Assembly (NCBI GenBank): GCA_947498985.1
Contig: CANMMF010000007.1
Location: 192,686 to 256,685, forward strand
Origin: an uncultured Rhodobacteraceae bacterium
GTDB lineage: Bacteria > Pseudomonadota > Alphaproteobacteria > Rhodobacterales > Rhodobacteraceae
DNA length: 64,000 nucleotides
Direction: 5' to 3'
Below are positions 1 to 64,000 of this stretch, one piece after another. A model generated the notes under the pieces. The model ran no database searches. It was not told the DNA's origin and saw nothing but the letters and a program-made list of their open reading frames with translations. Every line of letters starts with the position of its first letter. Positions within the stretch are counted from its first letter, which is position 1. A program made the translations under genes and the position numbers.

Positions 1-809
1 CTGCCGGTGGGGATGCTGCCGGCGCGCGCCAGCGTGTCGCGCATCAGCGTGGTTTCGGCGAGCCGTTCGAGAAACCCCGCGTGCCGGGCCGCGTCACGGG
101 CAAGCGCGCTGTCGCGGTCGCAATGCAGCACAACGATCCGCGTCGAGGGGCCCGGTGCGGGCAGCCGATTGCTGTACCACCAGCCGCTTTCGCCCGCCTC
201 GATCCGGGTGAGCGCGTCGATGTCGTCATCGGCGTCGGTCTGAAAGCGCAGCGCATAGGCAAAGAGCGGATCGGGGCGCAGATGGGTGATCCCGAACAGC
301 CTTGAGACCGCGGCGGCGCGCCCGGTGGCGTCGATCAGATAGCGGGCCACCGCGTCCCCGTCAGAGAGCCGCAGCGCCCAAAACTCGCCGTCATAGGTGG
401 CCTCCGTCACCGCAACGCCGCGCAGCACCGTGACCCCCTGCGCCTCGGCCCGCGCGACCAGCGCGGCATCGAGGCCGACACGGTCGACGCAGAGCCCGGT
501 GCCGTAAGGGTTGAAATCATGGCCCTGCTCGGCCGGGAAGGCCGCGCCCCAGACCGAAAGCGTGCCCCGGTTGGGCGCAGCCCAGCAGGGCAGCATGTCT
601 TGACCGAGCGAGCTCAGCAGCCCTTCGAGTTGCGGTTTGGCACCGGGCGCCAGCGTCTCGGCAAAGCTGAGGCGCGGTGCTGCGCGCTTGTCGACCAGCA
701 GCACCTGCCGCCCGGCGCGCGCCAGCCCGATCGCCGTGGCCGCACCCGCCGGGCCCGCTCCGGCGATCACCGCGTCATATGCCGCCTGGTGTTCAGCTTT
801 CGGCGTCAT
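1..809 (-). CDS. LodB-like FAD-dependent flavoprotein; only the 5' part lies in the window (runs off the left edge)
   Basis: The minus-strand frame opens at ATG 809-807 and stays open to the window edge. It is absent from the ORF track because no stop lies inside the window. I scanned in-frame triplets for positions 3-420 and 541-600 and saw no stop. The N-terminus MTPKAEHQAAYDAVIAGAGPAGAATAIGLARAGRQVLLVDKR is a GxGxxG dinucleotide-binding fold. The start overlaps the stop of the LodA-like gene by 17 nt, as in lodA-lodB pairs. Confidence 0.7.
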   Translation of the reverse strand, partial: MTPKAEHQAAYDAVIAGAGPAGAATAIGLARAGRQVLLVDKRAAPRLSFAETLAPGAKPQLEGLLSSLGQDMLPCWAAPNRGTLSVWGAAFPAEQGHDFNPYGTGLCVDRVGLDAALVARAEAQGVTVLRGVAVTEATYDGEFWALRLSDGDAVARYLIDATGRAAAVSRLFGITHLRPDPLFAYALRFQTDADDDIDALTRIEAGESGWWYSNRLPAPGPSTRIVVLHCDRDSALARDAARHAGFLERLAETTLMRDTLARAGSIPTG

Positions 810-3027
810 CGGGGCTGCATGCCAGCGTCGAGGGCATCTCTGGCGCGCTGTTGAGCGCCGGGTTGCGTTCGTATTCGCGGTAGGCCACGGCGTTGCGGAC
901 GGTAACGACGCGGCCCTCGTCGTCGCGTTGCGGCAGCACCATGCCCAGCTTGTCCCACGCATAGACCATCTGGTCATAGCCATCCGAGCCCGAGAGCACC
1001 TCGCCTTCGGCATCGAAACCGCGGAACCATTCGCGATAGCTGCGTTGACCGTCGGCATAATCGACCGTGCCGTCTCCCGCCGTGCCAGCGCCGTCAGGGT
1101 AGAACTCGAAGACGATGTCGGGGCGCTGGACCGGCCACCAGGCGACGTTGCAGGACCAGTAATCGCCCTGCCACGGGCTCGACATGAAGGCCGCGACAGA
1201 GCCGGGCACGGTGCCGCCTTTGACGCGAAACGCCTCTTCGAAAAAAGCGCGGTAGCAGATGAGATAGGGAAACTCGATGCCCGGGTGAAAGCCGCCGCCG
1301 ATGGTCGGCTCGAGCGCGGCGCAATCCAGCGCCATGGGCTGCTCGGCCAAAGGGTAGTCCTGCAGCGGTCTTGGCACCGGGGCTGCGTCGCCCGAGACCA
1401 CAAAATCGCCATTGGCCCAGTTCTGCAGATGCGCCAGCGCGTTGGCGGTCAGGCTCAGGTACTGGTTGGGCAGATCATGGCCAAGCTGCTGGTTCTGCAA
1501 GGGTTTTCCCGCCGTTCCCCAGAGCTTGGGCATCTTGTTGCCGCGCGCGGTGCGACCGGCCTGAAGCGCGCCCGGCGCCGGGGCCGATACCGGCGGCGGA
1601 TCGGTGGGCAGCGTGTCGATGAGCCGCGCAAACCCCGCCACCTGCTTTTGCAACGGCGTTTGCGGGTCGGGATAGCTCTGGTCGCGGTCGCCGGGATCGG
1701 CCTGCCGCATGATCCGGAAGATCTGCTGGCGGGTCCGCATGGCCTCCGATGCGGGGTCGGGATCCGGATCCAGAAACCGCGCCATGTTGCGGTCGCTCAG
1801 CAGGTTGCCCGCCTGTTTCGGCCCATGCGCGAGGTTGCGATTCTGCGGCGTCACGCCCCCCGCCTCGGCGCTGACCCAGCCGTAATTCACCGCGCGCGCC
1901 AGCGGCGGGTAGACGTCGCGCCAGAATTCGGTCCGCGCGCCTTCGGCAAGGCTCGGATCGGCCTCCGGGAACGCCTCGAAGACGCGGTCCTTGATCGACA
2001 CCACATGATACATGTCGGGGGCGAATTTCGGCGGCGCGGTCACGATCCAGCCGCCAGCCTTCGGGTCGCGTATGCCGTCCGGCCGGGTGGTGAGCACGCT
2101 GCCGTCGTCGAAGGTCACGGTTGCGTCTATCTCGCCGCCGCAGGTGTCGTCCCACCAGCCGGGCACGTTGAAATAGGCAAACTGGTTGATCAGCGGCTGA
2201 TAGGCGTGATCATTGCCGTCCGGCGCGTTCATGATGGTGTCGCCATTGGGCGGGTTATGCGCCTCGGACGGGTTGGACAGGCAGATCGGCGGCGTGGTCA
2301 CACATTCCGCCTTGCCGGGTCCTGCAATGAAGATGAGTCGCCCGGCCGCGTCCAGTTGCAGCCGCCCGAGTTCGATCCCTTCGCGGCGGGCATAGCGCAC
2401 GTCCACCCAGCCATCGGCGTCGGGGGTCACCGGCGTGCCGAAGCGCAGGTCGCCGGGAAGTTTCGAACTCAGCCCGTCAGGAAAGCAGCCGCCGCGCAGG
2501 GCGATCTCGGCCTGATCCTCGGACGACGACATCTGATGCGCGCCGGGATTGATGATCAGGTCCGAGCGCATGGCAGGATCGGCAGATGCGCCTTTGGCCG
2601 GGCCTTGGATGTTTGGATTGCGCATCTGCGTCGCGTCAAAGAGATACGCCCCCTGAAAGGCGAAATTCGCGGCTTTCAGGTTCTGCACATGCACGCGCCA
2701 GGTGATGTCGGTGACGCCGGGCGTGTCGGTGGTGATCTCGACCGTGTCGCCCGCGCTGTTCACGCCGTAAAGCCGGAAGCGCTGCGCCTGACGCTTGAGA
2801 TCCATCCCGGCGTCGCGGTAGGTGCCGCCATTGGGCCCCGGCCCGTCGCCGCGTTCGGGCGAGTTCGGGTTGCCGGGATCGACCACGATCCCCGGCGCCT
2901 CCGGGCCGATATAGAAGTTCTGGTTGAGCACAAGCGGCGCGTCCGAGCCGTCGCCGCTGTTGCCCACACGCGCAATCCCGATGCCGGGATGCACGCGAAG
3001 CGAGGTGATGTCGCTGGCCATCGTCAT
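793..3027 (-). CDS. LodA/GoxA-family quinoprotein amino-acid oxidase (L-lysine 6-oxidase-like, CTQ cofactor), 744 aa
   Basis: Track ORF 793..3168 was trimmed to ATG 3027, which has GAAGGG a few nt upstream. The N-terminus MTMASDITSLRVHPGIGIARVGNS matches the conserved N-terminal signature I recall for the LodA family. Size is about 745 aa. It is followed by an overlapping flavoprotein gene. Confidence 0.75.
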   Translation of the reverse strand: MTMASDITSLRVHPGIGIARVGNSGDGSDAPLVLNQNFYIGPEAPGIVVDPGNPNSPERGDGPGPNGGTYRDAGMDLKRQAQRFRLYGVNSAGDTVEITTDTPGVTDITWRVHVQNLKAANFAFQGAYLFDATQMRNPNIQGPAKGASADPAMRSDLIINPGAHQMSSSEDQAEIALRGGCFPDGLSSKLPGDLRFGTPVTPDADGWVDVRYARREGIELGRLQLDAAGRLIFIAGPGKAECVTTPPICLSNPSEAHNPPNGDTIMNAPDGNDHAYQPLINQFAYFNVPGWWDDTCGGEIDATVTFDDGSVLTTRPDGIRDPKAGGWIVTAPPKFAPDMYHVVSIKDRVFEAFPEADPSLAEGARTEFWRDVYPPLARAVNYGWVSAEAGGVTPQNRNLAHGPKQAGNLLSDRNMARFLDPDPDPASEAMRTRQQIFRIMRQADPGDRDQSYPDPQTPLQKQVAGFARLIDTLPTDPPPVSAPAPGALQAGRTARGNKMPKLWGTAGKPLQNQQLGHDLPNQYLSLTANALAHLQNWANGDFVVSGDAAPVPRPLQDYPLAEQPMALDCAALEPTIGGGFHPGIEFPYLICYRAFFEEAFRVKGGTVPGSVAAFMSSPWQGDYWSCNVAWWPVQRPDIVFEFYPDGAGTAGDGTVDYADGQRSYREWFRGFDAEGEVLSGSDGYDQMVYAWDKLGMVLPQRDDEGRVVTVRNAVAYREYERNPALNSAPEMPSTLACSPDDAES

Positions 3028-3080
3028 TGTCCCTTCAGGCGCGGCGTTGTCGCCGTCTGTTCTGGTCGCGGCTGCGCCGC

Positions 3081-3368
3081 CTACATCGGCGTCGCGCTTT
3101 CGACGAACCACGTCGTGGCGTCGCGCGACGACACGCGCAGCCGGTTGCCGCGGTTTTCGATCACGCACACGGTCCGTCCCTGCGCCACATGCGTGGAGCG
3201 CAGCTCAAAGCCGCTGCCGAAATGTGCGTGAATGCTCCGTGTCATTTTCTGCGTTACCTGCTGCATCCGGTGCCGGTCGGGTGCGGCAGGTGCGGAAAAC
3301 GCAGGTGTCACGTGTGAGATCGCGGTGCCTCCGGCGCTCAGAAGAGCAAGAAAATGCCGCCGTTTCAT
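3081..3368 (-). CDS. small hypothetical protein with twin-arginine (Tat) signal, 95 aa
   Basis: MKRRHFLALLSAGGTAISHVTPAFSAPA is a twin-arginine signal (RR followed by a hydrophobic stretch and an AxA-like cleavage site). It lies 53 nt upstream of the LodA-like start on the same strand. I recognise no family. Confidence 0.5.
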   Translation of the reverse strand: MKRRHFLALLSAGGTAISHVTPAFSAPAAPDRHRMQQVTQKMTRSIHAHFGSGFELRSTHVAQGRTVCVIENRGNRLRVSSRDATTWFVESATPM

Positions 3369-3438
3369 GATCGCGTCCTTGTCACATCGTCATCAAATCA
3401 CACAGGCGGGAAGGGCCCGGAAAACGCTCTGGTCAAAC

Positions 3439-3501
3439 AACCTAATCGGGAGCAATCAGACCACGCACGACAATAAATTGCAACGAAAACCTGATCGGGA
3501 G
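3439..3501. repeat. 14-nt direct repeat (13/14 identical) spaced 49 nt apart, upstream of the Tat-ORF/lodAB-like operon
   Basis: AACCTAATCGGGAG at 3439-3452 and AACCTGATCGGGAG at 3488-3501, in the otherwise non-coding gap 3369-3610. Confidence 0.5.
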
Positions 3502-3610
3502 AGGCGTTGGACGGGCACCGCCGCGTCGGATCTCATGCGCCGTGCATGAGGCGGCGCGTCTTGCATCACCGGTGCCCCCGCCCTGCGATTCAGGCGGGCG
3601 TCCCACCTAG

Positions 3611-3949
3611 GATCCCGATGCGCGGACGCCGCCCATCACGAGTACGTCGCTGGGACTGGTCGCGGCGATCGGGCTCTTTTCCGGGGTGGCGGTCGGCTCC
3701 ATGATGAGCCTGTCATCCCTTGTCCTCGCACCGGTGGCGCGGGCCATGGGCATGGGGATCTTCTTTACGGTCTATGACATCTGCATCGCCGTCGCGCCGA
3801 TGCTGGCGGGGCGCCTGTCGGAGATGTTCGGCATCGCCGCGGCGCTGCAACTGGCCGCGGGCCTGCTTGGCGCATCGGTGTGTCTTCTGCCGCTCTTTCA
3901 CGGGCAGATGCAGCGCTTTGCGGCGGCCCGGCGGGATCCGGTCAGCTGA
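3611..3949 (+). pseudogene. C-terminal remnant of an MFS transporter
   Basis: The frame is open only from the in-frame TAG at 3608-3610. The translation ...TSLGLVAAIGLFSGVAVGSMMSLSSLVLAPVARAMGMGIFFTVYDICIAVAPMLAGRLSEMFG... looks like the last 2-3 TM helices of an MFS protein. No N-terminal 300 aa is present upstream. Confidence 0.55.
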
Positions 3950-4034
3950 CCGCCCGCATGGGCCTTGAGTGCCCGACCCAATGATGCAGATCAAGGCCGG
4001 GGGAGGCATCACCGCCTAGCCTTGGCCATTCCGC

Positions 4035-4910
4035 ATGTCCCCTGAGTGGCAGATCCAAATGAAAACCGGTCTGATTGTCAGCCTCGCCATTATCGCTCTG
4101 GTTCTGGCCGGGCTTTACATGTGGCGGCTGCGCGATCACCGGGCGGACCGTGCCGAGGCCGCGCGTCTTCTCGCGCTTGAGGCGGTCGATCCTCCGGTCT
4201 TCACCCGGAGCCTTGTTGCGGCGCTGCCGGAGCCTGCCAGGCGCTATTTTCTCTTTGTCATCAAGGAGGGCACACCGCTTCACCGGGTTGCACGGATCGA
4301 CATGCGGGGCTCGTTCGGGCTCGGAACGCGGGACGCGCCCAGCTATATGCAGATGTCGGCGACGCAGGTGCTTGCGGCGCCACACGGGTTTGTCTGGAAA
4401 ATGTCCGGAGGCTCGGGTTTCATGCGCATTTCCGGTTCCGACAGCGGCGGCTGGACGCGCTTCTGGCTGGCCGGTGTGGCCCCCGTGGCGCGCGCCGGTG
4501 GAACGCCGGATCACCGGTTGTCTGGATTTGCGCGCTACGTCTCCGAAGCGGTGTTCTGGACACCGGCTGCGGTCCTGCCGGGCCCGGGGGTGCGCTGGGA
4601 AGCGGTGGACGAGACCACCGCGCGGGTGACCATCACACATGACGGCCAGACGCAGGCGGTTGATGTGACCGTCGATGCCGAGGGCCGGCCAACTGAAGTT
4701 GTGTTGCAAAGGTGGAGCGACGCCAATCCGGACGGCGTGTTCCGGTTCCAGCCCTTCGGCGGCCATCTTTCGGAGTTTCGCGACTTCGGCGGGTTCCGGC
4801 TGCCGACCCATGTGGAGGCGGGCAACTTCTTTGGCACGCAGGCCTATTTCCCGTTCTTCATCGCCGACGTCACGGATATCCGCTTTGCCGGAGCGACCGG
4901 AGCGCGCTAA
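4035..4910 (+). CDS. membrane-anchored hypothetical protein (DUF6544-like)
   Basis: 291-aa ORF with an N-terminal TM helix (KTGLIVSLAIIALVLAGLYMW) followed by a soluble domain. It resembles the DUF6544 family as I recall it. An alternative start is ATG 4059 (MKTGL...). Confidence 0.6.
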   Translation: MSPEWQIQMKTGLIVSLAIIALVLAGLYMWRLRDHRADRAEAARLLALEAVDPPVFTRSLVAALPEPARRYFLFVIKEGTPLHRVARIDMRGSFGLGTRDAPSYMQMSATQVLAAPHGFVWKMSGGSGFMRISGSDSGGWTRFWLAGVAPVARAGGTPDHRLSGFARYVSEAVFWTPAAVLPGPGVRWEAVDETTARVTITHDGQTQAVDVTVDAEGRPTEVVLQRWSDANPDGVFRFQPFGGHLSEFRDFGGFRLPTHVEAGNFFGTQAYFPFFIADVTDIRFAGATGAR

Positions 4911-5166
4911 TGCCGCCCGGAAGATGCACCCGACACCGTCCGGGCGACGGCGCCGCCAGACATCCGATTTCGCAGGTGACGCCTTTGTCGATCCCACGCG
5001 AGCGCCGGGGGACCCTACCCAAAATCCGCGCATCCGGCGCCGGGTTTTGATGCTCCGCCCGCAAACTGCGCCTGTTTTTTCAGCATCGCATGCGCCCCTG
5101 GCCGGTTTCCGCCGCGCGGCCTTGCCTCACCCGCGGCGCTGGCGCGAGCATCGGGGGGCAGGACAT

Positions 5167-5268
5167 CTAGGGTTCCGCCTTGGCAATCTGGCAAGGGCAC
5201 TGGTCCGAGAGATGTCGCCCGAATGGCAAATTCCATCTGGTACACGGCGGGGCAAAATCCCGGGAGAG
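5167..5268 (+). promoter_or_regulatory. guanidine-I riboswitch (ykkC-yxkD leader) aptamer
   Basis: CTAGGGTTCCGCCTTGGCAATCTGGCAAGGGCACTGGTCCGAGAGATGTCGCCCGAATGGCAAATTCCATCTGGTACACGGCGGGGCAAAATCCCGGGAGAG contains the hallmark blocks CUAGGGUUCCG, GGUCCGAGAG and ACACGGCGGG..AAAA.CCCGGGAGA in the right order. Helices are visible (CCTTGCC/GGCAAGG and CCC/GGG). It sits about 90 nt upstream of the ABC binding-protein start. Confidence 0.88.
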
Positions 5269-5359
5269 CACTGCACCTCAGGCAAGGCCGCACTCTCCTG
5301 TTCCGCCACGGCTCCTTTGGTCCTCTCATCCAGGCGGAACGTCGCGAAGGGGTCTCCTT

Positions 5360-6418
5360 ATGCAAGTTCTCGGTCATATCATGGGTGGCGCCGCTGCGCT
5401 GTTGATTGGCACTGCCAGCCTCGCAACCGCGCAGGAAAAAACCGACTTTCGGGTGGCGTGGTCGATCTATGTCGGCTGGATGCCATGGGGGTATCTGGAG
5501 GCCTCCGGCATCATGGACAAATGGGCCGCGAAATATGGCATCGATATCGAGATCGTGCAGATCAACGATTATGTCGAGTCGATCAACCAGTATACCGCAG
5601 GCGCGTTTGACGGGGTCTCGGCCACCAACATGGACACGCTGTCCATTCCCTCGGGCGGCGGCGTCGACACGACCGCGCTGATTGTGGGCGACTTCTCCAA
5701 TGGCAATGACGCGGTGATCCTGAAAGGCGAGGGTACTCTGGCGGATCTTGCAGGCAAGCCCGTGAACCTGGTGGAGCTTTCGGTCTCGCATTACCTGCTG
5801 GCGCGCGGGCTGGACAGCGTGGGGCTGCGCGAGGCGGATCTCGGCAGTGTGATCAACACGTCCGACGCTGACATGATTGCCGCCTTCCAGACCGATGACG
5901 TCGAGGCGGTGGTCACCTGGAACCCGCTCGTCTCGACGATCCTCGAGGATCCGGGCGCGACCAAGCTTTTCGACAGTTCCGATATCCCCGGCGAGATCAT
6001 CGACCTGATGGTGGTCAACACCGACACGCTGGCGGCCAATCCGGATTTCGGCAAGGCGATGGTCGGGGCGTGGTACGAGGTCATGGCGCTGATGGCCGCA
6101 GGCGACGAGGCGGCGCTGAGCGCGATGGCCGAGGCGTCGGGCACGGATCTCGACGGCTACAAGGCGCAGCTTGCCTCAACCGAGATGTTCTACGATCCGG
6201 CAGATGCGGTGGCCTTCACGCAAAGCCCGGCCTTGCCGGAAACGATGGTCAGCGTGGCCGGGTTCCTCTTCGACAAGGGCATCCTTGGTGAAGGCGCGCC
6301 GTCTGCGGATTTTGTCGGTGTGGCCTACCCGGACGGCTCGGTCACCGGGGATGAGAACAACGTCCAGTTCCGCTTTGACACCACCTACATGCAGATGGCC
6401 GCCGACGGCGCGTTGTAA
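5360..6418 (+). CDS. ABC transporter substrate-binding protein, NitT/TauT family (candidate guanidine-binding protein), 352 aa
   Basis: Trimmed to ATG 5360 (GAAGGGG upstream). Signal peptide MQVLGHIMGGAAALLIGTASLATAQE. The body resembles NitT/TauT-type periplasmic binding proteins. It is the first gene after the riboswitch. Confidence 0.8.
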   Translation: MQVLGHIMGGAAALLIGTASLATAQEKTDFRVAWSIYVGWMPWGYLEASGIMDKWAAKYGIDIEIVQINDYVESINQYTAGAFDGVSATNMDTLSIPSGGGVDTTALIVGDFSNGNDAVILKGEGTLADLAGKPVNLVELSVSHYLLARGLDSVGLREADLGSVINTSDADMIAAFQTDDVEAVVTWNPLVSTILEDPGATKLFDSSDIPGEIIDLMVVNTDTLAANPDFGKAMVGAWYEVMALMAAGDEAALSAMAEASGTDLDGYKAQLASTEMFYDPADAVAFTQSPALPETMVSVAGFLFDKGILGEGAPSADFVGVAYPDGSVTGDENNVQFRFDTTYMQMAADGAL

Positions 6419-6436
6419 GCGCGGCGCGGCACGGCC

Positions 6437-7255
6437 ATGGGCATGAGACTGATCAATCGCCAGCCGGGGGTGGCGCTGAAGACGGCGCTCACCATCCTGC
6501 CGTTCCTCGTGGCGTTCATCGCCTACTGGATCGGCTCGGAGATCCGGCTGGCCGAAAATCCGTCCGACAAGCTGCTGCCCTCGCCCGCCAGGATCGCCGC
6601 CACCGCCGAGCGGCTCTTTACCGAACCCGACCGCCGGTCGGACCGCATTCTGCTCTGGCACGACACCGGTGCAAGCCTGATGCGGCTGGCGCTGGGCGTC
6701 GGCATATCCGCGGTGCTGGCCACGCTTGTCGGTCTGCTGATCGGGCTCTTGCCGCATATGCGCGCGACGCTCGCGGGCTTTGTGGCGGTGCTGTCGATGA
6801 TCCCGCCGCTGGCCATCCTGCCGATCCTCTTCATCGTGTTCGGACTGGGTGAGTTGTCCAAGGTGGTGCTGATCATTGTCGGCATCCTGCCGTTTCTCAT
6901 CCGCGATCTGAGCCAGCGCGTTCTCGACATCCCGCGCGAGATGATCGTGAAGGCAGAGACGCTGGGGGCGTCCTCGCTGGTGATCGCGCTGCGGGTTGCC
7001 CTGCCGCAGCTTCTGCCGCGGCTCATTCAATCGGTGCGGCTGTCACTCGGCCCGGCCTGGCTGTTTCTCATCGCCGCCGAGGCCATCGCGTCGGAGGTGG
7101 GTCTTGGCTACCGCATCTTTCTGGTGCGCCGGTTTCTGGCGATGGACGTGATCCTCACCTACGTGCTCTGGATCACCTTGCTGGCGTTCTTGATGGACCT
7201 CGCGCTGCGCACGCTCTCGCGCAAGGCATTCCCCTGGACGGAGGCAAGCCTGTGA
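6437..7255 (+). CDS. ABC transporter permease (NitT/TauT family)
   Basis: 272-aa polytopic membrane protein with a BPD-type permease signature region (...EAIASEVGLGYRIF...). Confidence 0.85.
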   Translation: MGMRLINRQPGVALKTALTILPFLVAFIAYWIGSEIRLAENPSDKLLPSPARIAATAERLFTEPDRRSDRILLWHDTGASLMRLALGVGISAVLATLVGLLIGLLPHMRATLAGFVAVLSMIPPLAILPILFIVFGLGELSKVVLIIVGILPFLIRDLSQRVLDIPREMIVKAETLGASSLVIALRVALPQLLPRLIQSVRLSLGPAWLFLIAAEAIASEVGLGYRIFLVRRFLAMDVILTYVLWITLLAFLMDLALRTLSRKAFPWTEASL

Positions 7256-8019
7256 GTTTTGTCACCGCAGAGAATGTATTTCAGTCCTACGGCAACCGGC
7301 CGATCCTTGAGCGGGTGAACCTTGCGGTGGATGAAGGCGCGTTTGTCTCGATTGTCGGCGCGTCGGGATGCGGCAAGTCGACCTTTCTACGCCTGTTGCT
7401 GGCGCAGGAACAGCCGACACGCGGAGAGATCCGGATCGCAGGTGCCCCGCCCGCCGCGGAGCCCGGCCTCGACCGGGGGGTGGTGTTCCAGAAATACTCC
7501 GTCTTCCCGCATATGAGCGTGCGCGACAACATCATCGCAGGTGAAAGCTTTCGCACCGTCACGGGTGTCTTCCGGGGCGCCCAAAAGGCCGCGGCGCGGG
7601 AGCGCGCGCAGGCAACGCTGGCGCGCATCGGTCTCGATCACGTCGCGGACCACTACCCCGCGACCCTGTCGGGCGGCATGCAGCAACGCCTCGCGATCGG
7701 GCAGGCGCTCGCGGCCAAGCCTCGGATCCTGCTGCTCGATGAGCCGTTCGGCGCGCTCGATCCCGGCACGCGCCTGTCGATGCATGACTTCCTGACCGAA
7801 TTGCGCCGCGAAACCGCGATGACGGTCTTCATGGTCACCCATGACCTCGAAGAGGGGTTCAAGCTCGGCGACCGGGTTCTGGTCTTCGACAAGCCCCGGT
7901 GGGACCCCACCGAGCCAGATGCCTTCGGCGCAACCATCACCTACGATTTCGACGCCAGAGACGGCGGCATCCCGTTTCAACGCAGTGAGGAGCACACATA
8001 TGTACGTCGCCCCGCCTGA
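7252..8019 (+). CDS. ABC transporter ATP-binding protein
   Basis: Walker A GASGCGKST, signature LSGGMQQR, Walker B LLLDEP. The GTG start overlaps the permease stop (GTGA). GGAGG lies upstream. Confidence 0.9.
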   Translation: MSFVTAENVFQSYGNRPILERVNLAVDEGAFVSIVGASGCGKSTFLRLLLAQEQPTRGEIRIAGAPPAAEPGLDRGVVFQKYSVFPHMSVRDNIIAGESFRTVTGVFRGAQKAAARERAQATLARIGLDHVADHYPATLSGGMQQRLAIGQALAAKPRILLLDEPFGALDPGTRLSMHDFLTELRRETAMTVFMVTHDLEEGFKLGDRVLVFDKPRWDPTEPDAFGATITYDFDARDGGIPFQRSEEHTYVRRPA

Positions 8020-9244
8020 CCGCACGCGGTCACACCACCCCAGGGACCTGCGCCACGACGCGCGCCGGGCCCACCATCCGGACCTGACCAGGCTGCAGGG
8101 CTGGCGGTCGATGAAGGCCGAGGCCGACCTGCCCGAAGGCCGTTGGGACGAAGAGCGGCGCTGGGCGCTGCGCATGGGTCTCACCGGGGCCGACAGCATC
8201 GAGGACAAGTCCATTCCCACCTTCGCGCGCGGAGAGCTGCCGCATTACGCCGGGATCAACACCTTTCTCAAGGCGCCCTACGCCGAGGACGTCACCGAGG
8301 TGAAGGACTATGACGCAACCGTGCTCGGGATCCCGTTCGACGGCGGCACGACCTACCGCCCGGGCACCCGCTTTGGCCCTCAAGGGGTGCGCAAGATCTC
8401 CGCGCTCTACACGCCCTACAATTACGAAATGGGTGTCGATCTGCGCGAGCAGATGACGCTCTGCGATGCGGGCGACGTGTTCACGATCCCGGCCAATCTG
8501 GAAAAATCCTTCGATCAGATCAGCCGCGCGGTGAGCCACGTCTTTTCGTCCGGCTCGCTGCCGGTGATGATCGGCGGCGACCATTCCATCGGGTTTCCCT
8601 GCGTGCGCGGCATTGCCGAATGCACGTCGAAAAAGATCGGCATCGTGCATTTCGACCGGCACGCCGACATTCAGGAAAAGGATCTCGACGAGCGCATGCA
8701 CACCACGCCGTGGTTTCACTCCACCAACCTGCCAAACGTGCCCGCGCGCAACCTCGTTCAGGTCGGCATCGGCGGCTGGCAGGTCCCCAGAGAGGCGGTC
8801 AAGGTCGCGCGCGAGCGCGAGACCAACATCATCACCATGTCCGACATGGAGGCGATGGGCGTCGACAAGACCGCCGAAATGGCGCTGGAGATGGCGTGGG
8901 ACGGCGTCGACATGGTCTACATGTCCTTCGATATCGACAGCATCGATTGCGGTTTTGTGCCGGGCACGGGCTGGCCCGAACCCGGTGGTTTCCTGCCGCG
9001 AGAGGCGCTGGCGCTGGCCTCGAAGGTCGCCGCCGAAGGCATTTGCGGCATGGAACTGGTCGAGGTCTCGCCGCCCTACGACACGTCCGACATCACCGCG
9101 CTGATGGGCACAAGGGTAATCGTGGATGTGCTGGGCAGCCTTGTTGCCTCGGGCAATCTGGGCAAGCACAAGGCGCATATCGACAAGCCCGTCAGCATTC
9201 CGCATGGCGCATTCGAAGGAAAGCGGTGGTCCAATGCCACATGA
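8000..9244 (+). CDS. arginase/agmatinase/ureohydrolase-family hydrolase (candidate guanidine hydrolase, GdmH-like), 414 aa
   Basis: ATG 8000 has GAGGAG 8 nt upstream. The metal-site motifs of the arginase fold are present: IGGDHSIGF, HFDRHADI, SFDIDSIDCGFVPGTG. The N-terminal ~37 aa are His/Arg-rich (RSHHPRDLRHDARRAHHPD) with coding-like third-position GC. An alternative start is ATG 8111. Confidence 0.85.
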   Translation: MYVAPPDRTRSHHPRDLRHDARRAHHPDLTRLQGWRSMKAEADLPEGRWDEERRWALRMGLTGADSIEDKSIPTFARGELPHYAGINTFLKAPYAEDVTEVKDYDATVLGIPFDGGTTYRPGTRFGPQGVRKISALYTPYNYEMGVDLREQMTLCDAGDVFTIPANLEKSFDQISRAVSHVFSSGSLPVMIGGDHSIGFPCVRGIAECTSKKIGIVHFDRHADIQEKDLDERMHTTPWFHSTNLPNVPARNLVQVGIGGWQVPREAVKVARERETNIITMSDMEAMGVDKTAEMALEMAWDGVDMVYMSFDIDSIDCGFVPGTGWPEPGGFLPREALALASKVAAEGICGMELVEVSPPYDTSDITALMGTRVIVDVLGSLVASGNLGKHKAHIDKPVSIPHGAFEGKRWSNAT

Positions 9245-9662
9245 CATCGTCGGCGGTCAAATCGGCCACAATCACGCGCATGATCACCTGCGCAGTCACC
9301 TCAAGCCCGAGGATGAGGCCGCGGAGCTGCAGGTGCTGGCCGCGCAATTCATCGACGGGTTCGTCGCCGCCAAGGACAAGATGTCCTATCTGCGGCTGGC
9401 CGGCGTGCCGCTGGAACGCCCCGAGCCGGGGGGCGGCGCGATGATGAAGCTTGTGGACGTGCAACTGAGCACCGAATGGCAGGTCGGCACGGCTTCTCCG
9501 TCCTTTGGGTCAAGGGAGCTGAGCTATCTGCCCTATCCGGGAGAGATGGTGACCGAACGCACCAATCTGGGGTTTGTCTACGTGTCGCTGGACAGCAAAC
9601 ATGTGGTCGATCTGCGCAGCTTCCTGCATGACCGCCACGCGCATGAGGACGGCGCCGGTTAG
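9234..9662 (+). CDS. His-rich hypothetical protein, 142 aa (candidate metallochaperone)
   Basis: ATG 9234 overlaps the hydrolase stop by 11 nt. His clusters sit at both ends (GHNHAHDHLRSH ... HDRHAHEDG). I recognise no family. Confidence 0.6.
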   Translation: MPHDIVGGQIGHNHAHDHLRSHLKPEDEAAELQVLAAQFIDGFVAAKDKMSYLRLAGVPLERPEPGGGAMMKLVDVQLSTEWQVGTASPSFGSRELSYLPYPGEMVTERTNLGFVYVSLDSKHVVDLRSFLHDRHAHEDGAG

Positions 9663-10290
9663 GCCGCGCGCGTCGGGTTCGAACGCCGTGTCGGACATGC
9701 CCAGCGGGTCGAAGATCTCGGCCTGGCAGAACTCGACGATGGCGCGGCCATCCGCTTTCCCGACCACTTGTCCCGGCCAGTCGATGCTTGTCCCCTATCC
9801 CCAGCGCGTGCCCGGATCGGACATCAGCGGGTTCATCAGCGACGCCTTCGCCCCGGAGTGGATCGGCCTCGCCCCGGTCACTTCCAGGTATTTCGCCATG
9901 TCGGCGTTCCAAAACTCGTATTCCAGACTGCTGGTAAGGGTCGCGAGGTTCCGGATCGTGGCGGTTGTGTTCCGGGCGCGCAGTCTCCGGCGTGTCGCCA
10001 TCCCAGCCATCCAGAATCTCAAGCTCGTCCAAGGCGGGCAGGATCTCGGCAACGGGTCTGTCCATCGACAACTTGCCCTGGTCGATCAGGATCATCGCGG
10101 CCACAGAGCCCACCGACTTGGTCATCGAGAAGATGCGGAACGCCGTGTCTTCCCCGGCGGCGCGCCCTTCGGAGGCCTGACCGGCCGCCCCGGAATAGCG
10201 CACCCCGTTGGTGTCGGCGGCCATGGCCAGGACAAAGGGGACATCGCCCGACGAAACGGCCGCCTTCAGAACATCATCCATCCCTGACAT
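9663..10290 (-). pseudogene. serine hydrolase (class C beta-lactamase/esterase family) pseudogene
   Basis: The N-terminal part is intact and carries the SxxK motif (FSMTKSVGSVAAMILIDQG). There is a frameshift near 9990: the text continues in another frame as RLRARNTTATIRNLATLTSSLEYEFWN. An in-frame TAG lies at 9795-9797. Homology stops at ...PLGMSDTAFEPDAR, exactly at the end of the neighbouring gene (9662), so roughly the C-terminal half is missing. Confidence 0.75.
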
Positions 10291-10538
10291 CACATCCTGC
10301 CTCACCTTGCCCGGCTCAGTGTCTCCGCAGAGGTGCCGTGCGTCACTGGCACCTTGCCGCCGGTCGCGGGCGCGGCGGGGTGCCCGTCGGCCGTTGTTTC
10401 CAAGGTCGTGTGGCCCGGAGACGGCGGACCGGATGGACGGCGCTCGGCCGGATCACGCGAACCGGTCACCGGCCAAGGGCCAAACCGGTGCATGCGCGCC
10501 GCCATACTTTGCGCATTCACGCGACAGGCCCACGCGAG

Positions 10539-10796
10539 TCAGACCATCGCGCCCTTGCGGCGGACCAGACAGCCCAGCACGCCCGCCACGACGCCCACGG
10601 CAACCGAGACCGCAAGTTCCAGCCCGCCCGCCGCGGCCAGCGAAAAACCCGAAAAGATCATTGCCTCCAGCAGGCCGACGAGACCGCCGAATACTGCGGC
10701 CAGCGCCGGTCGCCGCGTCAGCAGGCCCAGACTGAACCCGAGAATCCCCGGCAGGCTGAGGATATTGCCTGCAATCGTTCCAATAAACTCCAGCAT
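10539..10796 (-). CDS. small hydrophobic membrane protein, 85 aa (possibly GlsB/YeaQ/YmgE-like)
   Basis: Gly/Ala/Leu-rich ORF with 2-3 predicted TM segments, 20 nt downstream of napC on the same strand. The family assignment is tentative. Confidence 0.45.
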   Translation of the reverse strand: MLEFIGTIAGNILSLPGILGFSLGLLTRRPALAAVFGGLVGLLEAMIFSGFSLAAAGGLELAVSVAVGVVAGVLGCLVRRKGAMV

Positions 10797-10816
10797 CCGA
10801 GACCTCCTGCCTCCGT

Positions 10817-11515
10817 TCAGCGTGCGTCGGAAAGAAAACTGCGGATCGCCTGCGCGTCGATCCGGGCGCTCTGATGCGCCTCGGGACGTGTCCCGGGGGC
10901 CAGCGCGCGCGCCACCTTTTCGTATTCCTCAAGGTAGTTGGGCGGCAGCTTGTGCGCGATGCCCTGATGGCAGTCGATGCAGGTCATGCCCTGATCGATC
11001 GCGCGCTGGTGCTCCGACCCGGCGCGGACCTCCTGCATGGTGAAATCCATGTATTCGAACGCATGGCAATTGCGGCATTCGCGGCTGTCGGAGGCCTTCA
11101 TCTTCTTCCAGACCGCCATTGCCATCTTGGTGCGCCGCGCCTCGTATTTCTCGGCGGTGTCGATGCTGCCGGTGATCTCGTAGAAGATGTCCTTCACCGC
11201 GATGGCCTTGGCCTTCATCTTGTGGTTCCACTCCTTGGGCACATGGCAGTCAGAGCACACCGCCCGCACACCGGAATGGTTGTTGTAATGCACGGTCTCG
11301 CGGTATTCACCGAGGTTGGTCTCCATGCTGTGGCAGGACACGCAGAATTCCTCGGAATTGGACGCCGCCACCGACCAGTTGAATCCGCCCCAGAACAGGA
11401 TACCCGCCATGAACCCGGCGATCAGCACGAACCCGACGCTGAGCACCGATGACGGGGTCCAGAACCAGTCCCAGATGCGGCGCAAGGCACCGCGCGTGTC
11501 GTTAGGGTCGGCCAT
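10817..11515 (-). CDS. napC: NapC tetraheme cytochrome c quinol dehydrogenase
   Basis: N-terminal TM anchor plus four CxxCH motifs (CVSCH, CSDCH, CRNCH, CIDCH). Confidence 0.92.
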   Translation of the reverse strand: MADPNDTRGALRRIWDWFWTPSSVLSVGFVLIAGFMAGILFWGGFNWSVAASNSEEFCVSCHSMETNLGEYRETVHYNNHSGVRAVCSDCHVPKEWNHKMKAKAIAVKDIFYEITGSIDTAEKYEARRTKMAMAVWKKMKASDSRECRNCHAFEYMDFTMQEVRAGSEHQRAIDQGMTCIDCHQGIAHKLPPNYLEEYEKVARALAPGTRPEAHQSARIDAQAIRSFLSDAR

Positions 11516-11541
11516 GGGGAGCCCTCCTTCTTATGTCCGGG

Positions 11542-11979
11542 TCAATTGTCGGGCGAGGCGCGGAAGATGTTGTTCACAAGGCTCGGGGCATCGACCTGCG
11601 GCACATGGCACTGATTGCAGAAATACCGGGTGCCCGCGATGTGATCGAGCTCATTGCCGTCGCGGTCGAGATAATGGGTCATCGACAGGGTCGGTGCGTT
11701 GCGCTCTCCGGCCTTGGTCCAGTCATGGCAGCTCAGGCACTGGTTGGCGCGCAGATCGATCTGGTATTGCTCGATGGAATGCGGGATCAGCGGCGGCTGC
11801 TGGCGGTAGTTGCGCTGCATGCGCCGCTCGACATTCTGGTAGGCCTTCCCGGGCACAACCGGATCATCCACCGCGGCACCCCGCAAAGAATAGACATCCG
11901 AGGTTTGGGCAACGGCAAGGCCGCCAGCCGCCAGAAGCGTCGCAAGCACGATATGGCTCAGTCTGATCGGCGTTTTCAT
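11542..11979 (-). CDS. napB: NapB diheme cytochrome c subunit
   Basis: Signal peptide and two CxxCH motifs (CLSCH, CNQCH). 145 aa. Confidence 0.9.
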   Translation of the reverse strand: MKTPIRLSHIVLATLLAAGGLAVAQTSDVYSLRGAAVDDPVVPGKAYQNVERRMQRNYRQQPPLIPHSIEQYQIDLRANQCLSCHDWTKAGERNAPTLSMTHYLDRDGNELDHIAGTRYFCNQCHVPQVDAPSLVNNIFRASPDN

Positions 11980-12045
11980 GAGACGATTCCCTTTGTTGTC
12001 ATGCCGCCTGGTTGTCCGGCGCCGGTGGTAGATCTGCGAGGCCGG

Positions 12046-12906
12046 TCACGGCGTCGTCGAACCGAGGGTGAATTTGAAGACGTCCATCGCGCACACGTCG
12101 ATGCAGCGGCCGCAATTGGTGCAATCGGGAGAGAGGACAAGCGGCGAGGTGCCGGGCTTGCCTTTCAGCGCGGGCGAGATGACCTGGTTTTCCGGGCAGA
12201 CATGGTAGCAATCCATGCAGTCGTCGCAGGCGGCCCGCGCGGGCGCGCTGACGCGCAGAACGGATTTGGTGCCGACCAGCCCGTAAAACGCGCCGACCGG
12301 GCAGAGATGCCCGCACCAGCCGCGCCGGGCGACCACCAGATCGAAGACGAAGATCAAGAGGACCAGCGCCCAGACAAACCCCATGCCGAAGATCAGCCCG
12401 CGGTGCAGCATCGTGACCGGGTTCACGGCTTCCCAGGCGATGGTGCCGGTGAGACCAGAGACCACGAGCGCCGCGCCGAGCAGCCAGAGCCGCGTGCCGC
12501 GTCTGGGCTGCCAACCTTTCGGCAGGCCAAGGCGCTTGTGCAGCCAGAAGGCGCCATCCGTCACCGGGTTGATCGGGCACACCCAGGCGCAATAGCTCCG
12601 CCCGCCAAGAAGCGCGTAGGCCGCCAGAACGATCCCGGCACCGATCAGCGCGGTCAGTTCGGGCCAGTGCCCGGCGACAAGGCTCTGGGCGGCGACGAAC
12701 GGGTCGGTGAGCGGCAGGATGTTCAGCGTGAGCGACCCCGCCAGCGTGCCTTGGGTGATCCAGAGGCCAAACCACGGGCCGCTCAGGAACAGCGCAAGAA
12801 AGAAGAGCTGGCTCGCGCGGCGCAGCAGCAGGTAGCGATGCGCGCTCAGCCAGCCTTTTGTCTCGCGGGCCTCGGCGCCGGCCGGAGAATGCGTGCGCGC
12901 GCTCAT
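12046..12906 (-). CDS. napH: NapH membrane-bound ferredoxin-type quinol dehydrogenase
   Basis: Four TM segments and Cys clusters (CPINP, CGHLCP, CxxCxxCxxxCP twice). Overlaps the napG stop (ATGA). Confidence 0.88.
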
Positions 12907-13721
12907 TGGCCTGCCCCGTCAAGCCGGAACGCGGGCTCGAACCCGCCTGGCGCCACCAGGTTGTCGGTGCCCGGGCCGGGCAGCCGGTCAGGCAGGTCGA
13001 TCACACCCTCGACAAGCGGCGCGCCGCGGGCGTCCTTTTCCTCCCAGCCGCGGCGGTAGTGATCGGCCGTTTCCGCGCGCGCCAGCCGCACCGGCAGCAC
13101 TTTGATCGCCGCTTCGGGCAAGACGCAGCTGTGCTCGCATTTGCCGCAGCCGGTGCAATGTTCCGCATGCACGGTGGGCGCAAAGGTCGCGTGATGGCCC
13201 GAACGTGAGTTGTGCGAGGCCTTGAGCGTAATCGCCTCGTCGATCACCGGGCAGACCCGGTAGCAGACATCGCAGCGCAGCCCGAGAAAGTTGAGACAGT
13301 TTTCCTGATCGACCAGAACCGCGACGCCCATCTGCGCGTCGTCGATATCCTCCAGCGACGCGTCGAGCGCGCCGGTCGGGCAGGCCGCGACGCAGGGGAT
13401 GTCCTCGCACATCTCGCACGGGACATCGCGCGCGGTGAAATAGGGCGTGCCCGTGGCCGCGCCATCGATGCCCAGTTCGGCCAGTTTCAGTGTGTCGTAA
13501 GGACAGCCGCGCATGCACAGGCCACAGCGGATGCAGGCCGACAGGAACGCGTCTTCGTCAAGCGCTCCGGGCGGGCGGATCGCGTCTGCAGGCAGCGCGC
13601 GGGCATCCCGGGCGAGATAGGCCAGCGCAGAGCCCGCAAGCACGCAGCCGCCCGCCGCCCGCGCCGTGTCCGTGAGGAACCGGCGGCGGCTGGCAGAGCG
13701 CAGAGTGTCGAGCATGGGCAT
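12903..13721 (-). CDS. napG: NapG periplasmic ferredoxin-type protein
   Basis: Trimmed to ATG 13721 ([18 protein letters not shown], a Tat signal). Four 4Fe-4S Cys motifs. Confidence 0.88.
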
Positions 13722-13746
13722 CGCTTGGTCTATTCCCCGGACCCGA

Positions 13747-16251
13747 TCAGGCCCGGACCACCCGGCAGGCGCATTTCTTGAAATCGGTCTCTTTCGAGAT
13801 CGGGCAGGTGGCGTCGAGCACAAGCTTGTTGGTCAGCTGTCCCTCATCGAACCACGGCATGAACACGACCCCCGGCGGCATCTTGTTGCGACCGCGGGTT
13901 TCGACGCGGCTCAGAACCACACCGCGACGGGTCGAGATCTCGATCTCCTGTCCGCGTCGCACACCGCGGTCACGGGCGTCATCGGGATGCATGTAGACCA
14001 CCGCCGCCGGGAAGGAGCGGTGCAGCTCCGGCACGCGGCGGGTCATCGAGCCCGAATGCCAGTGCTCCAGCACCCGGCCGGTCACAAGCCAGAGGTCATA
14101 TTCCTCGTCGGGCATCTCGGCAGGCGGCTCGTAGGGGGCAAAGATGATGTTGGCGCGCCCGTCGGGTTTGCCGTAAAACCGAACGCCTTCGCCTTCGGGC
14201 ACATACGGGTCATAGCCTTCGCGGAAGCGGTAGAGCGTTTCCTGCCCGTCCACCACGGGCCAGCGCAGCCCGCGCGCGTTGTGGTAGACATCGAACTCGG
14301 CAAGATCATGCGCCTTGCCGCGCCCGAACTCCGCGTATTCCTCGAACAGCCCCTTCTGGACGTAAAAGCCGAAATCCTGGCTTTCCTGGTTGTTGAAGCC
14401 TTCGGCGACCTCGCTCACCGGGTATTTGTCGACCGTGCCATTTGTGAACAGCACCTCGTAGAGCGTCTTGCCGCGCAGCTCGGGCATTTGCGACAACAGC
14501 TCCTCGCCCCAGGCCTCTTCGGTGGTGAAGCGCTTGGAGAACTCCATGACCTGCCAGAGATCCGACCGGGAGTCGCCCGGGGCGTCGACCTGCTGGCGCC
14601 AGAATTGCGTGCGCCGCTCGGCATTGCCGTAAGCGCCCTCCTTCTCGACCCACATGGCGGTGGGCAGGATCAGATCCGCGGTCATCGCGGTGACCGTGGG
14701 GTAGGGCTCAGAGACGGTGATGAAATTTTCGGGGTTCCGGTAGCCCGGGATCCCCTCCTCGTTCATGTTGGGTGCCGCTTGCAGGTTGTTGTTGCACTGC
14801 ACCCAATGGCAGTTGAGCTCGCCATCCTTGAGTTTGCGGTGCTGCAACACGGCGTGAAAGCCGGGCTTGGACGGGATGGTGCCCGCCGGGACACCCCAGG
14901 CGGTCTCGCAGATCTCGCGGTGGGCGTCGTTCATCACCACCATGTCGGCGGGCAGACGGTGGGCGAAGGTGCCCACTTCGCGCGCGGTGCCACAGGCCGA
15001 CGGCTGTCCGGTGAGCGAGAAGGGCGAGTTGCCGGGCTCCGCGATCTTTCCGGTCAGCAGGTGGATATTGTAGAGCAGCCCGTTGACCCAGGAGCCGCGC
15101 GTGTGCTGGTTGAACCCCATGGTCCAGAGGCTCATGACCTTGCGGTCGGGATCGGCATATTGCTTCGCGAGCCGCTCGAGGCTCGCTGCGGGCACACCCG
15201 ACAGCCCGGACACCTTGTCGAGCGTGTAGTCGCTGACGGCCGCGGCGTATTCGTCAAAGCTCATCGGGTCGAGCTTGCCGTGCTTGCCTTCATGCGAGGG
15301 GTTCTCGGCGGCCTGCTCGAGCGGGTGCGTGGGCCGCAGCCCATAGCCGATATCGGTGGCCGTGCGGGTGATGTTCACGTGATTGGCGACGAACTCCTCG
15401 TTCACCGCACCGGTCTGGATGATGTAATTCGCGATGTAGTTCAGGATCGCGAGATCGGTCTGCGGAGTGAAAATCATGCCGTTATCGGCCAGCTCGAAGG
15501 ACCGGTGCTCGAAGGTCGACAGCACATGCACCTCTGCACCGGGCTTGGTCAGGCGCGTGTCGGTCAGGCGCGACCAGAGGATCGGGTGCATCTCGGCCAT
15601 GTTCGAGCCCCAGAGCACAAAGGTGTCGGCATGCTCGAGATCGTCATAGCAGCCCATCGGCTCGTCGATGCCGAAGGCGCGGATGAAGGCGGCCACGGCA
15701 GAGGCCATGCAGTGGCGCGCGTTGGGGTCGATATTGTTGGACCGCAGCCCGGCTTTCATGAACTTGGCGGCGGCATACCCTTCCCAGACGGTCCATTGAC
15801 CGGACCCGAAGATGGAGACCGCGCTCGGCCCCTTGTCGCGCAGCGCCGCCTTCCATTTCTCGGCCATGACGTCAAAGGCTTCGTCCCAGCTGACCGGCTC
15901 GAAACGTCCGTTCTTGTCGAAGACACCGTTCGACTTGCGCAGCAGCGGCGTGGTCAGACGGTCTTCGCCATACATGATCTTGGACAGGAAATAGCCCTTG
16001 ATGCAGTTCAGCCCGCGGTTCACCGGGGCATCGGGGTCGCCTTGCGTGGCCACGACGCGGCCCGCCTTGGTGCCGACCAGAACCGAGCAGCCGGTGCCGC
16101 AGAACCGGCAGGCCGCCTTGTCCCAGCGGATATCCGATCCCGTCGTCTGCGCCGCCGCCTGACCTGTCGCGAGCGGGATACCGGCAGCGGAGGCCGTCGC
16201 GGCGGCGGCGCTGGCCTTCAGAAAGCTGCGGCGCGAATTAGATATGGTCAT
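13747..16251 (-). CDS. napA: NapA periplasmic nitrate reductase catalytic subunit
   Basis: Trimmed to ATG 16251 ([24 protein letters not shown], a Tat signal). N-terminal CRFCGTGC 4Fe-4S motif. 834 aa molybdopterin oxidoreductase. Confidence 0.95.
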
Positions 16252-16540
16252 TGTGCTGGCCTCCGTTTGGGCGGGAAAGAGGTGACGGCCGGGCGGCATC
16301 GGGGCTGCCGGTCTCTTCGAAATGGTGATAGGTCAGCGTCAGCGAGACGACGCCCGGGATCTGGTGCAGATCCATGATGATTTCGGAGGCAAACCGGGTC
16401 GCGGTGTCTTCGACGACAACCACGATCCGCCCGTCCTCGTTCTGCGCGTGCACTTCCGCGCCCTCCGTGGCGTCGATCGCGTGGATCGCTGCCGCGGCGC
16501 TGTCGGGCACGACATGCACAAGGCATCCGCAAATATTCAT
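16238..16540 (-). CDS. napD: NapD chaperone
   Basis: [10 protein letters not shown]... is the typical NapD N-terminus. Overlaps the napA start and the napF stop. Confidence 0.85.
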
Positions 16541-17043
16541 GTCGCCTCCTCAAGGTCGGGGTGTTCGCTGAGCGTGATGGCCGCGGCGGGGCAGATGCCG
16601 ACGCAGGCGCCGCAGCCGGTGCAGAGCCCGGTGTCGACGGCGATCCGGCCCACCCGACCCGCGCGCAGATCGAAGCGCAACGCGCGCTCGTCGCAGAAGT
16701 CGGTACAGGTTCTGCACGACACGCCGTCATTCAATAGGCAGCCCGGGCCGAGCGTCGCCGCAAGCGTCCATGGCCGCTGGTCCGTGGCCTCGAAGACCGC
16801 TTCCTCGCAGGCATCGGCGCACTGGCCGCAAAAGGTGCAGGCGTCTGCCCTGAAGCTCAGCTGCGGGGTGCCGGCGGGCCCATCAAAGAGGATGCCTTGC
16901 GGGCAGGCCCTGATGCAGGCGCCGCAGGATGTGCATTTGTCCCGGACCCGAAGCTCGGTTGTCCAGGGAGGACGCTGCACGGATCCGCGCCATGCCGGCG
17001 GATTGTCAACGGCGGCGGAAGATATGCGGCGAGCCAGGTTCAT
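16537..17043 (-). CDS. napF: NapF ferredoxin-type protein
   Basis: 168 aa with several CxxCxxCxxxCP motifs. First gene of the nap operon. Confidence 0.85.
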   Translation of the reverse strand: MNLARRISSAAVDNPPAWRGSVQRPPWTTELRVRDKCTSCGACIRACPQGILFDGPAGTPQLSFRADACTFCGQCADACEEAVFEATDQRPWTLAATLGPGCLLNDGVSCRTCTDFCDERALRFDLRAGRVGRIAVDTGLCTGCGACVGICPAAAITLSEHPDLEEAT

Positions 17044-17182
17044 CGGCGCGGCGTCACCGGAGCCGCGGGCTTGCGCGACGGGCCAGGCCGGCAGGCACGC
17101 GCCACCCAGCGACCATACCCTCGTGTCCCAGACACCATTTCAGCGCCGTCGACCAATGATTGCCCCTCCGGAGTTTTTCCCG

Positions 17183-17224
17183 ATGCTAAGGGCGCGCGCG
17201 GCGCTTTCCCTTGACGAAAGTCAA
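17183..17224 (-). promoter_or_regulatory. FNR/CRP-family box with a class II-spaced -10 element upstream of napF
   Basis: Perfect palindrome TTGACGAAAGTCAA at 17211-17224. On the minus strand it is followed by exactly 22 nt and then TAGCAT (17188-17183). This is the geometry expected for a site centred at -41.5. Confidence 0.6.
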
Positions 17225-17543
17225 GAGCTTGGCCCGTGGCTGGCTGGCGCGGGCCGGGCAGGCGGTCGCGGGGTTGCCGCGGCCAAAGCGAGACGGGACG
17301 ACCTTTGCCGAAAGGCTGTTGCAAAGAGCGGAAGTCAGAACGCGGAGTGCCGTCCTTCGCGGTCCCCTCGGGTGGCCAGAGACGCCTGCGCAGGTTTGCG
17401 CCGCGGCCTTTCGGATTGCCTGCGCGTGCCTGGGACAGCCTCGCGTGGCGACGTTTTCACGCGGGGAGTGAGGCAGGCTTTCGCTCGCGCACCCGTCGGA
17501 GGAGACCCGCGGCCTTCACATCACCGAAAGCCCGCAACCAGCC

Positions 17544-17575
17544 TCAAAACCAGGTGACGCAAGGCACGGCGTCAC
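17544..17575 (-). terminator. candidate intrinsic terminator after the ANL-CphA-like gene
   Basis: Minus strand reads GTGACGC-CGTGCCTT-GCGTCAC followed by CTGGTTTTG. The 7-bp stem overlaps the TGA stop (17572-17574). The U-tract is short. Confidence 0.45.
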
Positions 17576-20500
17576 GCGGGTTCGCGCACCCAGGACGACA
17601 ATAGTTCCATCAGGGCCTTGTGGCGGTTCGGGGCGTCGCCGGTGATCGCTGGCGTGCCGTGAACATGCAGCCTGTCGACGCTTTCCAGCGGCAACGGGCC
17701 GTTCAGCAACGCGTCGTTCCTGACGAGGATCAGCAGCGCCGCCACATCGGCCGAGTGAATCATCGCCCGCACGCGCCGGGCCAGGCCGGTTGTGGCCAGC
17801 GCAATCTCGGTGCCGGAGGCGTCCCATGTCTGCGCGTCACTGGTCAGCACCGCCGCGACGCCCGCATCCTTCAACGCTTTCAGACGCGCCTCTGCCGCGG
17901 TCAACGCAGTGTCGTCACCGACAAACACCTCTACCGGAATGCGGCCGGTGCCGCCGAGCATCCGGTCAAGATAGGCCGGCAGGTTCTGCCGCGAGATCTC
18001 GGCCCCGCCCAGCAGAGGCGAGTAATTCACCTCGTTGATCACCGCGCCGGAGGTGGTCCAGGGCTCGGCGATGTCCTCGGTGATGATGTCGATGCCCGCA
18101 ACCGTCAAGCCCGAGAGCCGCGTCGCGGCAAGCGCGATGCGCAGGTTTTCGGGGTGAACCCGGTCGGAGACATCCTCATCGACACCGCCAAGCGCGGTGC
18201 TTTCGATACGCCGGAGCGCGACGAAGCGTCCCTTCTCGGGCACGTCATCCTCGGTCAGGTCCTGGGCCGCCAGCGATGCCCGGGCAAGCTCATCGATGGG
18301 CTGGATCATCGAGCGGTGCCAGGGCGGGATCGTCTCTTCGGCGGCAAGCTCTGCCGCCACAAGCTGCGCCACCGTTTGACGCCCGTCCCCGTAGACCCCG
18401 ATGGGCAGCCGCTTGACCGCGTAAAGCAACACCCCATGCGCCACAAAGAGCCGGTGGCAGACGCCCTTCGCCTGCGCCTCGACCAGCACCTTGCCTGCCG
18501 GTGAGAGCCCGAGACCGGTCCGGATCGCGCCCTCGAGATCATCGGGCCCGACTTCGACCTGGACCCCTTCGCCGCGTTCCAGATCCGCGGGTTTCACGAC
18601 CACCGGCCAGCCGATCCGCTCTGCCGCGGTGCGCGCGGCATCAAGGCTGCGCACAACTGCATGGTTGGGCACCGGCAGGCCTGCGCTGCGCAGCAAGCCG
18701 GCGGTGACATCCTTGTGGCCGGTCAGCTTGGTGCCCAGTGCCGAATCGCCCGTGGTCGTGCTGGCCGAGATCGTGCGCGCGGCCGCCCCCCAGCCCAGCT
18801 GGTAGACGCCCATGCCCAGATGGGCGAAGGGGATCTCTTTGCGGTAGGCCGCGTGCAACACGCGCAATGTCGATATGTTGACGCGGCTGTCCTGCGCGAT
18901 CCGCGGCACCGACCGCGTGATCATCGTCGCCCAGACCCGTTCGCGATTGGCAGGCTCCGGCGGGTTGGCATTGAGAAAGCGCAGATGCATGTCCGCCTCG
19001 TCGAGCGCGTTGCGGATCACCCCGGACCTGAAATGCTCCATCAGCGGCATTTCGAACGCCACATCGCAGACGCTTTTGTCATCCTCGCGCCTCCGGAACC
19101 GGATGAGCCGGATCGGATCGAAGCACGGGATGTAGCTGCGCAGCAGCAGGGCGCGGGTGACCATCAGCACATATCCCAGCCAGACCTCGGCATCGGAGGC
19201 GGCCTTGGACGGGCTGGGCAGATCGTCGGCGGCGGGGCAGGGCAGCACGTCGTCTTTCAGGTAAGGATCCCACAGCGCCAGCGTCGCGGCCGAGACCGCG
19301 GACGGGATCTTGAAGGTCAGCGACATGGCGCGCCGGATCTGCCGTGACGGTCCCTTGCTCTTCAGCGGTCGCGCGGCGTGGCGCGCCGCCTGCACCTCGA
19401 CCGGCCTGCGCCCGGTGTCTTGCGGCTGCAGTATAAGGTCGCGCAATTCGGAGCGGATCAGCTTGCCCTGCGCGTTGCGCGGCAGCGCGGCGGTGATCAC
19501 CACCTGGCGCGGTCCGCGCTGCCCCAGCGTATGGCGCGCAAATGCCAAGAGCTCCTCCGGCGTCGCGAAATCCCCGTCTTTCAGAGAGACCAGACAGACC
19601 GGAACAGCCTGATGCACGGCATGTTCGAGGGGAAACGCGGCAACTTCGTTCACCGCCGGATGCCGCGCCATCACATGCTCGATCTCGGTGGGATAGATGT
19701 TGATGCCGTCGAGGATCATCATCTGGTCCGCGCGCCCGCAATGGACCATCTGCCCGTCATCGGACCATTTGGCCAGATCGCCGGGATAGAACCAGTCGCC
19801 GCGGAACCGCTCCGACCGGGCGCCGCCGACATAGCCGGTGATCTGGCCGGGATCCTTGATCCGGATCCGTCCCACCTCGCCCGGCCCCAGCGGCTGGTCG
19901 TCATCGTCCACGATCTCGAGCGTGGCGGGGGGCTGCGGCCGGCCCACCGTGTCGGCGACTTTCGGCAGATCCTCGGGCTGAGCAAATGTCAGCGTGCCGA
20001 CCTCGTTTGCGCCGTAATTGATGCTCAGCCTGGCCTTGAGGCGGTTGCGCAGATCGGCGCGCAGGGTCTCGCTTACCGGGGAGGCGCCAATCGACACCTT
20101 TCGAATGCCCGAGAGATCAATACCGGGATGGGTTTCGGACTGCTGCAGCATAAGATGCGCATGCAACACCGTCAGGTGCAGGAAATCCGGCTCTGCCGCG
20201 ACGATGGCGGGCAGAAGGTCCGTTTTCTGATCCCAGACGACGCAGGTGGCACCGGTCATGACCGAGCTCAGGAACCGGTCCGTCGGGGTTGCGAAAAAGA
20301 GCGGCGAGACCAGCATGAAGCGCTGCCCCTCGCGCAGGTCGAATATCCGGCGCAGCTTCTCCTGCCGGGCTTTCAGCATTGCATGTGTGAGCGGCATCAG
20401 CAGCGGTTTGCCGGTGGTGCCCGAGCCTGCGATGATCTTGCCGAAATGCGCAGGCGCTTCGTCGATCAGGGCGGCATCCGGCTGCCCGGCTGGCAGGGCG

Positions 20501-20880
20501 GATGTATCAAAGTGGATGTGGTCGACCCCGGCGACGGCCTTTTTGGCATCCGACACGACCAGAAAGCGCGGCGCGGCCTCTGCCAGAAGCTCGTGGAGCT
20601 GCGTTTCCGTCAGGCTGGGCGAGATGACAAGCGGCGTTGCACCCAACCGGATGCCCGCAATCAGCATCACTGCCAGGTCGGTCTGCGTGTCGAGCCGCAG
20701 GGCCAGCACGTCGCCGGGAGCCGTGCCGCTTTCCGCCAGAACGCGCGCCGCCGCCCAGCAGGCGCTGTCGAGCTGCGCAAAGGTCATCCGGTGCGCCCCG
20801 ATGACGAGCGCGGGCGCCTCCGGCGTGCGCTCTGCGGCCCGGACAAGCTGGGAGGTGATGTTGCCGTGAAACTCTGTCAT
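17572..20880 (-). CDS. fusion protein: N-terminal ANL (acyl/aryl-CoA synthetase-like) adenylating domain plus cyanophycin-synthetase-like N domain and ATP-grasp domain with a degenerate tail, 1102 aa
   Basis: aa 1-485 carry the ANL core motifs AGSGTTGKP, YGANEVG, GDLAKWSDDGQMVHCGRADQMMILDGINIYPTEIE and PRNAQGKLIRSEL. aa ~515-975 are colinear with CphA N+G domains (STLRVLHAAYRKEIPF, GWPVVVKPADLERGEGV, CHRLFVAHG, HPENLRIALAATRLSGLTVAGIDIITEDI, GAVINEVNYSPL). The tail GRIPVEVFVGDDTA lacks a P-loop. Confidence 0.85.
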   Translation of the reverse strand: MTEFHGNITSQLVRAAERTPEAPALVIGAHRMTFAQLDSACWAAARVLAESGTAPGDVLALRLDTQTDLAVMLIAGIRLGATPLVISPSLTETQLHELLAEAAPRFLVVSDAKKAVAGVDHIHFDTSALPAGQPDAALIDEAPAHFGKIIAGSGTTGKPLLMPLTHAMLKARQEKLRRIFDLREGQRFMLVSPLFFATPTDRFLSSVMTGATCVVWDQKTDLLPAIVAAEPDFLHLTVLHAHLMLQQSETHPGIDLSGIRKVSIGASPVSETLRADLRNRLKARLSINYGANEVGTLTFAQPEDLPKVADTVGRPQPPATLEIVDDDDQPLGPGEVGRIRIKDPGQITGYVGGARSERFRGDWFYPGDLAKWSDDGQMVHCGRADQMMILDGINIYPTEIEHVMARHPAVNEVAAFPLEHAVHQAVPVCLVSLKDGDFATPEELLAFARHTLGQRGPRQVVITAALPRNAQGKLIRSELRDLILQPQDTGRRPVEVQAARHAARPLKSKGPSRQIRRAMSLTFKIPSAVSAATLALWDPYLKDDVLPCPAADDLPSPSKAASDAEVWLGYVLMVTRALLLRSYIPCFDPIRLIRFRRREDDKSVCDVAFEMPLMEHFRSGVIRNALDEADMHLRFLNANPPEPANRERVWATMITRSVPRIAQDSRVNISTLRVLHAAYRKEIPFAHLGMGVYQLGWGAAARTISASTTTGDSALGTKLTGHKDVTAGLLRSAGLPVPNHAVVRSLDAARTAAERIGWPVVVKPADLERGEGVQVEVGPDDLEGAIRTGLGLSPAGKVLVEAQAKGVCHRLFVAHGVLLYAVKRLPIGVYGDGRQTVAQLVAAELAAEETIPPWHRSMIQPIDELARASLAAQDLTEDDVPEKGRFVALRRIESTALGGVDEDVSDRVHPENLRIALAATRLSGLTVAGIDIITEDIAEPWTTSGAVINEVNYSPLLGGAEISRQNLPAYLDRMLGGTGRIPVEVFVGDDTALTAAEARLKALKDAGVAAVLTSDAQTWDASGTEIALATTGLARRVRAMIHSADVAALLILVRNDALLNGPLPLESVDRLHVHGTPAITGDAPNRHKALMELLSSWVREPA

Positions 20881-21098
20881 CTGAAAAACACCAATAACGT
20901 TTGACTCAATTTACTCTGGAACACTGTCAAAAATTTGCCGCCGCAGGGTGGGGCGTGGACCATTCTATGGCTTCTATCGGGCAGGCGGCCGCGAAATGGT
21001 GGCATTTGCCGGACGGGTCCTGCAAGCGCGAATGCGCGGCGGACCGTGGGGCGGTCAGGCATCCGGCACCCATTTGGCGCGCGTGACGCCCGCAATGG

Positions 21099-23075
21099 TC
21101 ATGGACTCCGCTCGTCAAGGACCGGATCGTCTGCCAGCGCCCGGGCCACCACGAACGCGATGGCCAGAGGAGCGCCCTCAATGCCATCGTAAGGCGCGTT
21201 TTCCGGACGCGGATCTTCGCCCGGGGGTTTCCAGAGAACGGTCTGGCCCTCCGATGGCTGCACGGCGCTGACAGCCTGAACGGTGCGCCCCCGGATGTCG
21301 TCGGTCAGGCAGACAAGCTGCGGACCGCGCCGCTCGCCGGACCGCAGCAGATCGAGGTCAGTGTCGGAGACGATGGCCGTGGATGCCGCGCGCCCGAGGC
21401 AGATCAGCGCGTCGCGTCCGGCGGCACTCAGCCTGCCCGTGGCCACAACCACATCGACCCGGTCGACGCCGAGGCCCTGCTCCAGGACCTCTTCGGGCGT
21501 GAGCGACAGGATCGCGCATTCGGTACGCGGGTTGGTCAATGCGATCCGGGTTCTGCGCGGCGCGGTTGCCGATGCCCCGGCGGAGAGAGGAACCCCGGCA
21601 ACAATCACGTCGCCCGGGACCGACAGGGCCAAGCCGCGCATGTTGCCCGCAAGACTTGCAGCCAGCGCCTGTGCGATATCGGGCGTGTCGGACAGACAGA
21701 CCACGGTCGGCACGCGCCCCTTGCGGGGCCCCGGAAAAAACCGGCCGATGACCCTGTCCTCGATGAAGAATTCGGCCTCCGCCTGCATGAAGCCCGGTGT
21801 CGGGTTCACCTCGATCAGCGCGCCGCCGTTTTCGGTGAGCGGGCGGGTGATGTCCTTCGACTGAACGTCGATGCCCGCAAGGTCGAGACCAAAGACATCC
21901 GCCGCCATCTCCACGATGGCCCGGTTCGCCTCGTGCACCTGATCGGTCACGTTCTCGATTGTTCCGCCCTGAGACAGGTTGGTGTTGGTGCGCAACAGCA
22001 CCGCCTGACCGCGCTCCGGCACGCTCTCCAGATCGAGGCCCGCGCGTTCCAGCGTATGCACCAGCCCAGCATCCACCTTGATCTTCTTCCAGTCGAGGCT
22101 GAGATGATCGGTTCGGGTGGCGTTGGCCTGCTCGATAAGCTCTGCCACCTTGTGCTTGCCGTCCCCCACAACCTGCGCCGCTTTCTGGCGCACCGCCGAG
22201 ATGCATTTGCCGTCATGCACAAGCAGCCGGTGGCCGTCCCCCTCCACATGTTTCATCACCAGCACTTCACCGTGTTTCTGCGCCAGCTCGAAGGCTTTGG
22301 TCACGGTGTCGCGGTCTCGGATATTGGTGGTGATGCCGATGCCGAAATCGGTCCGCGTGGGTTTGATCACCACCGGCCAGCCGATGCTTTCGGCGATTGC
22401 AAGCGCGTGCGCCGCGTCCCGCGCAAGCGCCTGTTGCGGCACCGGAAGCCCCGCGTCATGCAGCATCGCACCGGATGTGTGTTTGGGCGTGCTGAACACG
22501 ACGCCGATCTCCGAGGTTTCGGGCGTCATGTTGCGCCAGAAGAGCCGGCGCTTGCGTCCCTGTCCCAAGGCCATCAGCGGCATGGTGGAACCGGAGATGA
22601 ACTGCCACGGAATGTCCTGGCGCAGCGCAACCCGGGTCGAATAATGGGCCATGCGCGGCTGCCAGAGATCGGTCAGGCGGGTCAGGATCGCCTGCGCCTT
22701 GGCGGCGTCAACCTCCCTGCCCGCAGGAGGGGTGAAGAGCGTGACAAGCGTCCGCAGGATGTCCCGCCCCAGCCCGAGCGTCAGACATTCAAACCCCTTG
22801 CGCGCGGCGGATCCGTTTTCGGCCACGGCGATCACGCGCATATCCGCTACGCCAAGTCCGGTCTGCATGTGAACCGCAAACCGCGCAAGAACCTCACCGG
22901 CATCGTCCCCGCCATCTGCATCGAAGGGCGCCTCGGCCGTTCCATAAAGCAGGCCAAAGAGATGCCGGGCCTGCCTGGGGATGTCCTGCCCGCCCGCCTC
23001 GATCTCCCGGAACAGGATCACCGGGCGCGTCGCAAACCGGTTTGTCGCCTCGAACATCTGTGGGGTTACGCGCAT
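21099..23075 (-). CDS. cyanophycin-synthetase-like protein (N domain plus ATP-grasp domain, inactivated and truncated Mur-ligase-like tail), 658 aa
   Basis: ATP-grasp motifs GWPVVIKPTRTDFGIGI, GHRLLVHDGK, GGTIENVTDQVHEANRAIVEMAADVFGLDLAGIDV and GALIEVNPTPGF. The following segment, GRVPTVVCLSDTPDIAQALAASL ... ECAILSLTPEEVLEQGLGVDRVDVVVATG, is colinear with the CphA M domain but has no GxxGKT P-loop. Confidence 0.85.
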   Translation of the reverse strand: MRVTPQMFEATNRFATRPVILFREIEAGGQDIPRQARHLFGLLYGTAEAPFDADGGDDAGEVLARFAVHMQTGLGVADMRVIAVAENGSAARKGFECLTLGLGRDILRTLVTLFTPPAGREVDAAKAQAILTRLTDLWQPRMAHYSTRVALRQDIPWQFISGSTMPLMALGQGRKRRLFWRNMTPETSEIGVVFSTPKHTSGAMLHDAGLPVPQQALARDAAHALAIAESIGWPVVIKPTRTDFGIGITTNIRDRDTVTKAFELAQKHGEVLVMKHVEGDGHRLLVHDGKCISAVRQKAAQVVGDGKHKVAELIEQANATRTDHLSLDWKKIKVDAGLVHTLERAGLDLESVPERGQAVLLRTNTNLSQGGTIENVTDQVHEANRAIVEMAADVFGLDLAGIDVQSKDITRPLTENGGALIEVNPTPGFMQAEAEFFIEDRVIGRFFPGPRKGRVPTVVCLSDTPDIAQALAASLAGNMRGLALSVPGDVIVAGVPLSAGASATAPRRTRIALTNPRTECAILSLTPEEVLEQGLGVDRVDVVVATGRLSAAGRDALICLGRAASTAIVSDTDLDLLRSGERRGPQLVCLTDDIRGRTVQAVSAVQPSEGQTVLWKPPGEDPRPENAPYDGIEGAPLAIAFVVARALADDPVLDERSP

Positions 23076-23078
23076 GGC

Positions 23079-23312
23079 TCACCGATTCTGCGCGCTGCGG
23101 CCAAAGGTGTCGTCAAAGCCTTGCTCCCTTGTCACGGCAGGCGAATGCCCGGGGGGTCTCGGGGTGCCGTTCAGCCGCCAGACCGCCCGATCCCACACAA
23201 ATTGCGGGAAAAGCGCTTGAAAGGGAAGATGCCCGGAAAAGAGCATGTGCGGCGCGGTGTGTTTCGGTATCGCGCTGGTCGGCGCTCCGGGGAGTGTCGT
23301 GGCCATCGGCAC
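23079..23312 (-). CDS. possible small ORF (75-77 aa) stop-start coupled to the CphA-like gene
   Basis: GTG 23312 or ATG 23306. The TGA stop lies 3 nt before the ATG of the 658-aa gene. Third-position GC is moderately coding-like (about three quarters by my count). No recognisable family or RBS. Confidence 0.3.
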   Translation of the reverse strand: MPMATTLPGAPTSAIPKHTAPHMLFSGHLPFQALFPQFVWDRAVWRLNGTPRPPGHSPAVTREQGFDDTFGRSAQNR

Positions 23313-23363
23313 TCAAAGCGCCGGGCCGTCCTGTCGCGCCCGCCCAGACCGGGCCGAACCCCT

Positions 23364-25025
23364 TCAAGGCGAATAGGGAACATCCGCGCGCAGGATCAGC
23401 GGCCAGGGGGTTGTCTCCTCGTCCAGATCGACCTGCACTTCGATCAGGGTCGGCACATCCTCGGCGATTGCCCGTTCCAGAACCGGGCCCAGCTCTGCAG
23501 GTGAGGCGACCCGGTGCGCACTCACGCCATTCGCGTCGGCCAGTTTCACATAGTCGACGCCGGGCAGATCGCTGGCGATGGTTCGGCCCGCGAAGTTGGT
23601 CTCCTGATCCCGCGCGACATTGCCGTAGGCCTGATTGTTGAACACGATCGCAATCACGCCGATGCCGTGCTGCGCCGCGGTCGACAGCTCGGAGGCGGCA
23701 AACATGAAGCCGCCATCGCCGAGAATGGCAACCACCGGCGTCTTCGGGCACCCGACCTTGGCGCCAAGCGCTGTCGGATAGGCAAAGCCCAGGTTCCCCT
23801 GGTAGCCGGAGGTGATGTAGGTCCGCGGCTCGTAGACCGGCCACGCGAAATAGGAGGTATATCCGGCCTGGCACATGTCCTTCACGAGGATGCCGTCGCG
23901 GGGCAGGGCCTTTCGGATGACCTCGAGATAAGAGACCTGCGGCTGGATCCGGCTGACCTGCTCGGCGGCCCTGTCGCGCGCCGCTGCGATCCGCGCACGG
24001 TTGCCCGTTATCGCGAAGTCATCACCCGCAAGAGCCTCGCTGATGGCCGCGCTGCCCGTCGCGGCATCGCAGATGAGACCGGCATCGGGTTTCAGCCTCA
24101 GCATCTCTTCTGGGTCGATCTCGATCCGGATCAGCTTGCGCGGCGCGGTGAGGCGGTCGGAGGCATCCATCATGCCGCGCCACCGCATCGCCTGCATTTC
24201 GCATCGCGACCCGATGCCGATCAGGACGTCGGTGTCGCGCCACAACTCAAACGCCTCCACCGAACTGACGCAAAGCGGGTGGTCCGCCGGGACTATGCCG
24301 CGCCCGCCGCGAAACGCCGTCACCGGCGCGTCGAGCCGTTCCGCCAGCGCGATCACTTCGGACCGCGCGTGCTGCGCGCCCGAGCCGAGCATGATCATCG
24401 GGCATGTCGCGCCTTTCAGCAGCGCCGCCACCTGCGCGATGGCGGACGGATCGGGCGGGGTGTCTTGCGCGGGCCATGCCGCCTCGCTTTCGGGAACCGG
24501 CGCTGGCTGGGCCATGGTGTCCCAGCACATCTCCAGTGCCACGGGACCGGGCCGCCCGCTTGTCATCCTGTGGAACGCCTCATCGACGAGGCGGCGTGCG
24601 GACGTGGCGTTGGGAATGCGTTCGGCCCATTTGATGAACGAGGCCAGCGTCGCGCGCTGGTCGGGGATTTCGTGAAGATGCCCGCGTCCGCGTCCCAGAA
24701 AGGCCGAGGGCACCTGGCCCGTGAGCAACAGCACCGGCGCGTTCACGGCGACGGCCGTGCAAAGCGCCGCACCCGCATTCAGCACACCCGGGCCGGGGAC
24801 CACCGAAAAGACCCCGGGCCGACCGGTGGCCCGCGCATACCCCATGGCCATGTAGGCGGCGGTTTGCTCGTGCCGGGGGCCGATCACGCGGATCGTGGCC
24901 TCTGTCGTCTTGAGCGCGTCCATCAGAGGATAGGTCTGCACCCCCGGCAGCGCAAAGACCGTATCGACGCCATGGGCTGAAATCGCGTCGACAATGGCTG
25001 CACCGCCGGTCAGTGTTTTTGTCAT
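23364..25025 (-). CDS. thiamine-diphosphate-dependent enzyme (acetolactate synthase large subunit / 2-oxoacid decarboxylase superfamily), 553 aa
   Basis: N-terminal Pyr domain (RHEQTAAYMAMGYARATGRPGV) and C-terminal PP domain with GDGGF...NN (ILGDGGFMFAASELSTAAQHGIGVIAIVFNNQAYG). The GRGRGHLHEIPDQ loop resembles the AruI-like (5-guanidino-2-oxopentanoate decarboxylase) subgroup as I recall it; that subgroup assignment is weak. Confidence 0.85.
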   Translation of the reverse strand: MTKTLTGGAAIVDAISAHGVDTVFALPGVQTYPLMDALKTTEATIRVIGPRHEQTAAYMAMGYARATGRPGVFSVVPGPGVLNAGAALCTAVAVNAPVLLLTGQVPSAFLGRGRGHLHEIPDQRATLASFIKWAERIPNATSARRLVDEAFHRMTSGRPGPVALEMCWDTMAQPAPVPESEAAWPAQDTPPDPSAIAQVAALLKGATCPMIMLGSGAQHARSEVIALAERLDAPVTAFRGGRGIVPADHPLCVSSVEAFELWRDTDVLIGIGSRCEMQAMRWRGMMDASDRLTAPRKLIRIEIDPEEMLRLKPDAGLICDAATGSAAISEALAGDDFAITGNRARIAAARDRAAEQVSRIQPQVSYLEVIRKALPRDGILVKDMCQAGYTSYFAWPVYEPRTYITSGYQGNLGFAYPTALGAKVGCPKTPVVAILGDGGFMFAASELSTAAQHGIGVIAIVFNNQAYGNVARDQETNFAGRTIASDLPGVDYVKLADANGVSAHRVASPAELGPVLERAIAEDVPTLIEVQVDLDEETTPWPLILRADVPYSP

Positions 25026-25208
25026 TGGTCTCTCTCAATCGCTTTGGCTGGGTTGGGTTATCCAAATGCGCAAACCTAATCCGCCGGATCGAGATCGCAC
25101 AACTCTTTCCTGAGGACCGGAGCGCGGGTCAGCCCCGGCCTCTGGCCCGCGGCAGGCATGTGGGCAAAAAGCTGCGGTTCGGCAGAACGAGGCCAAGGCC
25201 CCTGGTGA

Positions 25209-25427
25209 TCAGCCCTTTGCCTTGGCTTCGAGCGCCCGCTCCGTGGTCCAGATCGACTCCGCACCACCCCAATGCCCGCTTTTGACCTCATGCACGCGGA
25301 CGGAGGTCATCTGCTGCATCGTCGTCCCGGCCACCTCGCCAAAGGCCTTGGCGGTTCCGGCGATTATCCGGGCCTTCTCTTCGTCGGAGAAGACCCCCTC
25401 CAGAACATGAATGTCGATCAACGGCAT
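25209..25427 (-). CDS. 4-oxalocrotonate tautomerase family protein, 72 aa
   Basis: MPLIDIHVLEGVFSDEEKARII... has catalytic Pro1 after Met removal and the typical 4-OT length and beta-alpha-beta pattern. Confidence 0.85.
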   Translation of the reverse strand: MPLIDIHVLEGVFSDEEKARIIAGTAKAFGEVAGTTMQQMTSVRVHEVKSGHWGGAESIWTTERALEAKAKG

Positions 25428-25543
25428 GCTCGCAACTCCAGATTGCCAGGACTGATTTTCACGATGGTCACACCCTTACCACGCGGCCCGAAGCACGTCA
25501 GCACCGGGCCCCAAAACCGCGCCTGACGGTGACGCAACCCCAG

Positions 25544-26241
25544 CTAGATCGCGGTGCGCAGCTGGTAGCCCGGGGCGAAGAGCAGACGCACTTTTGTGAC
25601 CGAAGACGCGTTGTCCCAGGTCACCCGGTCAATGGCGAACAACGCGCTTTGCGGTGGCACGCCCAGCGTCTCGGCGTCGCTGACCGTCGCCTGAACGGCA
25701 GAAAACCCGATATCGCCATGGGTATAGGGCGCGTGTTTCATCAGCCATTCGTTGGCGCTCACGGCCTCGAACCCTTCGGACCGGGCGCTGTGCACCACGT
25801 CTGTGTTGATCCACCTGTCCTCAATTGCATAGGGCGCATCATCGGCGAGGTGCAGCGCGCGCACATGCAGCAGCTTTGCGGCGGCGCGGGTTTTCATCGC
25901 GCCGCTGATGCTGGCGGGCGGCACGCGCTCGGCGCGTTCGATGAGCAGGTACCCGTATGTCGCCCCGTGCTCCTCCACCTCGTGGCGGATCACGGCGATG
26001 TTCAGGGTGGCCCTGGCCACCGGTTGCGCGGCCACGCGCGTGCCCGCCTTGCGCTTGCGGTCCAGCACGCCGCTTTCCGCCAGAGACCTCAGCGCGCGGT
26101 TCACGGTGGAGCGGGCGCAACCGAATTCGACGGCCAGATCCGCCTCGTTCGGGATCAGATCGCCGGGCGCCCATTCGCGTGCGTGAATGCGCCGCCGCAC
26201 CTCTTCCCGAACACTTTGCCAGTTGCGAAAGGTTGGCGTGT

Positions 26242-26245
<4 letters not shown>
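25544..26245 (-). CDS. hutC: histidine utilization repressor, GntR/HutC family
   Basis: Trimmed to ATG 26245, overlapping the hutF stop (ATGA). Winged-helix region LIPNEADLAVEFGCARSTVNRALRSLAESGVL plus a UTRA-like C-terminal domain. Confidence 0.88.
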
Positions 26246-27606
<1,361 letters not shown>

Positions 27607-27617
27607 CGTCGCTCCGC

Positions 27618-27646
27618 TTGACAGAATAATATGTGTGCACATAAAA
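27618..27646. promoter_or_regulatory. hutF/hutI divergent control region (promoter-like hexamers and a palindrome)
   Basis: The 73-bp AT-rich gap contains TTGACA (27618-27623), a 17-nt spacer, then ATAAAA. The spacer carries the palindrome TGTGCACA (27634-27641), a plausible HutC operator position. Confidence 0.4.
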
Positions 27647-27679
27647 ACATTAAGAACAGGTTTTATCAAGCGAGTCGCA

Positions 27680-28876
27680 ATGATGCTCCTCACCAATGCC
27701 CAGATCGCCACGTTGCAGGACGCTCAAGGCTACGGGCTGGTGGAGGACGGCGCCATCGCCATCGAGGGCGAGCAGATTGCCTGGGTCGGACCCGCCGGCG
27801 AGGTTCCGGCGGCGTATCATGGCGGCACGGTCCATGATCTGGGCGGCCGCCTCGTGACCCCGGGCTTGATCGACTGCCACACCCATGTGGTCTTTGGCGG
27901 CAACCGCGCTGCCGAGTTCGAGCAGCGCCTCAACGGGGCGAGCTACGAAGAGGTCGCGCGCGCCGGTGGCGGGATCGTCTCGACGGTGACCGCGACCCGC
28001 GCGGCCTCTGACGATATGTTGCTGGCAGAGGCGCTCACACGGGTGGACGCTCTGATCGCCGAGGGCGTCATGCTGATCGAGGTGAAATCCGGCTACGGGC
28101 TTGACAGAGAGACGGAGCTCAAGATGCTCCGCGTCGCGCGACAGCTTGCGCAGGCCCGACCGGTCGAGATCCGGACCAGTTTTCTGGGAGCCCATGCCGT
28201 GCCGCCGGAGTACCGGGGCAGTCCCGACGCCTATATCGACGACGTCTGCATCCCGGCCCTGCGCGCCGCCCATGCCGAAGGTCTGGTGGATGCGGTCGAC
28301 GGGTTCTGCGAGGGCATCGCGTTCGACACGGCCCAGATTGCGCGCGTCTTCGACGCGGCGGCGGCACTTGGCCTGCCGGTCAAGCTTCACGCCGAGCAAT
28401 TGTCGAATATCGGCGGCACGCGGCTCGCTGCGCGCTATGGCGCGCTCAGCGCCGATCATGTGGAATATGCCACCGACGAAGACGCCGCGGCGCTGGCGCA
28501 GTCCGGTACGGTGGCGGTGGTGCTGCCCGGCGCGTTCTACACGCTGCGCGAAACCCAGGCGCCGCCGATACAGGCCTTTCGCGATCACGGCGTGCCGATG
28601 GCGCTGGCCACCGACTGCAATCCCGGCTCGTCGCCGCTGGCGTCGGTGCTGCTGAGCATGAACATGGCCTGCACGCTCTTCCGCATGACCCCGCTGGAGG
28701 CGCTGCTGGGTGTGACCGTCCATGCCGCCAGAGCGCTGGGCGTCGCGGATCGCGGGCGGATCACGGCCGGAGCGCGCGCCGATCTTTGTGTCTGGAACGT
28801 GACGCATCCGGCAGAGCTTGCCTACCGTATCGGCTTCAACCCTCTGCACAAGCGCGTCTTCAGGGGGGCGCCATGA
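27680..28876 (+). CDS. hutI: imidazolonepropionase
   Basis: Trimmed to ATG 27680. Motifs [31 protein letters not shown]. Confidence 0.93.
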
Positions 28877-30414
28877 CCGTCACGCTCATACCGGGCTCTG
28901 CCACGCTTGCGCAGTTGCAGGACATCTGGTCGAGCCGGAGCGCCGTGGTGCTGGACCCGTCCTCCCATGCCGGGATCAGGGCCGCACATGCGCTGGTGTC
29001 ACAGGCGGCAAATGGCGACGCGGCGGTCTACGGGGTGAACACCGGCTTTGGCAAGCTCGCCAGCGTCAAGATCGCGGCCAAGGACGTGGCCAAGCTTCAG
29101 CGCAACCTGATCCTGTCGCATTGCTGCGGCGTGGGGGAGGCCCTGGACGACGCCACCACCCGGCTGATGATGGTGCTCAAGCTTCTGTCGCTGGGGCGCG
29201 GCGCGTCCGGCGTGGCGATGACCACGGTCGAGACCATCGAGGTCATGCTGGCCCGCGGCGTGATCCCGGTCATCCCGGCCCAGGGCTCCGTCGGCGCGTC
29301 CGGCGATCTGGCGCCGCTTGCGCATATGGCCGCGGCGATGATCGGCGAAGGTGAAGCGTTTTTCGACGGTCAGCGGATGCCATCGGGGGAGGCGCTGTCA
29401 AAGGCCGGGATCCCCCCGATTGTGCTGGGCGCCAAGGAAGGCCTCGCGCTGATCAACGGCACGCAGTTCTCCACTGCCTGCGCGCTTGTCGGGCTCTGGG
29501 GTGCGTGGCGCAATGCGGCGAGCAGCGTGGTGACGGGTGCGCTCTCGACCGATGCGATCATGGGATCCACCGCGCCGCTGCAGGACGCCATCCACACCCT
29601 GCGCGGTCACGCGGGCCAGATCGCCGTCGCGCGCGCCCAACGCGCGCTGATGCACGGATCGCAGATCCGCGAGAGCCATGTGGAGGGCGACACACGGGTG
29701 CAGGATCCCTACTGCATCCGCTGCCAGCCGCAGGTGACGGGGGCGGCGATGGACCTCTTGCATTTCGCCGCGCGCACGTTGGAGACCGAGGCGAATGCCG
29801 TCACCGACAACCCGCTTGTGCTGGTCGATGACGGTCTCATCGTCTCCGGCGGCAATTTCCATGCGGAGCCGGTGGGCCTTGCCGCCGATCAGATTGCGGT
29901 CGCCATTTCAGAGATCGGCGCAATTGCGCAGCGTCGCGTGGCGCTGATGGTGGACCCGACCCTGTCCTTCGATCTGCCGCCGTTCCTGACACCCGATCCG
30001 GGTCTGAACTCCGGCCTGATGATTGCCGAGGTGACCACCGCCGCGCTGATGAGCGAAAACAAGCATCTGGCCAATCCCTGCACGACGGACAGCACACCGA
30101 CCTCCGCCAATCAGGAGGACCACGTGAGCATGGCCGCACATGCGGCACGACGGCTGGAGCGGATGAACCGGAACCTGAACGTGATCCTGGGTGTCGAGGC
30201 GATGTGCGGCGCGCAGGGGATCGAGTTTCGCGCGCCGCTGCAGACCAGCGACGCGTTGAAAGCGGCGATGGCGGTCCTGCGCGCGGATGTGCCGACCGTG
30301 GTCGAGGACCGCTATCTGGCGCCTTCGATCGAAGCGGCAACCGCGCTTGTCGAAACCGGCAGACTGGCCGCGGCGGTGGAGCTTCCGTCCTTTGTTCTGG
30401 GGCACGCCGGATGA
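28873..30414 (+). CDS. hutH: histidine ammonia-lyase
   Basis: ATG 28873 overlaps the hutI stop. MIO-forming [14 protein letters not shown] motif. 513 aa. Confidence 0.95.
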
Positions 30415-31226
30415 CCCCGGTCGTCACATGTCAGGGCACGGGGCCGGTGGTGCTTGGCCTGCCGCATACCGGGACATTCCTCCCCGACGACATCGAAGCA
30501 CGGCTGAACGAGACCGGGCGCGCGCTCTCAGATACCGACTGGCATGTCGAGCGTCTTTATGACGGGCTGCTGGACAACGTCACAACCGTCCGCGCGACTT
30601 TTCACCGCTATGTCATCGATGCCAATCGCGATCCCGCGGGTGTCAGCCTCTATCCGGGGCAGAACACCACCGGGTTGGTGCCGGTGACGGATTTCGACGG
30701 AAAGGCGATCTGGAAGACGCCGCCCACGTCCCGGGAGGTCGACGCCCGCCGCAGCGCGTTTCATGCGCCCTATCACGCGGCATTGCAGAGCGAACTGGAC
30801 CGCGTCCGGGCCCTGCATGGCGTGGCGATCCTGTTTGACTGCCACTCGATCCGGTCCAACATCCCGTTTCTGTTCGAGGGCCCCTTGCCCGATTTCAACA
30901 TCGGCACAAACGATGGCACAACCTGCGCGCCCATCATCGAGAGCCTCGTGGCGCGTGCCTGCGCTGAGGTCATCGACCCTGAAGACCCGCCCTACAGCCG
31001 TGTCATCAACGGCCGGTTCAAGGGGGGCTGGACCACGCGGCACTATGGCCAGCCCGACACCGGCATCCACGCGATCCAGATGGAACTGGCCCAATCGACC
31101 TACCTCAAGGCCGAACACGCGCCGTGGGAATACGACAAGGACAAGGCGGCCCCGCTGCGCCGTCGCCTGAGCCGCATCCTGACCGACCTCGACGCTGTTG
31201 CCCCCAGCCTGAAAGAGAGACCATGA
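30411..31226 (+). CDS. hutG: N-formylglutamate amidohydrolase
   Basis: ATG 30411 overlaps the hutH stop. FGase-family text ([25 protein letters not shown]). 271 aa. Confidence 0.88.
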
Positions 31227-32893
31227 CCAATCCGCGCCACAACCTCCGTGATATCTATCCGCCCACCGGCCCCGAGATCACCGCAAAAAGCTGGCTGACC
31301 GAAGCGCCGATGCGCATGCTGATGAACAACCTGCACCCGGACGTGGCCGAAAACCCGCATGAGCTGGTGGTCTATGGCGGCATGGGCCGCGCCGCGCGCA
31401 CATGGGAGGATTTCGACGCCATCGTTGCCGCGCTGAAAGAGCTCGGGGACACGCAGACGCTGCTTGTGCAATCGGGCAAACCCGTCGGCGTGTTCAACAC
31501 CCACAAGGACGCGCCGCGCGTGTTGATTGCAAACTCCAACCTCGTGCCGCACTGGGCCACGTGGGAGCATTTCAACGAGCTCGATAAGAAGGGGCTGGCG
31601 ATGTATGGCCAGATGACCGCGGGCTCGTGGATCTATATTGGCACGCAGGGCATCGTGCAGGGCACCTACGAGACCTTCATGGAAGCCGGGCGCCAGCATT
31701 ATGAGGGCAACCTCAGCGGACGCTGGATCCTGACCGGCGGGCTGGGGGGCATGGGAGGCGCGCAGCCGCTGGCCGCGGTCATGGCCGGTGCCTGCTGTCT
31801 GGCCGTGGAATGTGACGAAACCCGTGCCGACTTCCGCCTGAGAACGCGCTATGTCGATGAAAAGACACATGATCTCGACAATGCACTGGCGATGATCGAT
31901 CGCTGGACCGCCGCCGGTGAGGCGAAATCCGTGGCGCTGATCGGCAATGCCGCGGACGTCTTCCCGGAGCTGGTCCGGCGCGGTATCAGGCCCGACATGG
32001 TGACGGACCAGACCTCTGCCCATGATCCTGTCCACGGCTACCTGCCGCAGGGCTGGAGCGTCTCCGAATGGCGCGCGAAACAGGAAAGCGATCCGGCGGC
32101 GGTCGAGACAGCCGCCCGCGCCTCGATGAAGATCCAGGTCGCGGCGATGGTGGATTTCTGGAATGCGGGTGTGCCGACGCTGGATTACGGCAACAACATC
32201 CGGCAGGTCGCAAAGGAAGAGGGGCTGGAAAACGCCTTTGCCTTCCCGGGCTTTGTGCCCGCCTATATCCGACCGCTCTTCTGCCGTGGCATCGGTCCGT
32301 TCCGCTGGTGCGCACTTTCGGGCGATCCCGAGGACATCTACAAAACCGACGCGAAGGTCAAAGAGCTGATCGACGATCCGCATCTGCATAACTGGCTCGA
32401 CATGGCGCGCGAGCGGATCAGCTTCCAGGGTCTGCCCGCGCGGATCTGCTGGGTGGGTCTTGGTCTGCGGCACAAGCTGGGTCTGGCGTTCAACGCCATG
32501 GTTCGCTCGGGAGAGTTGAGCGCGCCTGTTGTCATCGGGCGCGATCACCTGGATTCGGGCTCCGTCGCCTCGCCCAATCGCGAGACGGAGGCGATGAAGG
32601 ACGGCTCTGATGCCGTCTCCGACTGGCCGCTGCTCAACGCGATGCTGAACGTGGCGAGCGGTGCGACCTGGGTCTCGCTGCATCACGGCGGCGGTGTCGG
32701 CATGGGGTTTTCGCAGCATTCGGGCATGGTGATCTGCTGCGACGGCACCGAAGACGCGGACCGCCGCCTCGCCAACGTGCTCTGGAACGACCCCGCCACA
32801 GGTGTGATGCGCCACGCCGATGCCGGGTATCAGGACGCGCTGGATTGCGCGACGGAGAACGCCCTGAACCTGCCGGGCATCCTCGGGCGCTGA
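31223..32893 (+). CDS. hutU: urocanate hydratase
   Basis: ATG 31223. 556 aa with highly conserved urocanase text ([41 protein letters not shown]). Confidence 0.96.
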
Positions 32894-33129
32894 TCGGGAG
32901 AATGCGCCTTTGCAGCGCGCGCGCCCATTGCGGCGGGGCCCGGGGCGCGTGCCGCGGTGCGCCTGCGGGTGAGGTCAGAGGGCAAACCCCGCGCCGTCGT
33001 CGGTGGGATGTTGCCGCGAGCCTGAAAGGTCAGATCTCGCAGCGCCGCCCTTGGTGGCCGGACGCGCTTTCGGGCGTCGTGCAGCGCCCGGCTGCACTTC
33101 GCGCCGCAGAGCCGCTTCCGTCCTTCGCC

Positions 33130-33840
33130 TTACGCGGTTGTCAACGCGAGAAATCCGGCGGTGTGAAAGCGCACCAGCGTCTCGAAGCTTTCTTCCGGCG
33201 GGCGTTGCGCGCCGCGCCCCGAGAGCTTTTCGGGGCGGCCGGTGGCGGCGCAGATCCCCAGCATGGCCGCCACCATCGCGGAGAAACCTTCGACGACATC
33301 TTCGGGGTCGGCGCCTGCCAGCGCCTTTTGCAATTCGGCGATGTAGTCGCGTGCCATGTCATCATAATGGCGCGCGATGATTTCGGTGCCGAGCGGCGAG
33401 TTGGCCAGCCGCCCCATCAGCGCGGCATAGTTGCGCCAGCCCACATCGCCATGGCTGGCGGACTGGATGAACGGGCTGACATAGTCGCGCACCAGTTGCT
33501 TGATCGGGATCGCATGGCCATCCGCGCGCGTGCGGGCAGCCAGCAGCGCCTCGCGGCGCAACCCGGTCATGATATCCGCGCGACGCGCAACCACGGCGTC
33601 GAAAAGCTGTTCTTTCGGTCCGAAATGATAGCCGATGGAATGGATCTGCAGACCGGCCGCCGCGGCCACGTCGCGGATCGAGGCGCCGTCATACCCGCGG
33701 TCGGCAAAAAGCTCTTCGGCGGCGTCGAGAATGCGGTCGCGGGTCTGCTCGGACTTGCCGCCCTTGGGGCGTCCGGGTTTGCGCGGCGTCTCGGGCTCCG
33801 GCGCCGGTGTCAGGCTGCGCAATTGCCGCCGCATCGTCAT
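33130..33840 (-). CDS. TetR/AcrR family transcriptional regulator
   Basis: HTH region TRDRILDAAEELFADRGYDGASIRDVAAAAGLQIHSIGYHFGPKEQLF. The start overlaps the stop of the upstream BKACE gene (ATGA). Confidence 0.88.
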   Translation of the reverse strand: MTMRRQLRSLTPAPEPETPRKPGRPKGGKSEQTRDRILDAAEELFADRGYDGASIRDVAAAAGLQIHSIGYHFGPKEQLFDAVVARRADIMTGLRREALLAARTRADGHAIPIKQLVRDYVSPFIQSASHGDVGWRNYAALMGRLANSPLGTEIIARHYDDMARDYIAELQKALAGADPEDVVEGFSAMVAAMLGICAATGRPEKLSGRGAQRPPEESFETLVRFHTAGFLALTTA

Positions 33841-34763
33841 GCCGCGCGCGGGGCGGGGGTCAATTGCAAGAGCGCGCGCGCCTCGTCCGGCGTGGCCACG
33901 CGGCAGCCCAGCGCCTCGATCAGGGTTCTGGCGGTCTGCACCTGATCGGCGTTTGAGGTCGACAATTCGCCGGGCCCCGCCCAGAGCGAATCCTCGAGGC
34001 CGACACGCACGTGGCCGCCACCCGAGACAACGGTGGCCGCGACCCGCATCTGCTGTGCGCCGGCCCCCAGCGCCGACCAGACCATGTCATCGCCGAACAG
34101 CCGCAGCGCCGTGCGGCGCATATGCGCGATGTCGTCGGGATGCGCGCCGATCCCGCCCAAAAGGCCAAACACCGTTTGCACGAAGAACGGCGGCTCGACC
34201 GCGCCCTTGTCGGCAAAATGCGCCAGATTGTAGAGGTGGGCAGTGTCGTAGCATTCGAACTCGAACCGGGTGCCGTTCTCCCGGCAGGTGTCCAGAACGT
34301 AGTCGATGTCCTTGTAACTGTTTCGGAAAACCAGATCTTTGGAGCCTTCGAGATGGGCATGTTCCCAATCGGGCAATTGCGGGTAGCGCTTTTGCATCGG
34401 GAAGAGGCCCATATTCATCGACCCCATATTGAGCGAGGCCAGTTGCGGCGCAAATTTCTCAGCCGGGCGGACACGTTCCTGAACGGTCATATAGGGGCTG
34501 CCGCCGGTTGTCAGGTTGAGCACCGCATCGGTTTGCGCGGCGATCTGCGGGACGATGCGACCAAAGCCCTCGACGCTCTGATCCGGCTGACCGGTCTCGT
34601 CGTTGCGGGCATGAAGATGCAGGATCGCGGCACCGGCACAGGCCGCGTCCACCGCCGAGGCAATGATGGCCTCGGATGTGGCCGGAAGATGTGGCGACAT
34701 GGACGGCGTGTGGATCGCGCCGGTGATGGCGCAGGTTATGATGACGGGGCGACGTGTCGGCAC
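33837..34763 (-). CDS. BKACE family enzyme (3-keto-5-aminohexanoate cleavage enzyme-like, DUF849)
   Basis: VIITCAITGAIHTP, AILHLHARN, FEFECYD and GGHVRVGLEDSLW are hallmark BKACE segments. 308 aa. Confidence 0.88.
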   Translation of the reverse strand: MPTRRPVIITCAITGAIHTPSMSPHLPATSEAIIASAVDAACAGAAILHLHARNDETGQPDQSVEGFGRIVPQIAAQTDAVLNLTTGGSPYMTVQERVRPAEKFAPQLASLNMGSMNMGLFPMQKRYPQLPDWEHAHLEGSKDLVFRNSYKDIDYVLDTCRENGTRFEFECYDTAHLYNLAHFADKGAVEPPFFVQTVFGLLGGIGAHPDDIAHMRRTALRLFGDDMVWSALGAGAQQMRVAATVVSGGGHVRVGLEDSLWAGPGELSTSNADQVQTARTLIEALGCRVATPDEARALLQLTPAPRAA

Positions 34764-34771
34764 TTGGGCTC

Positions 34772-37252
34772 CTATCGGGTCGCTGCCTGTTCCGCAGAGC
34801 GGATCAACCCGCGCAGGATCGGCGGTGTGACGGGCAGTGACGCGATCTTAACACCTCGATCCGACAACGCATCCTCGATTGCGCTGGTCAGGGCCGATGG
34901 CGCCCCCAACCTGCCGCCTTCGCCGCCGCCCTTGATGCCGTATTCGGTGAAGGGCGAGGGCGTTTCCACATGGCCCAGCTTGAAATTGCGCGGCATCTCG
35001 TTGGCGGTGGGCATGGCAAACTCGGCGAAGTTGGCATTGGTGAACTGCCCCGTCTCGTCGTAATTGAAGACCTCGCTCAGCGTCGTGCCGATGCCATTGG
35101 CCGTGCCGCCCCAGACCTGACCGGCCAGCGTGCGCGGGTTGACCATGGTGCCGTTGTCATGCACCGCGGCATAGTCGAGGATCTCGACCTTGCCGGTGCC
35201 GGGATCGACCTCGACCGCGACGATGTGACAGATATGGCCCACGATAGGGTAGAAGATGCCAAGGTGGCTCCGGTCCTCGGCGGGGTCCGTCGAGAGCGGA
35301 TGATCGTAGACGGCGGTGGTCTCGATCCCGCTGTCAAACTCCTCGCCATCGGGAAAGCTGAGGCGGAAGAAGCTGGATGTAAGCGCGATCTCGCCAAAGG
35401 CCTTTTCCTGATCCTTCAGCCCCTTGACCGCAACCGTGCCATTGCGCAGCTCGACATCCTCCGGGCGGCGCTGCAGCATATGCGCGCCAAAGCGTTTGAG
35501 CTTTTCCTCCAGCCGGATCGACGCGCTGACGCAGGCGCCCGCGATCATCGCCGTGAACCGGCTGCCCTGCGGACCGACACCGTTGAAGCCCGACTGACTG
35601 TCGGAATAGTTGAACACGATATCCTCGGGCGCGACGGTCAGGCGTTCGGCGAGGATCTGGGCCACCACTGTTTCCGGCGAGTTGCCCACCATCGGCGAAT
35701 TCAGCGTCACGAACAGCTTGCCCGACGGGTCCAGCCGCACGGTGATACCCTCGGGTGTGGAGGTCAGGGTAAACCCGGGTGTCTCCTTGTTGTTGAGCGA
35801 CCACCATTCGGTGGGGCCGTAGACGCTGCGTTCCATGCAGGTGGCCACGCCCACGCCGACGCAGCGCCCCTCGGCGCGCATCGCGTGCGCCTTTTTGCGC
35901 CAGCCGTCGAGATCGAACAGGGTTTGCGCCTCTGACAGCACCTTCTGGAAATTGCCGCTATCATAGATATTGCCGGTCGGGATCATGTAGGGAAACTGAT
36001 CGGGCTGGATCATGTTCTGCACCCGCAACTCGACCGGATCCCGGCCCAGCTCTTCGGCGGCGGCATCGACCATGCGTTCCATGACCCAATTGGTCACTTC
36101 GGAACCGAATCCGCGATAGGGCCCCTGCTGGGTCTTGTTGGTCAGCACCGCCCTGACCCGCATGCCAAAACTCTGGATCCGGTAGGGGCCGGTGACCTGC
36201 GCCATGGCGTTGCCATGGGTGCCGACACCAAACTGCAGATAGGCGCCATAATCATCCAGCACGGTGAAACGCAGCGATGTGAAGGTGCCATCTCCGGCCA
36301 CCGCAAGCTCCGTGTCATAAAGCCGGTCCGACCCGTGGCTGTCGGAGTTGGTGAAGTGTTCCAGCCTGTCTTCGATGTATTTGACCGGCACACCCGCCAG
36401 CCGTGCAAGGCCCGCCGTCAGGATGATGATCTTGTGGCTGAACACCTTGGACCCGAAACTGCCGCCCGTAAGAACAGGCACGATCCGCAGCTCTCCCGGT
36501 GAGACCCGCAGCGCGCCGCCGATCACGAACGGGATGAAGTTGTAGAAGTTCGAATTGGCATGAATCGTGTAGCCGCCCTTGAAGGGATCGAACTGGGCGA
36601 CCACGCCGCTGGTCTCGATCGCCTGCGCCGAGGAGCGCTGCCAGCGCAGACGCCGCTTCACGATATGGTGCGCCTCGGCGAAATGCCGGTCGACCTCACC
36701 GAAGGCAAAGCTTTCGTCGAGCGCGACGTTGCTCTCGCGGTCGTCTGGGTGCAGCAGCGCGTCGCCGGTGGCCGCAGCAGAAGCTTCGAGATCCACGCAG
36801 GCGGGCAGAACCTCCCATTCGACCTCCACCAGTTCGGCGGCGTCCTCCGCGACATAGCGATCCTCGGCAACCACGGCGGCCACCACCTCTCCGACATGGC
36901 GCACCTTGCCCATCGCCATGGCATGCTGCGTGATCGGCGGAGAGGCGAAACTGGGGCAGGGCTCCACGACGGAGGCCAGATCCTCGCCGGTATAGACACC
37001 GATCACACCGGGCAAAGCGCTGGCCTTTGAGGTGTCTATGCTGACGATGCGCGCATGGGCGTGCGGGCTAGAGACCATCGCCGCATGGGCCATGCCCGGC
37101 ACCGTGATGTCGTCGATATAGCCGCCCTTGCCAGACAGGATCCGCGGGTCCTCGACCCGCATCATGCTCTGGCCGATCCAGGTCAATCCGGCGCGCGGCG
37201 CCTCGCGCTGACGGCTGGGCGGGATGACGTTGCTTTTCAGATGGTCGGACAT
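34772..37252 (-). CDS. xanthine dehydrogenase/CO dehydrogenase-family molybdopterin-binding large subunit
   Basis: Trimmed to ATG 37252 (GAGGGAG upstream). 826 aa aldehyde-oxidase/XDH a/b-hammerhead and MoCo-binding text (GGSFGSK, GPYRGFG, GGGEGG). Confidence 0.9.
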   Translation of the reverse strand: MSDHLKSNVIPPSRQREAPRAGLTWIGQSMMRVEDPRILSGKGGYIDDITVPGMAHAAMVSSPHAHARIVSIDTSKASALPGVIGVYTGEDLASVVEPCPSFASPPITQHAMAMGKVRHVGEVVAAVVAEDRYVAEDAAELVEVEWEVLPACVDLEASAAATGDALLHPDDRESNVALDESFAFGEVDRHFAEAHHIVKRRLRWQRSSAQAIETSGVVAQFDPFKGGYTIHANSNFYNFIPFVIGGALRVSPGELRIVPVLTGGSFGSKVFSHKIIILTAGLARLAGVPVKYIEDRLEHFTNSDSHGSDRLYDTELAVAGDGTFTSLRFTVLDDYGAYLQFGVGTHGNAMAQVTGPYRIQSFGMRVRAVLTNKTQQGPYRGFGSEVTNWVMERMVDAAAEELGRDPVELRVQNMIQPDQFPYMIPTGNIYDSGNFQKVLSEAQTLFDLDGWRKKAHAMRAEGRCVGVGVATCMERSVYGPTEWWSLNNKETPGFTLTSTPEGITVRLDPSGKLFVTLNSPMVGNSPETVVAQILAERLTVAPEDIVFNYSDSQSGFNGVGPQGSRFTAMIAGACVSASIRLEEKLKRFGAHMLQRRPEDVELRNGTVAVKGLKDQEKAFGEIALTSSFFRLSFPDGEEFDSGIETTAVYDHPLSTDPAEDRSHLGIFYPIVGHICHIVAVEVDPGTGKVEILDYAAVHDNGTMVNPRTLAGQVWGGTANGIGTTLSEVFNYDETGQFTNANFAEFAMPTANEMPRNFKLGHVETPSPFTEYGIKGGGEGGRLGAPSALTSAIEDALSDRGVKIASLPVTPPILRGLIRSAEQAATR

Positions 37253-37270
37253 GGGGGTCTCCCTCAAGCG

Positions 37271-37786
37271 TCAGGTCGGCTGAAGCGTGGTTTCGGTGTC
37301 GGCCTCACGCAATTTGACCGCGGCGGAGCGAATGGCGCTGATGATGAATTCATACCCCGTGCACCGGCACAGGTTGCCCGAGATCGCCTCGCGGATCTCG
37401 TCATCGGTGGGATCGGGGTTCTCGGCCAGAAGCTCTTGCGCGCTGGCCAGCATGCCCGGTGTGCAAAAGCCGCATTGCAGCCCGTGCTCTTCCCAGAAGG
37501 CCTGCTGGATCGGGTGCAGGTCATCGCCCCTGGCCAGACCCTCGACCGTGGTGATCTCGGAGCCTTCGGCCTGCACCGCGAACATCAGGCAGGACCGCAC
37601 GGCCTTGCCGTCAAGCACCACGTTGCAAGATCCGCAAACCCCGTGTTCGCAGCCGACATGGGTTCCGGGCAGCGCCAGTTCCTGACGGATGAAATCCGAC
37701 AGAAGCATGCGCGCGGGCACCGTCGCTTTGCGCAGGCGTCCGTTGACGGTCAGTTCAAACGATACGGTGGTCATTGCGTCCTCCAT
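37271..37786 (-). CDS. (2Fe-2S)-binding small subunit of the molybdenum hydroxylase
   Basis: CEHGVCGSCNV and CGFCTPGM ... CRCTGY motifs. Confidence 0.92.
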   Translation of the reverse strand: MEDAMTTVSFELTVNGRLRKATVPARMLLSDFIRQELALPGTHVGCEHGVCGSCNVVLDGKAVRSCLMFAVQAEGSEITTVEGLARGDDLHPIQQAFWEEHGLQCGFCTPGMLASAQELLAENPDPTDDEIREAISGNLCRCTGYEFIISAIRSAAVKLREADTETTLQPT

Positions 37787-37804
37787 CCTGGGATTGCTCC
37801 GGCC

Positions 37805-38665
37805 TCACCGGGCGCGCGCCACGGCGTCGCCCAGAACGCGCGGCAGCAGCGCGCGGATGAGGTCGCGTTTGTACTCTGCATCGCTGGCGGCGCTTTCCTG
37901 CGGCTCGGCGCGATTGGCCGCGTCCTGTGCAATTTCGGCGAACAGCCCTTCCTCCGGGGATTGCCCGGCCAGAGCGCGTTCGGCATCCCCAAGCCGCGTG
38001 GCGCAGGCATTGACACCGGCCAGCGCGATCCGGGGTGACGCGATCTGGCCGTCGCGGATCTGCAGCGTCGCCACAACCGTACACCAGGCATAATCGCCCC
38101 GACGCATCGCCACTTCCTCAAACCCCCATCCGGTCTTTTCGGCGGGCTTTGGAATGCGCAGTTCGGTCAGTATTTCGTCGGCCGCGATGGCGGTTTCATA
38201 GGTCCCGACGAAGAAATCCGTGGCGGCAACGCTCCGCTGCGCGCCGGTTTTCGAGAGCACCAGCTCCGCCTCCAGGATCTGCATGATGGCGGGCATCTCG
38301 GAGGCCGCATCCGCATGGCACAGATTGCCGCAAAGCGTGCCGCGGTTGCGCACGGCGGCATGTGCAATCCAGTCATAGGCTTCCGCGATGATCGGCAGAT
38401 GCGCCGCAATCAGGTCCGAGGATTTGACCGCCGCGTGGCGCGCCAGAGCACCGATTGCAATCACGTCGTCTTCCTCGCGGATATAGTCGAGCTCTGACAG
38501 CCGGTTGATGTCGATCAGGCAGTCGGGCCGGGCGAGGCGATAGTTCATCATCGGAACGAGGCTTTGGCCCCCCGCAAGAATGCGTGTGTCCCCGCCCGAG
38601 CCCAGCAGCGCGAGTGCGGCAGGCAGGTCGGCGGGACGCTCGTACCGGAATGCGGATGGTTTCAT
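37805..38665 (-). CDS. FAD-binding medium subunit of the molybdenum hydroxylase (CoxM-like)
   Basis: Trimmed to ATG 38665 (GGAGGA upstream). MKPSAFRYERPADLPAALALL...LAGGQSLVPMMN is typical of the FAD-binding PCMH subunit. Confidence 0.88.
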   Translation of the reverse strand: MKPSAFRYERPADLPAALALLGSGGDTRILAGGQSLVPMMNYRLARPDCLIDINRLSELDYIREEDDVIAIGALARHAAVKSSDLIAAHLPIIAEAYDWIAHAAVRNRGTLCGNLCHADAASEMPAIMQILEAELVLSKTGAQRSVAATDFFVGTYETAIAADEILTELRIPKPAEKTGWGFEEVAMRRGDYAWCTVVATLQIRDGQIASPRIALAGVNACATRLGDAERALAGQSPEEGLFAEIAQDAANRAEPQESAASDAEYKRDLIRALLPRVLGDAVARAR

Positions 38666-38687
38666 GTCATGTCCTCCCTCTGTCCCG

Positions 38688-39644
38688 TCAGCCTGCGAAA
38701 CGCGGCTCGGGCACACCGCGAATGCCCAATCCGCGAATGCGAAACAGGCTCCCGGCTGAAAATTGCGGTTTTGTCTGCCTGGCAAAGCCGTCATGCGCGG
38801 CAGGGTGAGCGACCCGGGCCATCGACGTGACATAGATGTCGTCCAGATCGGGGCCGCCGAACATCACCGAGGTAATGTTGCGTACCGGCATCGAGATCTT
38901 GCGCTCCACGCGGCCATCCGGGGCGTACCGGATCAGATCGCCCGAGATGACCTGCGCATTCCACAGATACCCTTCGGCATCCACGGTGGAGCCATCCGCA
39001 AATCCCGCATCATCCGCTGTCGACGCAAAGACCCGCTTGTTGGTGGGCAAGCCGGTGCTCAGATCATAGTCATAGGCCCAGATCTCGTCCTTGAAGGTAT
39101 CGGCGAAATAGAAGGTTGTGTCGTCCGGGCTCCAGCAGGGGCCGTTGGAACAGATGATGCCGTCTTCGATCTTGTGCAGGCTCAGATCCGGGTCGAGCCG
39201 CCACAACCCGCAAAGGCCCAGCTCTTCCCTGTCGTCCATGCCACCGGCGAAAAAGCGGCCATGACGGTCGCATTTGCCATCATTGAGCCGCGCCCGCGCG
39301 GGATCGTCATCCACGGAAGCGATCAGCTCTGTTGCGCCAGTGTCAAAGTCGAAGCTGTAGAAACCGTCGCTGAGCGCGAGCACGGCGCCGCCGCCCTTTC
39401 GGAGCGCCATAGCGCCCACATCCTTTGACAAGGGCCAGGATTTTACAGCGCCACTCTGCGGATCCAGCCGCCAGACCGCGTCCTTGCCGACGCGGGGTCC
39501 GGTGCTGTCGACCCAGTAGAGCAGCCCCGTCTCGACATCCCAGACCGGCCCTTCGCCCAGATGGTTCCCGCAATGGACCAGGCATTCTATGGTGAATTCC
39601 GCGTCCACATCCCGATCCTTGCTGACCTGAGCGACTCGGCTCAT
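38688..39644 (-). CDS. SMP-30/gluconolactonase/LRE-like family protein
   Basis: GEGPVWD, DGKCDRHGRFFAGG, NGPCWSPD and DGSTVDAEGYLWNA are beta-propeller lactonase motifs. Start trimmed to ATG 39644 because the first 9 codons of the track ORF are AT-rich promoter-like sequence. Confidence 0.85.
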   Translation of the reverse strand: MSRVAQVSKDRDVDAEFTIECLVHCGNHLGEGPVWDVETGLLYWVDSTGPRVGKDAVWRLDPQSGAVKSWPLSKDVGAMALRKGGGAVLALSDGFYSFDFDTGATELIASVDDDPARARLNDGKCDRHGRFFAGGMDDREELGLCGLWRLDPDLSLHKIEDGIICSNGPCWSPDDTTFYFADTFKDEIWAYDYDLSTGLPTNKRVFASTADDAGFADGSTVDAEGYLWNAQVISGDLIRYAPDGRVERKISMPVRNITSVMFGGPDLDDIYVTSMARVAHPAAHDGFARQTKPQFSAGSLFRIRGLGIRGVPEPRFAG

Positions 39645-39769
39645 GACATTGGTTAGCAAATTTTTATACAAACGTACAATTAAATAAAACGACCAGCACG
39701 CGAATTGCCCGCCAACCGCGTCCGGACCGGTCGCTTTTCAGGCGTCGAACACTCTCGGCTTTGCTGTGC

Positions 39770-40260
39770 CTTCAAGAGCGGCGCGACGTGCGGCCACCTC
39801 TCGGCATGATCACCCGGCGCAACCGCAGCACGGTCCCTCGCCGCGATCACATGCATGCCGGGCGTCTTCTGCGCGATGATCACTATGTTCGGCGACGCGT
39901 CGGGATCCGCCTGCCACGTCCTGATTGCAACCATTGGGCTGGGCGTCTTGTTGCGTTTCTCGCCCGTGACGTTGCCATTTCTGCAGTCGGGTGGCAGGCT
40001 TTTCCTGATCTGTCTGGCCTGGCGGGGACGGGCCGAACGCGCCGATGCACCGTCCCGTGCGCCCGCAACGAGAATGCTGACAGACTTTCTGGCAAGCGTC
40101 ACAAACCCGAAATCCATGGTGTTTTTCGCCGCCCTGTTTCCCGGTTTCGTGTCCTTGGAGCACGACATCCTTACCAGTCGCTGATCTGCGGCACGGTATT
40201 CGTCCTGCTCGATGCGGCCAACGTTCCGGGCGACGCGCTGCTTGCCATGCATGCGTGCCG
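39770..40260 (+). pseudogene. LysE/RhtB-family amino-acid exporter pseudogene (frameshifted)
   Basis: LysE-like text is split over at least 2-3 frames (..SPGATAARSLAAITCMPG.., ATIGLGVLLRFSPVTLPFLQSGGRLFLICLAW, TNPKSMVFFAALFPGF, then ..LICGTVFVLLDAANVPGDALLA in another frame). No intact 200-aa ORF exists. Confidence 0.55.
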
Positions 40261-40315
40261 GAACGTGACCTCACCCGGGCTGCATCAGAGATCATCAAAC
40301 CGTGGACGCGATCAC

Positions 40316-41263
40316 CTACCGCCACAACCGGTCCGATTGTTGCTTCGCGATGCGGCGGGACAGGGATTCGAACTGAGCGACGACAAATGACCGGAACCGG
40401 CGCAGCGCCGGGATCTCGTCCCTTGCGCGCGCGACCAGAACACCCAGGGCGCGGTCCGGGTGGCCGATCTCGAGCGACAGCGCCGTGATCGCGACTTTCT
40501 CGCGCATCATGAACACCACCGAATAGGGCAGGACCGTCAGACTGTCGGAGCCCGACAACACCTCGATCACTGACGCGAGCGAGCCGCCGGAAAAGCTGAT
40601 CCGGAAATCCTCCGCGCCGATATTCGTCAGCGCCCGCCGGAGATCCTGGTAAAGCGGGCTGTCAGCGGGGGGGGCAATCCAGCTGTAGCGGGCGATCTCG
40701 TCCGGGGTGACAAGCTTCTTGCGCGTCAGCGGATGCCCGGTCCGGCAGGCAATCACGTTCAGACCGGGCAGGATCGGCTGAAACGCCAGATCCTCGGGCA
40801 CGGTCTCCTGCTGCAACGGCAGAATGACCATGTCGATGGTGCCGTTGCGCAGTTTGCCGGTGAGCTCCGCGGCATAGCCGTAGGATTGATCGACCCGCAC
40901 ATCCGGCATCTGCTGCTGGAACATCGCGATCATCGCCGAGATGACGCCATCCATGAAGATCGGCGTGCCGCCCACCCGCACCAACCCGGCATGGCCGGTC
41001 AGATAGCGGTCCACGATATCCGATGAGGCGCGGCTGGCCTTGAGCACCGCGCGCCCCTGATCGGCGAGCATTGCACCCAGCTCTGTCGGCTGCAACGGGC
41101 GGCGGCCGGGTTGGAAAAGCGGGGCGCCCACCCGTGTTTCCAGCTGAGACAGCGTGCGCGAGACCGAGGGCTGCGACTTGCCAAGCGCCTCCGCCCCTTC
41201 GGTCAGTCCGCCGTGATCGACGATGGCCGCCAGTATTTCGAGGTGACGTGGGTCCAGTTTCAT
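40316..41263 (-). CDS. LysR family transcriptional regulator
   Basis: N-terminal HTH LEILAAIVDHGGLTEGAEALGKSQPSVSRTLSQLE plus a LysR substrate-binding domain. Divergent from the maleylacetate reductase operon across an AT-rich 89-bp gap. Confidence 0.9.
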   Translation of the reverse strand: MKLDPRHLEILAAIVDHGGLTEGAEALGKSQPSVSRTLSQLETRVGAPLFQPGRRPLQPTELGAMLADQGRAVLKASRASSDIVDRYLTGHAGLVRVGGTPIFMDGVISAMIAMFQQQMPDVRVDQSYGYAAELTGKLRNGTIDMVILPLQQETVPEDLAFQPILPGLNVIACRTGHPLTRKKLVTPDEIARYSWIAPPADSPLYQDLRRALTNIGAEDFRISFSGGSLASVIEVLSGSDSLTVLPYSVVFMMREKVAITALSLEIGHPDRALGVLVARARDEIPALRRFRSFVVAQFESLSRRIAKQQSDRLWR

Positions 41264-41352
41264 AACTTCGAGATATATAATGTCACGCCAATTAGATCAA
41301 ATTCCAATAATTCGGATGGTATTAACGAAGTCCAAGGGACGAGGAGCGCGGC

Positions 41353-42435
41353 ATGTCATATTTTCAGCGGGAATTCGTGGCCACGAGCGCAGCGGTGCGT
41401 GTGCGCTTCGGTCCCGGTGTCCGTCACGAGGTCGCCGCCGAGCTTGACCGTCTGGGCGCTTCCCGCGCGCTTGTGCTCTCCACGCCGCAGCAGGCCGAAA
41501 CCGCGCTCGAATTTGCCGAGACCCTCGGGTCTCGTGCCGCGGGGGTGTTCTCGCGGGCGGCCATGCACACGCCGGTGGCGATCAGCGAAGAGGCCGCCGC
41601 CTATGCCCGCGAGATCGGGGCCGACAGCATGGTTGCGGTGGGGGGCGGGTCGACCACCGGGCTGGGCAAGGCGATTGCCTACCGCACGGATCTGCCGCAA
41701 ATCGTCATCCCGACCACTTATGCCGGGTCCGAGGCCACGCCGATCCTCGGCCAGACAGAGGACGGAAAAAAGACGACGCTGACCGATCCGAAGGTGCAGC
41801 CCGAAATTGTGCTCTACGATGCCGAACTGGTGGCGACGCTGCCCGTCGGCATGACGGTGACCAGCGCGCTGAACGCCATCGCCCATGCGGCCGAGGCGCT
41901 TTATGCGCGCGACCGGAATCCGGTATCGACCGCGCTTGCCATCGAGGGGATCAGGGCCTTTGCCGACGCGCTGCCCAGGGTGCGCGCCGCGCCGCAGGAC
42001 ATCGATGCGCGGGGCGAGACGCTGTACGGCGCCTGGCTCTGCGGCACCGTGCTGGGACAGGTCGGCATGGCGCTGCATCACAAGCTTTGCCACACGCTGG
42101 GCGGGTCCTTCGATCTGCCCCATGCGGAGACCCACGCGATCATCCTGCCGCATGCCATCGCCTTCAACGAGGCCGCGGTGCCCGAATTGCTGGCCCCTGT
42201 CGGCGCGGCTCTGGGCGGCGGGCCCGCAGGCGCCGCGCTGCACAGGTTTGCCACCGCCATGGGCGCGCCGCTGGCGCTGCGCGACCTCGGCATGGAAGAG
42301 GCCGATCTCGACCGCGCCGCAGAAATCGCCACGCAAAATGCCTACTGGAACCCGGCAGCCATCGACCGGGACGGCATCCGCACCCTGCTGGACGCCGCCT
42401 TTCACGGGCGCGCGCCGGGCAGCGACACCATCTAG
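41353..42435 (+). CDS. maleylacetate reductase (iron-containing alcohol dehydrogenase family)
   Basis: 360 aa with GGGSTTGLGKAIA, TTYAGSE and HHKLCHTLGGSFDLPHAETHAIILPH, typical of maleylacetate reductases. Confidence 0.85.
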   Translation: MSYFQREFVATSAAVRVRFGPGVRHEVAAELDRLGASRALVLSTPQQAETALEFAETLGSRAAGVFSRAAMHTPVAISEEAAAYAREIGADSMVAVGGGSTTGLGKAIAYRTDLPQIVIPTTYAGSEATPILGQTEDGKKTTLTDPKVQPEIVLYDAELVATLPVGMTVTSALNAIAHAAEALYARDRNPVSTALAIEGIRAFADALPRVRAAPQDIDARGETLYGAWLCGTVLGQVGMALHHKLCHTLGGSFDLPHAETHAIILPHAIAFNEAAVPELLAPVGAALGGGPAGAALHRFATAMGAPLALRDLGMEEADLDRAAEIATQNAYWNPAAIDRDGIRTLLDAAFHGRAPGSDTI

Positions 42436-42446
42436 GGAGGACGATC

Positions 42447-43724
42447 ATGTTCACACGCCGCCGATTGCTCAAATCCACAGCCGCCGCCGGGCTCGCCGCC
42501 ACCGCAGGTGGTCTTGCCGCGCCCGCACTGGCGCAGGGCGCGCGGATCAAACTGGGCTATGTCACCCCGCAATCGGGGCCGCTCGCGGCCTTTGCGGAGG
42601 CCGACGGCTTTATCCTCGACGGGTTTGCCGCCACCGATGCGGGGGCCAATTTCGAGGTCATCGTCAAGGACAGCCAGTCCAACCCGAACCGCGCGGCGGA
42701 AGTGGCGCAGGAACTCATTGTCGACGACGGCGTCGATCTGATGCTGGTGGCCTCGACACCCGAGACCACGAACCCGGTCACCACCACCTGCGAGAACGAG
42801 GAGGTGCCCTGCATCTCGACCGTCGCCCCGTGGCAGCCCTGGTTCATCGGCCAGCAGGGCAATCCCGGCGATCCCGGAAGCTGGGAGCCGTTCTACTACG
42901 CCTATCACTTCTTCTGGGGGCTGGAGGACGTGATCTCGGTCTTCACCGACATGTGGGCACAGCTCGAGACCAATAAATCGGTGGGCGCGCTTTTTCCCAA
43001 TGATGGCGACGGCAACGCCTGGGGTGATCCCAATGTCGGCTTTCCGCCGGTTCTGGCGGATCAGGGCTATACGCTCACCGATCCGGGCCGATACCAGAAC
43101 CTGACCGACGATTTCAGCGCGCAGATCAACGCCTTCAAGGCGGCCAATGCCGAGATTGTCACCGGCGTCGTCATCCCGCCCGATTTCACCACCTTCTGGA
43201 CGCAGGCCAAGCAGCAGGGTTTCACGCCCAAGGCGGCCTCGATCGGCAAGGCGATCCTGTTCCCGCAGGCGGTCGAATCGCTGGGGGCCGCGGGTCACAA
43301 CCTCTCGTCCGAGGTCTGGTGGTCGCCGTCGCATCCCTTTGCATCGTCGCTGAACGGGAACAGCGCCGGGGATCTGGCGGCGGGGTTCACCGCCGCCACC
43401 GGTCGCCAGTGGACCCAGCCCATCGGCTTTGTGCACGCGCTCTTCGAGGTCGCGGCAGATGCGATGTCGCGGGTCAGCGACAGCGGCGATCCGGACGCGG
43501 TGTCCGAGGCCATCGCGGCCACGAAACTGAACACAATCGTCGGACCGCTGGCATGGGACGGCGCCGGTCTGCCGCCTTTTGCCGCGCGCAACGTCGCCAA
43601 GACCCCGCTTGTCGGCGGGCAATGGCGGCTGCGCGATGACGGCGGCTACGATCTTGTTGTCGTCGACAACACAACCGCGCCCGACGTGCCGACCGGCGGT
43701 GTCATGGAAGAAATCACCGCCTGA
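42447..43724 (+). CDS. ABC transporter substrate-binding protein (branched-chain amino acid/Liv type, Tat signal)
   Basis: ATG 42447 (GGGAGG upstream). MFTRRRLLKSTAAAGLAATAGGLAAPALAQG. Type I PBP text. Confidence 0.85.
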   Translation: MFTRRRLLKSTAAAGLAATAGGLAAPALAQGARIKLGYVTPQSGPLAAFAEADGFILDGFAATDAGANFEVIVKDSQSNPNRAAEVAQELIVDDGVDLMLVASTPETTNPVTTTCENEEVPCISTVAPWQPWFIGQQGNPGDPGSWEPFYYAYHFFWGLEDVISVFTDMWAQLETNKSVGALFPNDGDGNAWGDPNVGFPPVLADQGYTLTDPGRYQNLTDDFSAQINAFKAANAEIVTGVVIPPDFTTFWTQAKQQGFTPKAASIGKAILFPQAVESLGAAGHNLSSEVWWSPSHPFASSLNGNSAGDLAAGFTAATGRQWTQPIGFVHALFEVAADAMSRVSDSGDPDAVSEAIAATKLNTIVGPLAWDGAGLPPFAARNVAKTPLVGGQWRLRDDGGYDLVVVDNTTAPDVPTGGVMEEITA

Positions 43725-43732
43725 TCCCACAA

Positions 43733-43756
43733 GGGGCGGGCCTCGCGCACCGCCCC
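43733..43756 (+). other. GC-rich inverted repeat just after the binding-protein gene
   Basis: GGGGCGG-N10-CCGCCCC, 9 nt after the stop. No U-tract, so it is more likely an intra-operon mRNA-stabilising hairpin than a terminator. Confidence 0.35.
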
Positions 43757-43834
43757 GTCCCGGCCTGTATTGAACACTGAGCCATGTGCCCTGAGCCCTG
43801 AGCCTTTTGCCTCGCGCCACCTGACGGAGCCCCT

Positions 43835-44553
43835 ATGTCCATCCTGTCACTCGATAACGTCTCCAAAAGCTTCGGTGCCCTGAAGGTCACCGACGCTGTG
43901 AGCTTTGACGTGCCGCAGGGGCAGGCGCTTGGAATTATCGGCCCAAACGGCGCGGGCAAATCCACGCTTTTCAACCTGATCACCGGCAATCTTGTGTCGG
44001 ATGAAGGGCGGATCGACTTCGACGGGCAGGACGTCACGCGTGTGCCTGCAATGAAACGGGTGGCAGCAGGGGTCGGCAGGTCGTTCCAGATCCCCCAGCC
44101 CTTCGAGAAACTCACCGTCTTCGAGAACCTGCTTGTCGCCGCCACCCATGGCCGCGCGGCCTCCGAGGCGGAGGTGCTGGAGCCCTGCGCCGATGTGCTG
44201 CGCCGCACCGGCCTTCTGCCAAAGGCCAACAGCCCGGCGGGCACCCTGTCGCTGCTGGAGCGCAAGCGGCTCGAACTTGCCCGCGCCATGGCAACCGGCC
44301 CCAAGCTTCTGCTGCTCGACGAGATCGCGGGCGGGCTGACCGAAGCCGAGTGCCGCTCGCTCGTGCAGACCATCCGCGACATCCATGCCGAGGGTGTGAC
44401 GATCATCTGGATCGAACATGTGCTGCACGCCCTGAATGCGGTGGTCGAGCGGCTTCTGGTGCTGGATTTCGGCCGGGTGATCGGCATCGGCGATCCGAAA
44501 GAGATCATGGACAGCCGCGAAGTGCGCGAGATTTATCTGGGGATCGAGGTCTG

Positions 44554-44554
<1 letters not shown>
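43835..44554 (+). CDS. ABC transporter ATP-binding protein (LivG-like)
   Basis: Walker A GPNGAGKST, LSLLERKRLELARA, Walker B LLLDE. Confidence 0.9.
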
Positions 44555-45344
<790 letters not shown>

Positions 45345-45348
<4 letters not shown>

Positions 45349-46205
45349 TCTGGCTCGACACGATTCTGCAAGGGGTGCTTCTGGGCGGGCTCTATGCGCT
45401 CTTCGCCGCCGGTCTGAGCCTTGTTTTCGGCATCATGCGGCTGGTGAACCTCGCCCATGGCGATCTGATCGTCTTTGGCGCCTATATGATCCTGATCGTG
45501 GTGTCGGTGCTGGGGCTGCATCCGTTTCTGGCCGCGCTTGTCGCCGCGCCGGTGATGTTCGTATTCGGCTGGGTTTTGCAGAAGGCGGTGCTGAACCGGA
45601 CGCTGGGCGACGATATCCTGCCGCCGCTTCTGGTCACCTTTGGTCTGTCCATCGTCCTCCAGAACGGGCTGCTGGAAGGCTTCTCCGCCGACAGTCAGCG
45701 CATTTCGATGGGCGCGCTGGAGACCGCGTCGGTCTCGGTGGGGCCGATCAGCGCGGGCGTGCTGCCGCTGATGACATTTGCGTCGGCGATCCTTGTGATT
45801 GTCGCGCTGAACCAGCTCTTCTATCGCACCGCCATCGGGCGCGCCTTCCGCGCCACGTCCGACGACCCCGTGACCGCCAGCCTGATGGGCATCCGGCCCG
45901 ACCGGGTCTTTGCCACCGCCACCGCGATTGCCATGCTGGTGGTCACCATCGCCGCGCTCTACCTCGGCACACGGGCCAATTTTGATCCGAATGTCGGCCC
46001 CGCGCGCCTGATCTACGCTTTTGAGGCGGTGATCATCGGTGGTCTCGGCAGCCTCTGGGGCACGCTGGCGGGGGGCATCATCATCGGTGTCGCGCAGACG
46101 CTTGGCGCCGCGATCAACCCCGAATGGCAGATTCTCGCGGGGCATGTCGCCTTCCTGCTGGTGCTGCTGATCCGCCCGCGCGGCCTGTTTCCGAGGGGGC
46201 ACTGA
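45345..46205 (+). CDS. branched-chain amino acid ABC permease (LivH-like)
   Basis: 286-aa polytopic protein with LivH-type text (LVNLAHGDLIVFGAY). Confidence 0.88.
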
Positions 46206-46208
46206 GCC

Positions 46209-47270
46209 ATGGCCATGACCTATTCCGTCACCACCCGCACCGGCGCGTCCTCCATCGCGATGATCGCCTCGCTGATCCTGGTGGTGGTGCTTGTCGCAGC
46301 ACCCGCCTTTGCCTCGCGCGGGCTGATCCAGGATCTCTTTTTCATCCTGACGATGCTGACGCTGGCGCAGTTCTGGAACCTGTTGGCAGGTTATGGCGGG
46401 CTGGTGTCTGTCGGTCAGCAGGCCTTTGTCGGCATCGGCGCCTATGCGCTTTACGGCGCGGTCATTCTGGGTGGCGCGGATCCGGTGCTGTCGATCCTGC
46501 TCGCAGGCCTCGCCGCGCTGGTGCTGGCGGTGCCCACGGCCTATTTCGCGTTCCGCCTGCAGGGCGCCTATTTCGCAATCGGCACCTGGGTCATTGCCGA
46601 GGTCGCCCGGCTGTCGGTCGCGCAGTGGCAAGCCGTCGGTGGCGGCACCGGCACCTCGCTGCCGCGCAGCGCATTGCGCGAAATCGGCGCGGTCAACTGG
46701 ATCGAGACCGCCTTCGATGTGCGCGCCAGTGCAGCCCGCGATATCCTGACCTACTGGCTGGCCCTGATCCTCGCCGTGGCCACCATCGCCGGGATCTACT
46801 GGCTCTTGCGCAGCAAAGCGGGGCTGGCTCTGGCGGCGGTGCGCGACAACACCGAAGCCGCGCGGTCGGTCGGGGTCGATGCCGGGCGCATGAAATGGGT
46901 GGTCTTTCTGACCTCCGCCTTCGGGACCGGCCTGGCGGGCGGGCTGATCTACCTGCAAAAGGCGCGGATCTCGCCCGATGCCGCCTTCAGCGTCACCGAC
47001 TGGACGGCCTATGTGATCTTCATCGTCGTGATCGGTGGCATCGGCACCATCGAAGGGCCGATCCTTGGCGTGCTGGTCTTCTTTGCGCTGCAAAGCCTCC
47101 TGGCCGACTACGGCAGCTGGTACCTGATGGTTCTTGGGCTGATCGGCATCGCCGTGATGCTCTTTGCGCCACGCGGCCTCTGGGGCCTGATTTCCGAACG
47201 CACCGGCATTCAACTGTTCCCTGTCAGACGGCGCCTTGTCGGCGGCGCGCTCACTCAAGAGGAGACCTGA
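46209..47270 (+). CDS. branched-chain amino acid ABC permease (LivM-like)
   Basis: 353-aa polytopic protein with LivM-type text (NLLAGYGGLVSVGQQAFVGIGAY). Confidence 0.88.
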   Translation: MAMTYSVTTRTGASSIAMIASLILVVVLVAAPAFASRGLIQDLFFILTMLTLAQFWNLLAGYGGLVSVGQQAFVGIGAYALYGAVILGGADPVLSILLAGLAALVLAVPTAYFAFRLQGAYFAIGTWVIAEVARLSVAQWQAVGGGTGTSLPRSALREIGAVNWIETAFDVRASAARDILTYWLALILAVATIAGIYWLLRSKAGLALAAVRDNTEAARSVGVDAGRMKWVVFLTSAFGTGLAGGLIYLQKARISPDAAFSVTDWTAYVIFIVVIGGIGTIEGPILGVLVFFALQSLLADYGSWYLMVLGLIGIAVMLFAPRGLWGLISERTGIQLFPVRRRLVGGALTQEET

Positions 47271-47273
47271 GAT

Positions 47274-47876
47274 ATGGCATCACATATTCGGTTATTCACC
47301 GCAGCCCTTGCCACCGCGCTGGCCCTGTCCGGCCCGGTTGCCGCCGGCGGCCATGGCGGGCTTCCGGGCCTGCGCGGCATGGATCATGTGGGCTTCACCG
47401 TGCCCGATCTGGGTGAGGCGGTGACGTTTTTCCGCGATGTGCTGGGCTGTGCGGAATTCTACCCGCTCGGGCCGTTTTCCGGCGGCGAGTCGACCTGGAT
47501 GCAGGACCACCTGAACGTCGATCCCGAAGCCACCATTCCCGAAATGCGGCTTATGCGCTGCGGCAATGGCGCGAACCTGGAGATCTTTGCCTACACCGCA
47601 CCCGACCAGCAGGCCACGCCGCCGCGCAATTCAGACATCGGCGGGCATCACCTGGCCTTCTATGTCGACGATATGACCGCCGCCGTGGCCCATCTCGAGG
47701 ACAGGGGCGTCGCTGTCTTGGGGGCGCCCACGACGATGTCTGACGGGCCAAGCGCGGGCGAGACCTGGGTCTACTTCCTCGCCCCCTGGGGCCTGCAGCT
47801 TGAACTGGTCAGCTATCCGGACGGCAAGGCCTACGAGGCCGATTTCGACGGCCGGCTCTGGGATCCCCGATCCTGA
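47274..47876 (+). CDS. VOC (glyoxalase/bleomycin resistance/dioxygenase) family protein with a signal-peptide-like N-terminus
   Basis: MDHVGFTVPDLGEAVTFFRDVLG and GGHHLAFYVDD are VOC motifs. The first 25 aa, MASHIRLFTAALATALALSGPVAAG, look like a Sec signal. An alternative start is the internal Met (MDHVGF). Confidence 0.75.
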   Translation: MASHIRLFTAALATALALSGPVAAGGHGGLPGLRGMDHVGFTVPDLGEAVTFFRDVLGCAEFYPLGPFSGGESTWMQDHLNVDPEATIPEMRLMRCGNGANLEIFAYTAPDQQATPPRNSDIGGHHLAFYVDDMTAAVAHLEDRGVAVLGAPTTMSDGPSAGETWVYFLAPWGLQLELVSYPDGKAYEADFDGRLWDPRS

Positions 47877-47918
47877 CCGCACGCGACGCGATGAAACGCC
47901 CAAGAAGGAGCGGCCGAT

Positions 47919-49676
47919 ATGGCACAGATTGAAACAGACGTCCTGATCATCGGGACCGGGCCTGCCGGTTCGGCCACCGCAGCGCTGCTGTCGAGCTACG
48001 GCATCGCGAACATGGCGGTCAACCGCTACCGCTGGCTGGCGAACACGCCGCGGGCCCACATCACCAACCAGCGCACCATGGAGGTGCTGCGCGATCTCGG
48101 GCAGGACGTCGAGGACGAAGCGTATCTCTTTGCCGCGCATCAGGATCTGATGGGTGAGAACGTCTTTTGCGAAAGCCTCGCGGGCGAGGAAATCGGGCGG
48201 ATGAAAAGCTGGGGCAATCACCCGCTGTCGAAGGCCGAACATCTGCTTTCCAGCCCGACGATGATGAACGACCTGCCACAGACCTTCATGGAGCCGCTGC
48301 TGTTCAAGACCGCCTGTTCGCGCGGCACGCAGGCCCGGCTGTCGACGGAATACCTGAGCCACGAACAGGATGCCGAGGGGGTCACGACCACCTGCCGCGA
48401 CCGGCTGTCGGGTGAGGAGGTCACGATCCGCTCCAAATACCTTGTGGGTGCCGATGGCGGTAACTCACTGGTGGCGCAGCACATCGACACGCCGTTCGAA
48501 GGGCAGATGGGGGTTGGCGGGTCGATGAACATCGTGTTCCGCGCCGACCTTTCCAAATACGTCGCCCACCGGCCCAGCGTGCTTTACTGGGTGATGCAGC
48601 CTGGCTCCAACGTGGGCGGGATCGGCATGGGGCTGGTGCGGATGGTGCGCCCCTGGAACGAATGGCTGATCGTCTGGGGCTACGACATCAGCGCGCCCGC
48701 GCCCGAAGTGGACGAGGCGATGGCGACGCAGGTTGCGCGCCAGCTTGTCGGCGATCCGGAGCTCGAGATCGAGCTGCTCAGCGCCAACACCTGGACCGTC
48801 AACAACATGTACGCCACGCATATGCAAAGGGACCGCGTCTTTATCATGGGCGACGCCGCGCACCGGCATCCGCCGTCGAACGGGCTGGGCTCCAACACCT
48901 CTATCCAGGACAGCTTCAACCTCGCCTGGAAGCTTGCGGCGGTCCTCAAGGGGCAGGCCGGGACCGCCTTGCTCGACACCTACAGCGCCGAGCGCGCGCC
49001 GGTCGCCAAGCAGATCGTGACCCGCGCCAACCAGTCGATCGGGGAGTTCGGGCCGATCTTCGAGTCGCTCGGCATGGCCGAAGGGGTCGACCCCGAAGTG
49101 ATGCAGGAAAACCTCGAAGCGCGCTGCAACGCGACCCCGGACGCCGAGCAGCAGCGCGCCGCGATCCGCGACGCCATCGCCTTCAAGAAATACGAATTCG
49201 ATGCCCATGGCGTCGAGATGAACCAGCGCTATCGCTCCGACGCGATTGAGACCGACGGGCAGATCGAGCCGGCTTTCGAGATGGATGCCGAATTGCATTA
49301 CCAGCCCACCACCTGGCCCGGCGCGCGGATCCCGCATGTCTGGCTTTTCGACCACAAGACCGGCGACAGGCATTCGACGCTGGATCTTTGCGGCAAGGGC
49401 GATTTCACGCTTTTCACCGGCATTGGCGGCGAAGGGTGGGAGACGGCGGCAAAGACGGTCAGCGCCGAAATGGGGTTGCCGATCAATGTGCGTCTCATCG
49501 GGCCACGCCGCGCCATCGAGGATCTGACCGGCGACTGGGCGCGCGCCCGCGAGATCTCGGATTCGGGCTGCATTCTGGTGCGCCCGGACCAGCATGTCGC
49601 CTGGCGCATCGAAGACCTCTCGGCCGATCCGACACGCGACCTGCGCCGCGTCCTCGGATCGATCCTCGCCAGATAA
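47919..49676 (+). CDS. FAD-dependent aromatic-ring monooxygenase (phenol/resorcinol/2,4-dichlorophenol hydroxylase type)
   Basis: DVLIIGTGPAGSATA (GxGxxG), GADGGNSLV, MGDAAHRHPPSNGLGSNTSIQD. 585 aa with a C-terminal thioredoxin-like domain, typical of the PheA/TfdB group. Confidence 0.85.
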   Translation: MAQIETDVLIIGTGPAGSATAALLSSYGIANMAVNRYRWLANTPRAHITNQRTMEVLRDLGQDVEDEAYLFAAHQDLMGENVFCESLAGEEIGRMKSWGNHPLSKAEHLLSSPTMMNDLPQTFMEPLLFKTACSRGTQARLSTEYLSHEQDAEGVTTTCRDRLSGEEVTIRSKYLVGADGGNSLVAQHIDTPFEGQMGVGGSMNIVFRADLSKYVAHRPSVLYWVMQPGSNVGGIGMGLVRMVRPWNEWLIVWGYDISAPAPEVDEAMATQVARQLVGDPELEIELLSANTWTVNNMYATHMQRDRVFIMGDAAHRHPPSNGLGSNTSIQDSFNLAWKLAAVLKGQAGTALLDTYSAERAPVAKQIVTRANQSIGEFGPIFESLGMAEGVDPEVMQENLEARCNATPDAEQQRAAIRDAIAFKKYEFDAHGVEMNQRYRSDAIETDGQIEPAFEMDAELHYQPTTWPGARIPHVWLFDHKTGDRHSTLDLCGKGDFTLFTGIGGEGWETAAKTVSAEMGLPINVRLIGPRRAIEDLTGDWARAREISDSGCILVRPDQHVAWRIEDLSADPTRDLRRVLGSILAR

Positions 49677-49686
49677 GGAGTTGAAG

Positions 49687-50577
49687 ATGAAACCGGATCT
49701 TCCCAAAGCCTACTTCACCGAAGCGGATTCCGCGGATGTCGTCACCGGCCAGAACGTCAACGCAAAGGACGCCCGCCTGCGCGAGGTGATGGACGCCATC
49801 ACCCGCCACCTGCACGCCGCGATCAAGGAGATCGAGCCGACACAGGAGGAATGGATGACGGGCATCCAGTTCCTGACCAGGACCGGCCACATGTCCGACG
49901 ACTGGCGGCAGGAGTTCATCCTTTTGTCGGATGTTCTGGGTGTGTCTATGCTGGTCGACGCGATCAATTCGCGCCGTCCGGTAGGCGCGTCGGAGAACAC
50001 CGTGCTGGGCCCGTTCCATATCGGCGGAACGCCTGAATACGAGATGGGCACCAATATCTGCCTCGACGGCAAGGGCGAGGATATGGTGGTGCGCGGGCGC
50101 GTGCTCGACATCGATGGCAAGCCGCTGAGTGGCGTGAAAATCGACGTTTGGCAGGCCAATGACGAGGGGTTCTACGACGTCCAGCAGAAGGGCATCCAGC
50201 CCGACTTCAACCTGCGCGGCGTGTTCCGCACCGGCGAGGACGGCAGCTACTGGTTCAAGGCGGTGCGCCCGCAGCATTACTCGATCCCGGCGGACGGGCC
50301 GGTGGGCGCCTTGCTGGAAAACCTCGGGCGGCATCCCTATCGCCCGGCGCATCTGCATTACATCATCTCGAAAGAAGGCTATGACGAGGTCACAACCCAC
50401 ATCTTCGACCCCGACGACATCTATATCGACAATGATGCGGTGTTTGGCGTCAAGGAGAGCCTGATCGCCGAGTTCGTGAAGGTGGACGATGCGTCCCGCG
50501 TGGCCGAAATGGGCTTCGAGGGGCCGCATTACTGGGACGTGGAGTTCGATTTCGTGCTTGCGCCGAAGGGCCGCTAG
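49687..50577 (+). CDS. hydroxyquinol 1,2-dioxygenase (intradiol ring-cleavage dioxygenase)
   Basis: ATG 49687 (AAGGAG upstream). Intradiol text VLGPFH, DVWQANDEGFYD, RPAHLHYII. 296 aa. Confidence 0.85.
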   Translation: MKPDLPKAYFTEADSADVVTGQNVNAKDARLREVMDAITRHLHAAIKEIEPTQEEWMTGIQFLTRTGHMSDDWRQEFILLSDVLGVSMLVDAINSRRPVGASENTVLGPFHIGGTPEYEMGTNICLDGKGEDMVVRGRVLDIDGKPLSGVKIDVWQANDEGFYDVQQKGIQPDFNLRGVFRTGEDGSYWFKAVRPQHYSIPADGPVGALLENLGRHPYRPAHLHYIISKEGYDEVTTHIFDPDDIYIDNDAVFGVKESLIAEFVKVDDASRVAEMGFEGPHYWDVEFDFVLAPKGR

Positions 50578-50580
50578 GTC

Positions 50581-51414
50581 ATGGCCGATCCCTGCATCAT
50601 CTGCGTGGCGATCACCGGATCCCTGCCGCGCAAGGAGGACAACCCGGCCGTGCCCGTGACTGTGGCCGAGCAGGTCGACAGCACCCATGAGGCCTTCGAG
50701 GCCGGGGCGAGCATCGTGCATGCGCATGTGCGCAACGACGATCAGTCCCCAAGCTCCGACCCCGAGAAATTCGCGCGTCTGAAAGAGGGCATCGCGCGTC
50801 ACTGCCCGGGCATGATCGTGCAGTTCTCGACCGGCGGGCGCTCCGGCGCGGGCAAGACACGCGGCGGAATGCTGCCGCTGCGTCCGGACATGGCGTCGCT
50901 CTCGGTGGGCTCCAACAATTTCCCGACGCGGGTCTACGAGAACCCGCCGGACCTTGTCGCCTGGCTGGCCTCCGAGATGAAAACCCACGAGATAAAACCC
51001 GAGATCGAGGCCTTCGATCTGAGCCACATCCTGAAGGCCGCCGAGATGCATGCGGCGGGGGAGATCGCCGCCACGCCCTACGTGCAGTTCGTCATGGGTG
51101 TGAAGAACGCCATGCCCGCGGATCGTGCGGTGTTCGATTTCTACGTCACGACGGTGGCGCGATTGTTCCCCGGCGCGCCCTGGTGCGCCGCGGGGATCGG
51201 CCGTCACCAATCCGAGCTGAACGAATGGTCCATCGCCGCGGGCGGCCATGCCCGCACCGGTCTCGAAGACAATATCAGACTGGATCGCGACACGCTTGCG
51301 CCGTCGAACGCAGCACTTGTGCGCAGGACCGCCGAGATCTGCGCACGCCACAACCGGCCCGTCGCCACACCAACGCAGGCCCGCGAGATCCTCGGCTTGC
51401 GTGCCGCCATCTAG
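50581..51414 (+). CDS. BKACE family enzyme (beta-keto acid cleavage enzyme, DUF849)
   Basis: CIICVAITGSLP, SIVHAHVRN, EIEAFD and GGHARTGLEDNI are hallmark BKACE segments. 277 aa. Confidence 0.88.
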   Translation: MADPCIICVAITGSLPRKEDNPAVPVTVAEQVDSTHEAFEAGASIVHAHVRNDDQSPSSDPEKFARLKEGIARHCPGMIVQFSTGGRSGAGKTRGGMLPLRPDMASLSVGSNNFPTRVYENPPDLVAWLASEMKTHEIKPEIEAFDLSHILKAAEMHAAGEIAATPYVQFVMGVKNAMPADRAVFDFYVTTVARLFPGAPWCAAGIGRHQSELNEWSIAAGGHARTGLEDNIRLDRDTLAPSNAALVRRTAEICARHNRPVATPTQAREILGLRAAI

Positions 51415-51424
51415 AGGACTCCAC

Positions 51425-52081
51425 ATGACCGACCAGACAATCGCCGCAGATGAGATCGCCCGCAACATGGCCCGCGCCTTTCAGGAACGCGGCTTGACGG
51501 CGGATGACGCCACGCTGGAGCTGCTCTTCACCGAAGCACGCACCCATTACGGCTGGCAGGACCGGGACGTTCCGGAAGAGACCCTGCGCGCGCTCTACGA
51601 GATCGCCAAGATGGGGCCGACCTCGATGAACCAGCAGCCGATGCGGGTGCTCTTCATCCGCTCGGAAGAGGCCAAGGACAGGCTGGAACCGGCGCTGCTG
51701 CCCGGCAACAAACCCAAGATGCGCGACGCGCCTGTCACTGCGCTCATCGCGCATGATCTCAACTTCTGGGAAGAGCTGCCGCGCATCTTCCCGCCAAACC
51801 CGGATGCCGCCGATATCTTCCGCAGCAACGCTACCGCCGCACAGGTGAACGCGTTTCGCAACGGCACGCTGCAGGGGGCGTATTTCATGCTGGCCGCGCG
51901 GGCCGTCGGTCTCGATATCGGCGCGATGTCGGGCTTCGACAACGCGAAGGTGGACGAAGAGTTCTTTCACGGCACCTCGGTCAAATCGAACTTTCTGGTC
52001 AACCTCGGCTACGCCGACACGTCGAAGATCTTCCGGCGTCTGCCGCGGCTCAGTTTTGACGAGGTTTGCGAAACGCTGTGA
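51425..52081 (+). CDS. nitroreductase-family protein (malonic semialdehyde reductase RutE-like)
   Basis: LLFTEARTHYGWQDRDVPEETLRALYEIAKMGPTSMNQQPMRVLFIRS resembles RutE/YdjA-type nitroreductase-fold proteins. Confidence 0.75.
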   Translation: MTDQTIAADEIARNMARAFQERGLTADDATLELLFTEARTHYGWQDRDVPEETLRALYEIAKMGPTSMNQQPMRVLFIRSEEAKDRLEPALLPGNKPKMRDAPVTALIAHDLNFWEELPRIFPPNPDAADIFRSNATAAQVNAFRNGTLQGAYFMLAARAVGLDIGAMSGFDNAKVDEEFFHGTSVKSNFLVNLGYADTSKIFRRLPRLSFDEVCETL

Positions 52082-52151
52082 CGCCGGACCGGGGAATCGG
52101 TCAGCAAAAAGGGCCTTGAGAGGCCGGAACGACGTTAAGGGAGGAAACACG

Positions 52152-53222
52152 ATGAAACACTCAAACCACACGCAGAGAATGCGCGCCATGCTGGCAGCAC
52201 TGGTCCTGGCGGTTCCGGCAACTGCCCAGGCCGAAACCTATGAGCTGACCATGGCGTCCAGCCATCCGACGGTCCTGCCATGGGTCGGCAAGCTCTCGGA
52301 ACTGGTGGTCGCCGAAACCAACACCCGGCTCGAGGCGATGGGCTCCGAGGACCGGGTGAACTGGACCGAAAGCTACGGCGGCGCGCTTTACGGCTTCAAG
52401 GACACGCTGGAGGCGGTGGGCGACGGTCTGACCGACGCGGGCTGGGTCGGCACGCTCTGGGAAGGCTCGAAGATGCCGCTCCAGAACATCACCTATTTCA
52501 CGCCATTCGTCAGCGACGATCTGGTCGGCACGCTCCAGATCATGAACGAGCTGCACCGCGAGGTGCCCGCGCTGCAAAAAGCCTGGGACGACCAGAACGT
52601 CGTCTTCCTGGGCGCAAGCGGCGTCGAGACCTATCACCTCTTCACCAACTTCGAGGTCACGTCGCTGGCCGATCTCGACGGGCGCAAGATCATCGCGCCG
52701 GGCCCCTCGGCGAACTGGATCAAGTCGCTGGGTGCCGTGCCCGTCGATGGCGCCCTGCCGACCTATTACAACCAGATCCAGACCGGGGTCGCGGATGGTG
52801 TGGTGGTCATCATCACCGGCGCGTTTCCCAACAAGCATTACGAGGTGGCGCCCTATGTGACGCTGGTCGGCCTTGGCGCGCACATGACCGGCGGGCTCGG
52901 CTTCAACAAGGACATCTGGGAGGGGCTTTCGGATGACGTCCGGCAGGTGCTCCGCGAGTTGGGCGAGGAGTACACCGTGGCCCATGCCGAAGAGGTCATG
53001 GCCCGTTACGAGAGCTTTCTGGCGCAACTGCCCAATGTCGGCGCAACCGTGACCGAGCTGCCCGAGGCCGAGATCGCCGCCTGGGCCGAGGGCCTGCCCG
53101 ATCTGGCGCAGGACTGGGTCGCGGCAAATGCCGATGACGGCGCCGCCGAGGTGCTCGAGGCCTACATGGCCAAGATCAGGGATGCGGGCCTCACGCCGCG
53201 CATCGACTGGTCCGCACGGTAG
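52152..53222 (+). CDS. TRAP transporter substrate-binding protein (DctP-like)
   Basis: ATG 52152 (GGGAGGA upstream). Signal peptide MRAMLAALVLAVPATAQA. DctP-like body. Confidence 0.8.
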   Translation: MKHSNHTQRMRAMLAALVLAVPATAQAETYELTMASSHPTVLPWVGKLSELVVAETNTRLEAMGSEDRVNWTESYGGALYGFKDTLEAVGDGLTDAGWVGTLWEGSKMPLQNITYFTPFVSDDLVGTLQIMNELHREVPALQKAWDDQNVVFLGASGVETYHLFTNFEVTSLADLDGRKIIAPGPSANWIKSLGAVPVDGALPTYYNQIQTGVADGVVVIITGAFPNKHYEVAPYVTLVGLGAHMTGGLGFNKDIWEGLSDDVRQVLRELGEEYTVAHAEEVMARYESFLAQLPNVGATVTELPEAEIAAWAEGLPDLAQDWVAANADDGAAEVLEAYMAKIRDAGLTPRIDWSAR

Positions 53223-53234
53223 GAGGGCGGTGCC

Positions 53235-55196
53235 GTGACGCACTCAGCAACCCGATTTCGTCACGGCACGGACCGCGCGGTCACGGCCGTATCTGCCCTG
53301 ACCGGCGCCGTCAGCGGGGCGGCCTCGATCTGGATCTTCTGCCTGATGCTGCTGATCTGCGCGGATATCTTCGGGCGGACGGTCTTCAATCAACCCGTGC
53401 AGGGCGTGTCGGAGATTGTCGCCAATTCCATCGTGGCCATCGTCTTTTTGCAGGCCGCACACACGCTGATGAGCGGGCGCATGACGCGGACCGATCTGCT
53501 TATGGGCTGGCTCGAGGAAAACCGGCCCTTTGCCGCCGCGGTCCTGCGCCTGGTCTTTCACGGCGCGGGCCTTCTGGTCTTTGCGCTCATCGCGCAGGGC
53601 ACCTGGCCGAAGCTGGTCGATGCCTGGGTGGAGAAGGAGTTCTTTGGCGCGCAGGGCGTGTTCACAGCCCCGGTCTGGCCGATCAAGGCCTGCCTGTTCG
53701 GAGGCTCTTTGCTGACCTGTCTGGCCTTTGCCACGCAGGTGATGAAAGATCTCAAGGAGCTGCTGAACGCAGGCCGCGTGGCACCGCTGAAGGTCCGCCA
53801 TTCGGTGGTGACAGAGCCGAAAGGCTGGCCCGTTCTGGTCGTCTTCGCCGTTTTGCTGATCTTTGGTTACGCGGTTTTCATGAGCGATCCGGGCCGGATC
53901 ACAATCGGGCTGGCCGCCATCGGGTTCATGCTGGCGCTGATCCTTGCGGGCGCCCATATCGCGGTGGTGCTGATCCTGCTCAGCTTTCTCGGGATCTGGC
54001 TCATCCGGGACAATCCGACCGTTGCGGTGCGCTCTCTGGCGCTGGCCGCCGACGGGGCGATCAACCGCTATCTCTTTGGGGTCGTGCCGCTTTTTGTGCT
54101 GATGGGCCTTGTGGTGGATGTTGCCGATATCGGGCGCGACGCCTACCGGGTTGCGGCCTGGATGCTGCAGCGCGTCAAGGGTGGGCTCGGCATGGCGACC
54201 GTCGCGGCCAACGCGGTCTTTGCCTCGATCACGGGGATCTCCATTGCCTCCGCGGCGGTCTTTTCGCGCGTCGCGGTCCCACAGATGGTGGCCAACGGTT
54301 ACAACAACCGGTTTGCGCTTGGGGTCGTGGCGGGCTCCTCGGTGCTCGGCATGCTGATCCCGCCCAGCCTGCTGTTGATCATCTATGGCGTGCTCGCGGA
54401 ACAATCGGTCGGCGCGCTCTTTCTCGCGGCCATCGTGCCCGGAGGGCTCTTGGCGCTGGTGTTCGGCACCGGCATTTACCTGATGGCAACGTTGCGCCCG
54501 CGCATGGTGATGCAGACCGACCGCCCCACCGTGATCGAAGGCGAGACCTGGGGCAGCGCCGTGCAAAAGCTGATCCCGATCGCGGCGCTGGTGGTCATCG
54601 TGCTGGGCGGCATCTATTCGGGGATCTTCACGCCCACCGAAGCGGGCGCTGCCGGGGCCGCGGCGGCCATCGTGGTGGCGCTGCTCAAAGGCAGCCTGAC
54701 CTGGCGGCGGTTCTGGCGCGTGCTGGTCGATACCGGCCTTGTCTCGGTCTCGATCCTGCTGCTGATCATCGCGGCGTCGATGTATTCGCGGATGCTGACG
54801 CTGTCGACGATCCCGCAACAGGCGACGATGATGTTCGCCGAAATGGGGCTGGGCCTCATGGGGTTCATGCTGATCTATCTGGTTCTGGTGGTGCTGATGG
54901 GCATGATCCTCGATTCCACGTCGATCATGCTGATCCTTCTGCCGCTCGCTCTGCCCATCGTGACCGAGCTTGGCGGCAACCTCATCTGGTTCGGCATCGT
55001 CACGGTGATCGCGGTCGAGATCGGATTGCTGACGCCACCCTTCGGGCTCACCGTCTATGTGGTCAAGGCGACGATATCGGACAGGAACACCAGCCTTGGC
55101 GACATCTTTGCAGGCACGTTCCCGTTTGTCGTGATGATGACGCTGGTCACGCTGATCCTGACCTTCATTCCCGCGCTGAGCCTCGTTTTCGAATAG
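53235..55196 (+). CDS. TRAP transporter fused small/large permease (DctQ-DctM fusion)
   Basis: 653-aa polytopic protein. The N-terminal ~170 aa are DctQ-like and the remainder DctM-like (GLGMATVAANAVFASITGISIASAA). Confidence 0.88.
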   Translation: MTHSATRFRHGTDRAVTAVSALTGAVSGAASIWIFCLMLLICADIFGRTVFNQPVQGVSEIVANSIVAIVFLQAAHTLMSGRMTRTDLLMGWLEENRPFAAAVLRLVFHGAGLLVFALIAQGTWPKLVDAWVEKEFFGAQGVFTAPVWPIKACLFGGSLLTCLAFATQVMKDLKELLNAGRVAPLKVRHSVVTEPKGWPVLVVFAVLLIFGYAVFMSDPGRITIGLAAIGFMLALILAGAHIAVVLILLSFLGIWLIRDNPTVAVRSLALAADGAINRYLFGVVPLFVLMGLVVDVADIGRDAYRVAAWMLQRVKGGLGMATVAANAVFASITGISIASAAVFSRVAVPQMVANGYNNRFALGVVAGSSVLGMLIPPSLLLIIYGVLAEQSVGALFLAAIVPGGLLALVFGTGIYLMATLRPRMVMQTDRPTVIEGETWGSAVQKLIPIAALVVIVLGGIYSGIFTPTEAGAAGAAAAIVVALLKGSLTWRRFWRVLVDTGLVSVSILLLIIAASMYSRMLTLSTIPQQATMMFAEMGLGLMGFMLIYLVLVVLMGMILDSTSIMLILLPLALPIVTELGGNLIWFGIVTVIAVEIGLLTPPFGLTVYVVKATISDRNTSLGDIFAGTFPFVVMMTLVTLILTFIPALSLVFE

Positions 55197-55207
55197 GAGG
55201 CCCCCCC

Positions 55208-55504
55208 TTGCATTTTGTCGCGCATGCCCTCGACACACCCGGTGCCCTTGAGCGCAGGCAGGCCGTGCTGTCCCGGCACCGCGCCTATCTCGACACCGCG
55301 CCGCAACGCCTTGGCGTGCGGGTCCTGCTGTCGGGGCCGCTGACCACGGATGACGGATTGACGATGATCGGGTCGTTCTTCCTTCTCGATGCGGAGGATC
55401 GCGTGGCGGTTGACGCGCTTTTTGCCGGTGACCCGATGGCCGCGGCCGATATCTGGACATCGCTCGAGGTGAACGCCGTCACGATCCGGCAGAACAATAT
55501 GTGA
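55208..55504 (+). CDS. YciI family protein
   Basis: 98 aa. RHRAYL...GPL...GSFFLLDAEDRVAVDALFAGDP fits the YciI-like pattern. TTG start. Confidence 0.7.
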   Translation: MHFVAHALDTPGALERRQAVLSRHRAYLDTAPQRLGVRVLLSGPLTTDDGLTMIGSFFLLDAEDRVAVDALFAGDPMAAADIWTSLEVNAVTIRQNNM

Positions 55505-55593
55505 CGTCGCGGCCGTGCGGTCCCGTTCCGCCGCCTTTTGACAGCGCGATCAAGCATATCAGCCACGCCGGGCGACGCCGATCCAATCCAAAG

Positions 55594-56322
55594 CTAGGCC
55601 CGGAGCGCACTGGTGACGGCATGCAGCCGCTTCATGTCATCGTCGTGAATGCCCAACTCGTCCAGATGCCGGACCAGGGAGTGAAGATAGTCGAAATTGG
55701 GACCGATCCCGCCTTCGGCCACGGCGATCATCCGGGCGGCCTCTTCATCGGTCAGGTCCGGCATGTAGCGGCCGTTGGTCCGGTCCATGACAAAGACCAG
55801 CGCGTCCACCGGCCCTTGCGGTGTGGACACGCCAAGAAACAACGGCTGGTAAGCGCCCGCGAACATCTCGCGACGCCACATGAACTCGGTCTCCCGATCC
55901 ACAAGCTCCGCCGCGATGCGAAAAGCAACGCCGTCGCAATGCCCGCCCTGATCAAGCGCGGCCATGAGCCCCGGCTGCGCATGGCTGCCGCGCCCGCCCT
56001 CGAGCCGCATGCAAAACCGCCGTCGCCAGCCGGGCAGAACGCCGCGCCGGTATTCCTCGACGTAGACCGCCGGATCCCAGATCAGCGAGCCATAGGCAAA
56101 GACCCAGAGATCCTGCCTCCACCGGCCATTGAGAACCGCCTGACGATTGGCTTCCCGCGCGTCATGCTCCATGCGCCAACCCGGCGGCCAGCCTTCGGCG
56201 CGGGCCTGTTCATCCAGTTCGTCGAACCGGTCCTGCCCAAAGCGCATTTCCGAGGCATCCGGCGGCGTGATCAGGTCGCGCAGGGCAGGCGTGTGTTGAA
56301 AGACATGTTCCGGAAACGGCAT
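55594..56322 (-). CDS. ChaC-like gamma-glutamylcyclotransferase family protein
   Basis: LWVFAYGSLIWDP (the YGSLxW motif) and overall ChaC-like text. 242 aa. Confidence 0.8.
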   Translation of the reverse strand: MPFPEHVFQHTPALRDLITPPDASEMRFGQDRFDELDEQARAEGWPPGWRMEHDAREANRQAVLNGRWRQDLWVFAYGSLIWDPAVYVEEYRRGVLPGWRRRFCMRLEGGRGSHAQPGLMAALDQGGHCDGVAFRIAAELVDRETEFMWRREMFAGAYQPLFLGVSTPQGPVDALVFVMDRTNGRYMPDLTDEEAARMIAVAEGGIGPNFDYLHSLVRHLDELGIHDDDMKRLHAVTSALRA

Positions 56323-56958
56323 GGCGTAGTCTTGTCGGTTTTGGCGCTCGGTGACCAGACGGGAATGCGGTGTCAGGGCTGGATTCGGGCGCGCCGGTCA
56401 CGGCTTTTTCGCGTTGGCGTTCCATTCAGGGGTCCGAAGCAGTGTGGTCCTCGCGCTGTTCCGCCACGGCTCGACACTGGCGGCGTCGAAGGTGACGGGT
56501 GTGGCGCAGCCCATCGAGGCCCGCCGCATCCAGGCGTTGGAACATGACATCGGCCTCATGCTTTCGAATCGCGATACGCGGGGGGCAGACCAACGGAGCA
56601 CACAGAAGCGCTTTTTCCAGTGGCGCAGGCCTTGGAGCCCACTGCCGACGAGCTGGCCCGCAAATCCACGCCGCCTATTGCAGCGACCGTTCCGATTGCG
56701 GAGCGACAGCGCCCGGTGTGGTTTCGCCGCGTGCTCGATTTCGACGCGCCGGGGGATGTGGCGCGGTTCGACAGGTTCTCGAACCTGCGCGAACGGATCC
56801 GCGTTCTGGTGGGGCCCGGTGGCCGCGCGAAAAAGCGCATAACAAACGGAGCGCCGCATCCGGTGGTGGAGGCTCAGGGCGCCTGACCGCCCGGTTGCGA
56901 TGGGCCGTGGCGTCAATCGTCACGTGACACGTCGCGGCCACCAGGGCGGGTCACGTGC

Positions 56959-57486
56959 TCAGGGTGCTCCGGACGTGGTTTGATGCACCCACACTTCTGC
57001 CTCGGGCTCATGCGGGGCTTGCGTTCCGTCGGTCACGGCGCCGAGCCTTTTGGCCACGGCCTGTGAGCGGGTGTTCCCCCGGTCGATGTAGCTGTATAGC
57101 CGGTCGATCCCCAGCTCCTCCGAGGCCCATGTCTTGACCGCCAGCGCGGCTTCCGTGGCAAAACCGCGCCCTTCCGCGCCCTCGAAGAGATGCCAGGCCA
57201 GTTCCACCTCCGGCCAGCCCTCATGTTTGATCAAGCCCACCCGGCCGACGGGATGCCCGGTCTCGCGCAGGGCAAGCGTGAAGAAGCCGAAGCCGTGCCA
57301 CTGCCAGTGGCCGATGCCGGTCAGAAACCCGAACCACGCCTGCTGGGCGGTGACTGTCTCGCCCTGCGCTTTCATCGACGGGGCGCTGGTCATGAAACGG
57401 GTAAACTCCGGCAGATCATCGCGCTGCGGTCCGCGCAGGACCAACCGCTCTGTCGTCAGCACGGGTGCCGTTGTGAGGTCTTGCAT
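56959..57486 (-). CDS. GNAT family N-acetyltransferase (RimJ/RimL-like)
   Basis: Trimmed to ATG 57486 (MQDLTTAPVLTTERLVLRGPQRDD). Acetyl-CoA-binding region EGRGFATEAALAV. Confidence 0.82.
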   Translation of the reverse strand: MQDLTTAPVLTTERLVLRGPQRDDLPEFTRFMTSAPSMKAQGETVTAQQAWFGFLTGIGHWQWHGFGFFTLALRETGHPVGRVGLIKHEGWPEVELAWHLFEGAEGRGFATEAALAVKTWASEELGIDRLYSYIDRGNTRSQAVAKRLGAVTDGTQAPHEPEAEVWVHQTTSGAP

Positions 57487-57701
57487 CGGTGGCCTTTCGC
57501 TTGGCGGATCTGGGGTTTGAGTGTGCGCACCATAGCGACCGGCTGCGCGTGAGCAAAATGTAGCAATGGGAGTGAGCGCAGCATTCGCCCGTTGAGGCCA
57601 GCAATTATCCATGCATACAAAAAACCTCAGAACTGCGGCCGATTTTGTCAAGCAAGATCCCGGCAGTCCCATACCTTCGCTATGGCGTTGGTGAGGATGC
57701 C

Positions 57702-58823
57702 ATGACCGAGACAAGCGCGTTTTCCTTTGGCTATGACGCCGATCCGGCGCGTTCGAAATCGCTGCTCGCGGATGCCTGTACCGGCGCCAAATGGTTCGAC
57801 GCGGACCTCAGGGCCGTCATCTCCAAATCCTGGCAATGGGTCTGCAATCTGGAAAAAACGCGAGAGGCCGGGTCTTACGTGACCGTCGAGATTGCCGGTC
57901 AGCCCATCGCCGTTCCGCGCGACAAGGACGGCACGCTGCGCGCGTTCTACAACGTCTGCAAACATCGCGCGCAGGACTTGCTGTCGGGCGAGGGCACCGC
58001 CACGCGGATCATGCGCCGCTATCATACCCGGGTCTACAGGCTGGACGGGCAACTGGCCCGCGCGCCCCATACCGAAGGCCTCGCCGATTTCGATACCAGC
58101 GAGATCTGCCTCGATCAGGTGCGGGTCGAGGAGTTTTGCGGGTTCGTCTTCGTGAACCTCGATCCGCATGCCACGCCCCTCTCCGAACAATCGGGGGATC
58201 TGCAGAACGGGATGCGCCACTGGGCCCCGGACGTGGTTCGGCTGACCTTCGGGCACCGGCTGACCTATGACATCAGGTCGAACTGGAAGAATGTCGTCGA
58301 CAATTTCCTCGAGTGTTACCACTGCCTGACAGCGCATAAGGGCTTCTGCGATCTGGTGCACATGGACAGCTACAAGGTCACGACCTTTGGCATCTATTCC
58401 AGCCACATGGCCGATGCGGGGCAAACCGCAAACAGCGCCTGTGACGTGTCCAACGCGACGGTGAAAACCCATGCGGTCTGTTGGCCGTATCCGACCACCT
58501 GCCTGATGCGCTATCCGGGGCGATTCAGCATGATTGTGCTGAACATCATCCCCATCGGCCCGGGTCGCACGCTGGAGACCTATGATTTCTTCCTCGAAAC
58601 GCCGGCGCCCGACGCGATGGAGCTGGATGCCATCCGCTATCTGGACGAGGTTCTGCAGGTCTAGGACATCGGTCTGGTGGAAAGCGTGCAGCGTGCCATG
58701 ACCACGCCGGCCTTCACCCAGGGGCGCATCGTACATGACCCGGGCGGGTCGGGGAAATCCGAACACGCGGTTCACCATTTCCACGGGCTCGTTCCGGATG
58801 CCTATGCCAAAGGTGCGATGTGA
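57702..58823 (+). pseudogene. Rieske-type aromatic-ring/quaternary-amine oxygenase alpha subunit, pseudogene
   Basis: An in-frame TAG at 58662-58664 is followed by 52 more homologous codons (DIGLVESVQRAMTTPAFTQGRIVHD...HHFH). The second half of the Rieske motif is degraded: CKHR...IMRRYHTRVY where CxH...CPYHxW is expected, and each change is a single-nt substitution. The non-heme iron region (ECYHCLTAH) is still visible. Confidence 0.75.
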
Positions 58824-58824
58824 C

Positions 58825-60101
58825 GCCGCGCGCTGGCCGCGCGGGGGATGCGGTTCGATGCGGCCTATTGCAATTCTCCGCTCTGCGCGCCGTCGCGCTT
58901 TGCCTTCATTCGGGCCAGTTGATCAGCCGGATCGCGGCCTATGACAATGCGTCCAAGTTCAAGGACTCGGCTCCGACCTTCGCGCGTTATCTCAGGTCGC
59001 TGGGCTATCGCACCTGCTTCTCGGGCAAGATGCATTTTGTCGGGCCTGACCAGATGCACGGGTTCGAGGACCGCGTGACCACCGATATCTACCCCGCCGA
59101 TTTCGCCTGGACGCCGGATTGGGAGGCGCGGGATGAGCGGATCGACAAGCGGTACCACAATATGCAGACCGTCAAGGAAAGCGGGCAGGCGCATGCGACC
59201 TTCCGGATCGACTATGACGACACGGTGGGTTTTGCCGCCAGACGCTGGCTGTTCGATGCCGCGCGCGACACGGCGCTGGGTGATGACCGACCGTTTGCCA
59301 TGGTCGCAAGCTTCATCCATGCGCATGCTCCGTACGTGGCGCGGCCCGAATGGTGGAGCCTTTACGCGGACGAGGACATCGACAAGCCGGCCCATATTCC
59401 CGCGACGGAGGATCAGGACCCGTTCTCGCGCCGCCTGATGGACGGGATCGAGGCGTCTTACGTGCCCTTGACCGACGAAGAGGTGCCCGCGCCCGCCACG
59501 CCTATCTCGCCAATGTGAGCTATTTCGACAGCAAGATCGGAGAGCTGGTCCGGACGCTCGACGAAATCGGCGTTTTGGACAGCACCATCGTCATCGTCAC
59601 CTCCGATCACGGCGACATGCTCGGGGAGCGCGGGCTCTGGTACAAGATGAACGTCTTTGAGCATTCGGCCCGCGTTCTGCTGGTGATGGCGGGGCCGGGA
59701 ACGCGCAGGGGGTGGCGCCTAACGCGGTGTCGCTGGTGGATCTCCTGCCCACCTTCATCGAGATCGGCGGCGGCGACGCGGCGATGATCGGAGTGCGCGT
59801 CGACGGGCGCAGCCTGATGCCACCGGCGCGGGGCGAGGCCGATCCGGTGGACGAGGCCATCGGCGAAAACTGCGCCGAGATGACCGGCTATCCGGTCATC
59901 ATGATCCGGCGCGGGCTCTGGACATACATCCATTGCGACAGCGATCTGGCCCAGCTTTACGATCTGAGCGTCGATCCGCTCGAAACGACGAACCTCGCGG
60001 AGGATGCCCGCCACAACAATGTCTCGGCGGGCTTCGCGGCAGAGGTTGCCGCGCGCTGGGATGGTGCGGCGCTGCGCCAGAAGATCATCGCAACACAGTA
60101 A
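58825..60101 (+). pseudogene. betC: choline-sulfatase pseudogene (5'-truncated, at least 3 frameshifts)
   Basis: BetC-like text (AAYCNSPLCAPSRFAF, GQLISRIAAYDNAS, SGKMHFVGPDQMHGFEDRVTTDIYPADFAWTPDW, SDHGDMLGERGLWYKMN, VSLVDLLPTF, LYDLSVDPLETTNL) is spread over three frames. Shifts lie near 58908, 59485 and 59705. The N-terminal ~45 codons, including the first metal-ligand motif, are absent. Confidence 0.8.
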
Positions 60102-60259
60102 TCCCGCCGCGCCCTGAAGGCCGCGATGCGGCAGGGCACAAGCAAGCACTGGGATTGCAACCCGCCATCGGATGCAAGCCAGCAAAATGTGCGCAACCGC
60201 GTGGACTGGACGGTGGTCGCCAACCGCTACCGCGATCCCCGCCTGAAGGACGACGCCCA

Positions 60260-61924
60260 ATGATGCTGGACGGAAAGATCGCACTGGTCACCGGCGCGCG
60301 CAGCGGGATCGGGCGGGCCATTGCCGCGCGGTTCCTCAAAGAGGGTGCCACGGTCTACGCGGCGGATCTCACACCCGAAGGCTCATTGGGCCCCCCTGAC
60401 GAGGGCAGCCGGTTCGTGAAGCTGGACGTCACGCAGGAAGCGGACGCCATTGCGGCGATGGACCAGGTCCGTGAGGCGCATGGAAAGCTCGACATTCCGG
60501 TCAACGCCGCCGGGATCGGGAAACCGGGCGGCGAACATGGCACGAAGTTCGAGTTCGAATGCTACGATCTGGGCCATCTCTACAACGTCGAATGGTTTGT
60601 CGATCAGGGGCTGATCACACCTCCGTTGCTCATCCAGCTGGGGTTCGGCATTCCGGGCGGGGTTGGTGCGGATGCCGACCATTTGACCCATATGCACAAC
60701 AGCGCCGACAAGCCCTTTGGGGCCGGGACTTACGAATGGCCGGTTCTGGCCGCCGGGCGTCACCAGATACGGTTTGCCACGCAAAGTGCGATGCGCGGCG
60801 GCGATCTGTGGGTCGGGCCTGAGGACAGCCTGTTCTTTGCAGGGGCGGCGCGCACGATGGCGGGCTCTGCGGCGGGCGAATATGTCGCCGGGCACACCTC
60901 GATGATCCGCCGCGACCCGGTTGGCCGGGTGGCCGCGATTGCGCCCTGGAACTATCCGCTGATGATGGCGTCCTGGAAGCCCGCGGCGTCTATCGCGGCG
61001 GGCTGTCCGGTGGTGCTCAAACCTTCCGAGATCACACCGCGCTCGACCCTGCGGCTGGCCGCGCTCTTGCAGGACGTGCTGCCCAGGGGCGCGGTGAACG
61101 TCAACCACGGTCGCGGCCCGGGCGTCGGCGACGCATTGATCAACAGCCCCGGCATGGAAGCGATCAGCGTCACCGGCTCACCGGCCACGGCCATGGCCGC
61201 CATGCGCGCCGCGTCTCAACAGATCCGCCATGTGCATCCGGAACTGGGTGGCAAGGCGCAGGTGATCGTCTTCAACGACGCCGATCTGGATGCGGTGGCG
61301 GAAACCATCCGCTACGGCAGTTATTTCAACGTCGGGCAGGATTGCGCCCAGACTTGCCGCGTGATGGTCGCCGAGAGTGTCTATGACAAGCTGGTGGCGG
61401 CAATTGCCGATCAGGTAGGCCAGATCCGCATCGGCGCACCCAGGGCGGAGGGCACCGAGATGAGCCCGCTTGTGTCTGCGGCACAGCGCGACCGCGTTGC
61501 GGGATTTGTGGACCGGGCCAGGGGTACGGCCGAGATCGTCACCGGCGGCGCGCCCGGCGACAGCGCGGGGTTTTTCTATCAGCCGACGGCCATCGCGAAT
61601 GTCGACAATGATGCGGACGTGGCCTGCAGCGAGGTTTTCGGACCGGTGGTCACGCTGTCCCGTTTCACCGATTCCGGGGACGCGCTGAGGATTGCAAACA
61701 GCGGCGCTTACGGATTGGGTTCGTCGTTCCGGACCCGCGATGCCGGTCGCGCCATGCAGATGACATCGCGCCTGCGCTATGGGTTCACATGGGTGATCAC
61801 GCATGGCGTTGCGACGCCCGGGATGCCCTGGGCCGCTATGAAGGGCTCCGGCACCGGCAGCGACATGTCGGTCTACGCGCTCGACGCCTATACCGCGATC
61901 CGCCACGTGATGGTGGCGTATTGA
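60260..61924 (+). pseudogene. chimeric ORF: SDR N-terminal fragment + BKACE C-terminal fragment + aldehyde dehydrogenase lacking its N-terminal ~130 aa, all in one frame
   Basis: aa 1-~88 are SDR (GKIALVTGARSGIGRAIA ... NAAGIG). From about nt 60525 the text is BKACE (TKFEFECYDLGHLYN ... GGDLWVGPEDSLFFAG). From about nt 60845 it is ALDH (IAPWNYPLMMASWKPAASIAAGCPVVLKPSEITP, ELGGKA, GQDCAQTCR). Confidence 0.7.
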
Positions 61925-62632
61925 GGCGGCTGGCAGGGCATCGGCCGCGGCATCGTCGACGCGTTCCTTGCCGAAGGCGCCGAGGTCACAACCTTCGGAC
62001 GCGGGCCGCGCCCCGGCGATCTGCCCGACGCGCTGGGTTGGCACGCGCTTGACGTCTCCGATCCCCTGGCGGTCTGGCGTGTTGCGGATGACATGGGGGC
62101 GACGGATGTCGTCACCAACAATGCCGGTGTCCAGATCGAAAAGACCGTGGCCGACAGTTCGGATGCGGATTGGGATCTGGTGATGGGTGGGAATGCGCGC
62201 GGCGTCTTCAACATCTGCCGGGCGTTTATCCCGACGATGCCGCCGGGCGGCTCGATGATCAATATCGGCTCGATCTCCGGCCATGTCGCGGATCCCCGCA
62301 TGGCGCTTTACAATGCGTCCAAAGCCTTTGTGCACGGGCTGACGCGCTCGATTGCGGTGGATCACGGGCCGGATCTGCGCTGCAACGCGATCTGCCCCGG
62401 CTGGATCGAAAACGGCATGCTGGACGCGGGGTTTGACCTTGCCCGGGATCCGGTCAAGGCGCGGTCGGATGCCCTGGCGCGGCACGCCGTCAGACGGTTT
62501 GGCCAACCTGCCGGCATCGCCGCGATGGCGGTCTGGCTGGCCTCGGAGGCGGCGGGTTTTGCGACCGGTCAGAAGTTTACCATCAATGGCGGCCTGACGG
62601 CGGCGTCGCCATTCAACCCGGGGCTCAACTGA
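61925..62632 (+). pseudogene. short-chain dehydrogenase/reductase lacking its first ~10 codons (may still be expressed from an internal start)
   Basis: The frame continues directly after the chimera's TGA as GGWQGIGRGIVDAFLAEGAEV..., so the start codon and the beginning of the TGxxxGIG motif are missing. The first ATG is at 62093. The catalytic YNASK and NNAG motifs are present. Confidence 0.55.
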
Positions 62633-63564
62633 TGCCTGATATCGAACAGACCGCCATTTTGGGCGCAGGCGTGATCGGCGCGAGCTGGGCGGCCTTGTTT
62701 CTGGCCTCCGGGCGCAGCGTGACGGTTTTCGACCCGGAACCGGACGCCGAGACATCCGTGCGGTCCGATATCGAAACCGCATGGCCCGCCCTGCAAGAGC
62801 TGGTGCTTGCCGGGCGCGCAACACCGGAGGCCATCCGCTTTGTCGCCACGCCAAAAGACGCCGTGGAGGGCGCGCAGTTCGTTCAGGAAAACGTGCCGGA
62901 ACGGCTGCCGATCAAACATGCAACCTACCGCGACATCGAGCCTGCACTGTCACCCGACGCGATAGTCTCCAGCTCGACTTCCGGCCTGACCCTCGAAGCG
63001 CTGCAGCTAGGCTGGCAGGACCCGGCTCCCCTGATCCTCGGCCATCCGTTCAACCCGCCGCACCTCATCCCTCTGGTCGAACTCACAGCCAATGCGGCAA
63101 CCGGCCCGGCATGTCTGCGCCGGACGGAAGTCTTCTACCAGGCCATCGGCAAGGCCACGCTCCGCATCAGGAAAGGGTTGCCGGGGCACGTGGCCAATCG
63201 ACTTCAGGCCGCCGTTTGGCGCGAAGCCGTGCACATGGCCGTCGAAGGCGTCGCCAGCGTCGAGGATGTCGACAAGGTGATGTGGGCCGGGCCGGGCTTG
63301 CGCCGGGCGGCGATGGGGCCCACGACGCTCTTCCATCTGGGTGCGGGCGAGGGCGGTCTGCAGGCGTTCTGCGACCACTTCAAGGACATGTTCAACGGCT
63401 GGTGGGACGATCTGGGCGACCCGCGCCTGAACGACGAGGTGATCGGGCTGCTGGTCGACGGCATGGCATCGCTGTCTCGGGGGCAAAGCCCCGCCGACTT
63501 GTCGGCGCAAAGAGACGGGATGCTCACCGCGATGCAGACCGCGACCCGGCACCTTCGCGCTTGA
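62632..63564 (+). CDS. 3-hydroxyacyl-CoA dehydrogenase-family protein (L-carnitine dehydrogenase-like)
   Basis: TAILGAGVIGASWA (Rossmann fold), SSSTSGL, GHPFNPPHLIPLVE and a C-terminal extension resemble L-carnitine dehydrogenases. ATG 62632 overlaps the preceding stop (TGATG). Confidence 0.75.
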   Translation: MPDIEQTAILGAGVIGASWAALFLASGRSVTVFDPEPDAETSVRSDIETAWPALQELVLAGRATPEAIRFVATPKDAVEGAQFVQENVPERLPIKHATYRDIEPALSPDAIVSSSTSGLTLEALQLGWQDPAPLILGHPFNPPHLIPLVELTANAATGPACLRRTEVFYQAIGKATLRIRKGLPGHVANRLQAAVWREAVHMAVEGVASVEDVDKVMWAGPGLRRAAMGPTTLFHLGAGEGGLQAFCDHFKDMFNGWWDDLGDPRLNDEVIGLLVDGMASLSRGQSPADLSAQRDGMLTAMQTATRHLRA

Positions 63565-64000
63565 GATCCGGCTTGTACATCGGCCAGGCGCGAAATTTGA
63601 AGGGCACGCGCCCTTCGATGCGATCGACGCTCGCCGACAGCCCAAATCGCTGGTGATAGGCCCGGCTGAAATGCACCTGACTGTTGAACCCGGAGGCCGC
63701 GACGATTTTGCTGAGCTTCAACTCGGTCTGCGTCACCAGCCCGCGCGCGCGATCCGGACGGATGGCGAGGTAATATTCGACCGGGGTTTTCTGGACGTAT
63801 TTGCGAAAAAACCGGCTGAGCTGGCGTTGCGAGGTGCCCGGACGTTCCGCGATCTGCGGGATCGAGAGCGTGGTTTCCAGATGCGCTTCCATCACGTCAA
63901 TCGCCGCCCGGACGATGCCGGAGGTCACATGGGCCATTGGCTCGACCAGCTTGGGGTTTTGCGACCGCTCTTCGCCGCGCACCTCGTGATGAAACAGATA
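63524..64000 (-). CDS. AraC-family transcriptional regulator (GlxA/CdhR-like), C-terminal HTH part only (gene continues beyond the right edge)
   Basis: AraC HTH text (LSIPQIAERPGTSQRQLSRFFRKYVQKTPVEYYLAIRPDRARGLVTQTELKLSKIVAASGFNSQVHFSRAYHQRFG). The frame stays open to position 64000. The 3' end overlaps the convergent dehydrogenase gene by about 40 nt. Confidence 0.75.
   Translation of the reverse strand, partial: YLFHHEVRGEERSQNPKLVEPMAHVTSGIVRAAIDVMEAHLETTLSIPQIAERPGTSQRQLSRFFRKYVQKTPVEYYLAIRPDRARGLVTQTELKLSKIVAASGFNSQVHFSRAYHQRFGLSASVDRIEGRVPFKFRAWPMYKPDLKREGAGSRSASR

Follow-up and report, generated by a model that had tools for sequence, protein, structure and literature searches.

The locus described here raises the question of how a guanidine hydrolase obtains its nickel when the usual helper proteins are not encoded beside it. 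GdmH, MefH and DmgH require HypA/HypB-type chaperones (PMC12704784, PMC11399263, PMC10927577), and for the comammox guanidinase no chaperone is known and the nickel loading was called unclear by the authors (PMC11410670). Within the window, i.e., the whole 64-kb stretch of DNA that was analyzed, a riboswitch-associated operon was found in which a small His-rich protein, ORF5, is encoded next to the hydrolase gene. We assign a probability of about 60% to the reading that the operon serves to take up and hydrolyze guanidine and that its GdmH is matured by a nickel chaperone of a new kind, which works without a GTPase; ORF5 is probably the nickel-delivery partner of GdmH. The new point would be a family of His-rich ORFs replacing the usual nickel-loading helpers beside gdmH.

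Organization of the cassette

The following features were assigned:

5156..5268, + strand: guanidine-I riboswitch aptamer (Rfam RF00442 match)
5269..5359, + strand: expression platform, about 91 nt from the aptamer to the gimA start, with two hairpins and a GGGG box
5360..6418, + strand: gimA-type periplasmic guanidine-binding protein, NitT/TauT family, 352 aa (TIGR03427)
6437..7255, + strand: gimB-type ABC permease, 272 aa (PF00528 BPD_transp_1, E=1.4e-16)
7252..8019, + strand: gimC-type ABC ATPase, 255 aa (PF00005 ABC_tran, E=5.7e-33)
8000..9244, + strand: gdmH, arginase-fold guanidine hydrolase (guanidinase), 414 aa (PF00491, PDB matches)
8000-8110, + strand: clade-specific, His-containing N-terminal extension of gdmH, kept among related loci
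9234..9662, + strand: orf5, 142-aa His-rich protein, candidate nickel chaperone or maturation factor (homologue family, synteny)

The order riboswitch, binding protein, permease, ATPase, hydrolase and His-rich ORF, proposed earlier from the sequence alone, was recovered completely and on the + strand, with the three importer genes together spanning 5360-8019. The element had been taken to start at 5167; according to Rfam the aptamer begins 11 nt earlier, at 5156. For gdmH a start further in was rejected in favor of ATG 8000, which adds a 37-codon N-terminal extension that is in frame in all related loci, and for orf5 a start at 9126 was rejected in favor of ATG 9234 (MPHD...), which is the NCBI gene call and is shared by 118 of 119 close homologues. 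With gdmH starting at 8000, the tight packing of the operon holds with revised overlaps of 4 nt (gimB/gimC), 20 nt (gimC/gdmH) and 11 nt (gdmH/orf5). The genes flanking the cassette in the window were near it in none of the other related loci compared, and the cassette is therefore the conserved unit. The region is best explained as a self-contained cassette, inducible by guanidine, that allows guanidine to be used as nitrogen source.

Predicted sensing, import and hydrolysis of guanidine

The ykkC/guanidine riboswitch postulated for this locus is a full-length guanidine-I aptamer: the match to RF00442 covers model positions 1-107 of 107 without truncation, scores 71.9 bits (E=8.2e-11), above the gathering cut-off of 63, and is the sole Rfam match within the 64-kb window. 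Guanidine-I elements also precede homologous operons in seven related loci (L003, L019, L036, L059, L071, L081 and L085), and in Ancylobacter the riboswitch lies directly 5' of the gdmH-orf5 pair; across loci, orf5 is often under the same riboswitch as gdmH. In the leader, the hairpins GGGAG/CUCUC and GUUCCGCC/GGCGGAAC are kept in 23 related leaders, among which almost no covariation was detected in either hairpin. The single-sequence fold of the expression platform was no better than that of shuffled sequence (z=0.59), and no U-rich terminator was found in the platform, which carries a GGGG Shine-Dalgarno-like box. If the riboswitch behaves like others of its class, guanidine binding would switch expression on.

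The importer was identified from its binding protein and its two further components. The gimA product scored 531.2 bits against the TIGR03427 ABC_peri_uca equivalog (cut-off 333.9), a model tied to guanidine and urea-carboxylase operons, and additionally matched Pfam NMT1_2 and NMT1. Among solved structures, its closest matches are limited to taurine- and sulfonate-binding proteins (E ~6e-7); affinity for guanidine is known for GimA of Synechocystis (PMC12704784). All three products, of 352, 272 and 255 aa, are identical to NCBI proteins, and the cluster members of the gimB product are named NitT/TauT family permease.

The hydrolase belongs to the arginase family (PF00491, E about 1e-75), and the di-metal ligand motifs GGDHS, DRHAD and SFDIDSID reported previously are all present in its translation. 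It is 66% identical to GdmH of Synechocystis (PDB 7esr/7oi1, E=6.7e-165) and 63% identical to the guanidinase of Nitrospira inopinata (PDB 9fek, E=1.1e-160), whereas the next class, comprising proclavaminate amidinohydrolase and guanidinobutyrase, reached only ~1e-51. The metal-binding and guanidine-hydrolysis residues are kept in 10 of 10 cases, including T105, H222, W313 and E344. Judged by its sequence, the hydrolase is thus a clear GdmH orthologue, and it is presumably nickel-dependent. Its N-terminal extension HHP...HHPD is kept in 114-115 of 116 loci.

A hydrolase that acts not on free guanidine but on a substituted one (methylguanidine, a guanidino acid or agmatine, for example) has to be considered, since the 414-aa product is identical to an NCBI protein whose 90% cluster (n=757) contains, among its named members, exclusively agmatinases or agmatinase family proteins, and since sub-threshold matches to the NCBIfam agmatinase models were obtained (TIGR01230, 170.9 vs 174.3 bits; NF002564, 207.8 vs 302 bits). 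The high identity to two enzymes with experimentally established guanidine specificity, with all ten key residues, and an importer of the guanidine type (TIGR03427; PMC12704784) argue against this assignment, and the guanidine-I aptamer reportedly ignores metabolites that merely bear a guanidino group (PMC11410670). Both the class of the riboswitch and the pattern of residues disfavor it, and it appears very improbable. Guanidine import combined with GdmH-type hydrolysis, as proposed by the sequence-only reading, is well supported by the riboswitch, TIGR03427, the guanidinase matches and the conserved residues.

A His-rich protein family linked to gdmH

The gene orf5 is a conserved, near-obligate neighbor of gdmH. 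Of 80 Rhodobacterales loci, 78 have orf5 downstream of gdmH; the two genes overlap in 53 of these, are separated by a short gap in 16 and by one inserted gene, encoding a CMD or MBL fold, in nine. Translational coupling of orf5 to gdmH is the usual arrangement; because of these nine loci (9/80), direct coupling is not universal. Among 87 informative diverse loci from Hyphomicrobiales, Rhodospirillales, Myxococcota-like and metagenomic sources, gdmH was found directly upstream of orf5 in 84, and two loci seeded with gdmH likewise carry orf5.

A total of 1446 ORF5 homologues was collected, falling into 131 clusters at 50% identity. ORF5 had no match in Pfam or NCBIfam, no sequence match in the PDB and no Foldseek neighbor, and the PDB and Foldseek searches revealed no sequence or structural similarity to HypA, UreE, SlyD or other metallochaperones. 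From its conservation and its predicted structure we regard ORF5 as a real protein of a conserved, undescribed family. The subfamilies are ~30% identical and are linked at an hhalign probability of 99.9%, and two independent AF2 models (pLDDT 88 and 79.5) share the same helix-helix-beta-sheet topology. The model of ORF5 itself (pLDDT 88.3, pTM 0.72) has a disordered His-rich N-tail, and the protein is predicted to consist of a confidently folded core of ~100 aa with variable His-rich tails. Nearly invariant positions are F39, D48, L53, L55, P59, L73, G85, P89, P100 and Y116; within the folded core, neither His nor Cys is invariant in the family alignment. His residues of ORF5 are located at positions 3, 12, 14, 16, 18, 22, 123, 132, 135 and 137. 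The tails are of low complexity and shift between the N- and the C-terminus across the family, with medians of 8, 14 and 7 tail His in the three subfamilies. The start is MPHD in 118/119 members, MH.. in 103/113 members of subfamily 2, and MDH or MTH in the third subfamily. At most one tail His is present in 10/110 members of subfamily 3 and in 16/81 representatives, some of which are fragments.

Nickel-insertion systems usually include a GTPase; no GTPase gene is present in the cassette. As stated before from the sequence, the operon also lacks hypA/hypB, urea carboxylase and allophanate hydrolase genes. A regular-expression scan, which is not a profile search, found no HypB-type GTPase signature in the 64-kb window, no HypA/HypB-type gene was seen in 1.64 Mb from 172 related loci, and 14 diverse neighborhoods with precomputed Pfam annotation contained no such partners. 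Genes for HypA/HypB or UreEFG may be located elsewhere in these genomes, outside the scanned loci. Of the "different maturation solution" suggested earlier, the missing HypA/HypB partner holds for the window and the 172 loci and the His-rich ORF is confirmed as neighbor of gdmH; its role as a chaperone is a presumption. The surroundings of orf5 point to nickel: a HupE/UreJ nickel permease gene adjoins it in Devosia, Azospirillum and L090 as well as in L127, L162 and L171, ureG follows it directly and convergently in six loci, and in front of one homologue (68.7 bits) a NicO nickel transporter gene takes the place of gdmH.

Two other roles of ORF5 were weighed against nickel delivery. It could be a non-catalytic partner of GdmH that delivers no metal but, for example, serves as an assembly or stabilizing subunit or regulates the hexamer, its His tails being incidental or serving another purpose. 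The conserved part being a folded core without an invariant metal ligand, members with almost no tail His, and the strict synteny with start/stop overlap, which suits any stoichiometric partner, are compatible with such a role, and a second subunit without activity is known from heteromeric ureohydrolases, as in MefH alpha/beta (PMC11399263). We nevertheless consider it rather unlikely, as 8-23 tail His, together with conserved GHN and MH/MPH starts, occur in almost every member of the two large subfamilies, as the association with HupE, NicO and ureG is repeated, and as the characterized GdmH enzymes form homohexamers and do not require a further subunit (PMC11410670).

Less likely still, ORF5 could be an Hpn-like buffer or storage protein for nickel or cobalt, co-expressed to keep imported metal bound or to shield the cell but with no specific transfer to GdmH, which would acquire its metal spontaneously or via the housekeeping urease accessory proteins UreE/F/G. 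The variable, low-complexity His-rich tails, the family member next to NicO without gdmH and the six loci with adjacent ureG would fit, and in E. coli, with no chaperone present, the N. inopinata enzyme acquires part of its metal (PMC11410670). A pure buffer would, however, have no need of a conserved, well-folded domain of ~100 aa, one would not expect it to accompany a single enzyme gene in >95% of loci from several orders, and the GdmH proteins of this clade show special features that co-vary, among them the HHPD extension.

Proposed mechanism and comparison with known systems

In the nickel-delivery model, free guanidine would bind the guanidine-I aptamer and turn on the five downstream genes. 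GimABC, an importer of the NitT/TauT type, would bring guanidine into the cell, and the metallohydrolase GdmH would convert it to urea and ammonium, the urea being passed to a urease encoded elsewhere. ORF5 is presumed to bind Ni(II) through its tail and the motif at its N-terminus, to dock on GdmH with its conserved core and to pass the nickel to the active site with no GTPase devoted to this step; the HHP...HHPD extension of GdmH is possibly involved in docking.

Guanidine carboxylase operons comprise a ykkC riboswitch, a TIGR03427-type ABC importer, guanidine carboxylase, carboxyguanidine deiminase and allophanate hydrolase. The cassette shares with them the riboswitch class, the TIGR03427 binding protein and nitrogen assimilation from guanidine (PMC12186494), but encodes an ATP-independent hydrolase, and the carboxylase, deiminase and allophanate hydrolase genes are absent from the operon.

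The locus of Synechocystis sp. PCC 6803 consists of a guanidine-I riboswitch, gdmH (sll1077), ghaA, ghaB and gimABC (sll1080-1082) (PMC12704784, PMC12186494). Riboswitch class, orthologous hydrolase and the NitT/TauT type of ABC importer agree with the cassette, as does the predicted sequence of sensing, importing and hydrolyzing guanidine to urea and ammonium (PMC12704784, PMC12186494). In contrast, the order is reversed here, with the importer first and all genes in one tightly overlapping unit; the HypA/HypB-like ghaA/ghaB are missing and the unrelated orf5 follows gdmH; and the HHP...HHPD of GdmH is an extra N-terminal part that is not alignable to the cyanobacterial enzyme. The operon of the comammox bacterium N. 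inopinata combines a guanidine-I riboswitch, an APC permease and a guanidinase (PMC11410670). Both systems have a riboswitch-controlled GdmH-type guanidinase without a HypA/HypB-type chaperone nearby, while the permease is of the APC family there and an ABC importer here, and no accessory gene was reported there, whereas a conserved candidate is present here.

The metformin/dimethylguanidine operons of Pseudomonas and Aminobacter, with hypA, hypB, mefH/dmgH alpha and beta and hupE, encode Ni-dependent arginase-fold hydrolases for guanidine-type substrates together with accessory proteins and HupE (PMC11399263, PMC10927577). HupE likewise follows gdmH-orf5 in Devosia, Azospirillum and L090. Unlike GdmH of the cassette, the MefH/DmgH enzymes are heteromeric and match it no better than about 1e-37 to 1e-39, canonical HypA/HypB serve as their accessory proteins and no guanidine riboswitch has been reported for them.

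The nickel metallochaperones UreE, HypB, SlyD and HypA are small cytoplasmic proteins encoded beside their nickel-enzyme client, and the features of this group include flexible tails that are rich in His and vary in length, as well as a Met-His motif at the N-terminus, which is MHE in HypA. ORF5 differs from them in sequence and fold and has neither a partner GTPase nor a conserved core Cys/His. The MH start in 103 of the 113 members of its subfamily 2 recalls these proteins, and the resemblance of ORF5 to them would be one of functional analogy only.

Layout of the guanidine cassette and its surroundings

The cassette consists of a guanidine-I riboswitch followed by five genes of the same orientation, gimA-gimB-gimC-gdmH-orf5, in which gimABC encode a NitT/TauT-type ABC importer, gdmH an arginase-fold hydrolase and orf5 a small His-rich protein (ORF5).

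Elements of the guanidine cassette (window position, strand, description)
5156-5268, +, guanidine-I (ykkC) aptamer, Rfam RF00442; 71.9 bits, gathering cut-off 63, E=8.2e-11
5360-6418, +, gimA-type binding protein, 352 aa; TIGR03427, 531.2 bits vs 333.9
6437-7255, +, permease (gimB-type), 272 aa; BPD_transp_1
7252-8019, +, ABC ATPase (gimC-type), 255 aa; ABC_tran
8000-9244, +, arginase-fold hydrolase (gdmH), 414 aa; PF00491, E about 1e-75
9234-9662, +, His-rich ORF (orf5), 142 aa; no family match

The operon anatomy described in the sequence-only reading, five co-directional and overlapping genes behind a riboswitch, was correct and required only small changes of coordinates. Overlaps amount to 4 nt (gimB/gimC), 20 nt (gimC/gdmH) and 11 nt (gdmH/orf5), and each of the five products is identical to a protein annotated on a single NCBI contig of 319,168 bp. 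An alternative gdmH start at ATG 8111 was ruled out, since the 37 codons upstream of it are conserved in frame and stop-free in 116 of 116 related loci, which places the true start at ATG 8000. An orf5 start at ATG 9204 was likewise discarded, the conserved N-terminus being MPHD. The binding protein passes the TIGR03427 equivalog model and is directly followed by the BPD_transp_1 and ABC_tran genes, as expected of a GimABC importer. The protein has no close homologue of solved structure, and high-affinity guanidinium binding is known only for GimA of Synechocystis, with a KD of about 97 nM (PMC12704784).

The claimed riboswitch could be established as a full-length RF00442 element covering positions 1-107 of the 107 in the Rfam covariance model. 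It is the single match of the Rfam scan in the whole window, and 91 nt separate its end from the start of gimA on the same strand. In seven related loci the aptamer is placed likewise in the 5' leader of guanidine-related genes; in Ancylobacter it directly precedes the gdmH-orf5 pair, and in L085, one of 92 loci from diverse bacteria (L081-L172) compared here in addition to 80 Rhodobacterales loci (L001-L080), it precedes the operon. From its class the riboswitch is assumed to act as an ON switch. RNAalifold analysis of 23 window-type leaders revealed two conserved hairpins, GGGAG/CUCUC and GUUCCGCC/GGCGGAAC, together with a GGGG box, and covariation was nearly nil in both hairpins. A terminator scan of the window leader detected no U-rich or canonical terminator, and its single-sequence fold was not better than that of shuffled sequence. 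As there is neither covariation nor a clear terminator, the leader is assigned here to neither a transcriptional nor a translational mode of control.

Within the Rhodobacterales the same aptamer is combined with two designs of the expression platform (leaders of L024-L079 compared with window 5269-5359). The window type carries GGGAGAG...CUCUCC plus GUUCCGCC...GGCGGAAC, and the second type, found in other Rhodobacterales, GGGAGGC...CCCUCC, UUGACC...GGUCAA and a AUGGGGACCGA box. In Yoonia sediminilitoris (L071, ~4937-5200), the riboswitch has become joined, almost without a spacer, to the final ~20 codons of gimA (FRFDTTYMQMAADGDL*); the binding-protein gene has apparently been deleted, and gimB, gimC, gdmH and orf5 are retained.

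Genes flanking the cassette in the window (position, strand, description)
793-3204, -, LodA-like L-lysine epsilon-oxidase-family protein (LodA_N, LodA_C), upstream of the cassette
4035-4910, +, DUF6544/DUF6920 protein, upstream of the cassette
10817-16332, -, periplasmic nitrate reductase cluster: NapC/NirT cytochrome, NapB, NapH-like 4Fe-4S and NapA-type proteins
17572-23078, -, adjacent genes for an AMP-binding enzyme/ATP-grasp fusion (~1100 aa) and a RimK-like ATP-grasp protein (~660 aa)

In the other loci the cassette has none of these window neighbors (LodA-like, DUF6544, bla-like, NapC/B) close by, so that the stretch from riboswitch to orf5 is the conserved unit, which is probably mobile. 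The bla-like gene (9665-10305, -) belongs to the serine beta-lactamase family (PF00144), is convergent on orf5, is broken up over at least three reading frames and stops around profile position 189 of 329, at precisely the point where orf5 ends. It looks like a pseudogene that was truncated on insertion of the guanidine cassette or by rearrangement. Downstream of this remnant follows the nitrate reductase cluster, whose NapA-type molybdopterin subunit bears a TAT signal, and the ATP-grasp proteins beyond it are a possible amide-bond or peptide-ligase pair. In a more distant part of the window, one long ORF (59723-61924, +) is a mosaic of three truncated domains: a short-chain dehydrogenase (profile positions 1-91 of 195), a beta-keto acid cleavage enzyme (BKACE, 136-237 of 274) and an aldehyde dehydrogenase (99-461 of 461), which suggests either gene remnants fused by deletions or an assembly artefact.

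Assignment of the arginase-fold hydrolase

Compared with all PDB sequences, the hydrolase matched best GdmH of Synechocystis (7esr/7oi1, E=6.7e-165, 66% identity) and the guanidinase of N. inopinata (9fek, E=1.1e-160, 63% identity), with all other solved ureohydrolases at 4.7e-51 or weaker. Ten guanidinase residues have been listed, of which T105, H222, W313 and E344 were proposed to confer guanidine hydrolysis (PMC11410670). The window enzyme keeps these four as well as the six di-metal ligands H182, D207, H209, D211, D299 and D301 (N. inopinata numbering). The orf5-linked arginases of Ancylobacter, Devosia and a MAG also retain 10 of 10 residues. The enzyme scores below the cut-offs of the NCBIfam agmatinase models; in its 90% cluster of 757 members, every named one is called 'agmatinase' or 'agmatinase family protein'.

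With 10 of 10 key residues kept and the characterised guanidinases as nearest relatives, sequence comparison supports the GdmH-like route put forward in the sequence-only reading. Orthology, riboswitch class and importer type together lead to the assignment of guanidine to urea plus ammonium as the reaction, and we infer that GdmH would cleave guanidine in this way. The enzymes of the orf5-linked clade are also predicted to be nickel-dependent.

ORF5-linked GdmH enzymes share a 37-residue N-terminal extension (window 8000-8110) which contains HHP in 115 and HHPD in 114 of 116 loci and spans several orders. This extension aligns to neither of the crystallised enzymes, from Synechocystis and N. 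inopinata, and may possibly serve as docking or relay site for a partner protein.

ORF5 as a candidate nickel-delivery partner of GdmH

The Rhodobacterales loci were collected by ORF5 search, and in 78 of these 80 gdmH lies upstream of orf5, the remaining two being cut at a contig edge. Wherever room allows, the order gimA-gimB-gimC-gdmH-orf5 is retained. The gdmH/orf5 junctions include 53 start/stop overlaps, 15 gaps of at most 150 nt and one gap of 213 nt; in nine of the 80 loci a gene is inserted, seven times of the CMD family and twice with an MBL fold. The CMD-type insert encodes a carboxymuconolactone-decarboxylase/AhpD-like protein (PF02627, ~133 aa), the MBL-type insert a metallo-beta-lactamase-fold protein (PF00753, ~300 aa). 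Spacing between gdmH and orf5 is ~400 nt in L001, L018, L029, L039, L040, L047 and L048 and ~920 nt in L014 and L026. Of the 92 diverse loci 87 are informative, and 84 of these have a gdmH immediately before orf5, its product 67-81% identical to the window enzyme; the three exceptions are an orf5 located after a NicO transporter, one rearranged contig and one contig too short to judge. Moreover, two loci found with GdmH as seed (Pseudooceanicola, Salipiger) carry orf5 too. We consider it very likely that ORF5 is a functional partner of GdmH.

ORF5 is a genuine and widespread protein, with 1446 homologues, each annotated as 'hypothetical', in the 90%-clustered database and 131 clusters at 50% identity. 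Neither ORF5 nor 65 diverse relatives had a Pfam or NCBIfam match, and comparison of the family profile with PDB sequences gave nothing credible. Three subfamilies can be distinguished: subfamily 1 of the window type, subfamily 2 with Ancylobacter, Devosia and Pseudolabrys, and subfamily 3 with Azospirillum, Magnetospira and a Myxococcota MAG. Subfamilies 2 and 3 are mutually related (hhalign probability 99.9%).

N-termini and His-rich tails of the ORF5 subfamilies
Subfamily 1 (Rhodobacterales): start MPHD in 118/119; tail N-terminal, median 8 His
Subfamily 2 (Hyphomicrobiales): start MH in 103/113; tail N-terminal, median 14 His, up to 23
Subfamily 3 (Rhodospirillales and others): start mostly MDH or MTH; tail C-terminal, median 7 His, up to 25

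An AlphaFold2 model of ORF5, calculated from the 65-sequence alignment, was confident (pLDDT 88.3, pTM 0.72) and consists of disordered residues 1-24, two helices, a sheet that is largely antiparallel and a further helix at the C-terminus. The independent model of a subfamily-2 protein has the same topology after a disordered His-rich leader of 65 residues. Foldseek comparison of both models with the PDB yielded best E-values of 0.49 and 0.039 and a TM score of at most 0.27; cystatin, COMM and Tudor folds appeared among the matches at chance level only, and for this reason no fold was assigned.

Typical features of the nickel proteins UreE, HypB, SlyD and HypA include His-rich, flexible tails and a Met-His motif at the N-terminus. 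The likeness of ORF5 to these proteins is one of analogy and not of membership, as sequence and fold searches placed it neither with HypA, UreE or SlyD nor with the HypB/UreG/CobW G3E GTPases. His residues of the window protein are found at positions 3, 12, 14, 16, 18, 22, 123, 132, 135 and 137, and nearly all members of subfamilies 1 and 2 possess a GHN motif. The conserved core of the family is without invariant His or Cys. This lack of a conserved core ligand and a minority of His-poor members are weak points of a role in nickel delivery, and a structural or regulatory, non-metal subunit is one of the main rival explanations, to be weighed against the His-rich tails and the genes in the neighborhood of orf5.

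In Devosia (together with a CDF exporter), Azospirillum and L090, orf5 is followed by a gene for a HupE/UreJ nickel permease, which in several lineages (L083/L084/L124/L125, L087, L090, L127) comes after orf5 or lies in its vicinity. In L128, the gene ahead of the orf5 homologue is not gdmH but one for a NicO nickel transporter (68.7 bits). Such neighbors would also suit a generic Ni buffer, a further main rival, which has to be set beside the close pairing of orf5 with gdmH. His-rich tails, synteny and nickel-transporter neighbors indirectly support that ORF5 may bind Ni(II) and load a client enzyme.

The sequence-only reading had pointed out that HypA/HypB-type partners are missing from the operon, and their absence holds for the window as well as for the 172 loci. 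A regular-expression motif scan, which very divergent GTPases would escape, found no HypB-like GTPase in the 64-kb window, and scans of the same kind yielded none across the 80 Rhodobacterales loci and the whole set of 172 (1.64 Mb). Of 14 neighborhoods with precomputed Pfam annotation, none contained a HypA or CobW-family gene. G3E GTPases were limited, across the scanned loci, to one CobW-like gene and to ureG, which is present in six Hyphomicrobiales-type loci. The gene ureG, encoding the urease accessory GTPase, is convergent immediately past orf5 in soil-type subfamily-2 loci (L099, L154, L158, L159, L162, L171). Maturation of GdmH by urease accessory proteins, the third main rival, could draw on this arrangement, which is confined to those six loci.

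The most economical reading, to which we give a probability of roughly 0.6, is the full package of a guanidine-inducible cassette with specific nickel delivery by ORF5. The cassette would be a guanidine-inducible unit of import and hydrolysis, in which a small GTPase-independent nickel chaperone, travelling with GdmH, would replace the HypA/HypB-type maturases. There is a substantial chance that ORF5 represents a metallochaperone class not yet described. We see an even chance for the more far-reaching proposal that ORF5 is the founding member of a family of nickel metallochaperones that need no GTPase and have a fold not seen before. This family would be dedicated to the Ni-dependent guanidine hydrolases of Alphaproteobacteria and some other phyla, dock onto GdmH, possibly via HHP...HHPD, and replace GhaA/GhaB, the HypA/HypB-like maturases of Synechocystis GdmH.

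Relation to known guanidine hydrolase systems

That guanidine is a widespread source of nitrogen was recognised only recently. As the cassette shows, marine Roseobacter-group bacteria and soil Alphaproteobacteria commonly possess the guanidine hydrolase route, and in their annotations the enzyme is still an 'agmatinase' and its partner a 'hypothetical protein'. The type of system, consisting of riboswitch, Gim importer and GdmH, is already known, and its prevalence among Alphaproteobacteria, where the enzyme goes by the name of 'agmatinase', is a gap in annotation and not a discovery; 757 sequences are affected if only the enzyme's 90% cluster is counted. Searches of the accessible literature turned up neither a description of the ORF5 family, or of its nearly obligate association with gdmH, nor any report of a GdmH accessory protein, His-rich or of another alternative kind; a mention in the founding Nature paper (Funck et al., 2022) is possible. 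The small, cloneable orf5 gene likely encodes the missing maturation factor, which bears on how nickel gets into arginase-fold enzymes that lack HypA/HypB, and it could aid the heterologous expression of active guanidinase in ethylene- or guanidine-producing strains.

The hydrolase route has been described in cyanobacteria, where HypA/HypB-like maturases are needed (PMC12704784), and in comammox Nitrospira, where nickel loading is unexplained and the loading protein explicitly said to be not known (PMC11410670). In the accessible literature, every Ni-dependent ureohydrolase of known maturation uses HypA/HypB-type proteins (PMC12704784, PMC11399263, PMC10927577). Cyanobacterial GdmH loci co-encode GhaA/GhaB, whereas the scans described above found none at the window cassette or the related loci; co-encoded GhaA/GhaB is an accessory and not a defining feature of the GdmH enzyme. 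If the far-reaching proposal on ORF5 is true, the protein would represent a second, independent way of loading nickel into an arginase-fold enzyme.

Follow-up and report, generated by a model that had tools for sequence, protein, structure and literature searches.

A small histidine-rich protein encoded directly after guanidine hydrolase genes of Alphaproteobacteria is a candidate nickel accessory factor

Guanidine hydrolase (GdmH) was described in 2021–2022. It requires nickel and, in cyanobacteria, the accessory proteins GhaA and GhaB (PMC12704784; PMC12186494); statements on GhaA/GhaB rest on later papers citing Funck et al. 2022 (Nature). Apart from guanidine hydrolase and the related metformin hydrolases, no arginase-fold enzyme is, to our knowledge, known to require nickel. 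Operons for the Ni-dependent metformin hydrolase are laid out as hypA-hypB-mefH-hupE, and co-expression of HypA/HypB-type chaperones was needed to activate these nickel hydrolases in E. coli (PMC11399263). For comammox Nitrospira, which are without those chaperones, the literature calls the mechanism of nickel loading unclear; the N. inopinata guanidinase expressed in E. coli without a chaperone showed partial nickel occupancy, and its N-terminal extension is structural in role (PMC11410670). Nickel insertion into urease, hydrogenase, CODH and cyanobacterial GdmH uses a GTPase.

The sequence studied, termed the window, was the whole stretch of 64,000 nt from an uncultured Rhodobacteraceae bacterium (GCA_947498985.1, CANMMF010000007.1, positions 192,686–256,685, forward strand). 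It is 65% GC and contains many long spurious ORFs. The operon runs from a guanidine-I riboswitch through ABC importer genes to gdmH, the fourth gene, and a small His-rich ORF. Features of the operon and its immediate downstream context were as follows.

5156..5268, forward strand: guanidine-I (ykkC) riboswitch aptamer at the operon head (Rfam RF00442, 71.9 bits against a gathering score of 63, full-length match)
5360..6418, forward strand: periplasmic substrate-binding protein of a NitT/TauT-type ABC importer (NCBIfam TIGR03427 ABC_peri_uca, E = 1.5e-159; Pfam NMT1, NMT1_2)
6437..7255, forward strand: ABC transporter permease (Pfam BPD_transp_1, E = 1.4e-16)
7252..8019, forward strand: ABC transporter ATPase (Pfam ABC_tran, E = 5.7e-33)
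8000..9244, forward strand: GdmH-type guanidine hydrolase, 414 aa, arginase fold (Pfam PF00491, E = 1.1e-75)
9234..9662, forward strand: small His-rich protein, 142 aa, candidate nickel accessory factor of GdmH (homologues, AlphaFold model, synteny)
9665..10305, reverse strand: frameshifted, 3'-truncated beta-lactamase-family (serine hydrolase) pseudogene, context only (Pfam PF00144 fragments in two frames)

The start of the substrate-binding protein at ATG 5360 was inferred from the signal-peptide-like MQVLGHIMGGAAALLIGTASLATA in its translation, and the importer is presumed from operon context to import guanidine. The 3' end of the ATPase gene overlaps the hydrolase start by 20 nt. The pseudogene abuts the end of the operon; PF00144 profile positions 2–85 were matched in ORF 9349..10305 and positions 156–189 in another frame (ORF 9510..9767), and the profile was not matched past about position 189 of 329. 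A terminator scan found no intrinsic terminator directly after the small ORF.

The hydrolase was assigned to the GdmH type because arginase-fold motifs are present, guanidinases were nearest in the PDB and RF00442 heads the operon. Its best match among PDB sequences was 7esr/7oi1 (Synechocystis Sll1077, i.e. GdmH; E = 6.7e-165, 552 bits), followed by 9fek (N. inopinata guanidinase; E = 1.1e-160, 538 bits), and the next best, proclavaminate amidinohydrolase, reached only 177 bits. Scores fell under the NCBIfam agmatinase cut-offs. The arginase-type metal-ligand motifs GGDHS, DRHxD and SFDIDSxD were invariant in the hydrolase alignment (A4). The window hydrolase thus resembles Sll1077 and the N. 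inopinata enzyme over about 350 aligned residues (E = 1e-160 to 1e-165) and shares their metal-ligand motifs, but differs from both solved guanidinases in a 37-aa N-terminal extension that aligns to neither and in a C-terminal HK..IDKPV...WSNAT tail. The product is a close relative of Ni-dependent GdmH; that it hydrolyzes free guanidine to urea and ammonium in a Ni2+-dependent manner is inferred from sequence and riboswitch context.

8000..8110, forward strand: 37-aa N-terminal extension of the hydrolase with RSHHP and R-x-HHPD motifs (Shine-Dalgarno sequence, length conservation, substitution pattern)

ATG 8111 was considered as the hydrolase start, which would make the extension an artefact. 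This was ruled out because the extension is conserved at the protein level, shows a coding pattern and is preceded by a strong Shine-Dalgarno sequence (GAGGAG, 8 nt upstream of ATG 8000). In tblastn, alignments of the hydrolase began at residue 1 in 69 of 78 loci, and the extension was exactly 37 codons long in 69 of 72. Codon diversity was 0.52 at position 3 and 0.24 and 0.22 at positions 1 and 2, a coding-type pattern. Five His occur in the 37 residues (P = 0.002). R-x-H-H-P-D was kept in all 24 alphaproteobacterial sequences aligned, distant ones included; across 26 aligned sequences, R23 and P27 were invariant and H25, H26 and D28 were conserved at 90% or more. The extension did not align to the chains of the cyanobacterial or the Nitrospira enzyme in the PDB.

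The small protein is listed in the ORF table as 9126..9662, from an earlier ATG; the internal ATG at 9234 yields MPHDIVGG.... Its parts were delimited as follows.

9234..9305, forward strand: N-terminal tail, residues 1–24, with the MPHD start, a GHN motif and the cluster HNHAHDHLRSH (pLDDT 45–49 for residues 1–20)
9306..9620, forward strand: predicted structured core, residues 25–129, comprising two helices, a six-stranded sheet and the start of a C-terminal helix (pLDDT 87–97)
9621..9662, forward strand: C-terminal His cluster FLHDRHAHEDGAG and stop codon (sequence)

The original prediction, made from the sequence alone, placed the ORF at 9234–9662 with an 11-nt overlap of the hydrolase stop, whose ORF ends at 9244, and described His clusters at both termini around a core of about 110 aa that could not be assigned to any family. 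The start and overlap held, with MPHD at the N-terminus in 119 of 120 close homologues and the GHN motif in all 120. The His clusters also held: the protein has 10 His and no Cys, with nine His in 54 tail residues and one in an 88-residue core (binomial P = 5e-6 against a background of 2.4% His in the 33 other window proteins). The core length was corrected to about 100 aa. Its lack of an assignable family was upheld by Pfam, NCBIfam, PDB sequences and Foldseek: no match was obtained in Pfam-A or NCBIfam at E ≤ 0.1 or in PDB sequences (searched with the single sequence and with a 117-sequence profile), and a Foldseek search of the PDB with the AlphaFold model gave nothing significant. The top Foldseek rows, a domain-swapped cystatin and a COMM domain (E 0.2–0.7, TM ≤ 0.26), are no evidence of a relationship. 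The model itself was confident overall (pLDDT 82.9), with low confidence for about the first 20 residues and helix 1 beginning at residue 25.

The core was aligned across 100 representatives. In alignment A3, F39, D48, P59, P102 and Y116 were invariant, and the window protein meets the family signature AF[IV]xGFxxAxD[KP]xxFLRLAG[IV]P...L[KL]L[VL]xV...VGxxxPxFG...LxYxPLP...FVY. The core contained no conserved cluster of His, Cys, Asp or Glu. A GxxxxGK[ST] P-loop motif was not found in the small protein, and because it has no Cys, a HypA-type CxxC zinc site is impossible.

We define the family as that of the GdmH-associated His-rich protein; it is large, otherwise unnamed and seen here only in Alphaproteobacteria. 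Three homologue searches yielded 1446, at least 1972 and 224 clusters, the 1446 homologues all being unnamed; at 50% identity the family forms 131 clusters. Homologues extend down to about 30% identity with length and core conserved. His-rich tails are family-wide, with His making up 17–20% of tail residues and 0.3–2% of core residues. Subfamilies A and B carry the His-rich tail at the N-terminus, subfamily C at the C-terminus, and at least four His in a tail were counted in 100% of A, 100% of B and 77% of C. A C-terminal tail with at least four His occurs in 22% of close homologues against 74% of subfamily C. A His-rich tail is missing from 23% of subfamily C and from some divergent members (e.g. 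P0134 and P0142). Nearly all members have a His among their first three residues (MPHD, MH.., M[DT]HE), the N-termini being MPHD in the window protein, MH[RQD] in subfamily B and M[DT]HE in subfamily C. That the tails persist in three subfamilies at 30–40% identity while changing termini suggests selection for His content itself. No description of the small protein was found in the literature searched, the coverage of which was incomplete, so this is absence of evidence only.

Synteny with gdmH was strict. The small gene immediately follows a GdmH-type gene, of about 400 aa, in 78 of 78 Roseobacter-group loci having upstream sequence, and in 10 of 10 distant members (about 30–40% identity) sampled from Ancylobacter, Pseudolabrys, Sinorhizobium, Azospirillum, Magnetospira and MAGs. 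Among the members examined, none was found away from a GdmH-type arginase-fold gene. The stop/start overlap is 11 nt in 56 of 79 loci and 4 nt in two (L086 and L087). Besides the window's own, a guanidine-I riboswitch was found upstream in 8 of 9 related loci tested; the Ancylobacter unit consists only of riboswitch, gdmH and small gene. The gene right after the small one in Sinorhizobium and Azospirillum encodes a HupE/UreJ nickel permease (PF04955, E = 6e-45), an order that mirrors the metformin hydrolase operons (PMC11399263); HupE is present in only these two loci. There is no conserved downstream accessory gene, the commonest downstream gene being common to only 9 of 87 loci. Magnetospira has a ZnuA-family gene about 1.4 kb further downstream than the small gene. 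Actinobacterial GdmH-like genes occur without the small gene.

Measured against these data, the other claims of the original prediction fared well. The His-rich, coding-like hydrolase extension of about 37 aa that it described is real and conserved. Its statement that Ni-insertion accessory genes are absent held for the 33 window genes scanned, none of which is a HypA/HypB/UreE/UreG-type or other Ni-related gene (eight small or terminal ORFs lay outside the scan). The co-occurrence with arginase-family genes and ykkC riboswitches that it proposed to check was met, every member examined following a GdmH-type gene, and one finding that would have refuted it, an ORF not conserved beside such hydrolases, was not borne out. 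The suggestion of an undescribed maturation factor for arginase-fold enzymes is supported in narrower form, for alphaproteobacterial GdmH-type hydrolases: a partnership with arginase-fold enzymes generally was rejected because of the actinobacterial genes that lack the partner. All computationally testable predictions were met, and a role in metal binding or maturation remains an inference. The permease adjacency in two lineages goes beyond the original prediction and adds a link to nickel.

We therefore favor, by a modest margin, the reading that the product of the small ORF is an accessory protein dedicated to Ni-dependent GdmH, in which nickel binding, contact with GdmH and nickel transfer are all inferred. 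It is supported because the hydrolase is a relative of GdmH, which needs nickel and, in cyanobacteria, GhaA/GhaB; because of the strict synteny, the riboswitch, the His-rich tails and the HupE/UreJ adjacency; and because no known nickel chaperone gene was present among the window genes scanned. Under this reading, guanidine would open the riboswitch and the small protein would be made together with the enzyme through the overlapping stop and start codons. The core of about 100 aa, without conserved metal ligands, would serve as a docking or oligomerization module for the GdmH hexamer, the docking site possibly being the enzyme's conserved N-terminal R-x-HHPD extension. Ni2+ would be captured by the flexible His-rich tail, which has the N-terminal His and the GHN motif, and then handed over to the binuclear active site. 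The small protein would replace the cyanobacterial HypA/HypB-like GhaA/GhaB pair, with no GTPase encoded in the operon. A bolder version, in which this protein of unseen fold and the R-x-HHPD extension together form a self-contained, GTPase-free nickel relay that loads the binuclear centre of alphaproteobacterial GdmH, is held only tentatively, and we lean against it.

Several points weigh against an accessory role. Experimental data on metal binding, interaction or activity are lacking. Since the core has no conserved ligand cluster, any metal site must rest on the low-complexity tails and could be adventitious, and these tails are lacking in the divergent members and the fraction of subfamily C given above. 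The operon encodes no GTPase, unlike established nickel insertion systems. The partial nickel occupancy reached without a chaperone (PMC11410670) means that a chaperone is perhaps not strictly required. In subfamily A, MPHD is encoded within the hydrolase stop overlap (ATGCCACATGA), so its conservation may partly reflect double constraint.

Four other explanations were weighed. An unlikely one is that the protein is a nickel store, buffer or uptake-coupling protein without specific docking to GdmH or directed transfer, whose tails keep Ni2+ close to the enzyme or accept it from HupE or a similar permease, so that more nickel is available locally or toxicity is avoided. The varying length and position of the tails, as in Hpn- or HspA-type storage proteins, the neighboring HupE/UreJ in two lineages and the lack of a GTPase speak for it. 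However, a general buffer would be expected also near urease or hydrogenase genes or alone, whereas all members examined follow gdmH, and simple storage has no need for a well-conserved, confidently folded core. We also doubt that the protein belongs to the GdmH hexamer as a non-catalytic subunit, structural or regulatory, or helps to assemble it, acting on stability, folding or control of activity, with the tails secondary. Here the overlapping stop and start would, by inference, allow coupled, roughly stoichiometric production; the core is without metal ligands; the top, non-significant Foldseek rows are obligate-dimer or domain-swapped folds (cystatin, COMM); related ureohydrolases can need a second subunit, as in MefH alpha/beta (PMC11399263); and the N. 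inopinata extension has its structural role (PMC11410670). Against this, His-rich tails persist in three subfamilies at 30–40% identity with shifting termini, the HupE link fits nickel, and the GdmH enzymes of Synechocystis and Nitrospira assemble into active hexamers with no subunit of this kind (PMC11410670).

That the protein serves another metal such as Mn2+, Co2+ or Zn2+ as a metallochaperone or selectivity factor, for instance by loading the second site or preventing mis-metallation, is considered very improbable. In its favor, each subunit in the N. inopinata guanidinase structure holds one Ni and one Mn (PMC11410670), Mn is the usual metal of arginase-family enzymes, and Magnetospira has the ZnuA-family gene near the small one; Zn and Co, too, are bound by His-rich stretches. 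However, His-only ligand sets prefer Ni, Zn and Co over Mn, characterized GdmH is Ni-dependent (PMC12704784; PMC12186494), and HupE/UreJ is a Ni/Co permease family. Finally, a spurious ORF in GC-rich DNA or a pseudogene remnant might be proposed for a window of this composition, with its many long spurious ORFs and with minus-strand ORFs overlapping the region. This can be virtually dismissed, since homologues number in the thousands, reach down to about 30% identity and keep both length and core, the AlphaFold model is confident, and position and orientation are conserved.

The small protein is new in that it matches no known fold and is not named by any of the databases searched, and the family offers a concrete candidate for nickel loading in Alphaproteobacteria, including abundant marine Roseobacter-group bacteria and rhizobia. 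If the accessory reading is true, it would be a new type of metallochaperone, apparently GTPase-independent; thousands of 'hypothetical proteins' could be annotated, and recombinant guanidinases might be made more active. If the relay reading were true, it would be a third, non-homologous route of Ni-enzyme maturation beside the HypA/HypB and UreDEFG types, and would provide a tool for making guanidinase or metformin-type hydrolases in fully active form in heterologous hosts.

Compared with the Synechocystis GdmH system, the window operon likewise has guanidine-I riboswitch control and an ABC importer, but the hydrolase's partner is the small His-rich protein and not GhaA/GhaB. Like GhaA/GhaB and the metformin-operon HypA/HypB, the small protein has its gene beside that of a Ni-dependent ureohydrolase, controlled by a guanidine riboswitch or as part of an operon, and the operon can also encode a HupE permease (PMC12704784; PMC11399263). 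Unlike these pairs of chaperone and GTPase, it is a lone small protein, related to them neither in sequence nor in fold: it is without the HypA domain (PF01155), CxxC zinc site and Cys of HypA/GhaA, and without a Pfam match, P-loop motif or NTPase fold as in the SIMIBI GTPases HypB/GhaB/UreG/CooC. HypA has a Met-His-Glu nickel site, which the Met-His start of subfamily B recalls; this is a resemblance only, without binding data. The ATCUN (amino-terminal Cu/Ni) motif calls for a free N-terminus, then X-X-His, without Pro in second place; the window protein (M-P-H) does not fit it because its Pro at position 2 is incompatible, and subfamily C (M-D-H, M-T-H) fits it formally.

UreE is a small soluble protein encoded with its nickel enzyme, often with a structured core and a variable His-rich tail; it has a conserved metal-binding His at the dimer interface and works with the UreG GTPase. 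The small protein likewise has a His-rich tail beside a structured core, a feature common to unrelated nickel proteins that does not define membership, but it has no UreE_N or UreE_C match (best Foldseek E-value 0.2, TM ≤ 0.26), its core is without a conserved His and no GTPase is nearby. Ni2+ is also bound by Hpn, HspA, the SlyD C-terminal tail, the HypB N-terminal His stretch and CooJ, and the low-complexity His-rich segments of variable length and position are like theirs. Whereas those are purely low-complexity or are tails on known domains (FKBP, GroES, GTPase), the tail described here is carried by a conserved core of unrecognized fold, and its gene is tied to one enzyme gene.

Positions 5156-9662 of the window form a single plus-strand operon, with a broken gene downstream:

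5156-5268, plus strand: guanidine-I (ykkC) riboswitch aptamer (RF00442, 71.9 bits)
After the riboswitch, plus strand: NitT/TauT-type ABC importer, comprising substrate-binding protein (TIGR03427, E = 1.5e-159), permease and ATPase
8000-9244, plus strand: arginase-fold hydrolase (PF00491, E = 1.1e-75)
9234-9662, plus strand: small His-rich ORF, 142 aa
9665-10305, minus strand: broken beta-lactamase-family (serine hydrolase) gene, downstream of the operon

In the beta-lactamase-family gene, Pfam profile positions 2-85 and 156-189 fall in different frames (a frameshift), and the gene breaks off near profile position 189 of 329, precisely at the end of the small ORF, which suggests that the operon was inserted into or beside it. 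Upstream of the operon are a LodA-type L-lysine epsilon-oxidase homologue (PF17990/PF18417; 793-3168, minus strand) and a DUF6544/DUF6920 protein (4035-4910, plus strand). A likely periplasmic nitrate reductase cluster occupies 10817-16299 on the minus strand; Pfam was applied only to its molybdopterin oxidoreductase (13747-16299), and the NapC-, NapB-, NapH- and NapG-like ORFs were judged by translations alone. Histidine-utilisation genes lie at 26242-32893: a HutF-like amidohydrolase (26242-27711, minus strand), histidine ammonia-lyase (28786-30414) and urocanase (31124-32893).

When compared with PDB sequences, the hydrolase matched Synechocystis Sll1077 (GdmH; 7esr/7oi1) as its top solved relative (E = 6.7e-165), followed by Nitrospira inopinata guanidinase (9fek; E = 1.1e-160). 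Because these matches far exceed those to agmatinases and guanidino-acid hydrolases, it is very likely a GdmH-type guanidine hydrolase, an identity inferred from sequence alone. Its ATG at 8000 is preceded by a GAGGAG Shine-Dalgarno sequence at 8 nt. The 37-aa N-terminal extension, which the original prediction had described as His-rich with coding-like codon usage, is coding and conserved at the protein level: alignments begin at residue 1 in 69/78 loci, the same 37 codons are present in 69/72, and variation at third codon positions (0.52) is about twice that at first (0.24) and second (0.22) positions. In the solved cyanobacterial and Nitrospira chains nothing aligns with the extension. An R-x-H-H-P-D motif occurs in all 24 aligned alphaproteobacterial GdmH sequences, distant ones included, and two Rubrobacter sequences without a small-protein partner have G-K-P-D or G-P-P-D at that place. 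Roseobacter-group GdmH carries an additional 15-aa C-terminal tail, IPHGEFEGKRWSNAT (window 9190-9244; columns 401-422 of the GdmH protein alignment), that is missing from the other aligned alphaproteobacterial sequences. Since the final codons of this tail and the small gene's MPHD start overlap, each conserved end places a constraint on the other.

The mechanically called small ORF begins at 9126; ATG 9234 yields MPHD, the start of 119/120 close homologues. Every element predicted for this ORF was present. In 56/79 related loci the small gene again overlaps the hydrolase stop by 11 nt, and such overlapping stop and start codons are consistent with translational coupling. The predicted His clusters at both termini were confirmed: of the 10 His in the protein, which lacks Cys, 9 lie in 54 tail residues and 1 in the 88-residue core (tail enrichment P = 5e-6; His = 2.4% across 33 other window proteins).

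For neighborhood analysis, 80 genome loci were retrieved, all Rhodobacteraceae, 78 of them with upstream sequence. Pairing was strict: the GdmH gene lay directly upstream of the small gene in 78/78, and 10/10 distant members (nine from contig look-ups, plus Sinorhizobium fredii NGR234 pNGR234b) directly followed a ~400-aa arginase-family gene, as the original prediction of co-occurrence required. Full-length loci have the order substrate-binding protein, permease, ATPase, gdmH, small gene; the Ancylobacter unit is minimal (riboswitch, gdmH, small gene). The guanidine-I riboswitch, whose co-occurrence had also been proposed, precedes the operon in 8/9 loci tested, placing the small gene under riboswitch control. 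No downstream gene is conserved, the commonest being common to just 9/87 loci, which leaves the small gene as the final conserved member of the operon. The actinobacterial GdmH-like genes of Rubrobacter and Nonomuraea have no small-protein partner. On a Rubrobacter indicoceani plasmid (locus L088, 5935-13113), the GdmH-like gene, with N-terminus MGAGHHHPE and no small His-rich partner, has in its vicinity a sodium:solute symporter, a formamidase and a urease operon that includes accessory genes. In six Roseobacter-group loci (L001, L018 (7610-8008), L029, L039, L047, L048) a ~133-aa CMD/AhpD-like carboxymuconolactone-decarboxylase gene (PF02627) separates gdmH from the small gene and uses the same overlapping start position; in L014 and L026 the two are ~915 nt apart, and the interval holds a gene for a ~292-aa protein of metallo-beta-lactamase fold (PF00753, HHHTDH motif).

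A single-sequence search returned 1446 clusters at E <= 1e-3, each a "hypothetical protein" without a Pfam domain, and exhaustive phmmer against 1.8 billion representatives gave 131 clusters at 50% identity. The family splits into subfamilies A (Roseobacter group, including the window member), B (Hyphomicrobiales: Ancylobacter, Pseudolabrys, Sinorhizobium; at least 1972 clusters) and C (Rhodospirillales: Azospirillum, Magnetospira; 224 clusters). They share a ~100-aa core in which F39, D48, P59, P102 and Y116 are invariant; the family alignment shows no cluster of conserved His or Cys there. An AlphaFold2 model built from 117 diverse sequences was confident (mean pLDDT 82.9; core blocks 87-97), except in the N-terminal ~20 residues and last few, and predicts two helices, a six-stranded sheet and a C-terminal helix. 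Searches of Pfam-A, NCBIfam and PDB sequences, the last with both a single sequence and a profile, gave no match, and Foldseek against the PDB found nothing better than E = 0.2, TM 0.26. The protein therefore belongs to no recognised family, HypA, HypB/UreG, UreE and SlyD included, in line with the earlier failure to assign its core; none of the databases searched gives its own family a name, and no description was found in the literature searched. In metagenomic gene calls P0198, P0215, P0227 and P0147 the small protein is joined to a C-terminal or internal part of GdmH; frameshifts, deletions or chimeric assembly may explain these calls, which do not count as evidence of true fusions.

Across the family, tails contain 17-20% His and the core 0.3-2%. 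Subfamilies A and B, which retain a GHN motif, carry the His-rich tail at the N-terminus (median 8 and 13 His), and subfamily C carries it at the C-terminus (median 7 His); nearly every member has a His within its first three residues (MPHD, MH.. or M[DT]HE). Because His-richness survives at 30-40% identity while switching protein ends, the tails are probably under selection for composition, again judged from sequence alone.

Characterised GdmH is Ni-dependent, and cyanobacteria co-encode the HypA/HypB-like GhaA/GhaB (PMC12704784; PMC12186494); in the operons of the related metformin hydrolases the gene order is hypA-hypB-mefH(alpha)-mefH(beta)-hupE (PMC11399263). As originally predicted, no HypA/HypB/UreE/UreG-type gene was found in the operon or the 33 window genes scanned. 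A HupE/UreJ Ni/Co permease (PF04955, E = 6e-45) directly follows the small gene in two lineages, Azospirillum sp. ST 5-10 (L086, 8424-8957) and S. fredii NGR234 pNGR234b (L090, 7677-8264); neither the window nor the Roseobacter-group loci yielded a HupE. In the layout gdmH, small gene, hupE, the small gene is therefore the sole candidate for the HypA/HypB role of the metformin operons.

We lean, with no experimental data, towards the small protein serving GdmH as its own, dedicated accessory factor for Ni. For this maturation-factor idea the gene, pairing, His tails and riboswitch held; Ni binding and transfer remain inferred. The core would dock on the GdmH hexamer, possibly at the conserved HHPD extension, and the flexible His-rich tail would bind Ni2+ and hand it to the active site, a delivery that would need no dedicated GTPase. 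Against this reading, no experimental datum supports it, the core lacks conserved metal ligands, and His tails are missing in some divergent members (P0134, P0142 and P0150, low-GC-looking sequences, have none at either end). To our knowledge, no established Ni insertion system lacks a GTPase, and N. inopinata guanidinase reaches partial Ni occupancy without any chaperone (PMC11410670); both also count against it.

Other roles were weighed against the same evidence. Storing or buffering Ni locally, or coupling to uptake, is an unlikely role for the protein, as is that of a structural or regulatory subunit that handles no metal; acting on another metal, as its chaperone or selectivity factor, is less likely still. 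A spurious ORF is all but excluded and already refuted: this is a real gene of a large family.

How guanidinase is loaded with Ni without HypA/HypB-type chaperones has been called unclear (PMC11410670). Ni metallochaperones that bear His-rich tails are an already familiar type. The small protein has no sequence or fold relationship to them. The inferred selection for composition in its tails resembles that of the Ni-binding tails of known chaperones.

Follow-up and report, generated by a model that had tools for sequence, protein, structure and literature searches.

The two genes and their surroundings

The pair of minus-strand reading frames described in the original prediction, of 1,102 and 658 amino acids, was recovered at the same positions within the 64,000-nucleotide stretch of DNA analyzed here (the window; Table 1). 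The larger gene encodes a fusion in the order ANL domain, linker, N-like domain, ATP-grasp G domain, and truncated, dead M remnant, and carries what we term a type A CphA-like module. The 658-aa protein (type B) has an N domain, a G domain, and an M remnant. The GC content at third codon positions (0.79 to 0.83 for both frames) is coding-like and in line with that of the flanking genes.

Table 1. Features of the locus, with strand and supporting evidence
Feature	Position	Strand	Description and basis
Terminator-like hairpin, then T-rich tail	17554..17575	-	Consensus scan; overlaps fusion stop codon
Fusion gene (type A CphA-like module)	17572..20880	-	1102 aa; ORF and translation, Pfam/NCBIfam matches, full-length homologues
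M remnant of fusion	17575..17955	-	Residues 976-1102; column alignment, no Mur_ligase match
Degenerate P-loop of fusion, GRIPVEVFVGDDTA	17905-17946	-	Residues 979-992; aligned to CphA1 GTNGKTT
G domain of fusion	17956..18876	-	Residues ~669-975; PRK14016, CphA1 PDB matches, column comparison
N-like domain of fusion (probable)	18877..19353	-	Residues ~510-668; family conservation, AlphaFold, topology
ANL (class I adenylate-forming) domain	19423..20880	-	Residues 1-486; Pfam and motifs
Spacer between the two CphA-like genes	20881..21098	-	218 bp; sequence read
658-aa type B CphA-like gene	21099..23075	-	N-G-M remnant; ORF, PRK14016
M-core remnant of 658-aa protein	21102-21725	-	Residues 451-658; alignment to CphA1
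Degenerate P-loop of 658-aa protein, GRVPTVVCLSDTPD	21678-21719	-	Residues 453-466; aligned to CphA1 GTNGKTT
G domain of 658-aa protein	21726-22655	-	Residues 141-450; PRK14016, CphA1 PDB matches
N domain of 658-aa protein	22656-23075	-	Residues 1-140; hhalign, Foldseek
Thiamine-diphosphate enzyme, PRK08266 family	23364..25025	-	553 aa; Pfam TPP_enzyme_N, _M, _C

A promoter and terminator scan detected no promoter consensus in the spacer between the two genes, an Rfam scan of positions 16800 to 26500 gave no match there, and neither the promoter/terminator scan nor reading of the sequence gave any sign that the genes are cotranscribed. Clustering of small ORFs combined with a peptide HMM found no conserved small ORF in the intergenic spacers of the window. 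The hairpin at the 3' end of the fusion stands between this gene and the nap operon downstream; it is suggestive only, since the regional count of such sites is not above shuffle expectation. Upstream of the 658-aa gene and on the same strand, across a 288-bp gap with a weak hairpin, lies the thiamine-diphosphate enzyme (PRK08266, 734 bits against a cutoff of 571). Its score against the 5-guanidino-2-oxopentanoate decarboxylase model PRK07524 (382 bits) is below the cutoff of that model. This enzyme may supply a building block and is at most a candidate component of the system; it was not found as a recurrent neighbor in other loci. Pfam and NCBIfam detected neither PP-binding, condensation, or cyanophycinase domains nor an obvious exporter in the window ORFs scanned, in agreement with the earlier remark that no such gene was seen nearby.

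Domain structure and relationship to cyanophycin synthetase

The ANL domain is complete, with Pfam matches to AMP-binding (residues 14 to 350, E = 8.8e-48) and AMP-binding_C (residues 399 to 473, E = 5.5e-12) and with every motif originally quoted located by residue (AGSGTTGKP, 151 to 159; YGANEVG, 289 to 295; GDLAKW...PTEIE, 367 to 401; PRNAQGKLIRSEL, 467 to 479). The A3 GSGTTG, A5 YGANE, A7 GD, A8 GRAD, and A10 Lys473 elements are invariant across the fusion family. Pfam detected no PP-binding domain after the ANL domain. Its best PDB matches are acyl-CoA ligases, including oxalate-CoA ligase 5ie0 and FadD5, and it may simply make a CoA thioester.

The non-ANL part of the fusion matched PRK14016 over residues 656 to 955 (E = 2.6e-62), as did the 658-aa protein over residues 149 to 546 (E = 6e-88), with both scores far under the cutoff for the cyanophycin synthetase family. 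The top PDB sequence matches for this part of the fusion and for the 658-aa protein were CphA1 entries (7lgm, 7lgn, 7wac, and 7lg5), covering residues 60 to 560 of the 658-aa protein. AlphaFold models of the two proteins (pLDDT 90 [90.3 for the 658-aa protein]; pTM 0.86 to 0.88) were compared with known structures by Foldseek, using the TM-score normalized to the query (TMq). The type B model scored 0.76 to 0.80 against CphA1, 0.59 to 0.65 against CphA2, and at most 0.41 against GshAB; CphA1 also ranked first for the type A model (TMq 0.64 to 0.69), with alignments of 590 to 643 columns for the 616-residue fusion model. For both models, TMq to CphA1 exceeded that to CphA2, GshAB, Ddl, and RimK, and the match to CphA1 extends along the entire model. 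Profiles match cyanophycin synthetase best, and PDB sequence and structural comparisons rank CphA1 first. The proposed derivation of both proteins from CphA is supported, with CphA1 nearer than CphA2 in sequence and structure alike.

The predicted CphA-like N-plus-G architecture holds for the 658-aa protein, whose N domain was recognized by hhalign (93% probability, E = 2.9e-7, 135 columns) and Foldseek. The N domain of the fusion is probable, based on predicted structure and topology rather than sequence statistics: the hhalign alignment is colinear but not significant (E = 0.04 to 0.08), the order of helices and strands is that of the 658-aa N domain, the Foldseek alignment covers all 616 residues of the model, and the family shows complete or almost complete invariance at W537, P585, and F587. 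The linker preceding it (approximately residues 487 to 507) has low model confidence, and the model is confident from approximately residue 515. These proteins lack the Cx19HxxEH site with which the CphA1 N domain generates primers.

In the G domains, the column alignment shows that type A, type B, and CphA1 share, without exception, the ATP-grasp Lys, Lys, Arg, Asp, Glu, and Asn (K723, K763, R810, D931, E950, and N952 in the fusion). R309, which stabilizes the chain-end acyl-phosphate in CphA1, is preserved and invariant along with the ATP- and Mg-binding residues. Column-by-column comparison with a CphA1 reference sharing TeCphA1 numbering showed that the CphA1 residues recognizing Asp and the side chain of Arg are replaced in both families, each of which has its own conserved pattern. 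The fusion carries E215->K718, H267->R769, R269->E771, N394->S894, S396->A896, G456->L956, and R458->G958 and preserves R323 as R824. Type B carries E215->V193, H267->F244, R269->I246, R323->Q297, R458->M430, and K499->D466 and preserves K238, R283, N366, and S368. Among family members, type A has K or R and type B has V at the E215 position; within type B, the H267 position is F, Y, or H and the R269 position I, V, or T. The acidic E215 of CphA1 binds the side chain of Arg, and H267 is important there for stabilizing the acyl-phosphate. With Arg (type A) or Phe (type B) at the H267 position, G-domain chemistry may differ from that of CphA1; alternatively, type B may catalyze its reaction weakly. 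Mutagenesis shows that E215, H267, R323, N394, and R458 matter in CphA1 (PMC9427784).

Both M domains are dead and truncated, as originally proposed. The P-loop is degenerate where claimed, with K499 of the CphA1 GTNGKTT motif aligned to A992 of the fusion, and it is lost in every aligned member of both families. The number of residues following it had been put at 130 to 190 and is in fact 192 in the 658-aa protein and 110 in the fusion. The fusion lacks the Mlid module and any Mur_ligase Pfam match; its modeled M remnant aligns with CphA1 and CphA2.

Distribution of the fusion and its relatives

The fusion is not an assembly or frameshift artifact joining two genes. It has full-length homologues at 37 to 54% identity, and an exhaustive search found end-to-end matches in more than 50 clusters defined at 50% identity. 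The same parts recur in other fusions, namely, ANL-ANL-NGM (P0181), ANL-ANL-G-G (P0184), ANL-G-G (P0205), and ANL-type B (P0241), and in a split version (L013) in which an ANL-ANL gene is followed by an unfused type A gene adjoining a type B gene. At least two CphA-like modules occur with at least one ANL domain in nine independent instances (the window, L004, L013, L033/40, L036, L055, L097, L098, and P0205). However, most fused homologues with adequate flanks, including the closest ones (L007 and L018), have no second CphA-like gene nearby. The pair as a single system is therefore not obligatory; the multimodule fusions and the nine instances point to functional coupling where both modules occur. 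The ANL:G ratio is often 1:1, as is the G:M ratio in CphA1; the window, with a single ANL domain and two G domains, does not fit a strict model of one ANL per G. Neighboring genes differ widely between loci and share no common precursor-supply or export function. Our literature search returned no paper on an ANL-CphA fusion, consistent with the earlier remark that no characterized example is known.

Next to unfused type A relatives lies an aKG-HExxH-type peptide beta-hydroxylase, which scores 103 bits with TIGR04267 (cutoff, 40). These relatives also adjoin conserved small ORFs of 40 to 67 aa (eight loci plus one marginal), which carry a leader-like motif, (L/I)xPDxS(R/K)L(L/F)GF, and K(I/L/V)GxK repeats; a different peptide is present at two further loci. 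These clusters are RiPP-like. No gene for such a peptide and no HExxH gene was detected in the window, nor at any locus with an ANL fusion.

Proposed function and alternative readings

We propose, with about an even chance of being right, that the pair descends from cyanophycin synthetase and forms amide bonds independently of carrier proteins, combining adenylate with acyl-phosphate chemistry. Each G domain would, like those of CphA1 and CphA2, phosphorylate the carboxylate at the end of a peptide-like acceptor and couple the incoming amine to it. The second carboxylate activation of CphA1 is carried out by its Mur-ligase-like M domain and has been lost in both proteins. The ANL domain would instead convert a carboxylate to an acyl-adenylate and transfer the acyl moiety straight to an amine on the same growing product, presumably forming an amide rather than a CoA thioester. 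The outcome could be a branch, a cap, or an alternate bond of a repeat unit, making the ANL domain a functional substitute for the M domain. The 658-aa paralogue, with its differently changed pocket, would add another residue or extend the chain at another step, both enzymes probably acting on one product. As had been anticipated, this product is expected not to be cyanophycin, since the Asp- and Arg-binding residues of CphA1 are replaced in both proteins.

A less probable reading is an iterative polymerase, in which the fusion is a self-contained two-site CphA1 analogue with the ANL domain in place of M, producing a new kind of long branched or alternating poly-amide, and the 658-aa paralogue is a co-polymerase or a CphA2-like re-polymerizer of the repeat unit. 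The nearest structures by far, N domain and M core included, are the polymerases CphA1 and CphA2. The strong conservation of the fusion's N-like region suggests a role such as chain holding, the fusion has two activating sites, as does each CphA1 protomer, and R309 is retained. At many loci (L001, L018, and L021), moreover, the fusion stands alone with no tailoring genes around it, which would suit a polymerase made of one enzyme. However, CphA2 retains its N and M domains solely for stability (PMC10273328), so their retention is no proof of polymer handling, and the neighborhoods share no conserved gene for a depolymerase or a granule-associated protein. The missing primer-generating site, the dipeptide ligase activity of the close G-domain relatives Ngg and GshAB, and the small products of known ANL and ATP-grasp pairs also weigh against a polymerase. 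Of the amide-polymer/peptide synthetase originally suggested, the structural reading (CphA descent, dead M domains, conserved ANL fusion) stands, with a polymer as only one version of it; we lean slightly toward a short defined or repeating oligo-amide over a long storage polymer.

Modification of a ribosomally made peptide or protein is unlikely. Here the G domains would extend or decorate the substrate and the ANL domain acylate it, in the manner of RimK on ribosomal protein S6 or of a RiPP maturase. A peptide C terminus is what the CphA G domain uses, and unfused type A relatives adjoin small ORFs with a leader-like motif and the TIGR04267 hydroxylase, a type of enzyme that hydroxylates residues inside peptides (PMC12636437); this association, however, is confined to unfused loci. 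Decay of one or both proteins, especially type B, into inactive scaffolds or regulators is very unlikely. H267A strongly lowers CphA1 activity, and type B varies at that position and at R269, but other ATP-grasp enzymes do not conserve H267 (PMC9427784). The invariant ATP- and Mg-binding residues and R309, together with intact reading frames of coding-like GC3, argue against decay, and the conservation of the substitutions among type B members at 31 to 50% identity points to selection on a new pocket. Least probable is cyanophycin metabolism, that is, CphA2-like re-polymerization of beta-Asp-Arg or beta-Asp-Lys dipeptides with an incidental ANL fusion. CphA2 shares the N-G-truncated M architecture and size (PMC10273328), and some sources label family members cyanophycin synthetase. 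Nevertheless, E215, R458, H267, and R269 are replaced, both proteins are nearer CphA1 than CphA2, retention of the fusion in more than 50 clusters is unlike an incidental one, the host is probably a member of the Rhodobacterales rather than a cyanobacterium, and the window contains no cphA1, cyanophycinase, or isoaspartyl dipeptidase gene. Judged from sequence, the lost P-loop, replaced substrate residues, scores far below cutoffs, and lack of a cyanophycinase in the window argue that neither protein is a cyanophycin synthetase.

The favored amide-bond-forming system has a chemical precedent in pairs of an ANL-type amide-bond synthetase and an ATP-grasp ligase, which need no carrier protein to make dapdiamide, E-64, and cystargolide; the products of such pairs are small pseudopeptides (PMC12568646).

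The ANL-CphA fusion and its genomic setting

The two minus-strand ORFs of the original prediction were both confirmed: the fusion, in which a class I adenylate-forming (ANL) domain precedes a remnant of the N, G, and M domains of cyanophycin synthetase (CphA), here called type A, and a neighboring protein, type B, with a CphA-like N-G-M remnant of its own (see table). GC3 was 0.79-0.83 in both ORFs, which is coding-like and equal to that of the flanking genes (window GC, 65%), and base composition relative to the flanks gave no sign of recent foreign insertion or of a spurious ORF. The pair lies between the nap operon and the hut genes (hutC, hutF, hutI, hutH, and hutU), with a gene for a thiamine-diphosphate (TPP) enzyme directly upstream. 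A window scan placed a terminator-like hairpin over the stop codon of the fusion gene. Scans of the 218-bp and 288-bp spacers detected no promoter consensus, conserved small ORF, or Rfam match, with no hint of a riboswitch or other RNA. Among the window ORFs scanned there was no second ANL domain, and the carrier protein, condensation domain, cyanophycinase, and dedicated exporter that were first described as missing were indeed not found. PADLOC models matched neither of the CphA-like proteins nor the TPP enzyme, and a defense system was rejected; the TPP enzyme as a conserved partner was likewise rejected, given that it did not recur at other loci. Exact look-ups of the proteins of the window gave neither names nor contexts. 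The napA region of the window showed 78-80% DNA identity to Alloyangia and Ruegeria replicons, which points to a probable Rhodobacterales host, and the fusion was absent from PLSDB plasmids.

Several other window genes drew attention. The LodA-like L-lysine epsilon-oxidase (LodA_N and LodA_C domains) belongs to a family of quinone-cofactor amino-acid oxidases that normally require a LodB-type flavoprotein partner. In the agmatinase-family (arginase-fold) protein, the catalytic domain begins at about residue 135-155; the N-terminal extension of about 130-150 residues is unexplained, or the start codon is misassigned. The TPP enzyme resembles 5-guanidino-2-oxopentanoate decarboxylase, and together these two proteins hint at guanidino-compound catabolism in the region. 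The hutC repressor and HutF-like deiminase ORFs overlap by about 105 nt as called; the HutC model does not match until residue 43, so hutC probably starts further downstream than called. Finally, a 663-aa ORF carried partial Pfam matches in series to three unrelated enzymes (the N-terminal part of an SDR, profile positions 1-91; the middle of a BKACE protein, 136-237; and the C-terminal three-quarters of an aldehyde dehydrogenase, 99-461) and looks like a gene-fragment mosaic, a pseudogene, or an assembly or ORF-calling artifact.

Positions of features in the window and in metagenome loci with homologs
Feature	Sequence	Position	Strand	Remark
LodA-like L-lysine epsilon-oxidase	window	793-3168	-	791 aa
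Agmatinase-family protein	window	7841-9244	+	467 aa
nap operon (napF...napC)	window	10817-17043		one side of the gene pair
Fusion	window	17572-20880	-	1102 aa
Type B	window	21099-23075	-	658 aa
TPP enzyme	window	23364-25025	-	553 aa
hutC repressor	window	25544-26347	-	other side of the gene pair
HutF-like deiminase	window	26242-27711	-	
hutI, hutH, hutU	window			other side of the gene pair
663-aa ORF	window	59933-61924	+	serial partial matches
GT4 gene	L019	7260-8480		
GT4 gene	L021	4320-5531		
GT4 gene	L034	1399-2616		
GT4 gene	L063	7335-8561		
GT4 gene	L024	5323-6645		opposite strand
Stand-alone type B homolog	L014	2692-3897	-	
Stand-alone type B homolog	L015	2264-5781		

Several searches showed that the fusion is genuine, and that it is rare and widely distributed among environmental bacteria. 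A word-indexed search of 5.8 billion clusters recovered about 26 full-length homologs (1070-1160 aa, 37-54% identity), one of them from a Porticoccaceae MAG, that aligned end to end with the linker and N-like region conserved. An exhaustive HMMER search of 1.84 billion 50%-identity representatives listed over 50 proteins, about 1000-1160 aa long, that matched nearly end to end in one stretch, as well as over 50 unfused type A proteins with lengths of about 540-660 aa. An assembly or frameshift artifact was rejected on these grounds: the linker and N-like region were conserved in more than 20 full-length homologs from independent metagenomes, and the more than 50 clusters matched end to end establish the join as real. 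By BLAST, 58 of 113 type A modules carried an upstream ANL. In a neighbor-joining tree of these 113 modules, fused and unfused members were interspersed (33 parsimony changes), although many "unfused" representatives may be gene fragments. The type B family comprised about 16 clusters without Pfam N-domain or Mur-ligase matches. A genome-collection scan with a single protein returned unrelated ANL genes only. In the literature we found no paper on an ANL-CphA fusion, in agreement with the original prediction, or on a CphA-like enzyme in a natural-product cluster. As an uncharacterized family, it joins enzymes of two known kinds in an arrangement that is both new and conserved.

The ANL domain of the fusion is, by its motifs, a competent adenylation domain. 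Pfam AMP-binding matched residues 14-350 (E = 8.8e-48; 163 bits against a cut-off of 29.9) and AMP-binding_C residues 399-473 (E = 5.5e-12; 46.9 bits against 24.5). The ANL motifs first quoted were all present in the translation, and motifs A3, A5, A7, and A8 and the A10 Lys were invariant across the fusion family alignment. Read by eye, the A4 region appears to be FFATP in place of FDxS, without the amino-acid-binding Asp expected of an NRPS adenylation domain. Downstream of the ANL, the fusion gave only weak generic ATP-grasp Pfam matches and no Mur-ligase, PP-binding, or condensation domain. Assignment as a nonribosomal peptide synthetase (NRPS) adenylation domain was rejected, with no PP-binding match in the fusion or the scanned window ORFs and a TIGR01733 score of 155 bits, below the cut-off of 317. 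The domain did not reach the curated cut-off of any acyl-CoA synthetase subfamily (FadD, MenE, oxalate-CoA ligase, and others): all 125 matches fell below their cut-offs, and the best, PRK06187, scored 197 bits against 476.

CphA scaffold, M-domain remnant, and G-domain pocket

Derivation from CphA, originally read from the sequence, held up in profile and structure comparisons. The NCBIfam cyanophycin synthetase model PRK14016 matched fusion residues 656-955 (E = 2.6e-62) and type B residues 149-546 (E = 6e-88). Scores of 211 (fusion) and 296 (type B) bits were far under its cut-off of 877, and those for TIGR02068 (192 and 267 bits) likewise fell below the CphA1 family cut-off of 850. The best PDB sequence matches of both proteins were CphA1 structures (7lgm, 7lgn, 7wac, and 7lg5), followed by CphA2 (8fxh and 7ta5) and GshAB. 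AlphaFold2 models, built on family alignments that included CphA1 sequences, were confident for type B (pLDDT 90.3, pTM 0.86) and for fusion residues 487-1102 (pLDDT 90.3, pTM 0.88), with disorder in the first 21 residues only. Searched against the PDB with Foldseek, the type B model retrieved CphA1 first (TM-score normalized to query [TMq] 0.76-0.80, E ~1e-47, whole protein covered), ahead of CphA2 (0.59-0.65), GshAB (≤0.41), and Ddl, RimK, and LysX (~0.22-0.27). The type A model also retrieved CphA1 first (TMq 0.64-0.69, 590-643 columns for 616 residues), with CphA2 at 0.51-0.63. A generic RimK/Ddl-type ligase was thus rejected, TMq to RimK, Ddl, and LysX being 0.22-0.31 versus 0.64-0.80 to CphA1. 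Profiles, models, Foldseek, and residue alignment together support the structural interpretation in the original prediction.

The M domains were first described as dead and truncated, with tails of about 130-190 residues; their loss was borne out, and the tail lengths were revised. None of the type A or type B proteins compared had the P-loop GTNGKTT, the window proteins reading GDDTALT or SDTPDI at this position, and K499 of the CphA1 P-loop aligned to A992 in the fusion and D466 in type B. Because only 110 (fusion) and 192 (type B) residues follow this position, the Mlid module is missing from both. A functional Mur-ligase tail was rejected in the absence of the P-loop and of any Mur_ligase Pfam match.

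The N domain claimed for both proteins was upheld for type B and is probable for the fusion. Pfam PF18921, the CphA N-domain fold, was undetected in either. Profile-profile comparison with hhalign matched the type B N domain to those of CphA1 (93% probability, E = 2.9e-7, 135 aligned columns), in agreement with the Foldseek result. The type A N-like region was colinear with the CphA1 N-domain profile but not significant (E = 0.04-0.08). In the models, its order of helices and strands equaled that of type B from the second type B helix on, and the Foldseek alignment of type A to CphA1 spanned the region. Since topology and Foldseek span agree but the profile is not significant, we rate a CphA N domain in the fusion as probable. 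Neither window protein has the Cx19HxxEH metallopeptidase site that generates primers and occurs in 83% of CphA1 sequences (PMC9262961): opposite HxxEH, type B reads ExxAR and type A reads YxxMV, the latter in a register that rests on a weak alignment.

We next compared the G domains of 26 fusion-family proteins (23 with an alignable type A module), 16 type B proteins, and 13 CphA1-like proteins, numbered by P0156, a cyanobacterial CphA1 from the match list with the same residue numbers as TeCphA1. Key CphA1 residues are known from mutagenesis and cryo-EM, and those in the G domain that recognize substrate Asp and the Arg side chain of the primer are E215, H267, R323, N394, S396, and R458 (PMC9427784). 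Of these, E215 is in contact with the Arg side chain of the primer, and the incoming Asp is held by R323, N394, and R458. The ATP- and Mg-binding Lys, Asp, Glu, and Asn were invariant across type A, type B, and CphA1, and K261 and R309 were kept in both families. Judged by these residues, both ATP-grasp domains look competent on a CphA scaffold. In type A, E215 was replaced by K/R, H267 by R, R269 by E, N394 by S/T, G456 by L/S, and R458 by G; R323 was kept, and the S396 position was variable. In type B, E215 was replaced by V, H267 by F/Y/H (or retained), R269 by I/V/T, R323 by Q, and R458 by M/F/V; N394 and S396 were kept. These replacements were conserved within each family among members only 31-54% identical to the window proteins, which points to two retooled pockets rather than decay. 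Because the Arg-side-chain contact E215 and Asp-binding residues are replaced, we conclude that neither enzyme makes cyanophycin. A genuine cyanophycin synthetase or CphA2 was rejected on substrate residues, family scores, and context.

ANL coupling and RiPP-like relatives in other loci

A metagenome scan yielded about 45 type A loci. The join between ANL and CphA-like modules took several other forms. Multidomain proteins included ANL-ANL-type A (P0181, ANL-ANL-NGM, 1633 aa), ANL-ANL-G-G (P0184, 1965 aa), and ANL-G-type A (P0205, ANL-G-G, 1472 aa); in P0241 (1158 aa), an ANL of the same subfamily (41% identity) was fused to a type B module (38% identity). The ANL-ANL architecture also occurred in P0023 and in a gene of L013, a Pseudomonadota MAG locus that contains a split version of the system: right after the ANL-ANL gene comes a type A gene without an ANL part (37% identity to fusion residues 568-1073), and this adjoins the closest type B homolog (52% identity). 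In the Porticoccaceae locus L004, the gene order was type B-like, glycine-oxidase-like flavoprotein, threonine-synthase-like PLP enzyme, ANL, and ANL-type A fusion. Nine independent instances (the window, L004, L013, L033/40, L036, L055, L097, L098, and P0205) had two or more CphA-like modules together with one or more ANL domains. The domain fusions indicate that ANL and CphA-like modules are functionally linked and repeatedly coupled in evolution, often 1:1. The "two-gene system" first proposed is backed in part by these instances and multidomain fusions, but the pair is not obligatory: no second CphA-like gene was present within the available flanks of the fusion in L001, L006, L018, L021, L027, L032, L034, L051, or L063. 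Type B, too, can occur without type A or an ANL as partner: stand-alone homologs had different neighbors, in L014 another ATP-grasp gene that is unrelated (ATPgrasp_Ter-like) and, in L015-L017, SpoIIAA-like and RTX-repeat proteins.

Accessory genes differed from locus to locus. In four loci, a GT4-family glycosyltransferase of about 406 aa lay immediately upstream of the fusion gene, its end abutting or overlapping the fusion start; another GT4 gene, in L024, was on the opposite strand. These neighbors may link the family to glycosylated or cell-surface products. L004 was also flanked by glycosyltransferases. A short-chain dehydrogenase (SDR) recurred in five loci, three of which also had an ANL. 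Directly upstream of the gene for P0184 (1965 aa) lies one for a GNAT-BKACE fusion, a possible sign that building blocks are beta-amino acids or acetylated.

A different context surrounded unfused type A genes on metagenome contigs outside the window (RiPP-like loci L044, L045, L046, L048, L049, L053, L054, L056, L057, L059, and L069). In nine loci, the gene adjoined one for a protein of about 330 aa that belongs to the aKG-HExxH peptide beta-hydroxylases (TIGR04267; score 103 bits, cut-off 40). Beside these genes lay small ORFs (40-67 aa) with a conserved leader-like motif, (L/I)xPDxS(R/K)L(L/F)GF, and with K(I/L/V)GxK repeats rich in Lys and Gly; some of the ORFs end in PPPP. Motif-bearing ORFs occurred in eight loci, L046 being a marginal, edge-cut match; L048 and L054 had a different conserved peptide. 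With an HMM built on seven of the small ORFs, additional copies were detected in L069 (E = 8e-11) and in L056 (E = 7.5e-10). HExxH enzymes hydroxylate residues inside peptides (PMC12636437). Given this chemistry, the hydroxylase genes, and the small ORFs, at least the unfused branch of type A probably acts on a ribosomal peptide. The HMM found no copy in the window or any ANL-fused locus, and a conserved small peptide gene near fused genes was rejected by small-ORF clustering and HMM. Because peptide and hydroxylase are absent there, ribosomal-peptide action is a minority possibility for the fused gene of the window. We found no description in the literature of a CphA-like ATP-grasp enzyme in a RiPP-like cluster, and the link between unfused relatives and precursor-like peptides hints at an unrecognized class of peptide-modifying ATP-grasp enzymes.

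Proposed chemistry and relation to known enzymes

In CphA enzymes, the G domain phosphorylates the carboxylate at the C terminus of the chain and then joins an amine to it (PMC9427784); the CphA1 M domain makes a second, side-chain amide bond, and CphA2 runs on its G domain alone (PMC10273328). By analogy, we propose that the ANL domain would supply the second carboxylate activation lost with the dead M domain. The amide so formed (a branch, a cap, or an alternate bond) would be on the very product being extended by the G domain. Type B would add a different residue, and the product would be a non-cyanophycin oligo- or poly-amide. We give this general mechanism roughly an even chance of being correct. 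That the product would be a novel amide and not cyanophycin, as first predicted, is consistent with all the evidence.

This mechanism could run in two ways. The enzymes could act iteratively as a polymerase, as the word "polymer" in the original prediction implied, an element only partly supported here; the CphA polymerase scaffold and the stand-alone fusions at many loci favor this reading. Against it, a cascade of pseudopeptide ligases with one turnover per site is suggested by known ANL and ATP-grasp precedents, by amino-acid-tailoring neighbors that vary between loci, and by the dipeptide-forming relatives Ngg and GshAB. Under a bolder version of the polymerase reading, the ANL-N-G-M fusion would be a self-sufficient polymerase of an undescribed, non-Asp/Arg "cyanophycin-like" poly-amide, with the ANL in place of the Mur-ligase domain as side-chain or alternate-bond ligase, and the family would have been recruited repeatedly, including to RiPP-like clusters in which the same module extends ribosomal peptides. 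We consider this version unlikely, if conceivable.

To our knowledge, among template-independent amino-acid polymerases with this fold only the cyanophycin synthetases are well understood, and only two functional types, CphA1 and CphA2, are known. Our analysis defines two further families, both without M-domain activity and with a retooled G pocket, that are repeatedly coupled to a dedicated ANL through fusion or neighborhood. Their characterization could provide either a natural poly- or oligo-amide not described before or a novel way to make pseudopeptides without carriers, fused two-chemistry amide ligases for biocatalysis, and an example of polymerase scaffold reuse.

Among known systems, both proteins match CphA1 (TeCphA1 7wac/7wae, SuCphA1 7lg5, and AbCphA1 7lgm) best in sequence and in structure; they share its order of N (probable in the fusion), G, and M core and keep its ATP-grasp catalytic residues, including K261 and R309. 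They differ from it in lacking the M P-loop, Mlid module, and Cx19HxxEH site, in the replacement of E215, H267, R269, N394 or R323, and R458, and in the N-terminal ANL of the fusion, found on no described CphA. CphA2 (7ta5 and 8fxh/8fxi), with an N domain, a single G domain that is active, and an M domain that is truncated and inactive in about 630 aa (PMC10273328), shares the architecture seen in our alignments and models. Nevertheless, both proteins are nearer to CphA1 in sequence and structure (TMq 0.64-0.80, versus 0.51-0.65 for CphA2); the acidic Arg-contact residue, read in CphA1 numbering at the E215 equivalent, is K/R in type A and V in type B; and the window context is not cyanobacterial, has no cyanophycinase link, and includes an ANL partner. 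Loss of M activity in the window families was probably independent of CphA2.

The ATP-grasp domains are also related to those of N-acetylglutaminylglutamine synthetase (Ngg, TIGR03103) and GshAB (type B, E = 4.6e-41 and 1e-37; Foldseek TMq ~0.4 for GshAB), in which this ATP-grasp clade is likewise fused to another enzyme and a dipeptide is made. There, however, the partners are GNAT and GshA, CphA N and M domains are lacking, and scores are much weaker than those of CphA1. Compared by enzyme type, the closest precedents for the chemistry are the NRPS-independent dapdiamide (DdaG/DdaF), E-64 (Cp1D/Cp1B), and cystargolide (CysC/CysD) pairs, in which an adenylate-forming, ANL-type amide-bond synthetase and an acyl-phosphate-forming ATP-grasp ligase are co-encoded without a carrier (PMC12568646). 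The window enzymes may follow the same logic and form successive amide bonds. Those systems make small molecules from separate enzymes, whereas here both enzyme types are joined in one polypeptide whose ATP-grasp part is CphA-derived, with a probable N domain and a dead M domain.
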